Of a stretch of DNA of 64,000 nt, positions 1-64,000 are shown in pieces (the stretch's first letter is position 1; the number at the start of each line of letters is the position of its first letter). Below the pieces are notes generated by a model. That model searched no databases and had not been told where the DNA came from. It saw only the letters and a program-made list of their open reading frames with translations. The position numbers and the translations under genes were made by a program. Source of the stretch: Acidimicrobiia bacterium (GTDB taxonomy: Bacteria > Actinomycetota > Acidimicrobiia > Spongiisociales > JAHEDJ01); contig JARGFH010000007.1 in the NCBI GenBank assembly GCA_029210695.1, positions 1-64,000 on the forward strand, read 5' to 3'.

Positions 1-112
1 AGTCCGCCAAACCGAGTTTGGCTTTGCCAAACTCGAACCTGTCGAGGCGGAGCTCACACGCTGGCGGGAGTTGCGCAGCAACTCCAATTTGCCGGACGAA
101 GTCCGGCAAACG

Positions 113-195
113 TGCGGGCGAGAGGACTCGAACCTCCACGGGCATTGCCCACCAGGTCCTAAGCCTGGCGCGTCTTCCAGTTCCGCCACGCCCGC
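113..195 (-). tRNA. tRNA-Leu(TAG)
   Basis: Reverse complement GCGGGCGTGGCGGAACTGG...CCAGGC-TTAGGA-CCTGG...GGTTCGAGTCC...CGCCCGCA; long variable arm; anticodon TAG. Confidence 0.95.
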
Positions 196-245
196 TCTGT
201 ACGCGACGATCCCGACACATTGTGACAGGTGCCGGGATCGTATCG

Positions 246-319
246 TGGGTCGCCGGGGACTTGAACCCCGAACCTGCGGATTAAGAGTCCGTTGCTCTGC
301 CGAATTGAGCTAGCGACCC
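246..319 (-). tRNA. tRNA-Lys(CTT)
   Basis: Reverse complement GGGTCGCTAGCTCAATTCGGCAGAGC...ACGGA-CTCTTAA-TCCGC...GGTTCAAGTCC. Confidence 0.95.
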
Positions 320-1059
320 GGCGATAGGATAGCGCCCGATCCTTCTTCGTCGGAAACGGCCAGTTCATCGGCGAGGCCATCAATCCAGCCCATGACTCGG
401 AACCACGCATCTGTGGACCGGCGCACTCGGACCCGTAACACGCCGTGCGCGAGATGGTTCTTGCGGTGTCCGGTTCTAGCGGGTTTGATGAATGTCCTGT
501 GGAACTGGACATCGGGAAGGCCGAGCGCAATCTTCCAGAACTCGCGCGCAAGCGGCTCGTCGTTTCCATGGTGTAGATGAAGATGAAGGACGAATATGGG
601 GTCGGAGTTGAGATGGGTTCTGACCCAGGCGATGAAAAGACGGTGCGCCCGCGGATCGGAATTCGCCAGATCGAGCTGACGCTTCGCTTTGGCTCCTTCT
701 GCCCAGTACATCACGGTTCCCGCCAGCCACAGTTGGTCACCCACCAACGTCGGAACCTCGAGTCGAGCACTCGACCGGACTAGCTCCGTGGCTGCTCTGC
801 GCTTCCTCTGGGTGTCACGTGGTACACCGCGACGCGACGAGGTTCGGCTGGCGATATCCAGGACCTGCTGTTCAGGTAGTCGGATGTCCCGGCACCAATA
901 TGCCAGCGTACCCTTAGGCACCGGGATCAGTTCCATGATCTCGCCGTAGGACCAACCGAGCCGCCGGACGGCCCGGCCCAGTTCGGATCGTTCCCAGCGT
1001 GACAGTCGATCCCATCCGGTGACAGCCTGTCGAAGTTGGGCGGGCAAATTCGGTTTCAT
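310..1059 (-). CDS. HTH plus LAGLIDADG-like domain protein, overlapping the tRNA-Lys 5' end
   Basis: N-terminal HTH (GWSYGEIMELIPVPKGTLAYW); LAGTVMYWAEG...LANSDP resembles a LAGLIDADG helix and following strand. Confidence 0.6.
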   Translation of the reverse strand: MKPNLPAQLRQAVTGWDRLSRWERSELGRAVRRLGWSYGEIMELIPVPKGTLAYWCRDIRLPEQQVLDIASRTSSRRGVPRDTQRKRRAATELVRSSARLEVPTLVGDQLWLAGTVMYWAEGAKAKRQLDLANSDPRAHRLFIAWVRTHLNSDPIFVLHLHLHHGNDEPLAREFWKIALGLPDVQFHRTFIKPARTGHRKNHLAHGVLRVRVRRSTDAWFRVMGWIDGLADELAVSDEEGSGAILSPGR

Positions 1060-1102
1060 CCCTCGAACGTACCTCGTCGGTGTGACAAGTCCGTCCGGTG
1101 CT

Positions 1103-1807
1103 TCATCCCCCTGCCAGCGCGCGCTCGAGTGTGCGAACGCGCGCTTCGAGCTTGCTGATCGAAATCGCGGCTCCAGAGTCGTCTCCGTATCTCAGCATCC
1201 GCCAACCCGTCTGGAACTCCTGCAGGAAGACGGCGAGGCGACCCAGAACGAGAACGATCAGTGCAAGAACGATCATGATTAGCACCGCACGTACCCAGCG
1301 GAAGGTCGTATCCCATATCCCCGCTCCGTACGTCTTCGTATCAGCTGCCACCGCTCGGATCTCCTGAGGAACTTCACCGAGTGCCGCCACTGCCGCCAGT
1401 TCTTCCCCAACTGCGCGCCCGGCCTCGGCCAGATCAGCTCCCAGCGCTTTCAACTGCGTCACTCCGGGGGCCTTGAAGTCCAGGTCGGGGAGGTCGAAGT
1501 TGATTACCGGGATCTCGGGAAGCGAGATCTCTATGCGATCGGTGAGGGATCGAAGGGCCTCGGCCTGAGCGGCCACGGCATCCCTCGACTTACCCACAAA
1601 CGTACTGATGGTCTCGAGTCCCTGTGATGCAGCGCTCAGGTCGATCTGGATAGCATCGACCCGCGCCGCCATCGCTTCGCCGTACGCATCGGATGCCTCC
1701 CTGATATCGCGAACCGCCAGGCTGGTGATCAGCAAGAGGGCGAGAGCCAGCAAGAGAGGCGAGAGGAGCCGGGTGAGTATCAGCGCGCCGCGGATTCTGG
1801 TCAGCAT
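1103..1807 (-). CDS. Hypothetical membrane protein with two TM segments flanking a coiled-coil region
   Basis: ATG at 1807 after a GAAGGGA RBS; hydrophobic stretches near both ends. Confidence 0.65.
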   Translation of the reverse strand: MLTRIRGALILTRLLSPLLLALALLLITSLAVRDIREASDAYGEAMAARVDAIQIDLSAASQGLETISTFVGKSRDAVAAQAEALRSLTDRIEISLPEIPVINFDLPDLDFKAPGVTQLKALGADLAEAGRAVGEELAAVAALGEVPQEIRAVAADTKTYGAGIWDTTFRWVRAVLIMIVLALIVLVLGRLAVFLQEFQTGWRMLRYGDDSGAAISISKLEARVRTLERALAGG

Positions 1808-1967
1808 CTTCGGGGTCCCTTCGGTGTCGTGAGGAGGAACGTAGTAGGTGCAGGGTCGGATGCAGGCCTTTACTCGCGGGCACCCGCGCTCCGCTCCGTT
1901 GGAACGCGATGTGTCTAAGTGCTCCCGCACCTAGTACCTTGTACGGCAAGCCGCGGGGCTTTCATCA

Positions 1968-2041
1968 CGGGCTGTGGCGCAGCTTGGTAGCGCACCTGCT
2001 TTGGGAGCAGGGGGTCGCCGGTTCGAATCCGGCCAGCCCGA
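1968..2041 (+). tRNA. tRNA-Pro(TGG)
   Basis: CGGGCTGTGGCGCAGCTTGGTAGCGC...CCTGC-TTTGGGA-GCAGG...GGTTCGAATCC. Confidence 0.95.
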
Positions 2042-2168
2042 CGCATGATTGAACCGGAGGTTCAATCAAATTGGAGTATCGCCTCCGGCGAAGCTCCAAT
2101 CTGCCGACTTGTCGGCGGGCCGTGACTCGTGACTCGTCACTCTTGTTATCCTTGCGGGCGCAAAACAC

Positions 2169-2239
2169 GCGGGTGTAGCTCAATGGCAGAGCTCCAGCCT
2201 TCCAAGCTGGCTATGAGGGTTCGATCCCCTTCACCCGCT
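2169..2239 (+). tRNA. tRNA-Gly(TCC)
   Basis: GCGGGTGTAGCTCAATGG...CCAGC-CTTCCAA-GCTGG...GGTTCGATCCC. Confidence 0.95.
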
Positions 2240-2289
2240 CGGCGAAGACATCGCTTCGGCGATTTCCTCGCGGTGCGTTTGCGACCTGT

Positions 2290-2362
2290 GCCCCTGTAGC
2301 TCAGTGGACAGAGCAGGAGCCTTCTAAGCTCTTGGTCGGGGGTTCGAATCCCTCCGGGGGCG
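2290..2362 (+). tRNA. tRNA-Arg(TCT)
   Basis: GCCCCTGTAGCTCAGTGGACAGAGC...GAGC-CTTCTAA-GCTC...GGTTCGAATCC. Confidence 0.95.
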
Positions 2363-2374
2363 CTTTCGCCACAT

Positions 2375-2454
2375 GGTGGCCGTAGCTCAGCTTGGTTAGA
2401 GCACCTGGTTGTGGTCCAGGATGTCGCGGGTTCGAATCCCGTCGGTCACCCCCA
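2375..2454 (+). tRNA. tRNA-His(GTG)
   Basis: G(-1)GTGGCCGTAGCTCAG...CCTGG-TTGTGGT-CCAGG...GGTTCGAATCCC; encoded CCA. Confidence 0.95.
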
Positions 2455-2497
2455 CGTCGGGCGCCGCGCGCGCCCGTTTGTCAGCTGAGGAGCAGCA

Positions 2498-3883
2498 TTG
2501 AACACCACCATGACCGACGAGGGGCCCTTCGAGAAGCTGGTCACTCTGCAAATCCCTGAGACCGAAATCGACAAGGCGAAGTCGGGGGCTGCTCGCAAGC
2601 TCGCCCGCGAACTCAAGATCCCCGGGTTCCGCCCGGGCAAGGCTCCACGACCCGTTGTGGAGGCGACTGTCGGCGCCGATCGCCTTCGTTCTGAGGCGAT
2701 CGAGGAACTGCTCCCGACCGCCGTCACCGAAGCCCTCAGCGAACTCGCATTGCAACCCGCCGTCACTCCGTCGGTCGAAACCATGCGGGACATCGAGGAA
2801 GGGCTCGAGGTCGATGTAAGAGTCACCATGTGGCCGACCCTCGAGGCTGTTCCCCACTACGACGGCAGAAACGTTGAGGTCGCCACTCCAGACGTCACCG
2901 AGGAGGAAATCACTGAGAACGTCGATCGGATGCGCGAGCAGTTCGCCGAACTCGAGTCCGTCGAGCGGGCGGCTGTCACCGGTGATTACGTGAGCATCAA
3001 CCTCTCCGCCACCGACGGAGATCAATCCGTCGAAGAGGCTGCCGCCGAAGATCTGCTCTACGAGGTCGGCTCGGGATCGTTCATTGATGGAATCGACTCT
3101 GAACTCGAAGGCGCTTCGGCCGGGGAAATCGTGAGCTTCAGCGCACCGCTTCCTGACGGGTTCGGTGACCGGGCGGGCCGCACCGTGAACTTCAAGGCGC
3201 TGGTCAAAGAGGTCAAGCAGAAACGGCTGCCCGAATTGACCGACGAGTGGGTCGACGATGTCACAGAATACGAGACGGTTGAGCAACTCACCGAGTCGCT
3301 GCGAGCGCGCATCCAACAGATGAAGATGAACGCGGCACGCAACGAGTTTCGGGTCAAGCTGCTCGACCTCCTGCTCGACGAGGCGGAGATCGAGATTCCG
3401 GCCGCCATCATCGACGGCGAGATGGAGTCGATCTTCCACTCGTTCTCCCACCGGCTCGAGTCGCAGAAGATCTCGATCGCCGACTATCTCCAGATCACCG
3501 GGCAAGACCAGCAAGCATTCATCGACGACCTGAGGAGTCAGGCCGATCGAAACGTCCGCACCAATGTCCTACTCGACGCGGTCATTCCGGCGGCCAACCT
3601 CGGCCTCGAAGAGGGCGAGTACAGAGATCTGGTCGGGGCGCTTGGATCGCAGACGAACACAGATGTGGACGAGCTCGTTGCCCGACTGGCGGAAACGAAC
3701 CAGGAGAAAGAGCTACGCAGTGATATCCTGAGGCGCAAGGCGCTGGACGCGCTGTTGGAAGCTGCCGTAGCCGTTGATAGTCAAGGCCAACCCGTCGACC
3801 TGTCGCCGGTCGAAGAACCGATCGAGGATTCCGGTGATGAGGCTTCGGACGAAGAGCCCTTGGAGGATGCAGATGACGTTTGA
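2498..3883 (+). CDS. tig: Trigger factor
   Basis: [10 protein letters not shown] ribosome-binding motif, FKBP-like middle domain, upstream of clpPX. Confidence 0.95.
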
Positions 3884-4493
3884 GAACTACATGGTGCCGA
3901 CCGTGGTCGAGCAGACCAGCCGCGGGCAGGTTGGCTACGACATCTACAGCCGCCTCTTGAAGGATCGGATCATCTTCCTCGGGACGCCGATCGACGACAC
4001 CATCGCCAACCTCATCATGGCGCAGCTTCTCCACCTCGAATCAGAAGATCCCGACAAAGACATCTTCCTTTACATCAACTCGCCAGGCGGTTCGATAACG
4101 TCGCTGTTCGCGATCTACGACACCATGCAGTACATCAAACCGGATGTCAGCACGGTGTGCATGGGAATGGCCGCCTCTGCGTCGGCGGTGATTCTGGCCG
4201 GGGGAGCCAAAGGCAAACGATTCGGACTGCCGCACAGCCGGATCATGCTCCACCAACCGCACGGCGGGGCGCAGGGGCAGGCGTCCGACATCGAGATCCA
4301 AGCCAAGTTGATCATCCATATGCGTGAGCAACTCAATGAGATTCTCGCCGAGCACAGTGGACAGGACGTCGAGAAGGTCGCCACGGATACGGAGCGTGAT
4401 TTCTGGATGCTGGCCGAACAAGCCGTCGACTACGGCATCATCGATGCGATTTTGACGAGGCGAGAACTGGCCGCGGTGAAGGAAGAAGGCTGA
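3873..4493 (+). CDS. clpP: ATP-dependent Clp protease proteolytic subunit
   Basis: [37 protein letters not shown] before ATG 3873. Confidence 0.97.
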
Positions 4494-4499
4494 TCGAGG

Positions 4500-5765
4500 A
4501 TGGCGAAGTTCAGTGAGGGTGGCGAACTCCTGAAGTGCAGTTTCTGCGGCAAGTCGCAGAAACAGGTTCGCAAGTTGATTGCCGGACCCGGCGTCTACAT
4601 CTGCGATGAGTGCATCGATCTCTGCAATGAGATCATCGAAGAGGAGTTCGCCGGCACCGAGGAACTGGACTTCACCGAACTGCCCAAACCGCAAGAAATC
4701 CTGACCTTCCTCGACGACTACGTCGTAGGTCAGGAACGGGCCAAGAGAGTCCTTTCGGTTGCCGTGTACAACCATTACAAGCGGGTGCGGGCCGGACTCC
4801 AACTTCGTGAAGACGTGGAACTACAGAAGTCGAACATCCTCCTCATTGGACCAACAGGATGTGGCAAGACGCTGCTCGCCCAGACGCTCGCCCGCATGCT
4901 CAACGTCCCCTTTGCGATCGCCGATGCGACTGCATTGACTGAAGCAGGGTATGTCGGCGAAGACGTCGAAAACATTCTGCTCAAGCTCATTCAGGCAGCC
5001 GACTACGACGTCAAGAAGGCGGAGACCGGAATCATCTATCTTGATGAGGTCGACAAGGTTGCCCGCAAAGCTGAGAACCCTTCAATAACACGAGACGTAT
5101 CTGGTGAGGGTGTGCAGCAGGCGCTGCTGAAGATCCTCGAGGGAACCGTGGCGGCCGTTCCGCCGCAGGGAGGGCGGAAGCACCCCCACCAGGAGTTCAT
5201 TCAGATCGACACGACAAACATACTATTCCTGTGCGGCGGCGCCTTCGCCGGACTCGAGGACATCATCGGAAACCGCGTCGGCAAACGTGCCATCGGATTC
5301 GGTGCCGACATACGGACGCGTGAAGAGGCCAACGGTTCTGAGCTGCTGGCGAAGGTTCTCCCGGAAGACCTCATGAAGTTCGGTTTGATTCCCGAGTTCA
5401 TCGGCCGCCTCCCAGTCGTGGCGACCGTCGACGAACTCGATCGAACGGCCTTGATCGAGATCCTCGAAGAGCCCAAGAACGCACTCACCAAGCAATATGC
5501 AAGGTTCTTCGAACTCGACGGTGTTGAACTGGAGTTCACGTCCGGGGCGCTCGAAGCGATCGCCGATCAGGCTTTGGGTCGGGGAACTGGGGCTCGCGGT
5601 TTGCGGGCGATTCTCGAAGAGGTCCTGCTCAATACCATGTTCGAGCTTCCCTCCAGGTCCGACATCGGCCGGGTCGTCATTGACGAGGGAGTCGTACGCG
5701 AACGAGTCAACCCGACACTTGTGCCGCTGGCTGAACTCGATGAACCGCAGGAGCGTTCGGCATAG
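4500..5765 (+). CDS. clpX: ATP-dependent Clp protease ATP-binding subunit ClpX
   Basis: CSFCGK zinc finger, GPTGCGKT Walker [18 protein letters not shown] loop. Confidence 0.98.
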
Positions 5766-6079
5766 CCGGCACAACGAAACCATGGCGGACGTAGGTCCAA
5801 AGGCCTATAGCCACGCCCCCCTTGATCTGGTTGAATGCAACCATGGAGAGTGAGGAAGGCGGGTGAGCTGGTCGCTGTTTTCAGCTGGTCTCAACGTCGG
5901 CCTGAACAGGGCACGCAGATGAGCATCTGTGGCTATCATGAGCGGCCGGCACGGCGAATAAGACTTTCCGGGGGCACGCAGCGTGGTGTCCTGAGGGGCT
6001 TGGGAAGCATCGACTCTAGATCCCAAGGCGTATACCTTGGATTTGGTTGAGAGAGCTAGTGATAGGCTTGCCACAGAAA

Positions 6080-6094
6080 GTCACATATTGTGAC
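6080..6094. promoter_or_regulatory. Palindromic operator GTCAC-N5-GTGAC (BldD-box-like)
   Basis: GTCAC-ATATT-GTGAC; same motif and GAAA flank recur at 10482. Confidence 0.45.
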
Positions 6095-6105
6095 AGGGGC
6101 GCAAT

Positions 6106-6180
6106 TTGGGAGGCATCGAACTTCAATCCGAAACTCGGTCACCTATGGATTGAAGCGAGCTAGTGGTGAGACCGGCCCCG
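6106..6180 (+). promoter_or_regulatory. c-di-GMP-II riboswitch aptamer 1
   Basis: GGGAGGCATCGAA-[CTTCAATCC..GGATTGAAG stem, CGGTCACC in loop]-CGAGCTAGTGGTGAGACCGGCC matches the c-di-GMP-II layout including the pseudoknot. Confidence 0.88.
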
Positions 6181-6211
6181 CCCCGTCACGAAAGTGAGGG
6201 GAGGCGGAGAA

Positions 6212-9200
6212 ATGAATAAGGGTCCGATTTCGAGGGCAGCCGGCATCGCCGTGCTTGCATTTCTGTTGGTTATTGGTTCGTTCCTGGTCGTCATGCCGGA
6301 GAGTGCCGACGCGGCGCTCGGCGGTCTCACAGGTTTTGAGATCGATGGCGATGTCGTTGCGTCCGGGGGTGTTGATTGGCAATCGTTGCCGAATTCTGCT
6401 GGGGTATTCGATCCTGGTGAAGTCTTGGTCATCAACGATCAGAACTTCACCGGTGCCCAGCTCGTCACGGATCCCTCCACTGCGGCCAACACGTATTGCA
6501 TCGGTGGTGACGACCTCATCGTGAAGAACGGCACCAAACTGACCGATTTCCCATTTGTGGCGGTAGACGGAAGTCCTGCTCCCGGAAAGAACGACATCTG
6601 TCAGACCTACGTTGCTTATGACGTGGTCCCGAACGCAGGTGTCAATGAAATCGTGCTTTACGTCGGCGTGATTCGGCGCGAAACAAATGGCACGACGGCC
6701 GTCGCCGTCGAACTCAACCGGATCGATCAAGCGCACCGCCAGTCGGGCGACCTCGTGATCTCGTTCGAGTTTGATGGAAACGGTCCTGTTGCGGTTGTGA
6801 ATATCCGAGAGTGGAACGGCTCAGGGTTTGACCTTACGGCCGTCGGAGGAACGAGCGCTGCTGAGGGCTACTCGACAGACCACTTCGGTGAGATTGCCGT
6901 CAACCTCACGGCTACCGGTATTCTGCCGCCCCCCGAAAACCCGGAGGATTGCTCGACGCTCGGCACGGTGCTTCCGTTTGGCTGGGCAGGTAACTCCGAT
7001 ACCTCGAATATTGGCGACTGGGGTGGTAGCGCCCCTCTCGGTCTCGACCTCTGCGGCAAACTGATCATTGAGAAGCAGACAAATCCGACAGGATCGACCG
7101 AAACGTTCGGATACTCGCTCTCGACGAGTGCTCCTTTCTCCCCGCTGACCGGTTCGCTCATCGGTGATGGTGATTCCTTCGAGTGGTTGCTCCCCGACGG
7201 CAATTACACCCTCGTGGAGGCCGACCCATTCGGCCTTGGGTGGGCATTCGATAACTATTCGTGTAACAACGGGGCATCAAGCGAAGATCGGGCGGCCGGC
7301 GTGACCGTTCCGGTGTCGCTGGGCACGACGATCACCTGCACCATCGAAAACGTCCAGCCGGCCATCTCGGTAACGAAGACGGCCGATCCCACGAGCGTGC
7401 CCGAAACAGGCGGCGACGTCACCTTCACGTTCCGGGTCGACAATACGGGTCCCGAAGCTGTATCCCTCACCGATCTCGTCGATTCGGTGTTCGGCGACCT
7501 GGACGGCCAGGGGAGTTGCGTTCTTCCGCAGGACCTCTCCATTGGCGGTTTCTATGAGTGCTCTCTGACTGTCTTCCTGGACTCTGACGACCTCGTCGAT
7601 CACTTCGACGAGGTCACGGCCACGGCTTTTGATGCAGCAGGTTTGACGGCAACGGCCACCGATGACGCAACCGTCACGTTCAACGATCTGTTGCCGACGG
7701 TTGGGTTGACGAAGTCGGCTGTGCCGTCGTCGTTGCCAGAACCTGGTGGTGATTTCGTCTTCACGTTGACGATTACGAATACGTCGGTGGAGCCGGTGAC
7801 GATCACTGATTTGTCGGATTCTCAATCTGGTGCGACGGACTTCTCGGCGTGTTCTGCGCTGGTGGGTTCTGTGCTGGCTGTGGACGCGACGGTTGAGTGT
7901 GAGTACACGGTTGCTCACAGCGAGGCTGGTTCTTATGACAACACGGCGTCGGTGACGGTCGAGGACAATGACGGCAACTCGGCGTCGGATGAGGCCGCTG
8001 AGACGGTCACGGTTGTCGATGTGTTGCCGACGGTGGAGTTGGCGAAGTCGGCTGTGCCGTCGTCGTTGCCAGAACCTGGTGGTGATTTCGTCTTCACGTT
8101 GACGATTACGAATACGTCGGTGGAGCCGGTGACGATCACTGATTTGTCGGATTCTCAGTCTGGTGCGACGGACTTCTCGGCGTGTTCTGCGCTGGTGGGT
8201 TCTGTGCTGGCTGTGGACGCGACGGTTGAGTGTGAGTACACGGTTGCTCACAGCGAGGCTGGTTCTTATGACAACACGGCGTCGGTGACGGTCGAGGACA
8301 ATGACGGCAACTCGGCGTCGGATGAGGCCGCTGAGACGGTCACGGTTGTCGATGTCCGGCCGTCTGTTGACTTGGTGAAGGATGCGTCGCCTGGTTCGTT
8401 GCCCGAACCGGGTGGTGACTTCACGTTCACGCTCACGATTTACAACACCACGGTTGAGCCGGTGCAGGTGACGGCGTTGTCTGATGATTACACGTTGCCG
8501 GCCGGTTGCACGGGCCTGGTTGGCCAGTGGATTCCGGTGGGCGGGAATCTGTCTTGTTCCTATACGGTGACACATACCGATGCTGGTTCGTATGACAACA
8601 CGGCGTCGGTAACGGTCGAGGACAATGAAGGCAACCCGGCGTCGGATACCGACGATGAGACCGTGACGGTCACGGATACGCCGATTGCGATCAGCATCCA
8701 GAAGACGGCCGATCCCCTGTTCCTCAACGAACCGGGCGGCACCTTCACCTACACCTTGACCATCACCAACCCGTCGCAGGAAGCGGTGGAGATCAAGGCT
8801 CTGACGGATTCCAATGCACTGTCGGCCGATTGTCTGAATCTGATCGGAGAGACACTCAACCCGGCGGGCGATGAAGGTGACAGCGTCTCATGCACGTACA
8901 CCGTCGACCACACGACACCCGGCGTATATGACAACGTCGCCACAGTGGTCGTCATGGACAATGAGGAGAACGAGGCAACCGACGATGACGATGCATCGGT
9001 CTCCGTGCTCGATGTGCCTTCGTCGATCCTCGTTACCAAGACACCCGGCGTCACTCAGATCGCAGAACCGGGCGGAACGGTGACGTTCACCGTCGTCGTT
9101 GAAAACACCAGCGAGACCGACATGCTGATCGTGGCATCGCTCGTCGACGATGTCTACGGTGACCTGAACGGTCAGGGTAACTGCACGGTTCCGCAGAAGC

Positions 9201-10312
9201 TCGCCGTCGGTGAGTCGTACACCTGCTCGTTCGATGGTGAGGTGCTCGGCAACGCCGGCGATTCTCATGTCAACGTCGTCACGGTCACGGCGGAAGATGA
9301 CGACGGCAACTTCATCGAGGATGACGACGATGCGACCGTCAATGTGACCGACGTCGCTTCAGGGATCTCGGTAACCAAGACTGCCGATCAGCCGGCGGTG
9401 CAAGAGCCGGGCGGGACCGTGACCTTCACCGTGGTCGTGCAGAACCCGAGCGCCGCCGATTCCGTGACGATTACGAGCATGGTCGACGACGTATTCGGTG
9501 ATCTCAACGGACTGGGCACCTGCTCGGTCCCGCAAGAACTCGCACCCGGTGCCAGCTACACCTGCAGTTTCGACGGCGAAGTCGCAGGGGAAGCCGGCAG
9601 TTCCGCCGATCCACATGTCAACACAGTGACGGTGGTCGGGATTGACGATGATGAGAACGAGGTCACCGACTCGGACGACGAAACCGTCGACATCACCGAG
9701 AAACCGACCGGTACGATCGGCGACTTCGTGTGGAACGACACCAGTGAGGATGGCATCCAGGACGCCGACGAGGTTGGTGTCGAGGGTGTGCTCGTCGAAC
9801 TCGTCGATGCCGACACCGGTGAGGTGATCGCCTCCATGACGACCGGCGCCGACGGAGCCTACGAATTCTCGGGTGTTGAAGAGGGTGACTACTTCGTGCG
9901 GTTCACGACTCCGAAGTCGTGGGAGTTTGGCCTCGTCGACGCGGGCGATGACGACTCTGTCGATAGCGATGCCGTCTTCAAGTCCGGGAGCGGCGAGAAG
10001 CAAGAGCACTTCGAGATCGCCGAGACACTTCCGTTCTCGCTCGCCGCCGGTGAAACGAACACCAGCTTCGATGCGGGAATGATCAAGATCTTCGTGTCGC
10101 CTCAGGTGATCACCACGACAACGACGACCACTACGGTGGCGACGACGACGATCTCGACGTTGCCGTTCACCGGGTTCGGTCAGGGTGACGTGGCGGGAAC
10201 CGCTCTCGTGCTGATCGTGCTGGGTGGATTCGTCTTGCTGGCCATGCGCCGGAGGGATGACCTCCTCGAGACTGCTGCGGCAGAGGCGCCGCATCCGGCC
10301 TGGGACGAATAG
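6212..10312 (+). CDS. Large LPXTG-type surface adhesin: signal peptide, repeated Ig/CnaB (DUF11-like) units, SdrD B-like domain, Thr-rich stalk, LPFTG, TM
   Basis: Repeated VTKTA..P...VTFT..V.NT units; IGDFVWND..EDGIQD; TTTTT..TLPFTG, hydrophobic helix, RRR. Confidence 0.85.
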   Translation: MNKGPISRAAGIAVLAFLLVIGSFLVVMPESADAALGGLTGFEIDGDVVASGGVDWQSLPNSAGVFDPGEVLVINDQNFTGAQLVTDPSTAANTYCIGGDDLIVKNGTKLTDFPFVAVDGSPAPGKNDICQTYVAYDVVPNAGVNEIVLYVGVIRRETNGTTAVAVELNRIDQAHRQSGDLVISFEFDGNGPVAVVNIREWNGSGFDLTAVGGTSAAEGYSTDHFGEIAVNLTATGILPPPENPEDCSTLGTVLPFGWAGNSDTSNIGDWGGSAPLGLDLCGKLIIEKQTNPTGSTETFGYSLSTSAPFSPLTGSLIGDGDSFEWLLPDGNYTLVEADPFGLGWAFDNYSCNNGASSEDRAAGVTVPVSLGTTITCTIENVQPAISVTKTADPTSVPETGGDVTFTFRVDNTGPEAVSLTDLVDSVFGDLDGQGSCVLPQDLSIGGFYECSLTVFLDSDDLVDHFDEVTATAFDAAGLTATATDDATVTFNDLLPTVGLTKSAVPSSLPEPGGDFVFTLTITNTSVEPVTITDLSDSQSGATDFSACSALVGSVLAVDATVECEYTVAHSEAGSYDNTASVTVEDNDGNSASDEAAETVTVVDVLPTVELAKSAVPSSLPEPGGDFVFTLTITNTSVEPVTITDLSDSQSGATDFSACSALVGSVLAVDATVECEYTVAHSEAGSYDNTASVTVEDNDGNSASDEAAETVTVVDVRPSVDLVKDASPGSLPEPGGDFTFTLTIYNTTVEPVQVTALSDDYTLPAGCTGLVGQWIPVGGNLSCSYTVTHTDAGSYDNTASVTVEDNEGNPASDTDDETVTVTDTPIAISIQKTADPLFLNEPGGTFTYTLTITNPSQEAVEIKALTDSNALSADCLNLIGETLNPAGDEGDSVSCTYTVDHTTPGVYDNVATVVVMDNEENEATDDDDASVSVLDVPSSILVTKTPGVTQIAEPGGTVTFTVVVENTSETDMLIVASLVDDVYGDLNGQGNCTVPQKLAVGESYTCSFDGEVLGNAGDSHVNVVTVTAEDDDGNFIEDDDDATVNVTDVASGISVTKTADQPAVQEPGGTVTFTVVVQNPSAADSVTITSMVDDVFGDLNGLGTCSVPQELAPGASYTCSFDGEVAGEAGSSADPHVNTVTVVGIDDDENEVTDSDDETVDITEKPTGTIGDFVWNDTSEDGIQDADEVGVEGVLVELVDADTGEVIASMTTGADGAYEFSGVEEGDYFVRFTTPKSWEFGLVDAGDDDSVDSDAVFKSGSGEKQEHFEIAETLPFSLAAGETNTSFDAGMIKIFVSPQVITTTTTTTTVATTTISTLPFTGFGQGDVAGTALVLIVLGGFVLLAMRRRDDLLETAAAEAPHPAWDE
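7691..8356 (+). repeat. Near-perfect 333-bp (111-aa) tandem duplication inside adhesin 1, followed by diverged copies
   Basis: TTGCCGACGG..GAAGTCGGCTGTGCCGTCGTCGTTGCCAGAACC starts at 7691 and again at 8024. Confidence 0.95.
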
Positions 10313-10335
10313 AACACGCCGATCAAGCGATGAGT

Positions 10336-10365
10336 TTGGGGCCCCGGAGCAATCCGGGGCCCCAA
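10336..10365 (+). terminator. Intrinsic terminator-like hairpin
   Basis: TTGGGGCCCCGGA-GCAA-TCCGGGGCCCCAA. Confidence 0.8.
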
Positions 10366-10481
10366 CTATTGGTCGTGTCTTGCCGACAGCACACCACGTT
10401 AGGTGGCAGACTAGTCACAAAGAATGAGACTTTGTCCATCCTTACGCATGGTCACACTGAGTGGTAGCGTCGACACTGAAA

Positions 10482-10496
10482 GTCACAACACGTGAC
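10482..10496. promoter_or_regulatory. Palindromic operator GTCAC-N5-GTGAC (BldD-box-like)
   Basis: GAAA-GTCAC-AACAC-GTGAC-A, about 15 nt before riboswitch 2. Confidence 0.45.
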
Positions 10497-10510
10497 ATGG
10501 GGCAACTGAA

Positions 10511-10586
10511 TAGGGAGGCGCTGACCTTCGACCCGCAATTCGGTCACCAATGGGTTGAAGCGAGCTGAGTGGTGAGACCGGCCCGC
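10511..10586 (+). promoter_or_regulatory. c-di-GMP-II riboswitch aptamer 2
   Basis: GGGAGGCGCTGAC-[CTTCGACCC..GGGTTGAAG, loop CGGTCACC]-CGAGCTGAGTGGTGAGACCGGCCC. Confidence 0.88.
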
Positions 10587-10621
10587 CCCATCCGTAGACG
10601 ACGGATGTGAGGAGCGGACAC

Positions 10622-13600
10622 ATGACCGAAGGCAATTCTCTGCGAGCAGCAGGCTATGGGGTGCTCGCATTCCTACTGGTAGCGGTCTCACTAGTGACGT
10701 TGCCTCCGCCGGCCCGGGCCGAGGGGAACATCAACTACTCGGACTACACCTTCTATTTCGCGAATGGAACGGTGTGGGAGGGGAACACGTGGGACGAGGG
10801 TGGCGGCAATAACGCCACAGTGCCGGCGAATTTCGGTGTTGGAAGCGCTCGAATCCTCCATGTCTCGTGCTCCGACACATTCAGCGATGGCTTCTCCGAC
10901 GATCCGGCTCCGCGGTTCCCGCTGGCATCAGATGGCACGAGTCAAGAGTGGAAGATTCTCTCGTATCACATCGACAAATACCAGTCGAAGAACGACGTCG
11001 TTCCGGGCGACATGACGAAGATCCAAGATTCATGCGGAGAGACCTTTGTTCCTGCGAGCATCACTGTTGTGAAGGACACTTTGCCCCTCACTTCGGATCC
11101 TTTTTCCTTTGAACTCGACGCGGTGATCGCCTCACCACCCTCGGCGCCTTCGTTTGTCAGCCCGTCTCTCCCCGACGACCGGAGCGTGTCCGGCGCGGGT
11201 GGCTCGTACACCTGGGGGAATCTGCTCGCAGGTTCATATACGCTCTCCGAGTTGATCGGCTCGAATCCTCCTGAGTACGAGTTCGCGTCCGTCGAGTGCA
11301 CGAACGGCGCCTCGAGCGCTGGAGTGCCTTCTGTCGCGTTCGGCCTCCACGGAGGTGAGCACGTCACCTGCACGTTCGTCAACCAGGCTGAAATCACGCT
11401 CATCCCCAACGTCGATATTGAGAAAGCGACGAACGGCGAAGATGCCGACACGGCGACCGGACCCGAGATCCCTATTGGTGATCCTGTCACCTGGACTTAT
11501 GTGGTCACGAATACCGGCGAATTGCCGTTGACCGGCGTCACCGTGATCGACAATCAGGGCGTTGCCGTTTGGTGTCCGCGAGGCACCCTCGGTGTTGGCG
11601 AATCGATGACCTGTACAGCCAGTGGCACTGCTGTGGAAGGCCAATACGCCAACTTGGGCACGGTTACCACCACTGAGGGTCCTTCGGATGAGGATCCGTC
11701 GCACTACTTCGGTCTGACCCCGGCCGTTGATATCGAGAAGGCCACGAATGGCTTTGACGCCGACGACCCACAAGGCCCCTGGTTGGTTGCAGGCAACGAT
11801 GTCACCTGGACGTATGTGGTCACAAACACAGGTGAACTGCCGTTGACCGGCGTGACGGTGACCGACGACGTTCTCGGTGCGATTTGTGAGATCGGTGAGC
11901 TGGCGATCGGCGCTTCTGATACCTGCACGGCCGCCGGCATTGCCACCATCGGCCAGTACGCCAACCTCGGTACCGTCACGACCGACGAGGGTGTCTCGGA
12001 CGAGGATCCCTCGCACTACTACGGGTTCATACCGGAGGAACCTGGGATCGATATCGAGAAGGCCACCAACGGCGAGGACGCCGACGACCCGACCGGTCCA
12101 TCCATTCTGGCCGGCGATCCCGTCACCTGGACCTACCTCGTGTCGAACACGGGCAACATTCAGCTGACGGGCGTGGAAGTCCTCGATGACCAGGGTGTTG
12201 CCGTCTCATGTCCGACTGACTCGCTCGACGTCGGCGAGTCGATGGAATGCACGGCCACCGGTACGGCGACGGTCGGCCAGTACTCCAACCTGGGTACCGT
12301 CACCACCGATCAAGAGGTCTCTGATGAGGATCCTTCTCACTACATCGGCTATGCAGTGGGATCGATCGGAGACTTCGTCTGGTTCGACCAGAACAAGAAC
12401 GGGATTCAGGACGGTGGTGAGCCGGGCGTTGCCGGCATCGACGTCTACCTCCACGAGGGTGAGGTATGCAGCGGCGAACCGATCGCACAGACGACGACCG
12501 ACGCTGACGGCCTCTACCTGTTCGACGGGTTGTTCGCCGGTACCTACTGCATCGAATTCCAGCTCCCATACGAGTATGCGTTCAGTCCGGCAGATCAGGG
12601 CGGCGACGGCGCACTCGATAGCGACGCTCCGACCGAGGTGGTCGTTCTCGCCGAAGGCGAAGACAACCTGAGCGTCGACGCCGGTCTCGTTGGTGGGGAT
12701 ATCACCTTGGAGAAGGAGACCGACGTCGCGACAGAAGAGACCTTCGGTTTTGACTTCAACGGGACGCAGGAGGTTGATCTGGGATCGGGTGGTTCGGCGA
12801 CCTTCCACGTGCCGGGCGGTGTGTACTCGATTACCGAGTTTGTAGCGCAAGGTTGGGAACTCGTCGAGGTTCAGTGCGGAGACATCGAAGCCGACATCGA
12901 TCTCACCGGTGGAAACGTCACGTTGTTCGTGCCGCCGGGCGGCTCGGTCGGTTGCACCTTCCTGAACCATGAGATTCAAGAGCCAGTGGGTCTCATCGGA
13001 GACTTCGTGTGGAAGGACACGGACGGTGACGGTGTTCAGGACGAGGGTGAACCCGGTATCGCCGGTGTGAAGGTGGAGTTGTTCGACGCGGAAACGGACG
13101 AGTCGGCCGGCTCGACCAACACGGATGCAGACGGCATTTACGTGTTCGGCAACGTTGCGGCTGGCGACTACTACCTGCTGTTCACCGGCCCGGTCGACTG
13201 GGAGTTCACACTGGCGGACGAAGGGTCGGACGATGCAGCCGACAGCGATGCAGACGCTCTGGACCCGGAAGCCAACCCGCAGATCGGGCGAACGGCGGTG
13301 TTCGCGCTCGGCGCAGGGGTCGCAGATCTTTCCCGTGACGCCGGGCTGATCTTCGTTGAGGTGTTCCCTCAGGTCATAACAACGACGACGACTACCACTG
13401 CGCCACCGACGACGACTACAACCACCGTGCCGCCGGCCACAACGACGACCACGGTGGCCGACACGACTGTAGAAACATTGCCGTTCACCGGGTTCGGTGA
13501 GGGAGGAATGGGCAGCCTCGGCTTTGCACTCATCGTTCTGGGCGGGCTCGTGCTGATGGCAGTCAGCCGAAAGGAAACCGACCTGGAAGTCGTATCGGAG

Positions 13601-13630
13601 GAGGCGCCGGCGAGGTCCTGGGAGGACTAA
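10622..13630 (+). CDS. LPXTG-type surface adhesin: repeated Ig-like units, two SdrD B-like domains, Thr stalk, LPFTG
   Basis: Three DIEKATNG.DAD repeats; IGDFVWFDQNKNGIQD and IGDFVWKDTDGDGVQD; ETLPFTG, TM, RK. Confidence 0.85.
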   Translation: MTEGNSLRAAGYGVLAFLLVAVSLVTLPPPARAEGNINYSDYTFYFANGTVWEGNTWDEGGGNNATVPANFGVGSARILHVSCSDTFSDGFSDDPAPRFPLASDGTSQEWKILSYHIDKYQSKNDVVPGDMTKIQDSCGETFVPASITVVKDTLPLTSDPFSFELDAVIASPPSAPSFVSPSLPDDRSVSGAGGSYTWGNLLAGSYTLSELIGSNPPEYEFASVECTNGASSAGVPSVAFGLHGGEHVTCTFVNQAEITLIPNVDIEKATNGEDADTATGPEIPIGDPVTWTYVVTNTGELPLTGVTVIDNQGVAVWCPRGTLGVGESMTCTASGTAVEGQYANLGTVTTTEGPSDEDPSHYFGLTPAVDIEKATNGFDADDPQGPWLVAGNDVTWTYVVTNTGELPLTGVTVTDDVLGAICEIGELAIGASDTCTAAGIATIGQYANLGTVTTDEGVSDEDPSHYYGFIPEEPGIDIEKATNGEDADDPTGPSILAGDPVTWTYLVSNTGNIQLTGVEVLDDQGVAVSCPTDSLDVGESMECTATGTATVGQYSNLGTVTTDQEVSDEDPSHYIGYAVGSIGDFVWFDQNKNGIQDGGEPGVAGIDVYLHEGEVCSGEPIAQTTTDADGLYLFDGLFAGTYCIEFQLPYEYAFSPADQGGDGALDSDAPTEVVVLAEGEDNLSVDAGLVGGDITLEKETDVATEETFGFDFNGTQEVDLGSGGSATFHVPGGVYSITEFVAQGWELVEVQCGDIEADIDLTGGNVTLFVPPGGSVGCTFLNHEIQEPVGLIGDFVWKDTDGDGVQDEGEPGIAGVKVELFDAETDESAGSTNTDADGIYVFGNVAAGDYYLLFTGPVDWEFTLADEGSDDAADSDADALDPEANPQIGRTAVFALGAGVADLSRDAGLIFVEVFPQVITTTTTTTAPPTTTTTTVPPATTTTTVADTTVETLPFTGFGEGGMGSLGFALIVLGGLVLMAVSRKETDLEVVSEEAPARSWED

Positions 13631-13652
13631 CAACGGCGGGAGGAAGGCAACG

Positions 13653-13680
13653 CTGGGCCCCGGAGTTCTCCGGGGCCCAG
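13653..13680 (+). terminator. Intrinsic terminator-like hairpin
   Basis: CTGGGCCCCGGA-GTTC-TCCGGGGCCCAG. Confidence 0.8.
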
Positions 13681-13744
13681 TTGCGCGATAGGGCCGGAGG
13701 CCCATTGTGTGAGGCCGTACTCAATGAGAAGATGAAACCTGGCT

Positions 13745-13814
13745 CGGGAGGCCGTGACCCCCAGTCCGAGAACGGTCACCGGGATTGGGGTGAGCCAATG
13801 GTGAGACCGGCCCG
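13745..13814 (+). promoter_or_regulatory. c-di-GMP-II riboswitch aptamer 3
   Basis: GGGAGGCCGTGAC-[CCCCAGTCC..GGATTGGGG, loop CGGTCACC]-TGAGCCAATGGTGAGACCGGCCC. Confidence 0.85.
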
Positions 13815-13840
13815 CATAACATCCCGAAAGGGAGGGAGAG

Positions 13841-15775
13841 ATGCGGAACGGTTTGTCACGTTCATCTGGCGGTATCGCGGTTCTTGCTTTCCTTCTGGTT
13901 GCTTTGACGTTCGTTCTAGTGGGCCCACTTGAGGCCGGAGCAACCTCTGACGGTGGAGAGCATCGTCCACCGGCCGGGTGTGTGAAGCTCGAAGATCCCA
14001 ACGACATCCCGTCGACGACCGAGGTCGCGTTGGCGAATGGGGTGACCGTCACATTTGATTGGACGACCAAGCCATCTGAGGCCGGGGAATGGATCGGCTT
14101 CGAATGGTCCGCAGTCGGCGGATCTGCATACGGGACTGTCAAGGCGTCGACCGAGGTCTACGACTGGGGACCGAGTCAAACGGGGACCTTTCTCGTGCCG
14201 GACGATGAGAACGGGCGAGTTCACGCGATCTCCTATGTGATCGTGTGCGGCGAACCGCTGCCGCACGGTTCGATCACCGTCATCAAGGATGCCGTGCCGG
14301 ACGCCGCAGATACACCCTTCGGCTTCGTGCTCGATGGCCTCGACGATCCGGTCGAGTTCGAACTGATCGACGATGGGGAATCTCCCGGCCTGGCGGCGAG
14401 AACTTTCGATGAGCTTTCGCCGGGAACCTACGCCGTCGGTGAGACGGCCCTCCCGGAAGGCTGGGACCTCACGGACATCGATTGCGGGGAAGCAGACGTA
14501 TCGGTCGATGGCGATGCAGTGTTCATCGAACTCGAGGATGGAGATCAGGTGGTCTGCGTCTTCACCAATGAGAGGGAAGAGGAGATCGATCTCGGCTCGA
14601 TTACCGTGATCAAGACGACGTCACCTGAGACTGCACAGGAGTTCCTCTTCACGCTCGAGCCGGGCGATTACCAACCGGTCGCAGGGAACGGAGGCACGTA
14701 TACGTGGGCCGGTCTCGAGGCCGGCACATACAACCTGTTCGAAACACTGACCGAAGCGCAGAGTGCAGACGGCTGGCATCTCGAAACGGTCGAATGCGAC
14801 AACGAGGATGATCCGGACGCAATCACGCTCGAGGCCGGGGGCGACGTCGTTTGCACGTTCGACAACCACCAGACCGTCGACTTCGTGCTCGAGAAACTGA
14901 CGAACGTCGAGAGCCAGGACGAGTTCAGCTTCGAGCTCGACGGTGTTGCACTGGTCGATCTCGCCGGGGGAGAGACCTTCGAGACCGTCCTCGAAGAAGG
15001 CACGTACACGGTTACGGAACTGATCGTCGACGGATGGGACCTGTTCAGCATCGTTTGTACCGGAGCGGAAAGCACTGTTGACATTGCCGCGGCCAGCGTT
15101 GAGTTGCTCCTGCTACCGGGTGCCGACGTGCGCTGCACGTTCGTCAACAATGAGGAGGCGGCCGAGCTGGGCGTAATCGGTGATTATGTCTGGCACGATG
15201 CCGACGAGGAGGGCGACCAGGATGGTGACGAGCAGCCGCTGGCTGGGATTCAGGTTGACCTCCTGGACTCGAACGGCCGAGCCATCGCATCAACGAAAAC
15301 CGATGTGCTGGGTCTGTATAGCTTCTTCAACGTTCCGGAAGGTGACTACCGGGTTCGGTTCCACGGTCCGACAGGTTGGACATTTACGAAACGCGACGCG
15401 GCGGCGGACGCGATCGACAGCGATGCGCTCGTTGCCGACAAGAAAGCTGATCCGCAGATCGGCGAGACCGACCTGTTTCACTTGAATGCCGGCGCAGTCG
15501 ATCTGTCTCGTGATGCCGGCCTCTTTGGTGAAACCAGGGTGCTCCCGCAAGTGATCACCACAACAACCACAGCAGCCACAGCAACCACAACGACGATTGC
15601 GTCCGCGTCCACGACAGCAGAGACCTTGCCTTTCACCGGGGCACCCGAAGCCCCAAGTCTCATCGGGTTGGCGACGGCGCTGCTGGCGCTGGGACTGATG
15701 GCGGTTCTCGCCATCAAACGGAGGGAGGATCTGCCGGTAACCGGGTGGTCGCAGCGGCTGCGCGACACCTACTGA
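13841..15775 (+). CDS. LPXTG-type surface adhesin: pilin/prealbumin-like Ig units, SdrD B-like domain, LPFTG
   Basis: GSITVIK...CVFTN units; IGDYVWHDAD; ETLPFTG, TM, KRR. Confidence 0.85.
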   Translation: MRNGLSRSSGGIAVLAFLLVALTFVLVGPLEAGATSDGGEHRPPAGCVKLEDPNDIPSTTEVALANGVTVTFDWTTKPSEAGEWIGFEWSAVGGSAYGTVKASTEVYDWGPSQTGTFLVPDDENGRVHAISYVIVCGEPLPHGSITVIKDAVPDAADTPFGFVLDGLDDPVEFELIDDGESPGLAARTFDELSPGTYAVGETALPEGWDLTDIDCGEADVSVDGDAVFIELEDGDQVVCVFTNEREEEIDLGSITVIKTTSPETAQEFLFTLEPGDYQPVAGNGGTYTWAGLEAGTYNLFETLTEAQSADGWHLETVECDNEDDPDAITLEAGGDVVCTFDNHQTVDFVLEKLTNVESQDEFSFELDGVALVDLAGGETFETVLEEGTYTVTELIVDGWDLFSIVCTGAESTVDIAAASVELLLLPGADVRCTFVNNEEAAELGVIGDYVWHDADEEGDQDGDEQPLAGIQVDLLDSNGRAIASTKTDVLGLYSFFNVPEGDYRVRFHGPTGWTFTKRDAAADAIDSDALVADKKADPQIGETDLFHLNAGAVDLSRDAGLFGETRVLPQVITTTTTAATATTTTIASASTTAETLPFTGAPEAPSLIGLATALLALGLMAVLAIKRREDLPVTGWSQRLRDTY

Positions 15776-15790
15776 TTCTCACTACCTATA

Positions 15791-15822
15791 GAGAGCCCCG
15801 GTCCACCATGGCCGGGGCTCTC
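15791..15822 (+). terminator. Intrinsic terminator-like hairpin
   Basis: GAGAGCCCCGGTC-CACCAT-GGCCGGGGCTCTC. Confidence 0.75.
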
Positions 15823-15896
15823 GCTCGTTGCGAATACCGGCCCGACTCGTGTCCAGCGTTCGTACAATGGCGATTCGCGATTGAGATGAAGGTGCA

Positions 15897-18494
15897 ATGG
15901 AAGCGACCTACGACCCCAAAACCGTGGAGGCCGACTGGTACGACCGGTGGGAGCAAGCGGGGGTGTTCCGTCCGGAACACAACCCGGACGGCGTGCCTTT
16001 CTGCATCGTCATTCCACCCCCCAACGTGACCGGGTCGCTGCATATGGGTCACGCCCTGAACCACACCATTCACGACGCCATCATCCGTCGGCGCCGCATG
16101 CAGGGGTTCGCGGCCCTCTGGTTGCCCGGCACCGACCACGCCGGCATCGCCACCCAGAACGTGGTCGAGCGGGAAATGGCCACAGAAGGGCTCACCCGGC
16201 ACGACGTCGGTCGCGACGCGTTCATCGAGCAGGTGTGGGAATGGAAGCGTCAGTACGGCAACCGAATCTCGCTCCAGATGCGCGCCCTTGGCGACTCCGT
16301 GGACTGGACGCGTGAGCGTTTCACCATGGACGAGGGTCTGTCGCGCGCCGTTAGAGAGGTATTCGTTCGCCTCTTCGAGGAAGACCTGATCTACCGGGGA
16401 GACCGGATCATCAACTGGTGCCCGCGGTGCGGAACGGCACTGGCTGAGATCGAGGTCGAATACGACGATGAGATGGGCGAACTCGCCCACATCACCTACC
16501 CATTCGTGGACGGCGAAGGGGGGATTACGGTTGCAACAACCAGAGCGGAGACGATGCTGGGTGACACGGCGGTGGCCGTGCATCCCGACGACGAACGCTA
16601 CCGGCACCTGATCGGCAAGAAACTGCTGTTGCCGCTCCTGGGGAGGGAGATCCCGGTCATCGCCGACGAGTTCGTCGACCGGGAGTTCGGAACCGGAGCG
16701 GTCAAGGTGACCCCTGCCCACGATCCGAACGACTTCGATATGGGGCAACGGCACGGCCTGGAGTCGATCAAGATCCTCGACGAGCGAGCCGTGATCACTG
16801 AGGCCGGCGGCGAGTTCTTCGGCATGGACCGGTTCGAGGCGCGAGAAGCCGTGAAGCATGAACTCCACAAGCGGGGTTACCTCGAGAAGGTGGAGACCCA
16901 CGAACACTCAGTTGGACACTGCTACCGGTGTTCCACCGTAGTCGAGCCGTACCTCTCGCTCCAATGGTTCGTGAAGGTGCGTCCGCTGACCGAACCGGCC
17001 ATCGACGTCGTGCGGACGGGCGATACCAGGTTCGTCCCGAAGCGGTGGGAGAAGAATTACTTCCACTGGATGGAGAACCTGAGGGACTGGTGCATCAGCC
17101 GCCAAATCTGGTGGGGCCATCGGATCCCCGCCTGGTACTGCGATGCCTGTCATGAGACCATCGTGGCCCGGCAGGACCCCACGGAGTGCACGAACTGTGG
17201 CCGAACCGACCTCCGCCAGGACAATGATGTGCTCGACACTTGGTTCTCTTCAGCTTTGTGGCCGTTCTCGACGCTCGGCTGGCCGGATGAGACGGCCGAT
17301 CTCGACCGGTTCTACCCCAATGCGGTGCTCATCACCGGGTTCGACATCATCTACTTCTGGGTTGCCAGGATGATGCAAATGGGCATCCACTTCATGAAGG
17401 ATGTCCCGTTCGCCGACACGGTCATACACGGTCTCGTCAGAGACGCAAGCGGGAGAAAGATGTCGAAGTCGATCGGGAATGCCATCGACCCCCTCGACGT
17501 GATCGAAGAACACGGCGCGGACCCGCTGCGCCTGGCGCTCATTCAGTCGGCCGCGCCGGGCCACGACGTCCCATTCGATATGGAATGGGTGGTAGGTGCC
17601 CGCAAGTTCGGCAACAAACTCTGGAACGCGCAGCGGTTTGCCGGGCTCCACATCGAGCGTGGCTCGGTACCGGCGGATGGTGGCTATCCGGACGATCCCG
17701 GCCCTGCCGACCGCTGGATCCTCGCCCGGCTGGGTGAGGTGCAGCGCCGGTTCGATGAGCTCGCGGATGAATATCGATTCTCGGATGCCTTCGGCCTCCT
17801 CTATAACTTCGCCTGGTCGGAAGTGTTCGACTGGTACATAGAGATGTCGAAGGCGCCCCTCCGTGACGAGGAGCGGGCGGCAACGACCCGGCAAACGCTC
17901 GGCACCGTGCTTCGGGACGTGCTGAAGCTATTTCATCCGGCCATCCCGTTTCTGACGGAAGAACTGTGGTCGGAACTGGTAGCCGACGGACTCCTGGCCG
18001 GATCGAAGTGGCCGGAGCCTCCGGAGATCGAAGCACCGGCCAATCTCGAGACCTTCCAGGAACTCATCACAGGAATTCGCCGCTTCCGGGCCGAACATGG
18101 TCTTGCTCCCCGCGCCGGGCTGGCGTTGAAACTCCTCGATCCTGAAGGAGTCGTCGAGGACTGGTGGATCGAACAGATCGAGGCTCTGGCTGGTGCAACA
18201 CATGAGCCGATTACTCAGAAACCAACCGCCGGACATACCCGGGTAGTGGCCGGGAGCGTGCAGGCGTTCATCCCTCTCGAAGGGAACGTCGACCTCGACG
18301 CCGAACGGAACCGGCTGGCCAAAGCGATTGAGGCCACCTCGGCCGACCTCGCCAAAGCTGAGACGAAGCTCTCGAATCCAGCGTTTCGCGATCGGGCACC
18401 CACCGAAGTTGTGACAAAGGAAGAAGAGAAGGCATCAGAATTCCGCGGGCGGCTCGACAAGCTCCGCACCCAGCTCGCCGAACTCGGAAGCTAG
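15897..18494 (+). CDS. valS: Valine--tRNA ligase
   Basis: PPPNVTGSLHMGH, DWCISRQIWWGH, KMSKS. Confidence 0.98.
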   Translation: MEATYDPKTVEADWYDRWEQAGVFRPEHNPDGVPFCIVIPPPNVTGSLHMGHALNHTIHDAIIRRRRMQGFAALWLPGTDHAGIATQNVVEREMATEGLTRHDVGRDAFIEQVWEWKRQYGNRISLQMRALGDSVDWTRERFTMDEGLSRAVREVFVRLFEEDLIYRGDRIINWCPRCGTALAEIEVEYDDEMGELAHITYPFVDGEGGITVATTRAETMLGDTAVAVHPDDERYRHLIGKKLLLPLLGREIPVIADEFVDREFGTGAVKVTPAHDPNDFDMGQRHGLESIKILDERAVITEAGGEFFGMDRFEAREAVKHELHKRGYLEKVETHEHSVGHCYRCSTVVEPYLSLQWFVKVRPLTEPAIDVVRTGDTRFVPKRWEKNYFHWMENLRDWCISRQIWWGHRIPAWYCDACHETIVARQDPTECTNCGRTDLRQDNDVLDTWFSSALWPFSTLGWPDETADLDRFYPNAVLITGFDIIYFWVARMMQMGIHFMKDVPFADTVIHGLVRDASGRKMSKSIGNAIDPLDVIEEHGADPLRLALIQSAAPGHDVPFDMEWVVGARKFGNKLWNAQRFAGLHIERGSVPADGGYPDDPGPADRWILARLGEVQRRFDELADEYRFSDAFGLLYNFAWSEVFDWYIEMSKAPLRDEERAATTRQTLGTVLRDVLKLFHPAIPFLTEELWSELVADGLLAGSKWPEPPEIEAPANLETFQELITGIRRFRAEHGLAPRAGLALKLLDPEGVVEDWWIEQIEALAGATHEPITQKPTAGHTRVVAGSVQAFIPLEGNVDLDAERNRLAKAIEATSADLAKAETKLSNPAFRDRAPTEVVTKEEEKASEFRGRLDKLRTQLAELGS

Positions 18495-18500
18495 CCGGTG

Positions 18501-19796
18501 ATGAACTACCGGGAAGCGGTCGACTTCCTCGATGCCCATATCGGCCAGGGCGTGCAGCCCGGATTGGATCGCGTTCGGGCACTGATGGACATGATGGGGG
18601 ACCCCCAACTGGCCGCGCCGGTGATCCATTTGACCGGCAGCAACGGCAAGACATCAACCGCCCGGATGATCACGTCGTTGCTCATCGCCCACGGGTTGCG
18701 GGTTGGAACGTTCATCTCTCCACATCTCGAGAAGATCGAGGAACGACTCGCCCTCGACGGGGTCTACGCCACCGAGGATGAGTTTGCCGAGGCAGTGGCC
18801 GACATCGTCCCGTTCGTCCAGTTATTCGAAGAGCGCACCGGACAAACGCCGACCTACTTCGAACTCACCGCCGCGCTGGCTTTCTCCTATTTCGCCGTCA
18901 ACGCCGTCGATGTCGCGGTCGTCGAGGTCGGACTCGGCGGACGGCTCGACGCCACCAACATCGTCGACAGCCGGGTGGCGGTCGTGACCGGAATCTCCCT
19001 CGAGCATACGTCGTGGCTGGGCAACTCGATTGAGGAGATAGCCATCGAGAAGCTGGCCATTGCCAAGGAATCGTCGGTGCTAATCACCGGTTCGCTGCCC
19101 GAGGAAGCATATGCGGTGGCCTCCGCCCGGGCCGGGAGCCTCGGAATTGTGCACCGACGTTTCGGGGCCGAATTCCATCCTGAGTTCGTCACCATGGCGG
19201 TCGGGGGCTGGGCCGGCTCGGTGAGCGGGGTGTACGAGACCTACGATGAACTGCTTCTCCCTCTGCACGGTCGCCACCAGTTCGACAACCTGGCCGTGGC
19301 GATTGCCGCAGTTGAAGAGCTCACCGGGCGGGCGCTGGACCTGGACGCCGTGCGCGAAGGCACGGCGTCGGCAACCTCTCCCGGGCGCCTTGAAGTTGTT
19401 GGGCGGAGGCCGCTGATCTTGCTGGACGGTGCGCACAACACCCAGGCCTTCGAGCTGTTGTCGGAGGCGCTAGCCACCGAATTCCTGCCGGAGGAGTGGG
19501 TCGTTGTCATTGGAGCAATGGGAGACAAAGATCTCGAAGCGATGATCCGGAACCTCGAGGGTCAGGTGTCGGCCGTGGTGGCAACCTCCGTTGACTACGA
19601 GCGCGCCATTCCGGCCGATCGGGTGGCGAAGATCGCTTCGGCGACCCTCGATGTGCCGGTGGAGACTGTCGTCGGCATTCCGCCCGCGCTCGAGGCGGCC
19701 CGCCGGCTGGCCGGGACGGATGGTGCGATCCTGGTGACCGGCTCACTGTACGTAGTGGGGGAGGCGCGCAGCGCGCTACTCCATCCGTCGAGCTGA
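18501..19796 (+). CDS. folC: Folylpolyglutamate synthase / dihydrofolate synthase
   Basis: HLTGSNGKTS, EVGLGGRLDATN, LDGAHN, GSLYVVG. Confidence 0.95.
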   Translation: MNYREAVDFLDAHIGQGVQPGLDRVRALMDMMGDPQLAAPVIHLTGSNGKTSTARMITSLLIAHGLRVGTFISPHLEKIEERLALDGVYATEDEFAEAVADIVPFVQLFEERTGQTPTYFELTAALAFSYFAVNAVDVAVVEVGLGGRLDATNIVDSRVAVVTGISLEHTSWLGNSIEEIAIEKLAIAKESSVLITGSLPEEAYAVASARAGSLGIVHRRFGAEFHPEFVTMAVGGWAGSVSGVYETYDELLLPLHGRHQFDNLAVAIAAVEELTGRALDLDAVREGTASATSPGRLEVVGRRPLILLDGAHNTQAFELLSEALATEFLPEEWVVVIGAMGDKDLEAMIRNLEGQVSAVVATSVDYERAIPADRVAKIASATLDVPVETVVGIPPALEAARRLAGTDGAILVTGSLYVVGEARSALLHPSS

Positions 19797-19928
19797 AGCG
19801 GCGGCGGCAACGCGGTGGTCCGAGGCAAATAGACCCCATTCCAGAGCGACCCGTCCCGACCGGCCTGCGGCAGACGTCCCAATGGTCGCTCGCTACCATC
19901 CACCGTCTTCACGAAGGAGCACACAGCT

Positions 19929-20333
19929 TTGCCAATCGAAAACACATTCATCATGGTGAAACCAGACGGCGTCGCTCGGGGCCTGGTCGGGGAAGTCATC
20001 GGCCGGTTCGAACGGAAGGGCCTTCGACTCGAGAAGATCCGCTCTCTCACGATCGATGAGGCGATGGCCGGTGTGCATTATGCCGAACACGTCGACAAGC
20101 CGTTCTTTGCTGAACTCGTCGATTTCATCACGAGTGGTCCGGTGGTGGCCATGGAATGGTCCGGTGAATCGGCGGTGTCTGTGGCTCGAACCCTGATGGG
20201 GGCGACAGACCCCAAGCAGGCGGCACCGGGCACCATTCGCGGTGATCTCGGCTTGATCGTGACCAACAATATCGTGCACGGATCGGACTCCACCGAAAGC
20301 GCAGAGCGCGAACTCGGGATCTTCTTCGGCTAA
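19929..20333 (+). CDS. ndk: Nucleoside diphosphate kinase
   Basis: [20 protein letters not shown]. Confidence 0.97.
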
Positions 20334-20335
20334 AA

Positions 20336-20400
20336 GGTTCTCAGTTCTGCGTTCTAGGTCTGACCTATCAGGTAGAACGTAGAACGTAGAACCCAGAACC
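20336..20400. repeat. Inverted arrays of 7-nt tandem repeats forming a hairpin
   Basis: GGTTCTC AGTTCTG CGTTCTA ... TAGAACG TAGAACG TAGAACC CAGAACC. Confidence 0.7.
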
Positions 20401-20461
20401 GGCCGCCTGTCGGGTGGGAAAAACCTCAACCGGCAACTATCCTTGCTCTTCCATCCCCTAA

Positions 20462-21505
<1,044 letters not shown>

Positions 21506-21540
21506 GCACCGTGCAGACGCTCTCGAGGGAGATCTGAGTC

Positions 21541-22458
21541 ATGCTCCCGTACGGAAGTCCACGCCGTGGCACCGTCACTCTCGGTGTGCTGGTGCTGATC
21601 TCGTTCCTGCTCATGACGTTTGATATTCGGTCATCTGGAGAGGGTTTCATTCAGACGGTCCGGAGTGGTGCTCAGTCGGTCTTCAACCCTTTCCAGAGTG
21701 TCGCGCAAGCGGTGATCGATCCGGTTGTCGATGCATTCGACGCGCTCGCCAATCTCGCTTCGTTGCGGGATGAGAACGATCGGCTGCGAGCCGAGCGCGA
21801 GAACCTGCTGGCCAGGATGGCTGAAGCCGAGGCAGCGTTGGTCGAGAACGACCAACTCCGGGCTCTGCTTGCGTTGCAGGATAAGTTCCCCGACTTCAAT
21901 CTCACGACTGCCGCGATCATCAGCAGCGGGGACTCCTTTGATCTGCGCCTCACCATCAACCGGGGATCAGACGACGGCATCGTGCTGGGCAGCGTGGTTG
22001 TCGACGCCTCGGGTGCCCTCATCGGGTTCATCGTCGAGGTCAGCGACGCCAATGCGATCGTTGCTCCGATCATTGCCTCCGGGACGGTCGTCGGTATCGT
22101 CACGGAAGGTGGAGATCCCGGCTTCATCTCCGGGCAGGGAACCGAAGATGAGGTCCGGCTCGAGGTATACGATGCCACCAGCCCGGTGCCCGCCGACAGT
22201 GTGCTGAGGACCTTCAGGCACGACAACAACACTCCGAACGGGCTCAATGTCGCCATCGTCACCGCCCGGGCTGATGTCAACGTATCCAAGATCGATACCA
22301 ACGACGTTGTTCCGTTCGTCGACTTCATCCGCCTTCAGTTCGTAACGGTTCTGGGCATTGCCGGCGACCAGGGCGGCGAGCCTGTCGAGGTGCCAACCGA
22401 CGCGACAACACCAGACGGTGACACCTCAGGGACTACCAGCACGACTGAGGCACCGTGA
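21541..22458 (+). CDS. mreC: Rod shape-determining protein MreC
   Basis: N-terminal TM, coiled coil (LRDENDRLR), INRGSDDGI; follows mreB. Confidence 0.9.
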   Translation: MLPYGSPRRGTVTLGVLVLISFLLMTFDIRSSGEGFIQTVRSGAQSVFNPFQSVAQAVIDPVVDAFDALANLASLRDENDRLRAERENLLARMAEAEAALVENDQLRALLALQDKFPDFNLTTAAIISSGDSFDLRLTINRGSDDGIVLGSVVVDASGALIGFIVEVSDANAIVAPIIASGTVVGIVTEGGDPGFISGQGTEDEVRLEVYDATSPVPADSVLRTFRHDNNTPNGLNVAIVTARADVNVSKIDTNDVVPFVDFIRLQFVTVLGIAGDQGGEPVEVPTDATTPDGDTSGTTSTTEAP

Positions 22459-22958
22459 GAGCGCGATCTGCCTCGCTCATCTTGATCTTGCTGGCGGTGC
22501 TCGTCCAGACGACTCTGTTCTCGGTCGGCGGAATCAGGCCCTTTCGCGTGGCCCCGGATGTCGTGATGGTCGTGACTATCGTCACGGCCCGCTGGCTGGA
22601 CGATGACGCGGCGCTACTGGTCGGATTCACGGGTGGTGTTTTGGTGGACCTGCTGGCATCGAGCCTGCTGGGATGGCGGGCCCTGACGCTCACTCTGGTC
22701 GCTTACATGGCGGTTCGGGCCCGGTCGCGTTTCGACCTCGGCCTCATGTCCGGGGCCCTCGTCGTGCTCGTACTGAGCCTGGCAGGCGTCCTATTACTCG
22801 GGGTGATTGGTACGCTGTTCGGGCAGGCAACTCTCACCGAACCCGACGCTCTCCGGCGGATCATGCTGGTACCCGGATACAACTTTGTTCTCGCTTTCCT
22901 GGCGCAGCCAATAATTGCACGCGCTCTCGAAGGCCGGTCGCGGAGCAGGGCGCTGTGA
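22455..22958 (+). CDS. mreD: Rod shape-determining protein MreD
   Basis: Hydrophobic; PD motif; GFTGGVLVDLL; operon position. Confidence 0.88.
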   Translation: MRARSASLILILLAVLVQTTLFSVGGIRPFRVAPDVVMVVTIVTARWLDDDAALLVGFTGGVLVDLLASSLLGWRALTLTLVAYMAVRARSRFDLGLMSGALVVLVLSLAGVLLLGVIGTLFGQATLTEPDALRRIMLVPGYNFVLAFLAQPIIARALEGRSRSRAL

Positions 22959-24895
22959 ACTTCCCACGCCGGCTGGCCGTATTGGGCATGGCCTTCATTG
23001 TTCTGTTCTCATTGCTCTTCACCAGACTGTGGTTCGTGCAAGTGGCCAGCGGGATCATGTATGAAGAGGAGGCCAGCAGACAGCAGTTGGATGCCGATCG
23101 GACCACGGCGGCCCGCGGCGAGATCCGCGATGCGCGAGGAACATTGCTGGCGTCGAGCCGCATCGTCCCCGAGATGATTGTCGAACAGGCTGAAGTAGCC
23201 GCCGACGAAGAAGAGCCTCTGATACAGCAGATCAGCGCGTTGCTCGATCGTCCTGCGGTCGAGGTCAGGGCGATTTTCGAGCAAGCGGGTCCGGCCACTC
23301 AACTCTCGTTGGGGATGGTCACCCCGGAGCAAATGGCATACATCCTGAAGAATGCGGAGGATTTCCCCGGTGTCGTGGTCCAGGATCGTCCGATCCGCGT
23401 CTACCCGGAAGGGTCGCTCCTGTCGCACGTCATCGGCTATATCGGCCGGCCGAGCCCCGACGACGTAGCGGCGGCGGGCCCGGATCTTGACCCGAACGGG
23501 ACGATCGGGAAGTACGGCATCGAGAAATTCTATGACGAGTACCTGCAGGGGGAGCGCGGGACCCTGCTGTATCGGGTTGATCCGCAAGGCCGCCCCCTCG
23601 GTCTCGAGGAGGAATTACCCGCCGTGCAGGGCGACACCGTGTACCTGACGCTCGATCAGGGCCTACAGCGACAGACCGAGTTCGCCGTCAATGAGGCGAT
23701 GATCCTGTCCAAGGAACTCGACGAGGGAAACCCGGAACTGGCTGCAGCCGTAGTTATGGACGTTACCGATGGTTCGGTGCTGGCGCTCTATTCCTATCCT
23801 GATTTCGATCCGAGCCTGTTTGTCGACGGCATCAGCCAGGTCGAGTACTCCGCACTCGAGGAACGCAACGTCTTTACGAGCCTGCCTATTCAGGGCGCGT
23901 ATCCCCCCGGATCCACGTTCAAGGGAATCACCTGGGCGGCCGCCATCAACGAGGGTCTTTACCCGCGCGGGATAGCTTCGCCGTCTGGAACGATCAACTG
24001 CGAAGGTGAACTCGACCTGGGCATCGACGAGAACGAAGCCGGGCAACTGGTGTTCACCGACTCCGGTCATGGGGCGACCGATCTACACACGGCGCTCGGC
24101 GAATCCTGCAATGTGTATTTCTGGCAGGTGGCGCTGACGATTTGGCGTGAGTACAAGAACGATCCTGAGAACGAAGACATTCTCCAACAATGGGCGCGGC
24201 GTCTGAGTCTTGGCGAGCCCACCGGCATAGATTTGCCGTTCGAGAAGGGGGGCCGGATTCCCGACCGGGCGCTATACGAGGAATGGGCAGCCTCGCCTCA
24301 AGGAAGCGTGCTGTTGTCTCCGGATCGATTCACCGAAGCCATCTGGCGGGGTGGTGACATCATGGGAATCGCCATCGGCCAGGGCGACGTGCTGGCAACT
24401 CCGCTCCAGATGGCCGTTGCCTACGCGGCGCTCGTCAACGGGGGTACTGTCCTCGAACCGCATGTGGTCGACCAGGTCGTATCCGTACAAGGCGATGTCG
24501 TCCTCGACGTCGGCAAGCGGGTTGCTCGCACGATCGAGTTCACTGCGGCGCACGAGCAGTTCATCCGCGAGGATTTGACCAGGGTGACCAATAGCGGCGG
24601 AACGGCGGCTGCCGCGTTCAGTGTGATGCAGAACCCCTGGCAAACCGGCGGGAAGACGGGGACTGCCGAGCGGGACGCTTCCAAGGACAACACGTCCTGG
24701 TTCGTCGGCATTGCTCCCATCGACAATCCGCGCTACGTGGTGGCCGTGATGATTGTGGACGGTGGTCTCGCCGGGAGAGTCGCAGCCCCGGCTGCTCGCA
24801 ACATCATCCAGTACCTGCTGCCCAACGAACCGGTCACGCCCGTTCGGCCCGGCGGAGCAGCCACTCCTGCCGACAACACCGAGGACGACATCTGA
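22955..24895 (+). CDS. mrdA: Penicillin-binding protein 2 (class B)
   Basis: RGEIRDARG, PGSTFK (SxxK), SCN, KTGTAE; GTG start overlaps the mreD stop. Confidence 0.93.
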   Translation: MNFPRRLAVLGMAFIVLFSLLFTRLWFVQVASGIMYEEEASRQQLDADRTTAARGEIRDARGTLLASSRIVPEMIVEQAEVAADEEEPLIQQISALLDRPAVEVRAIFEQAGPATQLSLGMVTPEQMAYILKNAEDFPGVVVQDRPIRVYPEGSLLSHVIGYIGRPSPDDVAAAGPDLDPNGTIGKYGIEKFYDEYLQGERGTLLYRVDPQGRPLGLEEELPAVQGDTVYLTLDQGLQRQTEFAVNEAMILSKELDEGNPELAAAVVMDVTDGSVLALYSYPDFDPSLFVDGISQVEYSALEERNVFTSLPIQGAYPPGSTFKGITWAAAINEGLYPRGIASPSGTINCEGELDLGIDENEAGQLVFTDSGHGATDLHTALGESCNVYFWQVALTIWREYKNDPENEDILQQWARRLSLGEPTGIDLPFEKGGRIPDRALYEEWAASPQGSVLLSPDRFTEAIWRGGDIMGIAIGQGDVLATPLQMAVAYAALVNGGTVLEPHVVDQVVSVQGDVVLDVGKRVARTIEFTAAHEQFIREDLTRVTNSGGTAAAAFSVMQNPWQTGGKTGTAERDASKDNTSWFVGIAPIDNPRYVVAVMIVDGGLAGRVAAPAARNIIQYLLPNEPVTPVRPGGAATPADNTEDDI

Positions 24896-26064
24896 TGGCC
24901 GTCATTGACAGGGCAGGGGCTCCCGGCATTGTCGCGGATCGCAAGCGCCCGGGACCCGATGTGACCTCGTTCGTTGTGATGATGGCCCTGATCAGCGTGG
25001 GTGTGTTGATGATCTATGCCAGCACTCGTGAGCAACTCGAACTCCAGAATCTGGATCCGGGCAGGTTGATGCAGCGCCAGATCATCTTCGCAGTCATCGC
25101 ACTTGGTGTGTATGTGGCGGGTTCGCTGCTCGACTACCGCGAGTTTCGCAACTATGCCGCCTGGATCTATCTCGGCACTCTGGCAGCACTCATACTCCTG
25201 ATCTCTCCCTTGATTCCCGCACAGGAGAACGTGAAACGTTGGATCGACCTCGGGATCTTCCAGGTACAACCATCGGAGTTCGCCAAGATCACAATGGTGA
25301 TTGTGCTGGCCACCGTGCTGGCCCCTGCCAGACAGGAGGGCATGCAGTGGAAGCGCATCGTCCAGGCCCTGTTTCTTGTCGCGATTCCAGCGCTTCTGAT
25401 CTTCTTGCAGCCCGATCTCGGGACCATGCTGGTGTTCGCCTTCATCACTCTCATCATGCTGTTTGCCGGTGGAGCAACGTGGAAGCAGATGATCGCCCTC
25501 GGTGGGGGGACGATCGCGGCGGTGGCCGTTGTGTTTCAGCGTGGATTACTCAAGGACTATCAACTGGAGCGGTTGACGGCGTTCTACGATCCGAGCGCCG
25601 ACCCGCTCGGCATTGCCTATCAGCAAGCTCAGAGCGTCACGGCGATCGGATCGGGCCAGCTAACCGGGACTGGTCTGTTCGACGGCGCACTGACCAACCT
25701 CCGTTTTGTCCCGGAGCAAGAAACCGACTTCATCTTCACCGCAGTTGGCGAGCAACTCGGGTTTCTCGGCTCGGCCCTGGTGATTGCAGCCTTCGTCGTC
25801 CTCTTGTGGCGAGCGTTCGTCATCTCGGCAATGGCCCGCGATCGATTCGGTAGCCTGCTCGCCGTCGGTATCGGCTCGATGATCATGTTCCAGGTATTCG
25901 TCAACATCGGGATGACGATGAAGATCATGCCGGTCACCGGACTGCCGCTCCCGTTCCTCAGCTATGGGGGATCGTCGCTGCTCACCTTTGCCTTCGCCAT
26001 GGGACTACTCAACTCGATCTGGCGGAAACGATCGCCGGTCCCCGGCGAGACATACATCGTGTGA
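24895..26064 (+). CDS. rodA: SEDS peptidoglycan polymerase RodA
   Basis: QPSEFAK, QPDLGT, PEQETDFIF, LPFLSYGGSS. Confidence 0.95.
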   Translation: MAVIDRAGAPGIVADRKRPGPDVTSFVVMMALISVGVLMIYASTREQLELQNLDPGRLMQRQIIFAVIALGVYVAGSLLDYREFRNYAAWIYLGTLAALILLISPLIPAQENVKRWIDLGIFQVQPSEFAKITMVIVLATVLAPARQEGMQWKRIVQALFLVAIPALLIFLQPDLGTMLVFAFITLIMLFAGGATWKQMIALGGGTIAAVAVVFQRGLLKDYQLERLTAFYDPSADPLGIAYQQAQSVTAIGSGQLTGTGLFDGALTNLRFVPEQETDFIFTAVGEQLGFLGSALVIAAFVVLLWRAFVISAMARDRFGSLLAVGIGSMIMFQVFVNIGMTMKIMPVTGLPLPFLSYGGSSLLTFAFAMGLLNSIWRKRSPVPGETYIV

Positions 26065-26148
26065 TCGAGCCCGGCCCGATTGACGCCATGTGTCGGGTAC
26101 GGTTCGCGCTCGGAGTAGGCCGAACCTGACGAGCTATGCTTCCTTGCC

Positions 26149-26736
26149 ATGTATCGACGTGGTGATCAGGGTTGGATCGAAGTGATCTGTGGCCCGATGT
26201 TTTCGGGCAAAAGCGAAGAGCTCATCCGGCGAATCACCCGCTCGAAGATCGCCCGGGTCCCCGTTCAGACCTTCAAACCCTCCCTTGATATCCGCTATGC
26301 AGATCGGCAGGTGGTCTCGCATAGTTCGTTGTCGGTGACTGCCGAGCCCGTCCCGGACTCCTTCACATTGCTGCGCAAGATAGACGACGCTACCCAGGTC
26401 GTTGGGATAGACGAAGGCCAGTTCTTCGACGATCGAATCATCGAAGTAACGGAGCGGTTGGCGAAGGCCGGCAAACAGGTGATAGTCGCAGGTCTCGATC
26501 TCGACTACCTGGGCCGGTCGTTCGAGCCCATTCCCACGTTGTGTGCGCGCTCGGAATATGTGACCAAGATGCTGGCAGTCTGTCACCGGTGCGGTGCACC
26601 GGCCGCTTTCACCCAGCGGATCATCAAGTCCGATGATCTGGTCGTGCTCGGTGCAACCGATGCGTATGAGGCTCGATGCCGCAACTGCTACGACCCGAAC
26701 GAACCAGAGCAGCCACGGTTGGCGGTGAATCGCTAG
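26149..26736 (+). CDS. tdk: Thymidine kinase
   Basis: GPMFSGKSEEL, IDEGQFF, Zn motifs CHRC and CRNC. Confidence 0.95.
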   Translation: MYRRGDQGWIEVICGPMFSGKSEELIRRITRSKIARVPVQTFKPSLDIRYADRQVVSHSSLSVTAEPVPDSFTLLRKIDDATQVVGIDEGQFFDDRIIEVTERLAKAGKQVIVAGLDLDYLGRSFEPIPTLCARSEYVTKMLAVCHRCGAPAAFTQRIIKSDDLVVLGATDAYEARCRNCYDPNEPEQPRLAVNR

Positions 26737-27038
26737 CCGTGCGGTGATTTGGTGCTAGCCTACGGGTGCGACCGCGAGCGGTCGTGAGTTTAAGGACGCG
26801 ACCTCCTTCAAGGGGTCTTCCCCGTCGATCCCGGCAGAGTCTCGAGGCGTACGAACCTCAGAACCCCTAGGACCATCCGGACTCGACGGCAGGGTATAGG
26901 TGTATGCCCGCTCTCCCATGACCACCTGAACAGGAGAGCCGGCTGAGGTGCCGCACGGATCACCGTGGGGCAGAGGTCGGAACCCCGGACTCGTTCGCTC
27001 GCACAGTGAGTAGTGAAGACCGGAAGGATACGAGTTTC

Positions 27039-28574
27039 ATGGCGTTGTTCCGCCGCAAATCGGCTCAGGTTGTCCGCCGTGGGGTGGGCGATAACGAGGT
27101 CGAAGAACGCACCACCAGGCGTGTCGGCCGCGAAACGGTCGAGGTACGAAGAGTCCGGGCCGTCCCTGAAGAGAAGAAACGGGAGGCGGGGTCGAAGGGG
27201 CGCCAGAGCAAGCCCCGGCCGCCGGGGCGCGAGAGTCGCGGGCGGACGCCCCGTCACGTAGAGGAGGAGATCATCCTCCCACCCGAGACCGGAAAGAAGC
27301 AGATGCTGGTCCGGGTACTTCCTACCCAGACCCAAGTTGTCATTCTCGAGGGTCCCTCTCTGGTAGAGCATTACGTTGCCCGACAGGAGCGAACATCGCT
27401 GGCAGGCAACATGTACCTCGCCAAGGTGAAGAACGTTCTTCCGGGAATGGAGGCCGCCTTCCTCGATTTCGGAGAGCCGAAGAACGGAGTCCTCTACGCG
27501 GGCGACATCAAAGTCGATCCCGCCACCCACGGTCACCATCCGCGTATCGAGCAGGTGCTCGCCGAAGGCGACGAGGTGCTGGTCCAGGTGGTCAAAGATG
27601 CGATGGGTGCCAAGGGCGCCCGGTTGACCGGGCAGGTCACGGTCCCCGGCCGGTATCTCGTGCTGGCCCCCGACTCAGATATGCAGGGGATCTCACGGCG
27701 GCTGCCGGAAGAAGATCGCCTTCGTCTGCGCGACATTCTGCGAGATGTCAAACCGGCCGGGTTCGGCGTGATCGTGAGAACCGCGGCGGCTGCTGCGACG
27801 AAAGAAGAGATCGAGACGGACATCAACCGGCTCGTCAGAGTGTGGGAACTGATCAAAGAAGAGGCGGCTGCCGGTGGGGCTCCTCGTCCGGTGTACGAAG
27901 AGCCCGGTCTGCTTATCCGGGTCATCCGTGAGCATTTCACACCCGATTTCAAACGGCTGCTCATCGACGACGAGGCGGCCCGCGCTGAAGTCGTTTCGTA
28001 CCTCGATCGGACCGCGCCCGACCTCACCGATAAAGTCAGCATGTATCAAGATGAGATCCCGCTCTTCGAGCGCTATCACGTCGAGGATCAACTTCAGAAG
28101 GCGCTCGACCGGAAGGTATGGCTGAAATCCGGTGGCCATCTAGTAGTTGATCGAACTGAAGCGCTGACGGTGATCGATGTGAACACCGGCAAGTTCGTTG
28201 GCAGCTCCAACCTCGAGGACACCGTTCTGCAGAACAACCTCGAAGCAGCGGAGGAAATCGGTCGTCAACTGCGACTGCGCGATATCGGCGGCATTATCGT
28301 GATCGACTTCATAGATATGGAGATCTCACGCAACCGCCAGGCAGTGCTGAGGCGCCTGAAGGAAACCCTGGCTAAGGACAAAGTCCGTACGCAGGTATTC
28401 GATGTCTCGAATCTCGGTTTGGTCGAGATGACCCGTAAGAACGTTTCGGCCGGATTGCTCGAACAGTTTTCAGAGGTCTGTCCGACCTGTTCGGGACGGG
28501 GTATCGTTCTACACGAGGCCACGGCGCTTCGCGGCCTCCCGTTTGAAACCGACGACGACGTAGAAGTGATGTAA
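27039..28574 (+). CDS. rne: Ribonuclease E/G family
   Basis: VLPGMEAAFLD, S1 domain, IDVNTGKF, RLRDIGGIIVIDFIDM, CPTC. Confidence 0.93.
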   Translation: MALFRRKSAQVVRRGVGDNEVEERTTRRVGRETVEVRRVRAVPEEKKREAGSKGRQSKPRPPGRESRGRTPRHVEEEIILPPETGKKQMLVRVLPTQTQVVILEGPSLVEHYVARQERTSLAGNMYLAKVKNVLPGMEAAFLDFGEPKNGVLYAGDIKVDPATHGHHPRIEQVLAEGDEVLVQVVKDAMGAKGARLTGQVTVPGRYLVLAPDSDMQGISRRLPEEDRLRLRDILRDVKPAGFGVIVRTAAAAATKEEIETDINRLVRVWELIKEEAAAGGAPRPVYEEPGLLIRVIREHFTPDFKRLLIDDEAARAEVVSYLDRTAPDLTDKVSMYQDEIPLFERYHVEDQLQKALDRKVWLKSGGHLVVDRTEALTVIDVNTGKFVGSSNLEDTVLQNNLEAAEEIGRQLRLRDIGGIIVIDFIDMEISRNRQAVLRRLKETLAKDKVRTQVFDVSNLGLVEMTRKNVSAGLLEQFSEVCPTCSGRGIVLHEATALRGLPFETDDDVEVM

Positions 28575-28634
28575 CCGAGTTGGAAACTCACCAATAGCCG
28601 GTAGAGTTACCGCCCATTTGACCTGAGGACGACA

Positions 28635-29021
28635 ATGTACGCGATCATCCGCACCGGCGGGAAGCAGGCGAAAGTGCGCCAGGGAGACGTTATCGACGTC
28701 GAACGGCTCAAGAACGCCGGCGAAGCAGTAGAATTCAAGCCCTTGCTCGTTGTGGACGATGGTGGTGCAACCATCAGCGATCGTGAGCAACTCGCCGGAT
28801 ACACCGTGCGCGCCGAAGTAGTCGGTGACACGAAGGGCGAGAAGATCGATATCTTCAAGTACAAGAACAAGACGGGGTACCGTCGACGCATGGGTCACCG
28901 ACAGATCTACACCACCATCAAGGTGACTGAGATCGTCGGCCCGAAGCCCAAGAAGGCCAAGGCGGAGCCTGCCAAAGCAGAAACTGCCAAGGCAAAGGCC
29001 GCCAAGGCTGAGGAGAAGTAG
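28635..29021 (+). CDS. rplU: 50S ribosomal protein L21 with Lys/Ala-rich C-terminal extension
   Basis: [27 protein letters not shown]. Confidence 0.97.
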
Positions 29022-29024
29022 CAG

Positions 29025-29276
29025 ATGTCCAAGACCAAAGCCGGAGGCTCGACCAAGAACGGTCGCGATTCAAAGGCAAAACGCCTCGGACCGAAGGTCT
29101 TTGATGGCCATGTTGTCAACTCCGGCGCGATCATTGTGCGCCAGCGGGGCACCCGTATTCACCCCGGTGAGAATGTCGGCCTCGGACGAGACTTCACGCT
29201 GTTCGCCATGGCCCCGGGCGTCGTCAAATACCATGCCAGCAACGGCCGCCGTTTGGTGAGCGTTCTCCCCGAGTAG
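29025..29276 (+). CDS. rpmA: 50S ribosomal protein L27
   Basis: [25 protein letters not shown]. Confidence 0.97.
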
Positions 29277-29301
29277 GGAGAGCGGCCGACGGTTTCGACG
29301 C

Positions 29302-30630
29302 GTGTTCGTCGATCAGGTCAACATCCACCTCCGCGCCGGAAACGGTGGTGCGGGGGTGGTTTCGTATGTGCGCTCGCGCGGTAAACCGAAAGGGAAGCCC
29401 ATCGGTGGTTCCGGCGGCGATGGGGGCGACGTCTACATCGAGGCAGATGAGTCGGTGGTGACCCTGCTCATCTACCAGCGGAATCCCCACCATGCTGCAG
29501 GAAACGGAACCCACGGTCGTGGCGATCTTCAACACGGCCGGCGCGGTGAGGATCTGGTGCTGAAAGTACCTCTCGGTACGACGGTGTGGGACGACGAAGG
29601 CACCATGATTGCCGATCTCGTCAAGCACGGGCAGCACGTCAAAGCCCTCCAGGGAGGTCGAGGAGGATCCGGGAATGCTGCGTTCATCTCTGCAAAGCAC
29701 CGGGCGCCTGCCTTCTCCGAACAGGGCGAATATGGTGAGTCGGCGACCTTCGGGCTCGAGATGAAACTGCTCGCCGATGCCGCGTTGATCGGATTCCCCA
29801 ATGCGGGGAAAAGCACCCTCATCTCCGCGATCAGCGCCGCTAAGCCGAAGATTGCCGATTATCCATTCACGACACTCGAGCCCAACCTGGGTGTTGTGGC
29901 AATCGGAGAGCGCGAGTTCGTTGTCGCAGACGTCCCCGGACTGATCGAGGGCGCATCTGAGGGGAAGGGCCTTGGTCACGAGTTTCTCCGTCACGTTGAA
30001 CGAGCGCGGGCATTGGTCGTCCTGCTCGATCCATCGCCATTGCAGATCGCTTCACCTGCGGAGCAATACCACGTGTTGATCGATGAGTTGCGGCGCCATT
30101 CCGGTGAACTCGTCGATCGGCCGCGGGTCGTGGCATTCTCAAAGGCCGATCTGGCTGCCGGGGACTTCGATACTGGCGAACTGGCCTCCGCCGTCGGAGA
30201 GCCCTCGCTCTTCTCTATCTCGGCCGTCACGGGGCGGGGGCTAGAACCGTTTCTGCACGCGGTGGCGGACGCGATCGACCTGGCAGTACGCGAAGAGCCG
30301 CAGCGAGAGGGGTTCATCCTCCATCGCCCGGTCCGCGAGTCGTTTGAGATCCATGCAAGGCCGGGTGGGTGGGAAGTGACGGGTCGCGCCGCCGAGCGGG
30401 CCGTCCGGCTCGACGACCTCACCGTTTCGATGACGGCCGATTTCGTAGCCGGCCGGCTCGAACGTCTGGGCGTCGACGAAGCACTCCGGCAGGCGGGAGC
30501 GGTTCCGGGCGATGAGGTGCGCATTGGCGAACTCGTGTTCGAGTTCTCCAATCCCGATGACGAGCAACACGAGGCGGGTGAACCAGGGGCGGGCGGTCCG
30601 GACGGCGTGGAGGGCGGCGAAGAGGAATGA
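29302..30630 (+). CDS. obgE: GTPase ObgE/CgtA
   Basis: Gly-rich Obg domain, GFPNAGKST, DYPFTTL, DVPG, C-terminal OCT domain. Confidence 0.96.
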   Translation: MFVDQVNIHLRAGNGGAGVVSYVRSRGKPKGKPIGGSGGDGGDVYIEADESVVTLLIYQRNPHHAAGNGTHGRGDLQHGRRGEDLVLKVPLGTTVWDDEGTMIADLVKHGQHVKALQGGRGGSGNAAFISAKHRAPAFSEQGEYGESATFGLEMKLLADAALIGFPNAGKSTLISAISAAKPKIADYPFTTLEPNLGVVAIGEREFVVADVPGLIEGASEGKGLGHEFLRHVERARALVVLLDPSPLQIASPAEQYHVLIDELRRHSGELVDRPRVVAFSKADLAAGDFDTGELASAVGEPSLFSISAVTGRGLEPFLHAVADAIDLAVREEPQREGFILHRPVRESFEIHARPGGWEVTGRAAERAVRLDDLTVSMTADFVAGRLERLGVDEALRQAGAVPGDEVRIGELVFEFSNPDDEQHEAGEPGAGGPDGVEGGEEE

Positions 30631-31748
30631 CCGGACACCGCCCGATCTCACCGGGAGCCAGGATTGTCGTGAAGGTCGGCTCATCCAGCTTGACGCGCCC
30701 CGGTGGAGGTATTGACGAAGATGCCATCGAGCGTATTACCGGGATGATCGCCGGGAGTTGGGGTGCCGGGAACCCGACCGTTCTGGTGAGCTCAGGCGCC
30801 GTGGCGGCAGGCCTTCCGGCCCTGGGTTTGCGGGAGCGTCCCACCGATCTGCCCGGGCTTCAGGTGGCGGCGGCCGTTGGGCAGGGACGTCTGATGGAGC
30901 GCTATTCGGCCGGTTTCTCCACTCGCAGAATGGTTGCCGGGCAAGTGCTCCTCACCAAGGACATCCTCGCCAACCGTGACCAGTACCTCCATGCTCGCCA
31001 GGCGCTCGACCGCATGCTGAGCGAGCGGGTCGTGCCGATCGTCAATGAGAACGACACCATTGCAGTCGAGGAACTCAGGCTCGGGGACAACGACCGGTTG
31101 GCGGCCATCGTCTCTCATCTGGTTGGTGCGGGTCTCTTGTTGTTGCTGACCGATACGCCCGGTCTCTACTCCTCGGACCCGCGATTGGCGGAGAATGCAG
31201 AGTTGTTATCGGCGGTGCGGCACACCGACGAGGTACTCGATACCGTGGCGCGCGGTACGTCGGGACCGGTGGGGTCGGGTGGCGTAGCGACGAAGGTTTC
31301 TGCGGCCCGGATGGCTGCCTGGTCGGGGATCCCGACCATCATTGCCGCGGCAGGAAACCAGTCTGCGATCAGTGCCGCGGTTTCCGGCACGTCGACGGGG
31401 ACGTGGGTGGAACCACATCCCAGCGGGCTTCCTGCTCGCAAGCTGTGGATTGCCTTCGGACTACCTTCATCCGGAACCATCGCTGTTGACTCCGGTGCCG
31501 CTCGGGCCATTATCGAGGAGGGCGCATCATTGCTGGCGGTGGGCATCAAAGAGATGCAGGGTGAGTTCGAAGCCGGCGACGCCGTCGAAGTGCTCGACGG
31601 AGACGGGGTCCTGATCGCCAAGGGGCAGGTCCAGGTCGGTGCGGACGAGTTCCGCAGGGCGGCCTGCGACAATGCTCTGGCGGGACTGACCGTGATCCAC
31701 AGAGACCAGCTGGTAGTCCTGGTTGGGCCTTGGCGACCGCCAACTTGA
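30627..31748 (+). CDS. proB: Glutamate 5-kinase
   Basis: VVKVGSSSL, SSGAV, NENDT, GDNDRL, C-terminal PUA domain. Confidence 0.95.
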   Translation: MTGHRPISPGARIVVKVGSSSLTRPGGGIDEDAIERITGMIAGSWGAGNPTVLVSSGAVAAGLPALGLRERPTDLPGLQVAAAVGQGRLMERYSAGFSTRRMVAGQVLLTKDILANRDQYLHARQALDRMLSERVVPIVNENDTIAVEELRLGDNDRLAAIVSHLVGAGLLLLLTDTPGLYSSDPRLAENAELLSAVRHTDEVLDTVARGTSGPVGSGGVATKVSAARMAAWSGIPTIIAAAGNQSAISAAVSGTSTGTWVEPHPSGLPARKLWIAFGLPSSGTIAVDSGAARAIIEEGASLLAVGIKEMQGEFEAGDAVEVLDGDGVLIAKGQVQVGADEFRRAACDNALAGLTVIHRDQLVVLVGPWRPPT

Positions 31749-31783
31749 ACCCACACCTGCGACTCGGAGCTCAGGGTTCTGGG

Positions 31784-32338
31784 TCAATCCTCGAGCCGTT
31801 GTTGGCGCCTGCGTTGGCGGGCATGCTGAAGAAGCACGCCGCCGGCCACGGCGGCCAGTATCACTCCGATCGCTCCCAATGGACCTGTAGCTTCCGAGGG
31901 CAGGTGATAGCCCGGTTCGACGAGTTCGAGACTTGTCACTGCGATGTACGTCTCCCCCGTTCGGTCGGGGTCGTGATAGCGGAACTCGCCCGTTGCGGAC
32001 ACGATCGGGCCGCGCCACCGATATCCGCCCGGTTGCTCGACGGCGGCCATCTCTTCGAAGAGCTCGGGCGGCACCCGCAGGGTTACGCCGACGTTGGCCC
32101 CGGCGAGGAGGCCGGTCTCGAGCAGCGGATGTGTGGCGTAGGGGTCGTCGTTGATCTGGAGCCAGAATGCGCCCGAATGCCGGCCGAAGTCGCCGACGAG
32201 TTCCCCCGTGACTTCTACAACGCGACCGGACCATTCGTCGGGACTCGACAGAATCTCGGCGATCTCCGTCGCTCCTGCCGGAGACTGTAGTCCGGCGACC
32301 AGAGCCATAGTCATGAAGGCGGTGATGATTCCCTTCAT
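31784..32338 (-). CDS. Secreted, membrane-anchored OB-fold-like protein at the end of the Trk operon
   Basis: Signal peptide, V.VTGELVGD..W..I.D beta pattern, C-terminal TM plus basic tail; ATGA overlap with trkH. Confidence 0.6.
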   Translation of the reverse strand: MKGIITAFMTMALVAGLQSPAGATEIAEILSSPDEWSGRVVEVTGELVGDFGRHSGAFWLQINDDPYATHPLLETGLLAGANVGVTLRVPPELFEEMAAVEQPGGYRWRGPIVSATGEFRYHDPDRTGETYIAVTSLELVEPGYHLPSEATGPLGAIGVILAAVAGGVLLQHARQRRRQQRLED

Positions 32339-33828
32339 TCGCCGACTACCCAGGTGACCGCGAACCCGATGAGAGCAAACACGGCTACGAACTCCAGACG
32401 GCCGATCCACATTTGTAGGAGGTACACGACTTCGAGCAGCACCGGCATACCGGGGTCAACCACCCCGACGGAGAGTCCGACGTTGGCGGCGGCACTGACC
32501 GATTCGAACATCGCCTGCTGGAGAGGGACGCCGTAGGCGATTCCAACCGACGCGCCCAGCAGGTAGAGGCCGACGTAGAGGAGTGAGATCGTCATGACCG
32601 ACTGTGCCAGTTCCGGCCGCATCACCTTGGCCGTGCTCTGCCAGTAGCGCTCCGAGATGACAGTCCCTTCGGGCAACAAGGCTTCCTTGATGAGGTTCCA
32701 AAGAGACCGCACCGTCAGCCCGATGCGGAGCGCCTTGACACCTCCCGCAGTCGATGAGCCCATCCCACCGAACGACATGGCGAGGGTGATCCCACCGAAG
32801 GCCAATCCGCTCCAGAGCACCAGATCGGAGGGTTGCACGGTGGCAAAGCCGGTTCCCGTATGGGCAGACAGAATCTGAAAGAACCCCTGCCGGGCCAGGG
32901 AAGCCGAGTCGGTGTAGAGGCCGGTGGCGGCGAGGCCGACAAACGCGATCAGCAACGTTCCGGCGAAGGTGATGATGATCGCACGAGCTTCGAGATTGCG
33001 CAGGAGATTGCGAGGACCCCTCCACAGCGCGTAGTGGGCCCCGAACGATAGGGCTCCCGCCACCATGAGCACGCCGATCACGGCCTCGTAGGTAATCGAG
33101 TGGTAATACCCGATGCTGGTACTCATCGGTGCGAAACCGCCGGTATCGAAGGCGGACATGAAGATGGTGATCGCATGAAACAAGGATCGGAAGGGGTCGA
33201 AGCCCAGTACGAAGGAGCCCACCACCCACAACGCCGTGATACCGAAGGCGGCGTGAAACAAACTGACCGACCAGATGAACCGGGCAGTCGAGCCGACTGA
33301 AGGGAAGATGCGTTCGTCCCGCGCTTCGCCGTGATAAAGGGCCAGCACGCCACCGCCGCCGAAGAACATCAGCGCGGCGAGAACGATTCCCTGACCCCCG
33401 AGGAATTGCAGGGCACTCCGCCATACGTTGATCGACGGTGCCAGGTGGTCGAGATCCTGAATCAAAGCTAGTCCGGTGGTGGTGACGCCGCTCATCGCGT
33501 CGAAATAAGCGTCGAGGACTCGGCCGTAGTGGCGGCTGAGTGCCAGGGGAATTGCGCCGAGGGCGGGCACAGCCAGCCAGACCAGCGCGACGGTGACCAT
33601 GCCGTGATGCCAACCCGCATTCTGGTCTCGCGGTCTAAAGCGTTCAACAGAGGCGGCGATTGCCAGAGCCAAACCGATCATGAAGATGAAGGACGACGCC
33701 GAGTGCCAGTCTCGATCTACCAGCGCCCACAGGAGCGGGATCACGCCGGCGATGCCGACCACGTAAAGCACCCGTCCCAGCTGGAAGCTGATGAGTTTGA
33801 GGTCCGAGATTTGCGGGCGTATCAGCAC
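32335..33828 (-). CDS. trkH: TrkH family potassium uptake protein
   Basis: SGVTTTG, QFLGGQG, FDTGGF, STAGGVK, ANVGLS, GRLE. Confidence 0.92.
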   Translation of the reverse strand: MLIRPQISDLKLISFQLGRVLYVVGIAGVIPLLWALVDRDWHSASSFIFMIGLALAIAASVERFRPRDQNAGWHHGMVTVALVWLAVPALGAIPLALSRHYGRVLDAYFDAMSGVTTTGLALIQDLDHLAPSINVWRSALQFLGGQGIVLAALMFFGGGGVLALYHGEARDERIFPSVGSTARFIWSVSLFHAAFGITALWVVGSFVLGFDPFRSLFHAITIFMSAFDTGGFAPMSTSIGYYHSITYEAVIGVLMVAGALSFGAHYALWRGPRNLLRNLEARAIIITFAGTLLIAFVGLAATGLYTDSASLARQGFFQILSAHTGTGFATVQPSDLVLWSGLAFGGITLAMSFGGMGSSTAGGVKALRIGLTVRSLWNLIKEALLPEGTVISERYWQSTAKVMRPELAQSVMTISLLYVGLYLLGASVGIAYGVPLQQAMFESVSAAANVGLSVGVVDPGMPVLLEVVYLLQMWIGRLEFVAVFALIGFAVTWVVGE

Positions 33829-33829
33829 G

Positions 33830-33964
33830 TCACAGAATCCATGTCACGATCCATGCGAGGAGAACGGCAGCCGCCAGCAGAGATACCAGTATCGCAACCT
33901 CGACCAGCACACCGGCCAGTCCACCGATTGCATACTGCAACGCTCTTCGACGTCTCCTAGCCAT
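33830..33964 (-). CDS. 44-aa membrane microprotein (absent from the ORF track)
   Basis: MARRRRRALQYAIGGLAGVLVEVAILVSLLAAAVLLAWIVTWIL; overlaps the trkA stop and ends 1 nt before the trkH start. Confidence 0.7.
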   Translation of the reverse strand: MARRRRRALQYAIGGLAGVLVEVAILVSLLAAAVLLAWIVTWIL

Positions 33965-34721
33965 CCTCGTCACCCGGGATGCCGGCTTCGCCCTCCGGTG
34001 TCGCCACGATCTCGATTCCCTCGCCCTCGAGAAGGGCGGTGTTGCCGTTTTCCTTGCCGTTCGATTCCGCAGAGACCGTCAGTAGTGCATCCCTAACCCG
34101 CTCTTCGGTTTCAGTACGGGTGACGGCGAGGATGCGATCACCAGGTTGGATCGTCGTTTCCGGACCGGGCACCAGGACGGTCCCTTCGCGGCGGACGGCT
34201 ACCAGGATGCTCGACGGCGGGAGGGTCAAGGAAGCAACTTCTCGAGGCGGCGACTCATCCGGGATGACGATCTCGAGGAGGCTGACATCTCCTCGATCAA
34301 GCAGAGCCACTCGTGCCAGTTCACCGACGTCGAGCTCCTTGCTGATCACATTGGCCACCAAGTCGGTGAAGCCGACCACGGGGACCTTCAGCGCATCGAA
34401 CGTACGACGGTTCCGGGGGTCGTTGAGACGAGCCAGCACCCGGGGAGTACCGAACGCGGTGCGGGCCAGCTGACAGGCGACGAGGTTGTCCTCATCTCTG
34501 CCGGTCAGGGCCAGCAGGTAGTCCGCTCGCTGCGTGTCGGCCCTTCTGAGCAACGCCACATCGGTCCCGTCTCCTAAAAGGCAAAGGACGTCCGCTTCCG
34601 CTGCAAGCTCTTCCGCGTTTGACTCATCCTTCTCGATCACGGTGATCGTGTGGCCCGCCTCTCGGAGCTGTTTGGCGAGGAAACCGCCCACCTTGCCTCC
34701 ACCGATGATCACGATTCTCAC
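33957..34721 (-). CDS. trkA: TrkA family RCK subunit (single RCK_N/RCK_C)
   Basis: IIGGGKVG, LALTGRDEDNL. Confidence 0.9.
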   Translation of the reverse strand: MRIVIIGGGKVGGFLAKQLREAGHTITVIEKDESNAEELAAEADVLCLLGDGTDVALLRRADTQRADYLLALTGRDEDNLVACQLARTAFGTPRVLARLNDPRNRRTFDALKVPVVGFTDLVANVISKELDVGELARVALLDRGDVSLLEIVIPDESPPREVASLTLPPSSILVAVRREGTVLVPGPETTIQPGDRILAVTRTETEERVRDALLTVSAESNGKENGNTALLEGEGIEIVATPEGEAGIPGDEDG

Positions 34722-34723
34722 GG

Positions 34724-35380
34724 CTACCGGTCCTGATCTACGACGTATTTGTGAATCCGACTCCGAACGCCTTCGCGAGCAGCCGCCACCACGAGATCGT
34801 CGCCTCGCAGCTTGAGATCGTCTCTGGGGATCACCGTCACCTCACCGCGTTGGATCGCGGCGATGCGGAGTTCGTGATCGATTTCGAGTTCGTCGACCCG
34901 CATCCCTTCGGCAGCTGAGGAAAGATGGAACTCCACGACCTCGATGTCTCCCTTGGGGAACGTCACGTGGAACGCGAACTCCTCGTCCATGATCTGCTCG
35001 TAGAGGACATTGGCGACGAGCTTGGTTCCGGTCACGTGATGGATGTCGAGGGCGTGATAGGTCTCCTCACGGGCCGGGTCATACAACCGGGCAATCGAGC
35101 GAGGAACGCCAAAGACCACCTTGGCAACTTCACTGGCCATGAGGTTGGCATTGTCGGAATCGGTGACGGCCAGAAAGACATCGGCTAGCTCGATACCTGC
35201 TTCCCGCAACGTGTCGACGTCGTACGCTTCGCCAACGACTTTCGTGCCGTTGAAGGTGCGACCCAGCGTGTTGAGCGCCTCCTCGCGACGGTCGACAACG
35301 GTGACGTCGTGCCCTGCTTCGACCAGCATCTTGGCGACATTCGCCCCAACCCGACCACAGCCGGCAATTACGATTCGCAC
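34724..35380 (-). CDS. trkA: TrkA family RCK subunit (single RCK_N/RCK_C)
   Basis: IAGCGRVG, AVTDSDNANL. Confidence 0.9.
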   Translation of the reverse strand: MRIVIAGCGRVGANVAKMLVEAGHDVTVVDRREEALNTLGRTFNGTKVVGEAYDVDTLREAGIELADVFLAVTDSDNANLMASEVAKVVFGVPRSIARLYDPAREETYHALDIHHVTGTKLVANVLYEQIMDEEFAFHVTFPKGDIEVVEFHLSSAAEGMRVDELEIDHELRIAAIQRGEVTVIPRDDLKLRGDDLVVAAAREGVRSRIHKYVVDQDR

Positions 35381-35467
35381 GATGTCTGCTTTCTCATGAA
35401 TGGTGATGATACGACGAAAGAGTCGCGAGTCGCGAGCCGCGAGATTGTGGCTGAGGCTTCGGACTTG

Positions 35468-36958
35468 CTACCTTCGCCAAAGATCCCTGGTGAAGAGCAG
35501 GAGCACCGGGAAGATCTCGAGTCGGCCGGCGATCATGAGAAACGCCAGAAGCCATTTGCCGAGCCACGGGACGGCGAGGAAGTTCGATGTCGGCCCGACG
35601 ATACCGAGGCCCGGGCCGATATTGCCGAGTGACGATGCAACCGCTGAGGTAGATGTAACCAGATCGAGGCCGGTGCCCAGCCTCGACTCAATCAAGCCGA
35701 GCAGCACCGTCCCCGTCATGAACAGGAACATGTAGAACAGGAAGAACGACTGGACCGAGCCGACGATGGGGTCGGGTACCGCCTTCCCTCCGAAACGGGT
35801 CACGATGACCGCCCTCGGGTGAACCAACCGGCGGAGGTCTGCGGCCGCCGAGCGGGTCAGTACAGCAACGCGAAACGTCTTGACACCACCCGCGGTGGAT
35901 CCTGAACTGCCTCCAAGGAACATCAACCCGACGATGAGTATCTGAAGACCCGGCGCCCACGCTCCGAAGTCGGCGGTGGCGAATCCGGTCGTCGTCATGA
36001 TCGAGGTGGCGGTGAAGGCAGCATCTCGCAGCGATCCGTGCCACGTGTCGCTCGCCCAGATGCCGACGGCGACCACCGCGATCGCGCCAACGAGGAGGAA
36101 GGTGTAGAGCCGGAACTCGGTGTTGCGAAGGTACTCGCCGGGTCTCCGTAGCGCACGGAAGTGCAGGGCGAACGATGCCCCCGCAATGAACATGAAAGCG
36201 GTAATGACCCATTGGGTGTAGGGGCTGAAACCGGTGATGGAGGTCGCCTCGGTCCCGAATCCGCCGGTCGACATGGTCGTAAACGAATGCGCAACCGCCT
36301 GAAAGAGGTTCATGTCTCCAGCCCACAACATGAGCACTTCGAGCAACGTGAAGGCGACGTAGATCCACCACAGTCGCTTGGCCGTTTCGCGAAAGCGCGG
36401 GGTCAATCGGTCGGGTTGCGGTCCGGGCGATTCGGCCTTGGCCAGCTGGACACCGCCGACGCCGAGCAGGGGCAGGACGGCAATCGACAAAACGATCACC
36501 CCCATCCCGCCCAACCACTGGGTTCCGGCCCGCCAGATCAGAATGCCGTGTGAGAGAGCCCCCGGGTCGGGGATTATTGAAGCACCCGTCGTAGTGAACC
36601 CGGCCGCGGTTTCAAAGAAAGCATCGGTGAGGTTCGGGATCGATCCGGTGAAGAGATAGGGGAGAGTGCCGAAGAACGCCATGACGAACCAGGCCAGCCC
36701 GACTGCCGCAAACCCCTCTTTGGTGGTGAGCACACCGTGTCGGCCGATGAAGCGCCAGCCGATGAGGCCGACGGTCACGGTGACGGCCGCCGCAAGAAGG
36801 ATCTGACCCGCTTCGGCCCACTCCTGGTAAGCCAGCGAGACCAGGGCGGCCGGAACCATGGCAACGCCGCTGGCCGCCACGACCGCACCGATGATCAGCG
36901 AGAGCTGGCGGCCCATGGAAACCTGCTGGGATGCGCTGGTCGAACCGGAGGACGACAT
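35468..36958 (-). CDS. trkH: TrkH family potassium uptake protein
   Basis: GFTTTGA, WLGGMG, STGGF, GSTAGGVK, GNIGPG, GRLEI. Confidence 0.95.
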   Translation of the reverse strand: MSSSGSTSASQQVSMGRQLSLIIGAVVAASGVAMVPAALVSLAYQEWAEAGQILLAAAVTVTVGLIGWRFIGRHGVLTTKEGFAAVGLAWFVMAFFGTLPYLFTGSIPNLTDAFFETAAGFTTTGASIIPDPGALSHGILIWRAGTQWLGGMGVIVLSIAVLPLLGVGGVQLAKAESPGPQPDRLTPRFRETAKRLWWIYVAFTLLEVLMLWAGDMNLFQAVAHSFTTMSTGGFGTEATSITGFSPYTQWVITAFMFIAGASFALHFRALRRPGEYLRNTEFRLYTFLLVGAIAVVAVGIWASDTWHGSLRDAAFTATSIMTTTGFATADFGAWAPGLQILIVGLMFLGGSSGSTAGGVKTFRVAVLTRSAAADLRRLVHPRAVIVTRFGGKAVPDPIVGSVQSFFLFYMFLFMTGTVLLGLIESRLGTGLDLVTSTSAVASSLGNIGPGLGIVGPTSNFLAVPWLGKWLLAFLMIAGRLEIFPVLLLFTRDLWRR

Positions 36959-38286
36959 CAGCCCGTGAAGAGTTGCTCGACGTCGTGGATAGCCGTCGGA
37001 AGAGCAAATAGAATGAGGCGGTCACGGGCATGGATCTCTGTTGCGCCGTGCGGGACGACCACGTCGCCCTCGCGATGGATGCCTCCGATGATGGCGCCCG
37101 AGGTGAGGTCGAGTTCTCGGAGGAGCTTGCCAACCGCCCGGCTTTCCGGTGCCACTTCGATCTCAATGGCCTCGGCGTCGGTGTCCTTAAAGGTTGCCAC
37201 CGAGTGAATACGACCTCGCCGAACGAATCTGAGAATGGCATTGGCGGCTGCCAGGCGGGCGGAGACTGCTGCGTCGATGCCGCTGCCTCCCAGCAGGCCT
37301 ACGTAGGCAATCCGGTTGAACCGGGCAACCGTCGTAGATGCACCGAGTGCTTTCCCGACCATGCAAGAGAGGGCGTTGATTTGATCCCATCCTGTCAGGC
37401 CCACGATGGCGTCTTTGTCGCTGACTCCCAGCTCTTCCAGTACGGCCGGGTTGGTTGCATCGGCGCACAAGACCAGCACCCGATCGTGCCGTTCTGCGAG
37501 CGATCGGCATCGATCACCATCCTCGTCGACCATTACGACGTCAACTCCCCTTTCAAGGAGGCGATCTGCGGTGAGCTCGGCAAGTCGGGTGGCGCCGACG
37601 ATGATCGCTCTGCGTATGGGCTCCTGGTGCACACCCATGAACTCGGTGGCTCTGTCGAGGTTGGCGCGAGTCGTCATCAACAGCACGTGGTCGAGTTCCT
37701 CGATCACCGTGTCGCCGCGCGCCACGATGGTCTCGCCGTGGCGGACCACGGCAACCACGACCCATTCCCAGTTGGTTGCAGAGCGAAGTTCGCTGAGTGG
37801 TACTTTGACCATCGGGCTGTTCTTACGTGCAATGCTGCCAACCAGAACCAGTTCGCCGCGGGCGAACTCAACGAGGTCCGAGACGCCGCTGTGGCCAAGC
37901 AGGCCGACAATTTCTCGTGCCGCCATTTCGCCGGGATCGATGACGACGTCAACGCCGAGTCCAACCAGACCCGAGCGCAGCTCCTGGTCCTCGATACGAG
38001 CAACGGTCCGTTTCACCCCCATGGTGCGGGCGGTGTGACAAGCAAGCGCATTTGCACCATCGGAATTCGATACCGCAATCAGGAGATCCGCCTTCCGTAT
38101 CCCTGCTTCCTCCAGGGAGCTGGGGCTGGCGCCGTTACCGACGATGACAAGCGCATCGACCCGGTCCTGGAGCTCGGCGGCGTGACGCTCGTCGCTTTCG
38201 ATCACGACAACATCCTGGCCCTCACTCGATAGGCGTGCGGCCAGGTAGGAACCGACCGCTCCTGCTCCGACTATCACAATTCTCAT
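36958..38286 (-). CDS. trkA: Trk system potassium uptake protein TrkA (tandem RCK)
   Basis: MRIVIVGAGAVG; second Rossmann fold IIVGATRLA; TGATG coupling to trkH. Confidence 0.93.
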   Translation of the reverse strand: MRIVIVGAGAVGSYLAARLSSEGQDVVVIESDERHAAELQDRVDALVIVGNGASPSSLEEAGIRKADLLIAVSNSDGANALACHTARTMGVKRTVARIEDQELRSGLVGLGVDVVIDPGEMAAREIVGLLGHSGVSDLVEFARGELVLVGSIARKNSPMVKVPLSELRSATNWEWVVVAVVRHGETIVARGDTVIEELDHVLLMTTRANLDRATEFMGVHQEPIRRAIIVGATRLAELTADRLLERGVDVVMVDEDGDRCRSLAERHDRVLVLCADATNPAVLEELGVSDKDAIVGLTGWDQINALSCMVGKALGASTTVARFNRIAYVGLLGGSGIDAAVSARLAAANAILRFVRRGRIHSVATFKDTDAEAIEIEVAPESRAVGKLLRELDLTSGAIIGGIHREGDVVVPHGATEIHARDRLILFALPTAIHDVEQLFTG

Positions 38287-38369
38287 TCGCCGACCGCGCC
38301 TCCCTGAGGTAGCTCGACAGGGTAGTACCGGCCAAGTGCCGGGACGGGCCGAACTACACTCCGGCCGGA

Positions 38370-39611
38370 ATGATCGATCAGATGGGCTCGAAGGCGAGTG
38401 ATTCTGCACGAATCCTTGCCTCTCTCGACACTGCCACAAAGAACGAGGCGCTCTTCGCCATGGCGGGTGAGCTCGACGCGCGCGTCGCCTCCATCCTGGC
38501 GGCGAATGCTGATGACATGCAGGATGCCCGTGCTCAGGGCATCAGTGGCTCTCTTCTCGACCGGTTGGCGCTCAGTCCCGACCGTGTCGGTGCGATCGCG
38601 AATGGCTTGCGCAAGGTGGCGGGATTGCCGGATCCGATCGGATCGCTGACGGGTGGCTGGGTGCTGACGAACGGCATCCGTCTGCAGCGAATACGCGTTC
38701 CGCTGGGAGTAGTGGCGATCATCTACGAGGCCCGGCCCAATGTGACGGCGGATGCGGCGGGGCTGTGTTTCAAGTCCGGCAATGCTTCAATTCTACGCGG
38801 TTCGTCTTACACACTGCGGTCGAACAACGCGATCGCCAACGCCCTGCGGGCCGCCCTCGAGGGGCTCGGCCTGCCTGCCGACGGCGTCCAACTCATGCAG
38901 GACACGAGCCGGGAGGGCGCCACCGCGCTCATGCAGGCGAAGGATTGGATCGATCTTCTCGTGCCGAGGGGCGGTCCCGGCCTTATCTCTGCCATCGAAG
39001 AACTGGCGACCGTGCCATTCGTGATAGATGGGGCCGGGAATTGCCACGTCTATGTTGATGCCTCGGCTGACCTCGAGATGGCGGCTGACATCGCGTTCAA
39101 CGCCAAGACACACCGACCCGGTGTGTGCAATGCAGCCGAGAAGTTGTTGGTGCACGGGGACGTCGCCGCCGAGTTCCTGCCCGTCATTGCAGAGCGATTG
39201 CTGAGTGCGGGCGTTGAACTGCGCGGTGATGCTGAAACCCGGGTCATTCTCCCGGGCATCGCACCCGCAACTGAGGACGATTGGCCGACCGAGTTCCTTG
39301 ATCTCGTCATGGCGATCAAGGTGGTGCCGTCGCTCGATGCCGCGCTCGATCACATTCGTGCGTACTCGACCGGACACACGGAGGCGATAGTGACAGGCGA
39401 TCTGATGGCTTCCGAGCGATTCGTGCGTGAGACCGACAGCGCGGTCGTCATGGTGAATGCTTCAACGCGTTTCACCGACGGCGAGGAGTTCGGCTTCGGC
39501 GCCGAGATAGGTATCTCTACCCAGAAGCTGCATGTTCGCGGCCCGATGGGCCTGGAGGCACTCACCACAGAGAAGTACGTGTTGCATGGGGAAGGCCAGA
39601 TCCGTTCATGA
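38370..39611 (+). CDS. proA: Glutamate-5-semialdehyde dehydrogenase
   Basis: IYEARPNVT, GNCHVYVD, CNAAE, NASTRFTDG, GISTQKLH. Confidence 0.96.
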   Translation: MIDQMGSKASDSARILASLDTATKNEALFAMAGELDARVASILAANADDMQDARAQGISGSLLDRLALSPDRVGAIANGLRKVAGLPDPIGSLTGGWVLTNGIRLQRIRVPLGVVAIIYEARPNVTADAAGLCFKSGNASILRGSSYTLRSNNAIANALRAALEGLGLPADGVQLMQDTSREGATALMQAKDWIDLLVPRGGPGLISAIEELATVPFVIDGAGNCHVYVDASADLEMAADIAFNAKTHRPGVCNAAEKLLVHGDVAAEFLPVIAERLLSAGVELRGDAETRVILPGIAPATEDDWPTEFLDLVMAIKVVPSLDAALDHIRAYSTGHTEAIVTGDLMASERFVRETDSAVVMVNASTRFTDGEEFGFGAEIGISTQKLHVRGPMGLEALTTEKYVLHGEGQIRS

Positions 39612-40462
39612 TCACATTTGCCGCACCGGGTGATGTCAAAGTCGCACTCGACGAAGCGAAGTACCTGGCAGACGATCGTATTGCTCAGGTTGTCTTCCTC
39701 GCCGAACGCCTGGGCAAACCGGTGCTGATCGAGGGTCCGGCCGGTGTCGGCAAGACCGAACTCGCCAAAGCCCTGGCAGCTGTCCACGAGAGACGGTTGA
39801 TCCGCTTGCAGTGTTACGAGGGGCTGGACGAATCGAAAGCCCTTTACGAGTGGAACTACAAGAAGCAACTTCTTCGAATTCAAGCCGACCAGGGATCGGA
39901 CTGGAGTGAGCTCGAAGACGACATCTTCAGCGAGGACTATCTGCTGACCCGCCCGCTGCTCGAGGCGATCACCACCGATGAGCCGGTGGTCTTGTTGATC
40001 GATGAGATCGACCGGGTTGAGGTGGAGACGGAGGCGCTCCTCCTCGAGGTGCTTTCCGAATTCCAGGTGTCGATTCCTGAACTCGGAACGATGCGGGCGA
40101 AGTCCCAACCGCTTGTGTTGCTCACGTCGAACAACACACGGGAGCTCTCCGAGGCCCTCAAGCGCCGTTGCCTGTTCCTCCACATCGGATACCCGACGGT
40201 TGAGCGCGAGAAGGCGATCCTCCTGGCCCGGGTTGAAGGGGTGACCGAGCATCTGGCGGAGCAAGTGGCTCGTATCGTCCGGAGTGTGCGCAGTTTCGAC
40301 CTGAAGAAGCCACCATCGGTATCTGAGTCGATCGACTGGGCGAGAACCCTCATCGCGCTCGGTGTGGCCGAGGTTGAAGCTTCGGATGTCATCGATACGC
40401 TCCACGTGCTGCTCAAGTACCAGACTGACATCGAGCGAGTCGCCAAAGACCTCGAAGTCTGA
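39608..40462 (+). CDS. MoxR/CoxD-family AAA+ ATPase
   Basis: EGPAGVGKT, LQCYEG, YEWNY, LLIDEID, SEALKRRC. Confidence 0.9.
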   Translation: MITFAAPGDVKVALDEAKYLADDRIAQVVFLAERLGKPVLIEGPAGVGKTELAKALAAVHERRLIRLQCYEGLDESKALYEWNYKKQLLRIQADQGSDWSELEDDIFSEDYLLTRPLLEAITTDEPVVLLIDEIDRVEVETEALLLEVLSEFQVSIPELGTMRAKSQPLVLLTSNNTRELSEALKRRCLFLHIGYPTVEREKAILLARVEGVTEHLAEQVARIVRSVRSFDLKKPPSVSESIDWARTLIALGVAEVEASDVIDTLHVLLKYQTDIERVAKDLEV

Positions 40463-40476
40463 GTGGGTTGAGCTTC

Positions 40477-41952
40477 ATGCTGCTCGACGTCCTCACCGGA
40501 TTCATCCAGGAGCTGAGAGCAGCGGGCGTTCCCGTGTCGATGGTAGAAGCAATCGATGCCACGGAAGCGCTCCGTTTCACGGATCTTGCCGAGCGGCCTG
40601 CGTTCAAGGCAACGCTCGAAACCACTCTGGTCAAGAACGTTCGTCACCTCGAAGCCTTCGACACGGCGTTCGAGGTGTACTTCGCCCATCATCGACCCGA
40701 ACCCGAATCTTCCGGCGAGAAGTCCGGTCCAGACGCGTCGCAGCAGCCGCCCGGGCAGTCCGACCGGCCGGGTGCCGGAGGCGAGGTAGACCTCGACGAG
40801 TTGCTCGAAGCCCTCTTCCAGGCGCTTTTGTCAGATGATCTCGCAGGGATCCGGGCCCTGGTCAGGCGAGCGGTCGACGAGTTCGCCGGCATTGAGCCTG
40901 GACGACCGGTGGGCGGCACGTATTACCTCTACCGGACGCAGCGGCGGTTGGGGATCGAAGGCCTGCTCGAGCGACTTCTGGAGTCTGAACAGGGCAAGGC
41001 CCAGTCCGATCTCGAAGAGCGCCTCATCCGCGAAGAATACGAGGAGCGGATCGAGCAACTCCGTGAGGAGATCCGTGACGAGATCCGGCGCCGGTTGGTA
41101 GCCGACCGGGGTCGAGAAGCTGTGGCCAAGACCCTCAGGAAGCCCTTGCTCGAAGACGTTGATCTGATGCATGCCTCCCGGGCCGACCTGGCCCAAATCG
41201 AGCAAATCATCAACCCGCTGACCCGCAAGCTGGCGGCGCGTTTGGCTCACAAGCGCCGGCTGCGGCGGTCGGGACGACTCGACTTTCGGAGAACGATGCG
41301 CCGATCACTGGCGACGGGCGGCGTCCCGATCGACCCCCAATTCCGCGTGCCGCATCCGATCAAGCCGGAGATCTTCATGTTGTGTGATATCTCCGGATCG
41401 ATGGCTACATTCGCCCGGTTCACTCTCCAGTTCATGTATGCGATGTCGAGTCAGTTCTCGAAGGTGCGATCGTTTGCCTTCATCGATGCTCTCGACGAGG
41501 TCACTTCATATCTGGAGGTTGGAACCGATTTCCCACAGGCGCTCGACCGGATCTCCACGGAGGCCGAGGTCGTGTGGGTAGATGGTCATTCCGACTACGG
41601 CCGATCGTTGGACCAGTTCTGGGACCGTTTCGGTGGCAGCCTGACCCGCCGGTCCACGGTCATCCTCACCGGAGACGCTCGCAACAACTACCGGGACGTG
41701 AACAGCTCAATCCTCCCCAAACTGGTTGAGGTCTCACGAGCCGTGTACTGGCTCAACCCTGAGCCGGAGGCATACTGGGACACCGGGGATTCGGTAATGG
41801 GTGCCTATTCCCGCCATTGCACCGGGGCGTATGAGGTGCGGAACCTCCGCCAACTCGAGGCATTTGTCGAGCAGATTGCGCTGCCTCCTGTGGGTCGAGT
41901 TGCCCGCCCGGTGCCTCACGAACCCGGTCCCGGACGTTTCTGGCGACGCTGA
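40477..41952 (+). CDS. CoxE-like vWA domain protein
   Basis: CDISGSM (MIDAS), GHSDYG, GDARNN, WLNPEP. Confidence 0.88.
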   Translation: MLLDVLTGFIQELRAAGVPVSMVEAIDATEALRFTDLAERPAFKATLETTLVKNVRHLEAFDTAFEVYFAHHRPEPESSGEKSGPDASQQPPGQSDRPGAGGEVDLDELLEALFQALLSDDLAGIRALVRRAVDEFAGIEPGRPVGGTYYLYRTQRRLGIEGLLERLLESEQGKAQSDLEERLIREEYEERIEQLREEIRDEIRRRLVADRGREAVAKTLRKPLLEDVDLMHASRADLAQIEQIINPLTRKLAARLAHKRRLRRSGRLDFRRTMRRSLATGGVPIDPQFRVPHPIKPEIFMLCDISGSMATFARFTLQFMYAMSSQFSKVRSFAFIDALDEVTSYLEVGTDFPQALDRISTEAEVVWVDGHSDYGRSLDQFWDRFGGSLTRRSTVILTGDARNNYRDVNSSILPKLVEVSRAVYWLNPEPEAYWDTGDSVMGAYSRHCTGAYEVRNLRQLEAFVEQIALPPVGRVARPVPHEPGPGRFWRR

Positions 41953-42104
41953 ACCAACTAGTCAATCTGCGGTTTCTTTGCATAGTTAGGATTGTGCGTA
42001 AAGATACGGGTCTGAGGGGTCGATACCAGACACATAGGTTGGGCGAAAGCGACCACTTTTCGATCGCCGGGCCCGGCCGACGAGATTGAGTAGCAGGTAG
42101 CAGA

Positions 42105-42512
42105 GTGCTTGAGGAGACAGTTGTGACACAGCGGGTGCTGGTCGTTGAGGACTCGGCGGTGATCCGCCGGTTGATCGAAGTCTGTCTTCGCCCTGCCAGC
42201 CTGGAAGTGATCATGAGGGAGGATGGGCCGCAGGGCCTCGAAGCAGCCATCACAGATCAGCCCGACCTCCTTGTCCTCGATATCGGCCTTCCTGAAATGG
42301 ACGGGTGGGAGGTCCTCTACAGGCTCCGCTCGGACATCCGCACCAAGAATCTTCCAGTGCTAGTGCTCACAGCACACGCTGAAGAAGAGTCCCGGAGGCG
42401 AGCTGATGAGGGCGGTGCCGATGCCTTCGTCACAAAGCCCTTCCAGCCCAACGAATTCCGCCAGGAAGTTCTCAACCTGCTGGCCCGCCCGCGGGCGGCC
42501 GTCAGCCTGTAG
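42105..42512 (+). CDS. Single-domain response regulator (CheY-like)
   Basis: VVEDS, LDIGLPEMDG, LTA, KPF. Confidence 0.9.
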   Translation: MLEETVVTQRVLVVEDSAVIRRLIEVCLRPASLEVIMREDGPQGLEAAITDQPDLLVLDIGLPEMDGWEVLYRLRSDIRTKNLPVLVLTAHAEEESRRRADEGGADAFVTKPFQPNEFRQEVLNLLARPRAAVSL

Positions 42513-42704
42513 GAAGCCCCGGGTTCTCAGAACCCGTCGCCTGAGTTCTCTGCTGGTTCTTCCCTGCCAGCTGCCTATGGTCAACTGCGAACCGCCCTTG
42601 CGTATGGCCCCGGTTCGCCAGGCGGCGGGTACCGGGTAAATTGGCGTAGTTGGGGGTCGCCGTCGGCGCTCTATCGTCAGATCAATCGTTTTCCAGGAGG
42701 ATCC

Positions 42705-43706
42705 ATGAAAGTTGCCATCAACGGTTTCGGGCGTATCGGACGCGCAGTCTTCCGTATCATCGCCGAGCGAAACGACCCCGATCTCCAGGTCGTTGCCGTC
42801 AATGACCTGACCGATGACGACACGCTCGCCCATCTGCTCAAGTACGACACGGTGTTCGGTCGGTTTCCCGGAGACATCGAAGTTGGCGACGGCGTCATGA
42901 AGGCCGGCGGCCAGACCGTTGCGATGCTCATGGAGCGCGACCCGGCCGCCCTCCCGTGGAGCGAACTCGGAGTGGACGTGGTAGTCGAGTCCACCGGCGT
43001 GTTCCGCGATCGCCCGTCACTGGAGAAGCATCTGGCGGCCGGCGCCAAGCGGGTACTGCTTACTGTTCCCGCCAAAGACCCGGTCGACGCCACGGTCGTA
43101 ATGGGGGTCAACGACGAGACGATGACTGCCGAGGCCAAGCTGGTCTCGAACGCGTCGTGCACGACTAACTGCCTGGCACCGCTTGTGAAAGTACTCGACG
43201 AAGCGTTCGGCATCGAGCGTGGATTGATGACCACGATTCACGCCTATACAAACGACCAGAACATTGCCGACAGCCCGCACAAGGACCTTCGTCGGGCCCG
43301 TCACGCGGCCGCCAACATCATCCCGACGACCACCGGGGCGGCGCGGGCCGTCGGCAAGGTTCTACCGCATCTAGAGGGCAAGCTAGATGGCATGGCAATG
43401 CGGGTTCCCGTTGCAGATGGCTCGATCGTCGACTTTGTCGCAGAACTCAAAGTCGACGTGACGAAGGAACAGATCAATGCCGCCTTCAAAGCTGCTGCCG
43501 AGGGAGAACTGAAGGGCATCCTCGAATACACCGAAGACCCCATCGTCTCCTCCGACATCATCGGGAATCCGCATTCCAGTATCTTCGATTCCCAGCTGAC
43601 CTCGGTCATGGGCGGAAATCTGGTCAAGGTTGTGTCGTGGTACGACAACGAGTGGGGATACTCGAGCCGCGTCGTCGACATGCTCTCGGCGATGGCGGAT
43701 CAGTAG
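42705..43706 (+). CDS. gap: Glyceraldehyde-3-phosphate dehydrogenase, type I
   Basis: [29 protein letters not shown]. Confidence 0.98.
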
Positions 43707-43723
43707 CAACCGGCATCGAGTCG

Positions 43724-43835
43724 GCCCCCTACGCGTGTCTCCCTCGCGGCACGTGGGGGAGTACAACCTACGATCCATGAGCGTTTCTCCCTCGCGTTAG
43801 CGGGGGAGATGCCGAGTCTTCGAGGCAGAGGGGGC
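43724..43835. repeat. REP-like composite palindromic element
   Basis: Two TCTCCCTCGCG..GGGGGAG hairpins (about 43738 and 43786) enclosed by GCCCCCT/AGGGGGC. Confidence 0.55.
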
Positions 43836-43935
43836 AGCGGGACGGGATAGTCGAACAGGCGAACGAGGCACTTCACCCGCCGTCGACATGGTCTTACAGT
43901 GACGGTGGCGGTCGGCGGGCGGGGAGAGGAGTTCG

Positions 43936-44439
43936 TTGTATCTCGCCTCCGCCATCTTGCTGGCGATCAACCTGCTCATCCCGGCTGCGGCAAGCTGTGG
44001 TGGCATGGACCCGCCGGTCCCCGGTCCAGTGGTTCAAGGATTCGAGCCGGTGGGCCGGTATGCAGGCCACTGGGGTGTCGACTACCACGCGGTTGCGGGT
44101 ACGGCAGTCACCGCCGGTCAAGCCGGGACGGTGTCCTTTGCCGGCGTCGTGGCCGGTAATCGGACGATCACGATCGACCATGGTGGCGGGGTGAAGTCCA
44201 GCTACTCGTATCTGTCGTCGGTCTCGGTCGAGGTCGGTGAGCGCATCCGTCGCGGTGCGGCCATCGGTCTGTCCGGTCGTGCCCACGGGACGGATGCCGT
44301 CCATTTCTCCGTGAGGGTCGGCGGGACCTACGTCGATCCGAACCGACTGTTTTCGTGTTCGCTGCTCGATCCGGCCGCCGCCCTCCGACTCGTGCCCGTC
44401 TCCCGAAGGTCTCGATCGTCCGCCTATCCTGTCGGATAG
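43936..44439 (+). CDS. M23 family metallopeptidase
   Basis: HWGVD (HxxxD), V.FAG, HFSV (HxH degenerate), YVDP; start uncertain. Confidence 0.8.
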   Translation: MYLASAILLAINLLIPAAASCGGMDPPVPGPVVQGFEPVGRYAGHWGVDYHAVAGTAVTAGQAGTVSFAGVVAGNRTITIDHGGGVKSSYSYLSSVSVEVGERIRRGAAIGLSGRAHGTDAVHFSVRVGGTYVDPNRLFSCSLLDPAAALRLVPVSRRSRSSAYPVG

Positions 44440-45005
44440 TGAAAAGGGGCATTCTAGGCGGAACATTCGATCCGCCCCACATAGCGCATCTAATCGCCGG
44501 CGAGGCCGCCTACCGGCAACTGGCGCTCGACATCGTCTCCTTCGTCCCGGCCGGGTCGCCATGGCAAAAGGCCGACTCGGGCGTTTCCGGCGCCGAGCAT
44601 CGATTGGCGATGATCAGCCTCAGCGTCGAGCATATTCCGTACTTCGTGGCAGACGACATTGAAATCCGGAGGGAGGGGTCGAGCTTCATGGTCGACACGG
44701 TAGAGTCATTCGACGGCGAGGACATCGTCCTGATCCTGGGGGCCGATGCTGCGCTCGGCATCCGCTCATGGCATCGGTGGAGGGATCTCCTCGAGCGAGT
44801 CGACTTGGCCGTTGCGCCCAGACCAGGGGTTGGACGCCACGAGGTCGAGCATGCTGTACCCAAACCCATCGAATGGCTCGATATGGCGCCGCTCGACCTC
44901 TCCGCAACCGACGTGCGCGAGCGGGCTCGCAAAGGCTTGAGCATCCGGTTCTATGTGCGCGAACGGGTGTGGCAGTACGTGCAGGAGCATCACGTTTATG
45001 GCTAG
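44439..45005 (+). CDS. nadD: Nicotinate-nucleotide adenylyltransferase
   Basis: GGTFDPPHIAH, ILGAD, LSATDVR. Confidence 0.93.
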   Translation: MKRGILGGTFDPPHIAHLIAGEAAYRQLALDIVSFVPAGSPWQKADSGVSGAEHRLAMISLSVEHIPYFVADDIEIRREGSSFMVDTVESFDGEDIVLILGADAALGIRSWHRWRDLLERVDLAVAPRPGVGRHEVEHAVPKPIEWLDMAPLDLSATDVRERARKGLSIRFYVRERVWQYVQEHHVYG

Positions 45006-46218
45006 GTCCAGACACGGTCGGAGGCGACGGTCGGGGAATATCGGCCAAACCGCACCCTCACCCCGGGAGATCGAGCGTGAAGCCCGGTCTGAGGCGGCGA
45101 GGTTGGCTCGCCGCAGAATTGTACTGGCGACGGTTGCTGCCGTCGCGATCGTGGTAGGAACCGTGTGGGTTGCTGCTTGGTTGAACCGCACACCGGACGC
45201 CAGTCCGCCCGATGTAGAAGCCCCCCCAGATTCCGGCGCCTCGTTGCTGCTGGGTCTGACCGACGAGCGTGGTTCACTTGTCTCGATAGCGCTGGTGGCT
45301 TCGCACTCCGTCGAGGAATCCCGGCTGGTGCTGTTCCCGCCTTCGCTGGCTGCTGTTCTTCCCGGCTACGGCGAGCGTGATCTCGCCGATGCGGTCCTGT
45401 TCGGGGGGCCCGACCTGTTGCGTCTCACCATCGCCAACTTGCTGGGAATTCGCATCGACTCGGTGGGGGTAGCGGATGTCGGCGCGTTTGCCGCATCGGT
45501 CGGCGGGCCGATCAGCGTTGATCTGACGAAGCCTCTGGTCGTCTCCGATGCAGGCGGCGAGACCGTCGCGTACGGACAGGGAGTCGCCGAGCGGAGCACC
45601 GAGGATCTCAAGCGGCTGCTCTCCGAGCAGGGCACCGGAGATCAACTCGCGTTGCTCGTGAGACAGAGTGCGGTGTGGGAGGCGGTATTCGCCGCCGCCG
45701 CGATAGATGGAGTGGTTCTCGACGGTCTGCTGGCAAGCGTGGAACAGAGCTCCGATGTGGCCTATCAGGCGATGTCAACTGCGGTGGTTGCCGACCCGCT
45801 GCTGGTGAGCGCCGTACCCACCAACCGGGTAGTGGGAGTAGGGCCGAGTACCGAGCGCTACACCGTCTCTACGGAAGAAGGAGCCGCCTTTGTTCTCGAA
45901 TCGTTCGACTATCTGCAACTTGCGGATGAACCCCGGCTGCGCATAGAGATCCTCAACGGTAACGGTCTGGTTGGAACGACGGCGCCCGTCGCCCGGGTGC
46001 TGATCGAGGCCGGCTACCGGGTGGTGTTCACCGACAATGCTGATCGCCAGGACTACGAGACCAGTCGTTTGATCGCGCAGGGATCCGAGCACCAGTCGGC
46101 TGCCGTCGCGATCCAACGGCTGCTCGGTACCGGCGAGGTCTTTCTCGAACAGCGGCAACCCAGCGGAGTGGTGGACCTCACTATCATTGTTGGATCAGAT
46201 CTCGCCGTTCAGGGGTGA
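44998..46218 (+). CDS. LCP/LytR C-terminal domain membrane protein
   Basis: N-terminal TM; C-terminal IEILNGNG...NAD...DLTIIVGSD. Confidence 0.8.
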   Translation: MARSRHGRRRRSGNIGQTAPSPREIEREARSEAARLARRRIVLATVAAVAIVVGTVWVAAWLNRTPDASPPDVEAPPDSGASLLLGLTDERGSLVSIALVASHSVEESRLVLFPPSLAAVLPGYGERDLADAVLFGGPDLLRLTIANLLGIRIDSVGVADVGAFAASVGGPISVDLTKPLVVSDAGGETVAYGQGVAERSTEDLKRLLSEQGTGDQLALLVRQSAVWEAVFAAAAIDGVVLDGLLASVEQSSDVAYQAMSTAVVADPLLVSAVPTNRVVGVGPSTERYTVSTEEGAAFVLESFDYLQLADEPRLRIEILNGNGLVGTTAPVARVLIEAGYRVVFTDNADRQDYETSRLIAQGSEHQSAAVAIQRLLGTGEVFLEQRQPSGVVDLTIIVGSDLAVQG

Positions 46219-46598
46219 CCACCATCACAGTCGAAACCGATAGCTACAGCACCGCCCGTCAGATTGCCGACATCCTCGACGATAAGAAGGCCGAACACAT
46301 CACGTTGCTCGATGTCTCGGACCTCATTCAGATCACAGAAGTCTTCGTGATCGCCACCGGTAACTCCCGCCGTCAGATCTTGACCCTCGCCGATGAACTT
46401 TCGGTTCAGATGAAGGCTGCCGACCATGGACCGCTCCGGACCGAAGGGCGAGAGGATGCCCTCTGGATGTTGATCGATTTCGGCGACGTCGTTGTACACC
46501 TTTTCCAGCTGGAACCCCGTCGGCATTACGATCTCGAGCGATTGTGGGGCAATGCGCCGCGTCTCGAGTGGGAGCCTGCCGCAGTCGGCGAGGGATGA
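46215..46598 (+). CDS. rsfS: Ribosome silencing factor
   Basis: DKKAE, WMLIDFGDVVVHLF, YDLERLW. Confidence 0.95.
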   Translation: MTTITVETDSYSTARQIADILDDKKAEHITLLDVSDLIQITEVFVIATGNSRRQILTLADELSVQMKAADHGPLRTEGREDALWMLIDFGDVVVHLFQLEPRRHYDLERLWGNAPRLEWEPAAVGEG

Positions 46599-46625
46599 TC
46601 CGGTGGTAAAGTACCGATCCGATCC

Positions 46626-46702
46626 GGGGCTGTAGCTCAGCTTGGCAGAGCACTTGCATGGCATGCAAGGGGTCAGGGGTTCAAATCCCCTCAGCTCCAC
46701 CA
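46626..46702 (+). tRNA. tRNA-Ala(GGC)
   Basis: GGGGCTGTAGCTCAG...CTTGC-ATGGCAT-GCAAG...GGTTCAAATCCC...CTCCACCA. Confidence 0.96.
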
Positions 46703-46704
46703 CC

Positions 46705-46732
46705 GAAAACCCCTGTAAATACAGGGGTTTTC
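46705..46732. terminator. Hairpin between tRNA-Ala and the convergent integrase
   Basis: GAAAACCCCTGT-AAAT-ACAGGGGTTTTC. Confidence 0.75.
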
Positions 46733-46738
46733 GCCTAT

Positions 46739-47834
46739 TCAGGGGTGAAGCTGGGTGATGGCTGGGCCGCCCTTGGGCCGCACCTGGGCCGCAACAGCTT
46801 CGGTCCGGGCCGCCTCAAGAGCGTCGGCAGCCTCTCTGTCGCGTCCCTCGAAGAGGTGTCCGTAGATGTCGTAGGTGGTACGGATCGAGGCATGGCCGAG
46901 CCGTTTCGAGATGACATAGGGGTCCTCTCCGGCGGCGATGAGCAACGCCACTTGGGTGTGGCGCAGGTCGTGGGGCCGCATCGGTTCGCCCACTGAGGCT
47001 CGAACCGCCGGATACCACATCCGCCGCCGGAAAAGGTTGGGCGCGAGCCGGCCTCCTTCGGGTGCCGTGAACACGTAGCCGTCCTTGCCCGGATAGGCCG
47101 AGAGGTGGGGCGGCCAGCACGTCGGCCAAGAACGGCGGGAAGCTCACGGTGCGGCGGGCAGCCGGTGTCTTGATCGGCTCCTTAACCCGGAGCTGACGGC
47201 GGAGGATATCGAGCCGGTCGATGCGGAGAGCGGCCAACTCGCCGGGACGCAGGCCCGTGTAGGCGCCGGTCAGGACGAAGGCGCGGTAGCGGGGCCGGAT
47301 GGCATCAGCGAGCGCTTCGACCTCGTTGATGGTCAGGAATCGCATCTCGGTGCGGCCGGCCTTGGGGAGGGCGATGTTCCGACAGGGGGAGCGCGGGATC
47401 ATCTGATCGCCAACGGCCAGTTCGAGGGCCTCTCGCAGCAAGGTGTAGGCCCGGCGAATTGTGGAAGGGGAGTAGCCGTCGGCGACAAGGTCGGCGATCC
47501 ACTTCCGGATGGCTCCCGGTTCAATGGCGCCGACCGGAACCGATCCGAAGGTGGGCAGCACCAGGTTGCGGAGGACGGACCGGTAATTGTCCCGGGTTGA
47601 AGTAGCCACATTGACTCGCCCTGCTTCGACGCTCGTGCTCCAGTCCCCCAACGTGAGTCGCCCGAGGCGCGGGTCGGTCCAGTCCCCGCGCGCCATGTCC
47701 GTCTCGACGCTGTGCAAGAAGCGATCGGCGTCGGTTCTCCGAACGAAGCTCCTCGATCGCTCACGCCCCGTCGGGTCTCGGTAGCGCACCCGCCACAGCC
47801 GGGGACGGTCCGGGCGTCGTTCGACATAGCCCAT
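46739..47834 (-). pseudogene. Tyrosine integrase, frameshifted near 47107-47110
   Basis: YTGLRPGEL and KT in one frame; HDLRHT...LGH...TYDIYGHL in another; removing one base gives ...VLAAHLSAYPGKDGYVFTAPEG. Confidence 0.85.
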
Positions 47835-48097
47835 GATCGGATCGTACAGATCCGGAGTGACAGGTTCGGGGTCAAAGAGGGTATCGTCACTGAGCGTGGC
47901 GCTCCACATAATGCCAATGCGTCCGGGATTGCCACATATGCCGGATATCGGGCGGTAAGTTGGGCCTTTCTCCTCTGGTGGGATTGAACGAGTTGGGCTA
48001 GTTCTTCAGTTGCGACTGTGTCAGGGGGGCGCGCCGCGGCGAGTTTCGCAGAAGTGATCCGTGGCAAGGCCACCGAAGGCGTCGAAAGGGGGCGCAG

Positions 48098-49342
48098 ATG
48101 ACCGACTCCGCGCCTGAAGTGTTGGGAAGTACTGCGGCAGATGCGGGCGCGGAGCCACACCCGTCTCTACTCCGGCTCGAAGCTCGACATGAGGAGCCGA
48201 CCGGGCGCAGCGAGTCGTTCGAGGCTTGCGTGGAGGACATCCGCAGGTGGTACGGCGGCGGCGGAGACGTCGTCGACCTCGTTTCAGGACTGGCGGGGCT
48301 GATCCGGCGGCGGCTCGGAGTGGCTCCGCAGAGTCCGGGAGCGGCGATGGTGGCGGTGCTGACCGGTTCTGGTATCAGGCTGTTGCCTGCGCTTCTCGCC
48401 GCCGTCCTGTTCGGACAGTGGACGGAGATTCCCTGGGGGCGGTGGGCGGTGATCCTCGCGTTCTATGGTTTTCTCGAAGGCAGCTTCGGGTGGATGAATC
48501 CGCCCCCAGGAAGCCCGCTGCTGCCAAGGGTCAAGCGGATCGTGGAGAACTGGACAGCGCTGCTCCCCACCATCGTCAGGGAGTCCGACCTGCGAGACCT
48601 GGCCGACTTCACCCGGCGCTGGATTAGCCTGCCGGTAGTCGTGGTGGCGGGCGTGGCGGTAGCAGCCATGATGATTCTGGCCTGCGCACTGTTCACTCCG
48701 GCCGCCCTGGGCGAGCTTCCGGCGGGGAGCGTCGTTTTGTTGGCCTGGCTGCTCTTTGACTTCGGGGTGAATACCGTCTACTACGGGGAAGTCTTCCAAA
48801 GGGTGTTCATGGCTCGAGAAGCCAGATACGACCACCACCTCTTCTGGCCGAGCCCGGCCGACTCGCCCGAGGTCCACAAGGTGACGCGGAAGACGACCAA
48901 CCAAGGGTTCGCAGCTGGGTTGTGGATCACCGCCTGGTTGGTGCTGGCGGTGGTGCTGGTGGGGTGGGACTCGCCGCTGGTGCTACCCCTGGCGGTGGGG
49001 TTCGTGGTGATCGGTTACCTCACCACCATCGGTTTGGCCTTCGGCAACCGGGCCAGCGTCCGCAAGATCGTCGAGCGGAGCCGCCAACAGCGTCTGGCCT
49101 TGTTCCGGTCCCGCATCGACACGTTCGAACCACGTATGGTCGACCTGTCACCCGAGGAATCAGAGCAACTCCGGGATCTGCTCTTTCTTCACCACGAGAT
49201 CCGGGACGCTCCCACCTCTTCCACCGCCACCCACACCGCGGTCCGAACCGCGGCGGGATTGCTCATCCCCACCATCGTGTTCGTCATCACCGTTTTCGGC
49301 GAGGTGTCGGCAGAACGCATCCTCGACGCCATCCTCCCCTGA
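48098..49342 (+). CDS. Hypothetical multi-pass membrane protein
   Basis: 414-aa ORF with about 7 hydrophobic segments; no family recognised. Confidence 0.65.
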   Translation: MTDSAPEVLGSTAADAGAEPHPSLLRLEARHEEPTGRSESFEACVEDIRRWYGGGGDVVDLVSGLAGLIRRRLGVAPQSPGAAMVAVLTGSGIRLLPALLAAVLFGQWTEIPWGRWAVILAFYGFLEGSFGWMNPPPGSPLLPRVKRIVENWTALLPTIVRESDLRDLADFTRRWISLPVVVVAGVAVAAMMILACALFTPAALGELPAGSVVLLAWLLFDFGVNTVYYGEVFQRVFMAREARYDHHLFWPSPADSPEVHKVTRKTTNQGFAAGLWITAWLVLAVVLVGWDSPLVLPLAVGFVVIGYLTTIGLAFGNRASVRKIVERSRQQRLALFRSRIDTFEPRMVDLSPEESEQLRDLLFLHHEIRDAPTSSTATHTAVRTAAGLLIPTIVFVITVFGEVSAERILDAILP

Positions 49343-49436
49343 CCCGGCCAACCCGACCCCCATATCCTCACCTACGAGTGCGGCGTCGAGAATCGCGCCG
49401 ATCACTGTCCGTGGTGAGTTCAGACCCGGAAAGGCG

Positions 49437-49784
49437 TCAGCCGAAGAAGATACAGGTGGGATCTTCGTCGATCTCGTCGAGCAGGGTGCTGATGTTTTCG
49501 GAGGGATCGAGATCCCAGTAGCGGTGCCACCGCTGATTGCGATCGGCCCAATAGAGGGTCCATGAAAGATCGGAGTTGTTGAAACGGAGTTGGGCGATCT
49601 TCATTCGGGTCCATTCGGCATCCGGATCCGACCAGAGGGGCCGGCACTCCATGATGGTGATCGAATGGCCGCGGACATCTGCGTCGAGTCGCACCCGATC
49701 GCGGATATGCTCGGGGATCCGAGCGGCGCAGAAATGTCGGACTCGGGCCAGGTCGAGCTCGGGGATTGGGAGGATCGTTGCCAC
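49437..49784 (-). CDS. DUF3024-like protein
   Basis: ITIMECRPLW, IAQLRF, WTLYWADRN..WHRY, EIDEDPTCIFFG. Confidence 0.8.
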   Translation of the reverse strand: MATILPIPELDLARVRHFCAARIPEHIRDRVRLDADVRGHSITIMECRPLWSDPDAEWTRMKIAQLRFNNSDLSWTLYWADRNQRWHRYWDLDPSENISTLLDEIDEDPTCIFFG

Positions 49785-50073
49785 GTGTCGACGATAGCGA
49801 CTCGCCCGATGGCTGGGCGTGAAGAGCGAATCGGCGCCTTTGCTCAAAGCAGGGTCCAGGCATGGCTGAACCGAAGAGCCGGCTCAGGAGGGTGAGAAGC
49901 CGGTCGTACTGGAAGGGTTAAACGCCCGAAGGTGACGCGCCTCCGTCGCTTCCCTGGGCACCTACCGGGTCGTCCTGAAGCAAGCGGTCGTGGGTTCGCC
50001 CCGATCCGCCCCAATCTCGCGCCATGTGACCCCTCGGGCCCGATAGTCCTGGATCGACTGCTCGAGGAGCGGG

Positions 50074-50349
50074 TCAGCGGGGTCGGTAGACGTCGGCGCG
50101 ATGATCGACATAGACCACTCGCAGCATGTGGTCTGCTTCATGGATCTCGTAGACGACCCGATATGTGCCGACTCGTGCGGAGTGAAGTCCGGTCAGTTCA
50201 CCACGCAACGCTTTACCGACACGGTATGGATTGTCGAGAAGGGGACCCAGCATGAAGTCGAGGACGGCTACTGCGATCTTTTCGGGGAGTCGGTCAATCG
50301 TTCGCTGAGTGGGTCCGGCAACGACCAGATCCCAGGGCGGCTCCTTCAC
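50074..50349 (-). CDS. relE: Type II TA toxin, RelE/ParE family
   Basis: NPYRVGKALRGELTGLHSARVGTYRVVY, HRADVY. Confidence 0.88.
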   Translation of the reverse strand: MKEPPWDLVVAGPTQRTIDRLPEKIAVAVLDFMLGPLLDNPYRVGKALRGELTGLHSARVGTYRVVYEIHEADHMLRVVYVDHRADVYRPR

Positions 50350-50633
50350 CCTGTGCGGGCACGGAGCCGATCGCGCATGGCTTCGACTTCGTCCTTGGAG
50401 ATCACATCGCCGGCTTCGATGGCGGCTCTGCCGTGCTCGATGTCGCGAACGGCGGCCGGGTCGGACAGGATCGCCACGGTCTCTTCGATGGCATCGAGAT
50501 CATCGGTGCTGACCAGCACGGCCACTGGGCGGCCGTTGCGAGTCACCGTCACTCGCTCATGGGTAGCGACGATCTGGTCGACAACCTCGGAGAGTTTGGC
50601 TTTGACTTCCGAAAGCGGCAAGACCTTAGACAT
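50346..50633 (-). CDS. Type II TA antitoxin, Phd/YefM family
   Basis: LSEVKAKLSEVVD, VTRNGRPVAVLVS; overlaps the toxin start. Confidence 0.9.
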   Translation of the reverse strand: MSKVLPLSEVKAKLSEVVDQIVATHERVTVTRNGRPVAVLVSTDDLDAIEETVAILSDPAAVRDIEHGRAAIEAGDVISKDEVEAMRDRLRARTG

Positions 50634-50634
50634 G

Positions 50635-50650
50635 ACCATAATTATAGTCT
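50635..50650. promoter_or_regulatory. Probable TA autoregulatory operator
   Basis: Near-palindrome GACCATAATTATAGTC immediately upstream of the antitoxin ATG. Confidence 0.5.
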
Positions 50651-51295
50651 GAGTGGTCGGCAAGGATCAACTCTATTGAGGACTCGATCAAGGCCGCCAG
50701 CCCGCCCGTTTCCGGAAGTGTTCGATACCGGTGCACCGGAGTGCGGATCGATCGTCGGGGGGTCGTCACGCATCGCGGCCGCTATCGGAATCGGTGCAGG
50801 TCGTGGACGGCCACGCCGTTCTCGGCGCCCCGGCTCAGACGATTGAAGGCCAGTTTGGCTTCCCACGCAGGAGATTCGGCAGTAGGCGACTGCCCGAGCG
50901 ACAAAAGAAAATAACCACATCCAAGAACCGACCGGGATTCCACCCCCAACCGGCCAGCACCGCTTACCGATCCACCCCTCTCAATTCCACACGCATCTGC
51001 AACAAAGTTGCGAGCGGTATACCAGTAAACCTCGCACCCAGATGATGCAACTGTGTGCGGTGGGACTCACGGCCATCACGACGGTGGGTTTCCCGCGATG
51101 CTCAGGTCGCCTGAGGTATGTCCGGCGAGGTGGCGGACTCCGCTGCGGCTGCAATAAGCCGATTGGTTGGCATCGCCCATGGTGAGCCAGTTGGAGGGTT
51201 CCTGACAGGGTCGCTGACACTCTGCGGGAAGGGTGGCGGGGTTATGACACCGAGATGACATCGAGTCCATGGGGATGAGAGCGAGGCGTACAGCA

Positions 51296-51965
51296 TCAGA
51301 GTTCGAGTCCCGGCTCCGTGCCTTTTCCGGCATCTCGACCAGGACCTTGAATCTCCAGCTGGTGGCGCCAGCCGACGACTAAGGCTCGGAGGCGAGCGAA
51401 CTCGGCGTCGTCGACATCGAAATCGGCTCGTGGCAGACGATCGAGCCTGCGGAGCATGTCCGCTAGGACCGTTCGATCGAAACCGGGATCCTTCTCTGCG
51501 GCCAGAGTGCACAGGTGTTCAAGCTCATAGCGGGATACGAGGGCCGCTACATCCACGAAATCACGAGCAGCGGCCCTACCGAAGAGAGCCAGCAGCTTGT
51601 CTGCAGCGAGCTCCTCATCCGAGAGAATTGCTCCTGCCTCGGTCCGTTCGGTTGGGAAGCGTCGGGCATCCCAGGCAAGGTCGACCAGAGTGGTCTCAGC
51701 CCCGAAGGAAACGAGCAAGCGAGCGAACCCGTCTGCAACCTGGACTCTTCCTACATCGAGGCCGTCCTCGGTCAGCAAGGCCTCGAGCGGAGGGAGCACT
51801 CGGTTGACTTCCTCCGGGGTGGTGGCGAAGAAGTCCAGATCCCGTGTCGGGCGGTCCACGATGCCCCGCACGATCAAGGCAGCGCCGCCGGCTAACGCAA
51901 CAGTCTCCAGCCTCTGTGAGGCCTGCGACGAGCCGCCTGAGCCTCTCCTGGAGCGGGCTGAGCAT
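51296..51965 (-). pseudogene. AbiEii-family nucleotidyltransferase (type IV TA toxin), frameshifted near 51900
   Basis: ALAGGAAL, RPTRDLDFF, DKLLAL, RDFVD; natural N-terminus MLSPLQERL is in another frame; deleting one base gives GDFALAGG. Confidence 0.8.
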
Positions 51966-51968
51966 CCG

Positions 51969-52298
51969 CTAGGCCAGCCGACCGCGCCGGCGGAGCCACA
52001 CGTCCCAGACGGCACGTACGTGCGGCGAGAGCACCAACTCGTTCCACAGATCGACCAATTGGTCGACGTCGATGAAGTAGCGGACGTCGTCGGCCGTTCC
52101 TTCGGTCAAGACCTGCTCGTAGGCGCTGATCCGATCCCGCCGATCAGAAAGGTTGTAGTCGGTACGCCCGGTCCAACGGATGTGTGGGGGAAGGGCGACC
52201 CAACCGGCTGCCTTTGAGATCGTCGGGTTGTCGACGTCATCGGGAACGGCGACCGGTCGGGTCATCGGGCCCACGCCTGCGCTTCGAGTTGTAGCCAT
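51969..52298 (-). CDS. Small protein upstream of AbiEii, putative antitoxin
   Basis: VALPPHIRW...YEQVLTEG...LWNELVL..VRAVW; ends 3 nt before the AbiEii start. Confidence 0.65.
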   Translation of the reverse strand: MATTRSAGVGPMTRPVAVPDDVDNPTISKAAGWVALPPHIRWTGRTDYNLSDRRDRISAYEQVLTEGTADDVRYFIDVDQLVDLWNELVLSPHVRAVWDVWLRRRGRLA

Positions 52299-52369
52299 GA
52301 TCTGGATTGTACGACCAGGTGGTGACACGGTGGAGCTTGGGCCGCACCTGGGCCGTGGCGTTTCCTCGA

Positions 52370-53206
52370 GGGCGACAGTTTGTCTTCGAGACCGACATTC
52401 GGGACTTCTTCGGCAGTATCGATCATGATCGGCTTATGGGTCTTGTTGAGGCTCGGGTGTCGGACCGGCGGGTGCTCAAGTTGGTGCGGGGATGGCTGCG
52501 GGTGGGGGTGTTGACTGATGGGGTGGTGTCGGAGACGGTCACGGGCACTCCCCAGGGCGGGGTGGTTTCCCCGTTATTGGCCAACATTTTCTTGCATGCG
52601 TTCGACAAGGCTTGGGCCGAGTCCGGCACCGGTGAGCTTGTCCGTTACGCGGACGACTTTGTGGTGTTGTGCTCGTCTGGCAGTCAGGCTGAAGACGCTC
52701 AGGAGCGGGCGACCGCCATCTTGGGTGAACTCGGTTTGGAACTGCACCCGGACAAGACCCGTGTGGTCGATCTCCGGGAAGGCCGCGAGGGTTTCGATTT
52801 CCTCGGGTGTCACTTTCGGGCCCGTATGTCCGGTCGGCTTTGGGAGCAGCGCGGCATTATCCGCTACTACTTGCATCGCTGGCCCTCTGTGCGGTCTATG
52901 AAACGAGCCCGGGCACGGATCAAAGCCCTCACCAGTCGAAGCCGGGTCGGGATAGACCTCCCTGAGGTGATCAGGGAATTGAGCCTGTTCCTGCGGGGAT
53001 GGGGCAACTACTTCCGGACCGGGAACGCAGCCGACAAGTTCGTTCAGCTCGACCGGCACGTAGTGTGGCGGCTCAAACGGCTACTGATCAAGAAGCGGGG
53101 CCGCAATCTTCGCGCTGGGCAAGCTGACCGATGGACACCGGCCTGGTTCTACGATCAGGGTCTGCACAAGCTCAGTGGCACTATCCGATACCCGAAAGCT
53201 GCGTAA
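52370..53206 (+). pseudogene. ltrA: 5'-truncated group II intron reverse transcriptase/maturase
   Basis: Starts at DIRDFFGSIDH; GTPQGGVVSPLLANI, RYADD, FDFLG, LRGWGNYF; no endonuclease domain. Confidence 0.88.
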
Positions 53207-53315
53207 CCATGTCAAGAAGATCATCGGTATGCCGTATGCGGGAAAACCGCACGTACGGATTGAAAGGGGGATGGGGAACCGGGCCGTCAACGGCACCGCG
53301 CCCCTGACTACCAAT
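53207..53315 (+). mobile_element. Group II intron domains V-VI and 3' splice end
   Basis: GCCGTATGCGG-GAAA-ACCGCACGTACGG (DV), then a DVI stem ending CTACCAAT. Confidence 0.85.
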
Positions 53316-55743
53316 GGACCACCTGCCTGGCCGGGAGTTGGCGGCGGTCATGTTCGCCGACATGGTGGGGTTCACCGCGTTGATGCAGGCGAACGAGCAA
53401 CTCGCCATCGAGAAGCGGACCCGATACAGGACTGTCCTTGAGGCATGTCACGAGAGGTTCGGCGGGGAGGTTGTCCAGCATTACGGGGATGGTGCGCTCA
53501 GCATCTTCCACAATGCGGTTGACGCCGTCCGGTGCGCTGTAGCAATCCAGAAGGAACTGAGCCGACCGCTTGTGGTTCCGGTGCGGATCGGCATACATCT
53601 AGGGGACGTGATCATCGAACCAGGCGGCGTTATCGGTGACGCGGTCAATATTGCGTCACGGATTGAGTCGTTTGGGGCGGCTGGGGCTGTTCTGGTTTCG
53701 GACTCGCTGCACGATCAGGTGAAGAACCAGCCGCAGTTTGATTTCGTCGAACTCGGGGAATTCCACCTTGAGAACGTTGTCCGACCATTCGGCATTTTTG
53801 CGGTGGCGTCCGATGGGTTGGTGATTCCCGAAGTCGGCAAGCTGGATGGCAAGGGAAAGGTCGCCGTTCCGTCGGTCGGGCGTTCAGGACCTGGTGCGCC
53901 CACTGCAAGGGGGCTTTTCCGTTCGAGCGTGTTGGCTGCCATCGGGTTTGTGGTAGTCGGGTTGTCGGTTGGGGTGGTGTGGCTCAGTGGGATGTTGACC
54001 GGCGACAACACCACTGTCACGACGACGGTAGCTGCTTCGACCAGCACTGTTGCGGTGGTGGATGACGTTGCCGATACCACCGTGGAAGAACTGTGGTCAC
54101 TCACCCTGGACGCGCCGGTCGTCGGAATGGCGACTATGGACGGTCTGGCTGTCATCGCAACAGGTGACGGTCTGGTGCGTGGCGTTGCCGTAACTTCCGG
54201 CGACGAACTGTGGAGACACAAAGCCGCACGACCTGCCCAACTTGGCGTGTTCGCCGACGGTGGGGTCGTCTACTACGCAACGGCGGAGGGGGTGTCCCTG
54301 CTCGATCCGGCAGACGGCGAACTGATCGATGGGTGCGGGTTCAGTTTCCGGGATCAGGTGCAGGGTGTCGCGGTGGCCGACGGTTCCGTCTACTTCACCG
54401 TGCGTTCGGACGGCACTGTGCGTCGGGTTCCCACCGACCCCATCCCGGACGGCCCCTGCCACCGACCCGCAGCAGCAAGCTCGCATACATTCCTCTGGTT
54501 GCCACCACAGTCTGGTCCCGTTGTCATCGGGAGTGAAGTTCTGGTTGGGGATACTCGAACGCTCACACGGCTCGATGCGGCTAGCTTGGATCTGGTTGGG
54601 AGCTACGACCTCTCTGTGGGTACCCTCGCTGAGTCGTATGACGCCCGGGTGGTTGGACTCGTCGGTGTTGAACTGATTACTCGGACGGCGAGCGGGGTGC
54701 GAACCGATGCGGCGACTTATGGGGCCGACGGCGAAGGCGCTCTTTATGCGATGGTTCCTGGCTCTGGCATGGCGCGATCCGATTACACGGTCGAGATGGT
54801 GCCGGTCGTATCTGACCTCGGGGTGTTTCTCGTCGACACTGGTCACACGCTCCGCAGGCTTTCTCACGATCTCGGCCGCGATCTTTGGAACGTCGATCTA
54901 GCTGTCACTCCGACCGGACTATGGCTCGCCGACAACACTGTTTACGTTTCGTTGCCAGACGGAACTCTGGTAGCCATCGACGCACAAAGTGGCAGCGAAC
55001 TTCACCGCCTCGGAGTGGGAACAGGAATCGCCACTGCCGCCTTTACCGAAGGGGCGGTCATCATGGCCACAGGAGAGGGTAGAGTCACCGGCTTCCTCGA
55101 GCCGTCGGCTCCCGATCCCAGCCTGCCCAGGTTCGAACCGATTGTGAAAGACCCCCCGCCGCAGCCTGACGCTGTCGTTCGTGAGTTTTACGCCGCCGTG
55201 ACGGCGGGGGATCGGAAGCGAGTGGAGAGCCTCATTGCGGTCGATGCCGCGTTCGGTGCTGCCAAGGAAGGTGGCACCTGGTTCTCTCCAGACGCCCGCG
55301 ACGAGTTCTGGGCAAACTACGACTTCTTCAACACACTCAACGTCGCACTCTCCGTCGGCACGTGCGAACAAGAGGTCGTGGGCGAATCTGTCATGGTGGA
55401 CTGCGAAGTGACCCAGTCCGACACCTACCTCGACGCGCTCGGTGCCGAGATCTCTGGGAGTGGGCGACTCGTGGTGGAGTCGGGTCTCATCCATAGTTTT
55501 GTAGGAGGCCCCAACTTCCGCGGAGAGGTCAGAATCAGCCGTGCCAATGTCGGCTATCGACGCGGATTGACGTTCACCCTGGAATCGGAGCTTCTTTACG
55601 ACGATTTCTTCGATTGGGCTGCAACCACCCTGGCTGACGCTCTCGAAGCTTCTTGTGGTACCGACGTCTTAGAGCTCCCCACCGTTGAGTGCGCCCTCTT
55701 CATGCTTGACCACGTCGACGAATACATAGCGGCATCCGAATAG
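53314..55743 (+). CDS. Class III nucleotide cyclase, TM, PQQ-like beta-propeller and NTF2/SnoaL-like domain
   Basis: MFADMVGFT, YGDG, RIGIHLGDV, GDAVNIASRIE; TM helix; repeated G.L.A.D..SG..LW motifs. Confidence 0.85.
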   Translation: MDHLPGRELAAVMFADMVGFTALMQANEQLAIEKRTRYRTVLEACHERFGGEVVQHYGDGALSIFHNAVDAVRCAVAIQKELSRPLVVPVRIGIHLGDVIIEPGGVIGDAVNIASRIESFGAAGAVLVSDSLHDQVKNQPQFDFVELGEFHLENVVRPFGIFAVASDGLVIPEVGKLDGKGKVAVPSVGRSGPGAPTARGLFRSSVLAAIGFVVVGLSVGVVWLSGMLTGDNTTVTTTVAASTSTVAVVDDVADTTVEELWSLTLDAPVVGMATMDGLAVIATGDGLVRGVAVTSGDELWRHKAARPAQLGVFADGGVVYYATAEGVSLLDPADGELIDGCGFSFRDQVQGVAVADGSVYFTVRSDGTVRRVPTDPIPDGPCHRPAAASSHTFLWLPPQSGPVVIGSEVLVGDTRTLTRLDAASLDLVGSYDLSVGTLAESYDARVVGLVGVELITRTASGVRTDAATYGADGEGALYAMVPGSGMARSDYTVEMVPVVSDLGVFLVDTGHTLRRLSHDLGRDLWNVDLAVTPTGLWLADNTVYVSLPDGTLVAIDAQSGSELHRLGVGTGIATAAFTEGAVIMATGEGRVTGFLEPSAPDPSLPRFEPIVKDPPPQPDAVVREFYAAVTAGDRKRVESLIAVDAAFGAAKEGGTWFSPDARDEFWANYDFFNTLNVALSVGTCEQEVVGESVMVDCEVTQSDTYLDALGAEISGSGRLVVESGLIHSFVGGPNFRGEVRISRANVGYRRGLTFTLESELLYDDFFDWAATTLADALEASCGTDVLELPTVECALFMLDHVDEYIAASE

Positions 55744-56099
55744 ACCGGACATCGAAACCCCGACTCCCGGCGTTGACGGTCACCGCATCGGGCCACCAGG
55801 CTCCGTGGCTCATCTTGCCCCAAACACGTTGAGGCGGATCGCGTGGTCGTGGACTTTGATGAGAACTACGAAGCAGGATCGAAGGTCACCACACCGGCGT
55901 GGTGTTCGGATGGATACGTCAAGGGCGGCAGCGGCCGCCTCATCGGACAGCATCGCCGGGCTGCTAGCCAATGATCCCGAGGCCGATCAGAAGCATCGTG
56001 ACGGTTCCAAAACCACACACCCCGACCCAGATCCAACTGCCGAAGTCGAAGACTCTGGGGCCGTATCCTTTGCCCGCCAGTTCGCTCCTGACGTGCCGA

Positions 56100-56348
56100 A
56101 AAGCGATGTACCCGGCGACGCTCAACTCGGAGGCGTTAGCCCAGGTCAAGGAGGTGGCGGAGATCAGGAAGTTTCCCGAGGATGTCCTGACCGCCTTCAA
56201 GACCGACTTCGAGACGGTCCTGGACGACGTGGCAGCGAGCGATGCCGCCTTTGCCGCGATCCTTGCACCGTGGCGTGAGTTCCGCGACGCTGTTCAGGAG
56301 TGGCATTCCCTGGCCGAGTCGTCGATGCTCCGGGCGTACAATCTGTAG
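56100..56348 (+). pseudogene. C-terminal remnant of a TRAP substrate-binding protein (DctP/TakP-like)
   Basis: LNSEALAQV...IRKFPEDVL...FAAILAPWREFR...W..LAE resembles TakP-type C-termini; no N-terminal part. Confidence 0.5.
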
Positions 56349-56477
56349 GAGATCCCGGGTCGAGGACCCTTCAGATCCGAATGAACCTGCACCTCGGTGC
56401 GGGTTCATTTGATGAGGGAATGCTCCGAGTTCGGTCCCGGTGATGCCCTACGATGCTTGGTGACGAATGGAGTTCCC

Positions 56478-57158
56478 ATGTCCGGATCCGATCTGTTGGA
56501 TCAGGGTTACGCCGAAGTGCTGCGCCGGTGCGTCGCAACAGGTCGGGCGCCCCACTACACCGAACTGGCCGCTTCGCTCGGCATATCGCTGGAGGAGGCG
56601 AGATCGATGGTCCACGAGCTGGTGAGATTGACTCCGGGCTGGGTGCATCCTGGAACCGATCTCCTGGCGTCGTTCCCGCCCTTCAACCTTCAACCAACGC
56701 AGTACTGGGTGACGATCGATGGTGATCAACGCTGGTTCGCTCAATGTGGGCTCGAGGCCCTGGCCATCCGGTGGCTGGTCCCGGGCCAGACGGTGAGGAT
56801 CGATGCGCCCTGTTTGTGCTGCGGCGAACCGATGGTCTTGGAGATGATCGATGAATCCATCACCACCATCGAGCCTGAGGCAATGGTCGGCTACACGAGT
56901 TCTGAGATCGGCGGAGATCCGGCCACGCGACCATTTAGGTGAGCGAACATGAACCTCTTCCGGTCGGAAGACCACGCTCGCAACTGGGACCGGTACGACG
57001 ACACAATGGCAGCCAGCCTCCGTCCGGTGGCCGAATGGGCAGACATCTTTAGCAATGTCTACTTCCGGTCGCGGGGCCGCCCCGATTTCGTGTCGTGGGC
57101 GAAGAGCGAAGCAGGCATAGAGGCGTTCGCCGAGCTTCGACGTCGAGCCCGATCCTGA
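56478..57158 (+). CDS. MerB-like organometallic lyase, probable selenoprotein (TGA 56940-56942 read as Sec)
   Basis: PPFN, WFAQCG.EALA, CLCCGE; TGA-GCG-AAC-ATG-AAC-CTC-TTC continues in frame into MNLFRSEDH; SECIS-like hairpin follows. Confidence 0.78.
56943..56981 (+). promoter_or_regulatory. Bacterial SECIS-like element
   Basis: TCTTCC-GGTC-GGAAGA apical hairpin, G-first loop 19 nt after the TGA; lower stem GCGA/TCGC. Confidence 0.65.
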
Positions 57159-57208
57159 CTCCGGTACGTCCCTGACTCCGGCCCGCCGATCGGCGACGCC
57201 GTCTGCGT

Positions 57209-58054
57209 TCAGATCTCCTGCAATGCCTCGGCCAGGGGCTGAACCATTCCTGGGTTGAACGGCGCCCGCAAGCTGAACACCGCCATGTCGAGTCCGGTCT
57301 CGAACAATTGAGCCGCCTCGGCGGCCAGGGCCTTCGGGTCGGCATCGGCGGGAGTGAACACGTGAGCGCTGCGCGTGATCTCGTTTGCATTGCGTCCGAC
57401 TGCCTCGCAGTGTGAGAGCAGCACTTCGTTCTTGTGGTTCCAGGCGTCGGGTTCGATCCTCAGGGCATCCCAGATGTCGGCCCATCGAGCAACGATCTTC
57501 AGGGTGCGCCTTTCGCCGCCGCCACCGATGGCGATCGGGAGGCGAGGTCGCTGCGGGCCTTTCGGTTCGCAGTGGGCATCGGTGAAGGTGTAGTACTCAC
57601 CGGCGAAGTCGAGGGACGGCTCCGACAACAGACGAGCGATGACCTCCACCCCCTCTTCGAATCGATCCATCCGCTCTTTGATGGTTCCCAACTCGAGACC
57701 GTAGGCCTCGACCTCGGTTTGAAACCAACCGGCTCCGAGCCCGAGGTTCAGGCGACCGCCGGACACGATGTCCAGAGTCGCAGCCATCTTCGCCGTCACT
57801 GCCGGATGCCGGAAGTGCATGCCGTGCACCATCGTTCCTACCCGGATCCGGGATGTGGCGCGGGCGAGCGCGGTGAGCGTGACCCATGCTTCGAGAACGG
57901 GTCCGTGCGGGTCGCCGGCGATGGGGTAGAGGTGGTCGAATACCCAGGCCGACTCGAACAGGTCGATCTGGTCGGCTTCCTTCCACACCGCCAGCGTGTC
58001 GTCCCAGCTCACATGCTGCGGGGGAGTCTTGATGGCGAATCGTCCCATGATCAA
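57209..58054 (-). CDS. LLM-class (probably F420-dependent) oxidoreductase
   Basis: WVFDHLYP, EAWVTL, SGGRLNLGLGAGW, IGGGGE. Confidence 0.88.
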   Translation of the reverse strand: MIMGRFAIKTPPQHVSWDDTLAVWKEADQIDLFESAWVFDHLYPIAGDPHGPVLEAWVTLTALARATSRIRVGTMVHGMHFRHPAVTAKMAATLDIVSGGRLNLGLGAGWFQTEVEAYGLELGTIKERMDRFEEGVEVIARLLSEPSLDFAGEYYTFTDAHCEPKGPQRPRLPIAIGGGGERRTLKIVARWADIWDALRIEPDAWNHKNEVLLSHCEAVGRNANEITRSAHVFTPADADPKALAAEAAQLFETGLDMAVFSLRAPFNPGMVQPLAEALQEI

Positions 58055-58133
58055 AACCTCTCAGTAGTTCGGATGGCATCCACCCTATGCGTTGTGGGGC
58101 TTGCACGTTCGATGCGGCGCGGCACGAGGGGGA

Positions 58134-59000
58134 CTACTCCACTGGATTGCGCAATGTACCGATCCCGTCGATGGAGATCTCGACGACGTCGCCCTTCACC
58201 AGGTAGCGCGGTGGGTCGAATCCGATCCCGACGCCGAGGCCGGTTCCCGTGGCGATGACATCGCCGGGCTCTAGCGTCATCACCTGTGACAGCGTGACGA
58301 TGAGAGATTCGGTATCGAAGATCAACGCCGAGATGGGCGCTTCCTGGCGGAGTTCGCCGTTGACATGGGTACGCATCCACGATGAGGTGATGTCCGGTAG
58401 TTCGTCCCGGGTGGTGATGCATGGTCCCATCGGGCAGAACGTGTCGGGGCTCTTTCCGATGAACCACTGGACGTGCCGTTTCTGGAGATCACGAGCTGTG
58501 ACGTCGTTGACGATCGTCCAGCCGAACACGTGAGAGAGGGCGTCCTGTCGACTCACGTTCTTCGCTTGGCGACCGATGACCACAGCCATCTCACCCTCGT
58601 AGTCGGTGGAGCCGGTCGGGTCGTTGGCGAGGATGATCGGTTCGTCGGGACCGATCACCGACGTCGGAGCTTTGGTGAACACCACCGGGTTGTCGGGAAT
58701 CATCTGTTTTTCGGAGGCGTCGAAGCCTGAATCAGAGAATTCCTTTGCATGGTCCCGGTAGTTCCGGCCGACCGCGATGACGTTCTTGCGCATGCGTAGC
58801 GGGGCGAGCAGTCGGACCGCGGAGAGAGGCACGCGCGGGCCTTCCCGTAGCGCCTGCATCGCAGAGTCGACCGACCAATCGGCGATCACGTCGACCATAT
58901 CGGCCGACCCGAGCCCTCCGGAACTGAGATCCACGATCTCGTCTCCTTCGATGCCACCGACTGCAATCTCTCCTTCGAACCCGAAAGTCACTAGCCTCAC
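58134..59000 (-). CDS. Fumarylacetoacetate hydrolase family protein
   Basis: VGRNY.DH, DYEGE, NDVTARD, PGDVIATGT. Confidence 0.92.
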   Translation of the reverse strand: MRLVTFGFEGEIAVGGIEGDEIVDLSSGGLGSADMVDVIADWSVDSAMQALREGPRVPLSAVRLLAPLRMRKNVIAVGRNYRDHAKEFSDSGFDASEKQMIPDNPVVFTKAPTSVIGPDEPIILANDPTGSTDYEGEMAVVIGRQAKNVSRQDALSHVFGWTIVNDVTARDLQKRHVQWFIGKSPDTFCPMGPCITTRDELPDITSSWMRTHVNGELRQEAPISALIFDTESLIVTLSQVMTLEPGDVIATGTGLGVGIGFDPPRYLVKGDVVEISIDGIGTLRNPVE

Positions 59001-59007
59001 TATCTCG

Positions 59008-59037
59008 ACATCCTACATCGCATATGATGTAGGATGT
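59008..59037. promoter_or_regulatory. Perfect 12-bp inverted repeat operator in a divergent promoter
   Basis: ACATCCTACATC-GCATAT-GATGTAGGATGT. Confidence 0.7.
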
Positions 59038-59116
59038 TCTGCATGGCGGAGCAGATGAACAATCTGCGACTGTCCAAACGGGAAGCCCATGGCGAAGGCC
59101 TAACTTGGAGGTAAGG

Positions 59117-60187
59117 ATGTTTCGCAAGCGTTCACTAACCGTTCTGCTCATCGTATTGGTTCTGGTGGTGGCCGCATGCGGGGGAACGGAAGACACGACT
59201 ACTACCGCCGGAGCTGCTACAGCTACCACAGCCGGACCCATGGAGATGACTGAGGTCGTTGTTCTGGCTCCGAACCCGTCCGCTGTCATCTGGTTCCAGC
59301 TGTGTTCTGCCATCTATCAGGGATTCCTCGAGGAAGAGGGCATTGACGCCTCGTTCGAAGCCGTCGACGGCTCCGGAGCCGTTCTACAAGCGATGGCTGC
59401 CGGTCAAGCCGAGTTCGGCATTCCCGGCCCAGGTCCGTTGCTGGGAGCCCGGGCGGCAGGTGAAGATCCCGTTGCCATCTACAACGGCTTTGCCCAGGCC
59501 CTATTCGGGCTGGTGGTGCTAGAAGACTCCGACTACAAGGTCCCTGCGGACTTGAAGGGCACCGATGGACCGACCGTTATCGGTGTCGGAACCGCAGAAG
59601 GATCCGAAGTGACCTTCGTACGTCCGATTCTCAATGAGGCCGGCCTGGAAGAGGGCGTCGACTACGAGTTCCTGCCCGTCGGTGACGGTGGCCCCGCCAC
59701 CGCAGCCTTCGAGCGGGGCGAGATCGAAGCCTATGCAGCTGCCGTGCCGGACATGGCGATCATCGAAGCCCGCGGATTGCCGTTGCTGGAGATCACTCCT
59801 CCCGAGTACAAGACGGTGTTCGGAAACGGATATGCCACGACCCAATCACTGATCGATTCCGATCCGGATTTGGTGCAGGGCTTCGTCAACGGGTTGGTCA
59901 AGGGCGCCCTCTTTGCAGAGGGAAACCCGGATGCCGCCGAGGCAGACTGCGCGCAGATGAACCCGGAAGAGGCGACCGATCCTGAGCTCGCACGGGCTCT
60001 GCTGGATCTGACGCTCGTCGTCAGCAAGCCGCTCGGTGGGTTGCCATGGGGCACCTACGATCCACAGGCCTGGGCAGACTGGGGCCAGAGCCTCGTCGAC
60101 GACGGGACGCTGGACGAGCTGCCCGACACGGGCGTCGCGTTCACGAATGAGTACGTCGAGAAGGCTCACGCCAACGCCGGTAGCTGA
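59117..60187 (+). CDS. ABC transporter substrate-binding lipoprotein (SsuA/NMT1/THI5-like)
   Basis: Lipobox VAAC, Thr linker, FTNEYV; precedes NitT/TauT-type ATPase and permease. Confidence 0.85.
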   Translation: MFRKRSLTVLLIVLVLVVAACGGTEDTTTTAGAATATTAGPMEMTEVVVLAPNPSAVIWFQLCSAIYQGFLEEEGIDASFEAVDGSGAVLQAMAAGQAEFGIPGPGPLLGARAAGEDPVAIYNGFAQALFGLVVLEDSDYKVPADLKGTDGPTVIGVGTAEGSEVTFVRPILNEAGLEEGVDYEFLPVGDGGPATAAFERGEIEAYAAAVPDMAIIEARGLPLLEITPPEYKTVFGNGYATTQSLIDSDPDLVQGFVNGLVKGALFAEGNPDAAEADCAQMNPEEATDPELARALLDLTLVVSKPLGGLPWGTYDPQAWADWGQSLVDDGTLDELPDTGVAFTNEYVEKAHANAGS

Positions 60188-60193
60188 TTCAAA

Positions 60194-61027
60194 GTGATCG
60201 AATCAACCGATTCGGTTGATCGGGCGGGGCAGCAGTCCCGCCCGATCAACGACGAGGTCGTGAGAGTCACGAACCTCAACAAGACCTTTCACAAGCGTGG
60301 CCTGAAGGCTCTCGACAATGTCGATATGACGCTGCGGCATGGCACCTTCACCAGTGTCATCGGGCCAAGCGGATGCGGGAAGTCCACACTCTTGAAGATA
60401 CTGGCCGGCCTGATCCCGGCCACGTCGGGTGAGATATTGCTCAGCGGCAAACCGGTCACCGGCCCGAGGCAGGATATCGGAATCATGTTCCAGCAGCCGA
60501 CGCTATTGCCGTGGCGAACCGCGTTGGAGAATGTGCTGCTCCCCATTGAGATCAGATCCGGCTCTGCTGCCGCGAAGAAGCAGTCGGACGTCGGCATGCA
60601 GTTGCTCGAGTTGGTGGGGCTGAATGGATTCCACGATGTCCGTCCTTTCGAGCTATCCGGAGGGATGGCGCAGAGGGTTGCCATTTGTCGGATGCTGGTC
60701 ACCGGACCAGCGATTCTGCTGCTCGATGAACCATTTGGTGCACTAGACGAGCTGACCCGTGAGTACATGAACGTCGAGCTACAGCGCATTTGCAGAGAAC
60801 GCGATGCCACCTCCTTCATGGTGACCCACGCAATTCCAGAGGCCGTCTTCTTGGCCGACCAGGTGTTCGTGATGTCGGCCCGGCCCGGCCGGATTGCCAC
60901 CGTGGTGGATGTTGATCTTCCTCGCCCCCGGAACCTCGACATGATGACTACTCCCGAGTTTGGGGCGCTCGTACATCGTGTGCGAGAGAGTCTCGACATG
61001 GGAATCGACGGCGGAGGCTTGGCATGA
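60194..61027 (+). CDS. ABC transporter ATP-binding protein (NitT/TauT family)
   Basis: GPSGCGKST, LSGGMAQR, LLDEPFGALD. Confidence 0.93.
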   Translation: MIESTDSVDRAGQQSRPINDEVVRVTNLNKTFHKRGLKALDNVDMTLRHGTFTSVIGPSGCGKSTLLKILAGLIPATSGEILLSGKPVTGPRQDIGIMFQQPTLLPWRTALENVLLPIEIRSGSAAAKKQSDVGMQLLELVGLNGFHDVRPFELSGGMAQRVAICRMLVTGPAILLLDEPFGALDELTREYMNVELQRICRERDATSFMVTHAIPEAVFLADQVFVMSARPGRIATVVDVDLPRPRNLDMMTTPEFGALVHRVRESLDMGIDGGGLA

Positions 61028-61896
61028 CACAGAAGACTGAAACCCATGGTGTTCCCAGCGCGATGTCAGACGCGGAGGAGCTTTGGTATTCGGGCAAGTG
61101 GATCGACCGGGTTCCACAACCGGTCTCGATCTTTGTTCTCGGGGTATCGATGCTTGGTGTCTGGTGGCTGATCGCCGAACTCGAGTTCGTCTCCCGGATT
61201 CTTCTTCCGGGTCCGGCGGAAACGTTCGAAGAGCTGTGGGATACGACCAAGAACATCGTTACCGGCGGGCATATTGCGGAGGGTCTTTGGATCACCACCC
61301 AGGAAGTGATTTGGGGCTTCATCTCGGCCGCGGTCCTTGGCTTCTTGCTCGGGGTGGTGGTCGGTGAAACCCGGTTGGGGCGGAGAGCGGTCATGCCCTA
61401 CCTGGTTTCATTCAATGCACTCCCAAAGGTCGCGTTCGCCCCGGTCTTTGTGGCCTGGTTTGGGTTCGGCGTCAATTCGAAAATCGTGATGGCGGCGTTC
61501 ATCGCTTTCTTCCCGGTGATTGTCGACACGGCAGCCGGTTTGGCGGCAGTCGACGCGGAAACTCAGATGCTGTTCCAATCGATGGAGTCCTCTAGGTGGC
61601 AGACGCTGCGCAAGTTGAAACTGCCTTCCGCTCTGCCGTTCATCTTCGCCGGACTCAAGACGGCGGCGGTGTTCTCGGTAGTCGGGGCAGTGGTCGGCGA
61701 GTATCTCGGCGGAGGCCATGGATTGGGTGAGCTGATCAGGTTTAGCGCCCAAACGCTGCGGATCGATCGGGTCTTCGCGCTGATCGTCTACCTCGGCGTC
61801 ATCGGCCTCCTTCTGTTCGGCCTGGTGGCCTGGACTGAGAGGAAGCTGTTGTTCTGGCACAAGTCTGAGATCTTCGAGATCCAGGGCACGGGCTGA
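61024..61896 (+). CDS. ABC transporter permease (NitT/TauT family)
   Basis: PKVAFAP, LPSALP, GAVVGE. Confidence 0.9.
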   Translation: MTQKTETHGVPSAMSDAEELWYSGKWIDRVPQPVSIFVLGVSMLGVWWLIAELEFVSRILLPGPAETFEELWDTTKNIVTGGHIAEGLWITTQEVIWGFISAAVLGFLLGVVVGETRLGRRAVMPYLVSFNALPKVAFAPVFVAWFGFGVNSKIVMAAFIAFFPVIVDTAAGLAAVDAETQMLFQSMESSRWQTLRKLKLPSALPFIFAGLKTAAVFSVVGAVVGEYLGGGHGLGELIRFSAQTLRIDRVFALIVYLGVIGLLLFGLVAWTERKLLFWHKSEIFEIQGTG

Positions 61897-61912
61897 ACCG
61901 AAAGGAAGACAC

Positions 61913-62761
61913 ATGAGAATCGCTCGAATTGCCGGGCCGTCCGGCCCCGCCTATGTGGTGCAGGTTGGAGACGGGTCGTGGATCGATCTGCGGCCGCTTG
62001 GCATCGACGTAACGACCACGCCGGAGCTGACCGAGGCCGCTGATGCGCTGGCCGCCCTGGACGTCGAGGCTTTGGGTGGAGGCGTCGTGGATCCGACGTT
62101 CCTCGCCCCGGTGGTCGCCCCCGGCAAGCTGATGGCGATAGGTCTCAACTACTCGGACCACATTCGTGAAACCAACTCGAACGCGCCGGTGAACCCGATC
62201 CTGTTCATGAAAGCGAATACGTCGCTGACAGGGCCCGAGGACGACATCATCGTTGATGCAGCCATGACCTCAATGGCCGACTACGAGACCGAACTCACCG
62301 CCATTATCGGGCGCCGTACCAAAGGCGTCTCCAAGAGCGAAGCACTCGATGCCGTCTTCGGCTACACCGTTGCCAACGACGTCACCGCCCGCGACTGCAT
62401 GAAGTCCGACGGCCAGTTGGTCCGGTCCAAGAGCTTCGATACCTACTGTCCGATCGGGCCGTGGATCACCACCGCCGACGAGGTACCCGATCCGCAGGCA
62501 CTCGGGATCAAGACGCTGGTCAACGGGGAAGTACGGCAGGACTCCACGACGGGCGAGATGCTGTTCCCGCTCGACCACCTCATTCACTTCCTTGCCAGGG
62601 GAATGACCTTGGAGCCCGGTGACGTGTTGCTGACCGGAACCCCACACGGAGTGGGGTTCGTCATGGATCCGCCCCGTTTCCTCCAACCCGGGGACGTTGT
62701 GGAGTGTGAAGTGGAGGGGCTAGGTAAGCTCCGCAATCGGGTCGTCGCACCCGCCAAGTAA
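61913..62761 (+). CDS. Fumarylacetoacetate hydrolase family protein
   Basis: IGLNY.DH, DYETEL, NDVTARD, PGDVLLTGTP. Confidence 0.92.
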   Translation: MRIARIAGPSGPAYVVQVGDGSWIDLRPLGIDVTTTPELTEAADALAALDVEALGGGVVDPTFLAPVVAPGKLMAIGLNYSDHIRETNSNAPVNPILFMKANTSLTGPEDDIIVDAAMTSMADYETELTAIIGRRTKGVSKSEALDAVFGYTVANDVTARDCMKSDGQLVRSKSFDTYCPIGPWITTADEVPDPQALGIKTLVNGEVRQDSTTGEMLFPLDHLIHFLARGMTLEPGDVLLTGTPHGVGFVMDPPRFLQPGDVVECEVEGLGKLRNRVVAPAK

Positions 62762-62783
62762 TCCGCCGGGAAGGAGTGCCGCG

Positions 62784-63629
62784 ATGGACGTAGGATTCAT
62801 GGGATTGGGCGCCATGGGACGACCTATGGCTTCAAACCTCGCACGAGCAGGACACCGGGTGGTCGCCTGGAATCGCTCACCGCTCGAGGCGCCCGAGGGA
62901 GTCGAATCGGCCGGCTCTCCACGGGCCGTCGGCGAGCAAACGGAAGTCGCCTTCGTCATGGTCTCGGCCGCCGATGCGGTCGAAGAAGTCGTGTTTGGCG
63001 AGAACGGCTGGGCCGATGGGGCCAAGCCGGGATCGGTGCTCATCCAATCATCCACCGTCGGACCGGCCGCCGCCGAGCGTATCGGAGCACGAGTCGCAGC
63101 AGCAGGGTTTGGTTTCCTCGACGCACCGGTCAGTGGCTCGGTGAAACCGGCCGAATCCGCCCAACTGACGGTTCTCGGCGGCGGCGACCAGGCCCTGTTC
63201 GACCGCTTCCAGAGTCTGTTCGACGCAATCTCCAAACGAACCGTGGTGTTCGGACCGGTCGGGAGCGGGTCGGTAGCCAAGCTCGGAGTGAACGGGTTTC
63301 TCGTAGCTGTGATCGCGGCTGCTTCCGAGAGTCTGTCGTGGCTCCGCGAAGCAGATCCCGAACTCGATATCACAACCTTTGCCTCGGTCATCGAGCGGAT
63401 TTCTCCGTTGGCGGCAGCCCGGGCTGAATCCATAACCGGTGAGGCGCCGGCGGGAGGCTTCTCGCTCCGGCAGGCTGCGAAAGACATGGAACTGGTCGGC
63501 GAGGAGTTTGGTTCCGGAGGCGTCATGGAAGCGGTGCGCAGCCTGACCCGATCGGGCCTCGAGCTGGGATTCGGCGAGCTCGACGTGTCGTGTCTCGGTG
63601 CTGTTGTCCGCAACCAGGGCAAAGCGTGA
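62784..63629 (+). CDS. Beta-hydroxyacid dehydrogenase (3-hydroxyisobutyrate dehydrogenase family)
   Basis: GLGAMG, WNRS, DAPVSGS, catalytic K in AKLGVN. Confidence 0.88.
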   Translation: MDVGFMGLGAMGRPMASNLARAGHRVVAWNRSPLEAPEGVESAGSPRAVGEQTEVAFVMVSAADAVEEVVFGENGWADGAKPGSVLIQSSTVGPAAAERIGARVAAAGFGFLDAPVSGSVKPAESAQLTVLGGGDQALFDRFQSLFDAISKRTVVFGPVGSGSVAKLGVNGFLVAVIAAASESLSWLREADPELDITTFASVIERISPLAAARAESITGEAPAGGFSLRQAAKDMELVGEEFGSGGVMEAVRSLTRSGLELGFGELDVSCLGAVVRNQGKA

Positions 63630-64000
63630 CGGCAACGGCCGCTTTCGACGCAGAGGCCTGGGATTCGATAGCAGCCGCCAACCTATCCGACGTCATCGGT
63701 CGAGTAGGAGCGATGGACGGCGGTATCCGCCGCTTGAGTGGGCGGCGGATGGCCGGCCCGGCCCACACCGTTGTGACCGGCACCGGCGATTCGTCGACTA
63801 TTCACCGGGCACTGGTGCACGCCCAACCCGGCTCGGTGCTGGTCGTCGACGCCCAGGGTGGGACAGCCCGGGCCGTGTGGGGAGCCGTCATGACGGCGGC
63901 TGCGATGGCCCGCGGAATTGTCGGCGTGGTCATCGACGGTGCCGTCCGAGACATCGACGAGGTTGCAGCCACCGGTCTTTCGGTGTACGCCAGGGCGACC
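63626..64000 (+). CDS. RraA/HMG-aldolase family protein (runs off the window end)
   Basis: Manual translation from GTG 63626: ..ANLSD..MAGPAHTV..PGSVLVVD..AVWG..GVVIDGAVRD. Confidence 0.85.
   Translation, partial: MTATAAFDAEAWDSIAAANLSDVIGRVGAMDGGIRRLSGRRMAGPAHTVVTGTGDSSTIHRALVHAQPGSVLVVDAQGGTARAVWGAVMTAAAMARGIVGVVIDGAVRDIDEVAATGLSVYARAT

Follow-up and report, generated by a model that had tools for sequence, protein, structure and literature searches.

What controls three consecutive LPFTG surface protein genes in an Acidimicrobiia-like actinobacterium, and which signal do their leaders sense? The genes lie between clpX and valS in the 64-kb stretch of DNA that was analysed (the window), and a preliminary description had placed a c-di-GMP-II riboswitch in front of each of them.

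Three surface protein genes between clpX and valS

The motifs, the LPFTG genes and the 3' inverted repeats were all found where the preliminary description had put them, and clpX and valS do flank the block. The genes and the elements at their ends are as follows.

clpX, 4500..5765, + strand: upstream boundary of the block; NCBIfam ClpX equivalog (665 bits), also found by Pfam
Terminator-like hairpin with T-rich tail, 6023..6040, + strand: 3' of clpX, from the terminator scan
Inverted repeat GTCAC-N5-GTGAC, 6080..6094, + strand: upstream of aptamer A, read in the sequence
Gene A, 6212..10312, + strand: 1366-aa LPFTG surface protein; DUF7507 x5, DUF11 x3, SdrD_B
GC-rich hairpin after gene A, 10333..10367, + strand: -31.0 kcal/mol, z -5.9, no T-run
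Inverted repeat GTCAC-N5-GTGAC, 10482..10496, + strand: upstream of aptamer B, read in the sequence
Gene B, 10622..13630, + strand: 1002-aa LPFTG surface protein; DUF7507 x3, SdrD_B x2, SpaA-type domains
GC-rich hairpin after gene B, 13652..13681, + strand: -29.7 kcal/mol, z -4.6, no T-run
Gene C, 13841..15775, + strand: 644-aa LPFTG surface protein; SpaA_4 x2, SpaA_2, SdrD_B
GC-rich hairpin after gene C, 15791..15822, + strand: -30.1 kcal/mol, z -5.2, no T-run
valS, 15897..18494, + strand: downstream boundary of the block; NCBIfam valine-tRNA ligase (1171 bits)
folC, 18498-19796: directly after valS; NCBIfam FolC

Proteins A, B, and C all start with a signal peptide, and all carry a Thr-rich linker and LPFTG, followed by a hydrophobic stretch and a charged tail. 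They are built of Ig-like repeats and are predicted to be secreted. Protein B is 46% identical to A across the C-terminal 220 aa, protein C is 38% identical to B across 296 aa, and gene A contains an internal 333-bp tandem repeat (7684-8464). The signal peptide, the LPxTG sorting signal, and the tandem Ig-like or prealbumin-like domains (SdrD_B, SpaA, SpaA_2, SpaA_4) are shared with MSCRAMM/SdrD-type and SpaA-type Gram-positive surface proteins, and a protein-atlas lead pointed to MSCRAMM clusters from Actinomycetota (score 0.92 for A and 0.88 for B). Unlike SdrD-type proteins, the window proteins also carry DUF11 and DUF7507 repeats. They are not SdrC/SdrD orthologues, as their NCBIfam whole-protein scores were 54-110 bits against cut-offs of 1700-2500. 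From their domain families, the three proteins may be adhesive. No pilin motif and no nearby sortase gene were found for the three genes, and the gene and domain searches of the 64-kb window gave no sortase, GGDEF, EAL, HD-GYP, or diadenylate cyclase gene. An RNase E gene is present in the window (27006-28574), with no link to the aptamer leaders.

Every one of the three genes comes with a separate aptamer and a separate 3' hairpin, as expected of self-contained cassettes. The GCCCCGG/CCGGGGC repeats that had been called terminators do form stable hairpins 3' of each gene, but the terminator scan passed them over, and without a U-tract they do not qualify as canonical intrinsic terminators; the hairpin after clpX is the only gene-end hairpin of the region that satisfies the scan. 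Since these hairpins lack a U-tract and no consensus promoter was found for the three cassettes, we only infer that the cassettes are transcribed independently. The regions upstream of aptamers A and B align closely. The shorter form of their inverted repeat, CAC-N5-GTG, occurs at most 65 nt upstream in 32 of 100 distinct aptamers, compared with 1/78 and 0/78 control stretches.

Aptamers of the c-di-GMP-II clan in the window and its relatives

Rfam cmscan of the whole window gave exactly three riboswitch matches, all full-length and all at 57-66 bits (the gathering score of RF03169 is 40 bits).

Aptamer A, 6100..6185 (core 6108-6178), + strand: RF03169, 61.2 bits, E 1e-9
Aptamer B, 10505..10592 (core 10513-10584), + strand: RF03169, 57.0 bits, E 1.2e-8
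Aptamer C, 13738..13821 (core 13746-13813), + strand: RF03169, 65.7 bits, E 7.1e-11

Thus, the aptamers belong to the c-di-GMP-II clan (CL00127) as had been proposed, but not to the canonical family RF01786, which was outscored at all three copies by the variant c-di-GMP-II-GAG (RF03169). All three elements cover model positions 1-86 of 86, with the model's helices, pseudoknot, and GAG positions. P1 differs: it is a single 11-bp helix in the RF03169 model, while here and in relatives it has two parts and an A-rich bulge on its 5' side, and this is why 5-6 of the 11 model pairs were flagged as non-standard in each window match. The RF03169 entry, as far as visible, gives no expression platform, cargo, or synteny.

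The motif is about 70 nt long and reads GGGAGGC..GA, a 9-bp stem with CGGTCACC as its loop, and GAGC..TGGTGAGACCGGCCC. It forms P1, P2, and P3 plus a pseudoknot from the P3 loop (CGGUCACC) to the 3' tail (GGUG-AG-ACCG). P1 consists of GGG/CCC and an outer G-rich/C-rich part, separated by the A-rich bulge. The outer 5' strand of aptamer A is GGGGCG at 6096-6101, and the core-enforced fold adds GGGGCG/CGCCCC; in aptamer B, ATGGGGC pairs with GCCCCAT in the constrained fold. The three stem sequences quoted earlier are correct and they covary among the copies, with three pairs changed from T-A to C-G on both sides and two to a G-T wobble.

A model (R1) was built from the three window copies and was positive in 98 of 126 loci and in none of 12 proteobacterial pattern matches; in 99 loci it gave 105 further matches, and in the remaining 27 loci another 18. 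In 98 distinct sequences from relatives, 95.5% of cells were paired, compared with 77.7% after shuffling (0/500 shuffles reached 95.5%), and sliding the partners lowered the value to 33-44%. Both-sided changes were present at 9/9 pairs of P3. The pseudoknot pair, neither side of which was fixed by the search pattern, is A-U in 65 sequences, G-C in 22, and another pair in 1. The structure, including its covarying pseudoknot, is therefore strongly supported across these relatives. The near-invariant single-stranded nucleotides (GA, GAGC, A55, and A62-G63-A64) surround the three-way junction and the pseudoknot. The binding cores of A, B, and C are identical and the copies differ only in their stems and expression platforms, so the suggestion that each adhesin has its own ligand threshold cannot be read from the aptamers.

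Riboswitch-controlled adhesins had been thought unusual for this lineage, but 18 relatives' loci, mostly labelled Acidimicrobiia, hold one to three aptamer-LPxTG cassettes directly after clpX. In these loci ClpX is 75-81% identical and clpX immediately precedes the first aptamer, all 22 riboswitch matches are to RF03169, and LPxTG is present in 20/20 complete cargo genes. The gene after the cassettes is folC in 10 and valS in 1. Downstream of relatives' aptamers in general, 31 of 61 complete ORFs end with LPxTG. Acidimicrobiia have a conserved slot, clpX-(aptamer-LPxTG gene)x1-3-(valS)-folC, and the window block is an example of it.

The parallel drawn earlier with Clostridioides difficile is documented: in the available part of that source, c-di-GMP-II precedes the sortase substrates and adhesins CD2831 and CD3246, whose production is stimulated by high c-di-GMP, making these ON switches (PMC11477304). 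The accessible portion of a Paraclostridium study describes tandem c-di-GMP-II riboswitches before COG4932 surface-anchor genes (PMC9481103). As far as these partial sources go, a cyclic-dinucleotide riboswitch likewise precedes LPXTG-type wall-anchored adhesin genes, but in Firmicutes and with the canonical aptamer, and in Paraclostridium several aptamers in series precede one gene, whereas here one variant aptamer precedes each of three consecutive genes. The very short leader and the apparent translational control also set the present locus apart.

Expression platforms

The distance from aptamer to start codon is 27-37 nt in all three copies, and the terminator scan found no T-run hairpin there in any copy. 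Folding gave the following platforms.

Platform A, 6179..6211, + strand: anti-SD CGCCCC (6179-6184), small hairpin, SD AGGGGAGGCGGA (6197-6208)
Platform B, 10585..10621, + strand: anti-SD in GCCCCAT (10585-10591), hairpin, SD GUGAGGAGCG (10607-10616)
Platform C, 13814..13840, + strand: CCGCAU/AUGCGG (start codon) and UCCC/GGGA (SD)

In unconstrained folds, the sequence immediately 3' of P1 pairs with the SD or the AUG. Once the aptamer was enforced, the unpaired probability of the SD rose from 0.46 to 0.70 in copy A and from 0.40 to 0.68 in copy B, while that of the copy C start codon rose from 0.01 to only 0.08 with the core enforced; these folds model neither pseudoknot nor ligand. Closing P1 does not free the whole SD of copy A, part of which stays within the small hairpin. 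In 61/89 relatives, 4 or more base pairs form between the P1 3' strand and the ribosome-binding site; the mean is 5.6 pairs vs 3.97 shuffled (Wilcoxon p 2.5e-5), although this control is weak because a G-rich ribosome-binding site readily pairs with any C-rich strand. Since the 3' strand of P1 can base-pair with the ribosome-binding site, the folds suggest a ligand-ON translational switch in copies A and B; for copy C they predict no switch.

Ligand and alternative readings

We favor, at a probability of about 60%, three c-di-GMP-II-GAG translational ON switches whose ligand is most likely c-di-GMP and each of which controls one sortase-anchored surface protein. The three would act separately and in cis, one per secreted surface protein gene, and sortase would anchor the products to the cell wall. 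The Shine-Dalgarno region lies 15-30 nt downstream of the C-rich P1 3' strand, and the two are complementary. Without ligand, this strand would pair with the SD (in copy C, the start codon) and keep translation low. Ligand binding would close P1 and withdraw the anti-SD strand, allowing ribosomes to load. Both the translational mechanism and its ON direction are what we infer from this layout.

The paper that defined the GAG variant reportedly left its ligand open. Our literature text searches found no ligand test of c-di-GMP-II-GAG, only mentions as an Rfam model, and c-di-GMP is thus no more than likely. The same architecture could sense another nucleotide, such as 3',3'-cGAMP, c-di-AMP, or an unknown messenger, which we regard as possible but rather unlikely. 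Canonical c-di-GMP-II (RF01786; 3Q3Z) is in the same clan and shares the three-way junction of P1, P2, and pseudoknot; in both, an adenine forms the ceiling after P2, an adenine intercalates, and a guanine recognises the second base. Counted from the ceiling adenine, G63-A64-(N2)-G67 of all three copies aligns with A69-A70-(N2)-G73 of 3Q3Z, a mapping that presupposes no indel relative to the solved RNA and that the GAG family name lists these three positions. Position 63 is thus G here and A in the canonical RNA, where A69 reads G-alpha of c-di-GMP via its sugar edge with three hydrogen bonds (PMC13715770). Because G replaces A69 in this mapping, c-di-GMP is only a probable ligand of these aptamers; G63 is also invariant in 12/12 sequences found by the model alone. 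Specificity can change with small alterations of the scaffold: 3',3'-cGAMP is bound at 11 nM by an engineered c-di-GMP-II variant, and the isomer selectivity of that variant changes with its first P2 pair (PMC13715770). That pair is G-U or G-C here and A-U in 3Q3Z. None of 94 ORFs downstream of relatives' aptamers encodes a GGDEF or EAL protein. By contrast, G67, which reads G-beta, and the intercalating A64 are unchanged by the same mapping, and genes for surface or anchored proteins are the classical output of c-di-GMP. Moreover, one Acidimicrobiia locus has a PAS-GGDEF-EAL gene 3 kb away from an aptamer, and a GGDEF gene adjoins a cassette in another relative (L036). By analogy, a cyclic dinucleotide, c-di-GMP, is the likely ligand.

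Switches that are turned OFF by ligand, or whose main effect is on transcription or mRNA decay (Rho, RNase E access), appear improbable. They would suit the copy C start codon, paired in both modelled states, the partly covered SD of copy A, and the moderate shift in SD accessibility (about 0.4 to 0.7), and the window does encode RNase E, though unlinked to the leaders. However, the lack of a terminator-like T-run hairpin before the start codons, the ON-switch layout of the 61/89 relatives, and the ON switches of C. difficile, so far as that partial source goes (PMC11477304), all argue against them. We give very little weight to a leader that is structured and conserved but binds no small molecule, and that might instead bind a protein or stabilise the mRNA of surface-protein genes. 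The conserved upstream inverted repeat could be a protein-binding site and the variant appears in the searched literature only as an Rfam model, but near-invariant nucleotides at a three-way junction with a pseudoknot are the signature of a ligand pocket, and they coincide with the pocket of the solved homologue 3Q3Z.

If the pocket senses another nucleotide, these surface proteins would answer to a signal other than c-di-GMP. If c-di-GMP-responsive ON switches are the correct reading, a rise of the messenger would turn on several modular surface proteins with Ig repeats, which would serve attachment or aggregation.

Three aptamers and three surface-protein genes

A cmscan of the whole window against Rfam returned three aptamer matches and seven tRNAs, and nothing else. 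Each aptamer precedes one of three surface-protein genes (A, B, and C), which lie on the same strand between clpX and valS.

Features of the clpX-valS interval
4500-5765, clpX, upstream boundary of the three-gene block
6080-6094, inverted repeat GTCAC-N5-GTGAC before aptamer A
6096-6110 with 6176-6184, strands of the bipartite P1 helix, copy A
6100-6185, aptamer A, RF03169 (c-di-GMP-II-GAG), 61.2 bits
6212-10312, gene A, same strand as genes B and C
10482-10496, inverted repeat GTCAC-N5-GTGAC before aptamer B
10497-10515 with 10582-10591, strands of the bipartite P1 helix, copy B
10505-10592, aptamer B, RF03169 (c-di-GMP-II-GAG), 57.0 bits
10622-13630, gene B, same strand as genes A and C
13738-13821, aptamer C, RF03169 (c-di-GMP-II-GAG), 65.7 bits; this copy is without the inverted repeat
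13841-15775, gene C, same strand as genes A and B
15897-18494, valS, downstream boundary of the block

All three matches are full-length (model positions 1-86 of 86), with E-values of 1e-9 to 7e-11 and scores of 57.0-65.7 bits against a curated gathering score of 40 bits. RF03169 was the best member of its clan for every copy; lower-scoring clan matches are suppressed in this output and the margin over RF01786 is not displayed. Canonical c-di-GMP-II (RF01786) was rejected as the best-scoring family, RF03169 being retained instead for all three. The preliminary description had placed a c-di-GMP-II riboswitch before each gene. The clan and the riboswitch type on each sortase-substrate gene hold, but the best family is the GAG variant, whose ligand is predicted. 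The description of the motif and of the covarying P3 stem was accurate when checked in the three copies. The aptamer class is already catalogued, and the window shows no new kind of RNA.

The junction nucleotides are all common to the three copies, and the 9-bp P3 stem varies, with both sides changed in three pairs and a wobble in two. We extended this comparison to 98 distinct sequences among the matches listed, in an alignment that was fitted to our own covariance model and is therefore biased toward the structure. In P1-P3, 95.5% of cells pair, compared with 77.7% in shuffled columns; none of 500 shuffles reached the observed pairing, and slid partners were 33-44% paired. Both sides have changed in 15 of 23 pairs, including all nine of P3. 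The loop CGGUCRCC and the tail GGYG-AG-ACCG, which make up the pseudoknot, are paired in 98.9% of cells among the matches listed. The one pair of it that varies is A-U in 65 sequences, G-C in 22, and another combination in 1, and the search pattern permitted all four combinations there with the two sides uncoupled. Covariation thus supports the predicted helices P1, P2, and P3 and the pseudoknot of RF03169. In the window and most relatives P1 is bipartite: on its 5' side an A-rich bulge of 4-9 nt separates a G-rich outer strand from GGG, and the partner strand consists of CCY plus a C-rich stretch. The RF03169 model draws one continuous 11-bp helix, in which 5-6 of the 11 pairs are non-standard in each window match. 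The canonical c-di-GMP-II structure contains a kink-turn.

Translations of the three genes, read directly, all begin with an N-terminal signal peptide. At the C-terminus a Thr-rich linker leads into LPFTG, a hydrophobic stretch of about 20 residues, and then a charged tail (RRRDD, SRKE, or KRRED), which together make up a sortase sorting signal. Between the ends, Pfam identified tandem Ig-like or prealbumin-like modules (DUF7507, DUF11, SdrD_B, SpaA, SpaA_2, and SpaA_4). The C-terminal 220 residues of A and B are 46% identical, and B and C share 38% identity across 296 residues; by sequence, the genes are modular paralogues. Gene A contains a tandem repeat at 7684-8464 (333-bp unit, 2.3 copies, 92% matches), and the unit is a near-exact duplication of a whole DUF7507-type module. 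The repeat suggests a recent expansion of the stalk. The proteins match only the B-repeat region of the staphylococcal SdrC and SdrD models, and membership in these families (NCBIfam NF000535 and NF012181) was rejected at 54-110 bits against whole-protein cut-offs of 1700 and 2500. A protein atlas queried with the N-terminal regions of A and B yielded leads of MSCRAMM/SpaA type only (scores 0.92 and 0.88). Since the function is read from architecture and these cut-offs are far from reached, we call the proteins putative adhesins. A full-text literature search for LPFTG found nothing related.

Two other regions of the window were noted. At 32335-38439 on the minus strand, two TrkH and three TrkA-type genes stand in a row, an unusually dense potassium-uptake cluster. 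The region 46626-53206 looks like an integrated mobile element, judged from the following features.

Features of the region 46626-53206
46626-46699, tRNA at the start of the region
46815-47909, minus strand, tyrosine recombinase, followed by several ORFs without a family
51296-52015, AbiEii-type toxin domain
52307-53206, 299-aa ORF whose match to the group II intron reverse transcriptase/maturase profile is confined to its C-terminal two-thirds (positions 120-352 of 353)

The clpX slot in relatives

A pattern scan over the genomes of 185,579 species gave at least 127 stretches, with flanks for 80, so that all counts for relatives are lower bounds. We built a covariance model from the three window copies and ran it on 126 fetched loci (numbered with L below); it matched 98 of them among the matches listed. 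By taxonomic label, again among the matches listed, these were 39/41 from Acidimicrobiia, 8/9 from Coriobacteriia, 27/34 from other Actinomycetota, 15/17 from Chloroflexota, and 0/12 from Proteobacteria. In a sample of 18 loci, Rfam assigned 22 of 22 aptamers to RF03169. Because none of the 12 proteobacterial matches (L001, L007, L008, L027, L065, L067, L080, L092, L106, L107, L121, and L122) fits the covariance model, they were rejected as aptamers and treated as chance look-alikes. The flanks of L001, L007, and L008 have in common a conserved stretch unlike the aptamer, which is probably coding sequence.

Eighteen loci, most of them labelled Acidimicrobiia, had a ClpX match among the matches listed, with 75-81% identity to the window protein in 17 and 70% over a contig-end fragment in L075. 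In all 18 of these listed loci the first aptamer starts 112-318 nt after clpX. The next housekeeping gene was reached in 11 loci among the matches listed and was folC in 10 and valS in one; five of them have one cassette, five have two, and one has three. The closest locus among those listed, L006, has the order tRNA cluster-tig-clpP-clpX-aptamer-LPMTG protein-valS in common with the window. By this comparison the window most likely derives from an actinobacterium of Acidimicrobiia-like kind. The preliminary description had regarded riboswitch-preceded adhesin genes as an oddity for this lineage; the 18 loci with an aptamer after clpX among the matches listed make it a conserved trait. All 20 complete cargo ORFs in the syntenic loci end in LPFTG or LPMTG, and at least six more run off contig ends. 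These proteins are at most 41% identical to those of the window, over parts only, among the matches listed. The comparisons indicate that the slot and its sensor are kept and that the cargo is exchanged.

Three loci labelled Acidobacteriota (L016, L045, and L066) have the order clpX-aptamer-LPFTG-folC, and their ClpX is 77-79% identical to that of the window, like the Acidimicrobiia loci. A fourth locus with this label, L126, carries the same aptamer as these three. The labels of the four records may not fit the contigs.

Over all relatives among the matches listed, LPxTG was found in 31 of 61 complete downstream ORFs (16/23 in Acidimicrobiia and 0/15 in Chloroflexota), and 76 of 95 downstream ORFs, including most of those that lack LPxTG, have a hydrophobic, signal-like N-terminal segment. 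The 15 complete Chloroflexota ORFs among the matches listed have no sorting signal, yet many have signal peptides. Other cargo domains include PKD with SLH, FG-GAP/cadherin-like, multicopper oxidase with malectin, DUF642, and ice-binding-like domains. In two loci the aptamers precede family-2 (GT2) glycosyltransferases (L056:5113-6210 and L022:4118-4969).

Cassette boundaries and expression platform

A hairpin of about -30 kcal/mol (z -4.6 to -5.9) follows each gene. These had been proposed as GCCCCGG/CCGGGGC terminators. The hairpins are there, but they are without a U-tract and are not canonical; since the terminator scan did not list them, they were rejected as intrinsic (Rho-independent) terminators. 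The promoter scan found no sigma-70 consensus promoter in 5700-16000. Upstream of A and B, some 45 nt can be closely aligned. This stretch contains the inverted repeat and a TAnnnT hexamer, which reads TAGGCT and TAGCGT in corresponding places; the region before C differs. The cassettes had been called self-contained; each has its own aptamer and 3' hairpin, but a separate transcription unit for each is likely only.

The inverted repeat recurs in relatives. Among the matches listed, 32 of 100 distinct aptamers have RYCAC-N5-GTGRY at a distance of 25-40 nt on the 5' side of the core (L037, L071, L016, L029, and L052 are among the relatives that have it), compared with 1/78 and 0/78 control stretches. 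Some pairs between its arms are compatible only as G-U and some are mismatched, so that the repeat may be either an operator in the DNA or a hairpin in the RNA. We take it to resemble the box of BldD, a regulator that binds c-di-GMP (TNAC-N5-GTNA).

The start codons are 27-37 nt 3' of the aptamers with no T-run hairpin in between, so translational control is the simplest reading. The C-rich 3' strand of P1 is complementary to the Shine-Dalgarno (SD) region. In unconstrained folds, CGCCCC pairs with GG..GGCG of the SD in copy A, CCGCCCC pairs with GG.GCGG in copy B, and CCGCAU pairs with the start codon region AUGCGG in copy C. When the aptamer core was enforced, the outer part of P1 formed unaided in A and B, and the unpaired probability of the SD increased in both (A, 0.46 to 0.70; B, 0.40 to 0.68). 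The start codon of copy C remained paired (unpaired 0.01 to 0.08). Among the matches listed, the P1 3' strand of relatives can form at least 4 bp with the ribosome-binding site in 61 of 89 cases, with a mean of 5.6 pairs compared with 3.97 in shuffled controls (p = 2.5e-5). In the proposed mechanism, the ligand would close P1, the C-rich strand would leave the SD, and translation would be turned on. The modelled layout is consistent with a ligand-ON translational switch; since neither the pseudoknot nor the ligand enters the folds, we infer its direction only. The adhesin riboswitches of C. difficile have the same sign (ON).

The probable ligand and what it would mean for the cell surface

In the c-di-GMP-II structure 3Q3Z, the first P2 A-U pair lies under the ligand backbone, A61 (the adenine after this pair) is the ceiling of the pocket, A69 recognises G-alpha through three sugar-edge hydrogen bonds, A70 is intercalated between the bases of the ligand, G73 recognises G-beta, and the floor is a non-canonical pair atop P1 (PMC13715770). 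Counting from the ceiling adenine (A55 in the numbering of the window core) and assuming no indel, window G63, A64, and G67 take the positions of A69, A70, and G73. They are present in all three window copies and, among the matches listed, in 12/12, 11/12, and 11/12 of the model-only matches. The floor would consist of A4 and G68, and in place of the first A-U pair of P2 there is G-U or G-C. While A69 reads G-alpha in canonical c-di-GMP-II, all three window copies carry a G at position 63 under this no-indel mapping; if the mapping holds, the nucleotide that recognises one of the guanines of c-di-GMP would be a different one. The G-A-G at these positions fits the family name, which may refer to them. 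Weinberg's 2017 paper in PNAS, which defined the GAG variant, reportedly raised the idea that variants of this kind may sense other signalling molecules.

The gene association leads us to consider c-di-GMP the most likely ligand of the window aptamers. The specificity of the scaffold is easily shifted, since 3',3'-cGAMP is bound at 11 nM by an engineered c-di-GMP-II variant whose selectivity can be altered by changing one base pair (PMC13715770, 2026), so c-di-GMP is most likely yet not established. The searchable literature contained no ligand-binding test of the GAG variant, and full-text searches found c-di-GMP-II-GAG solely as a listed Rfam model. Full-text searches also found no c-di-GMP riboswitches with Acidimicrobiia, which subscription papers or the supplements of the 2017 variant paper might describe, and no use of the phrase 'c-di-GMP-II riboswitch' with Actinobacteria. 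In the accessible parts of the literature naming 'c-di-GMP-II' plus 'actino', nothing like this arrangement is described.

The suggested search for sortase and GGDEF/EAL genes came back empty within the 64-kb window: no GGDEF, EAL, HD-GYP, or DAC protein was found there, and no sortase family matched among 52 ORFs (NCBIfam) or 23 ORFs (Pfam). The sole nucleotide-cyclase domain of the window is in an 809-aa protein (53314-55743), in which an N-terminal class III adenylate/guanylate cyclase is joined to PQQ/BamB-like beta-propeller repeats. Such enzyme genes occur in two loci of relatives, a PAS-GGDEF-EAL gene at 3 kb from an aptamer in L047 and a GGDEF gene adjoining a cassette in L036, which hints at c-di-GMP signalling in these lineages. 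A crude motif screen returned 37 candidate cyclic-dinucleotide enzymes and sortases, nine of which were run through Pfam; three were confirmed as GGDEF, and none of the four 'sortase' candidates was confirmed.

A bolder reading, to which we would give roughly one chance in four, is that the GAG pocket is retuned to another cyclic dinucleotide or a new messenger, with the inverted repeat as a possible second, protein-mediated layer of control. If true, a distinct second messenger would be coupled, in Acidimicrobiia and neighbouring lineages, to the interval from clpX to valS or folC as a fast-evolving slot dedicated to sortase-anchored surface proteins. The three paralogous riboswitches are a natural test set: with identical binding cores but different stems and platforms, they lend themselves to a search for the ligand of the GAG variant. 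The LPxTG cargo in 20 of 20 cases in the syntenic loci among the matches listed narrows down what that ligand would control to attachment or remodelling of the surface. The locus is evidence for a surface-protein regulon in Acidimicrobiia, and the arrangement of clpX, one to three aptamer-surface protein cassettes, and folC suggests a mode of cell-surface regulation in this actinobacterial class, which is little studied and mostly uncultured.
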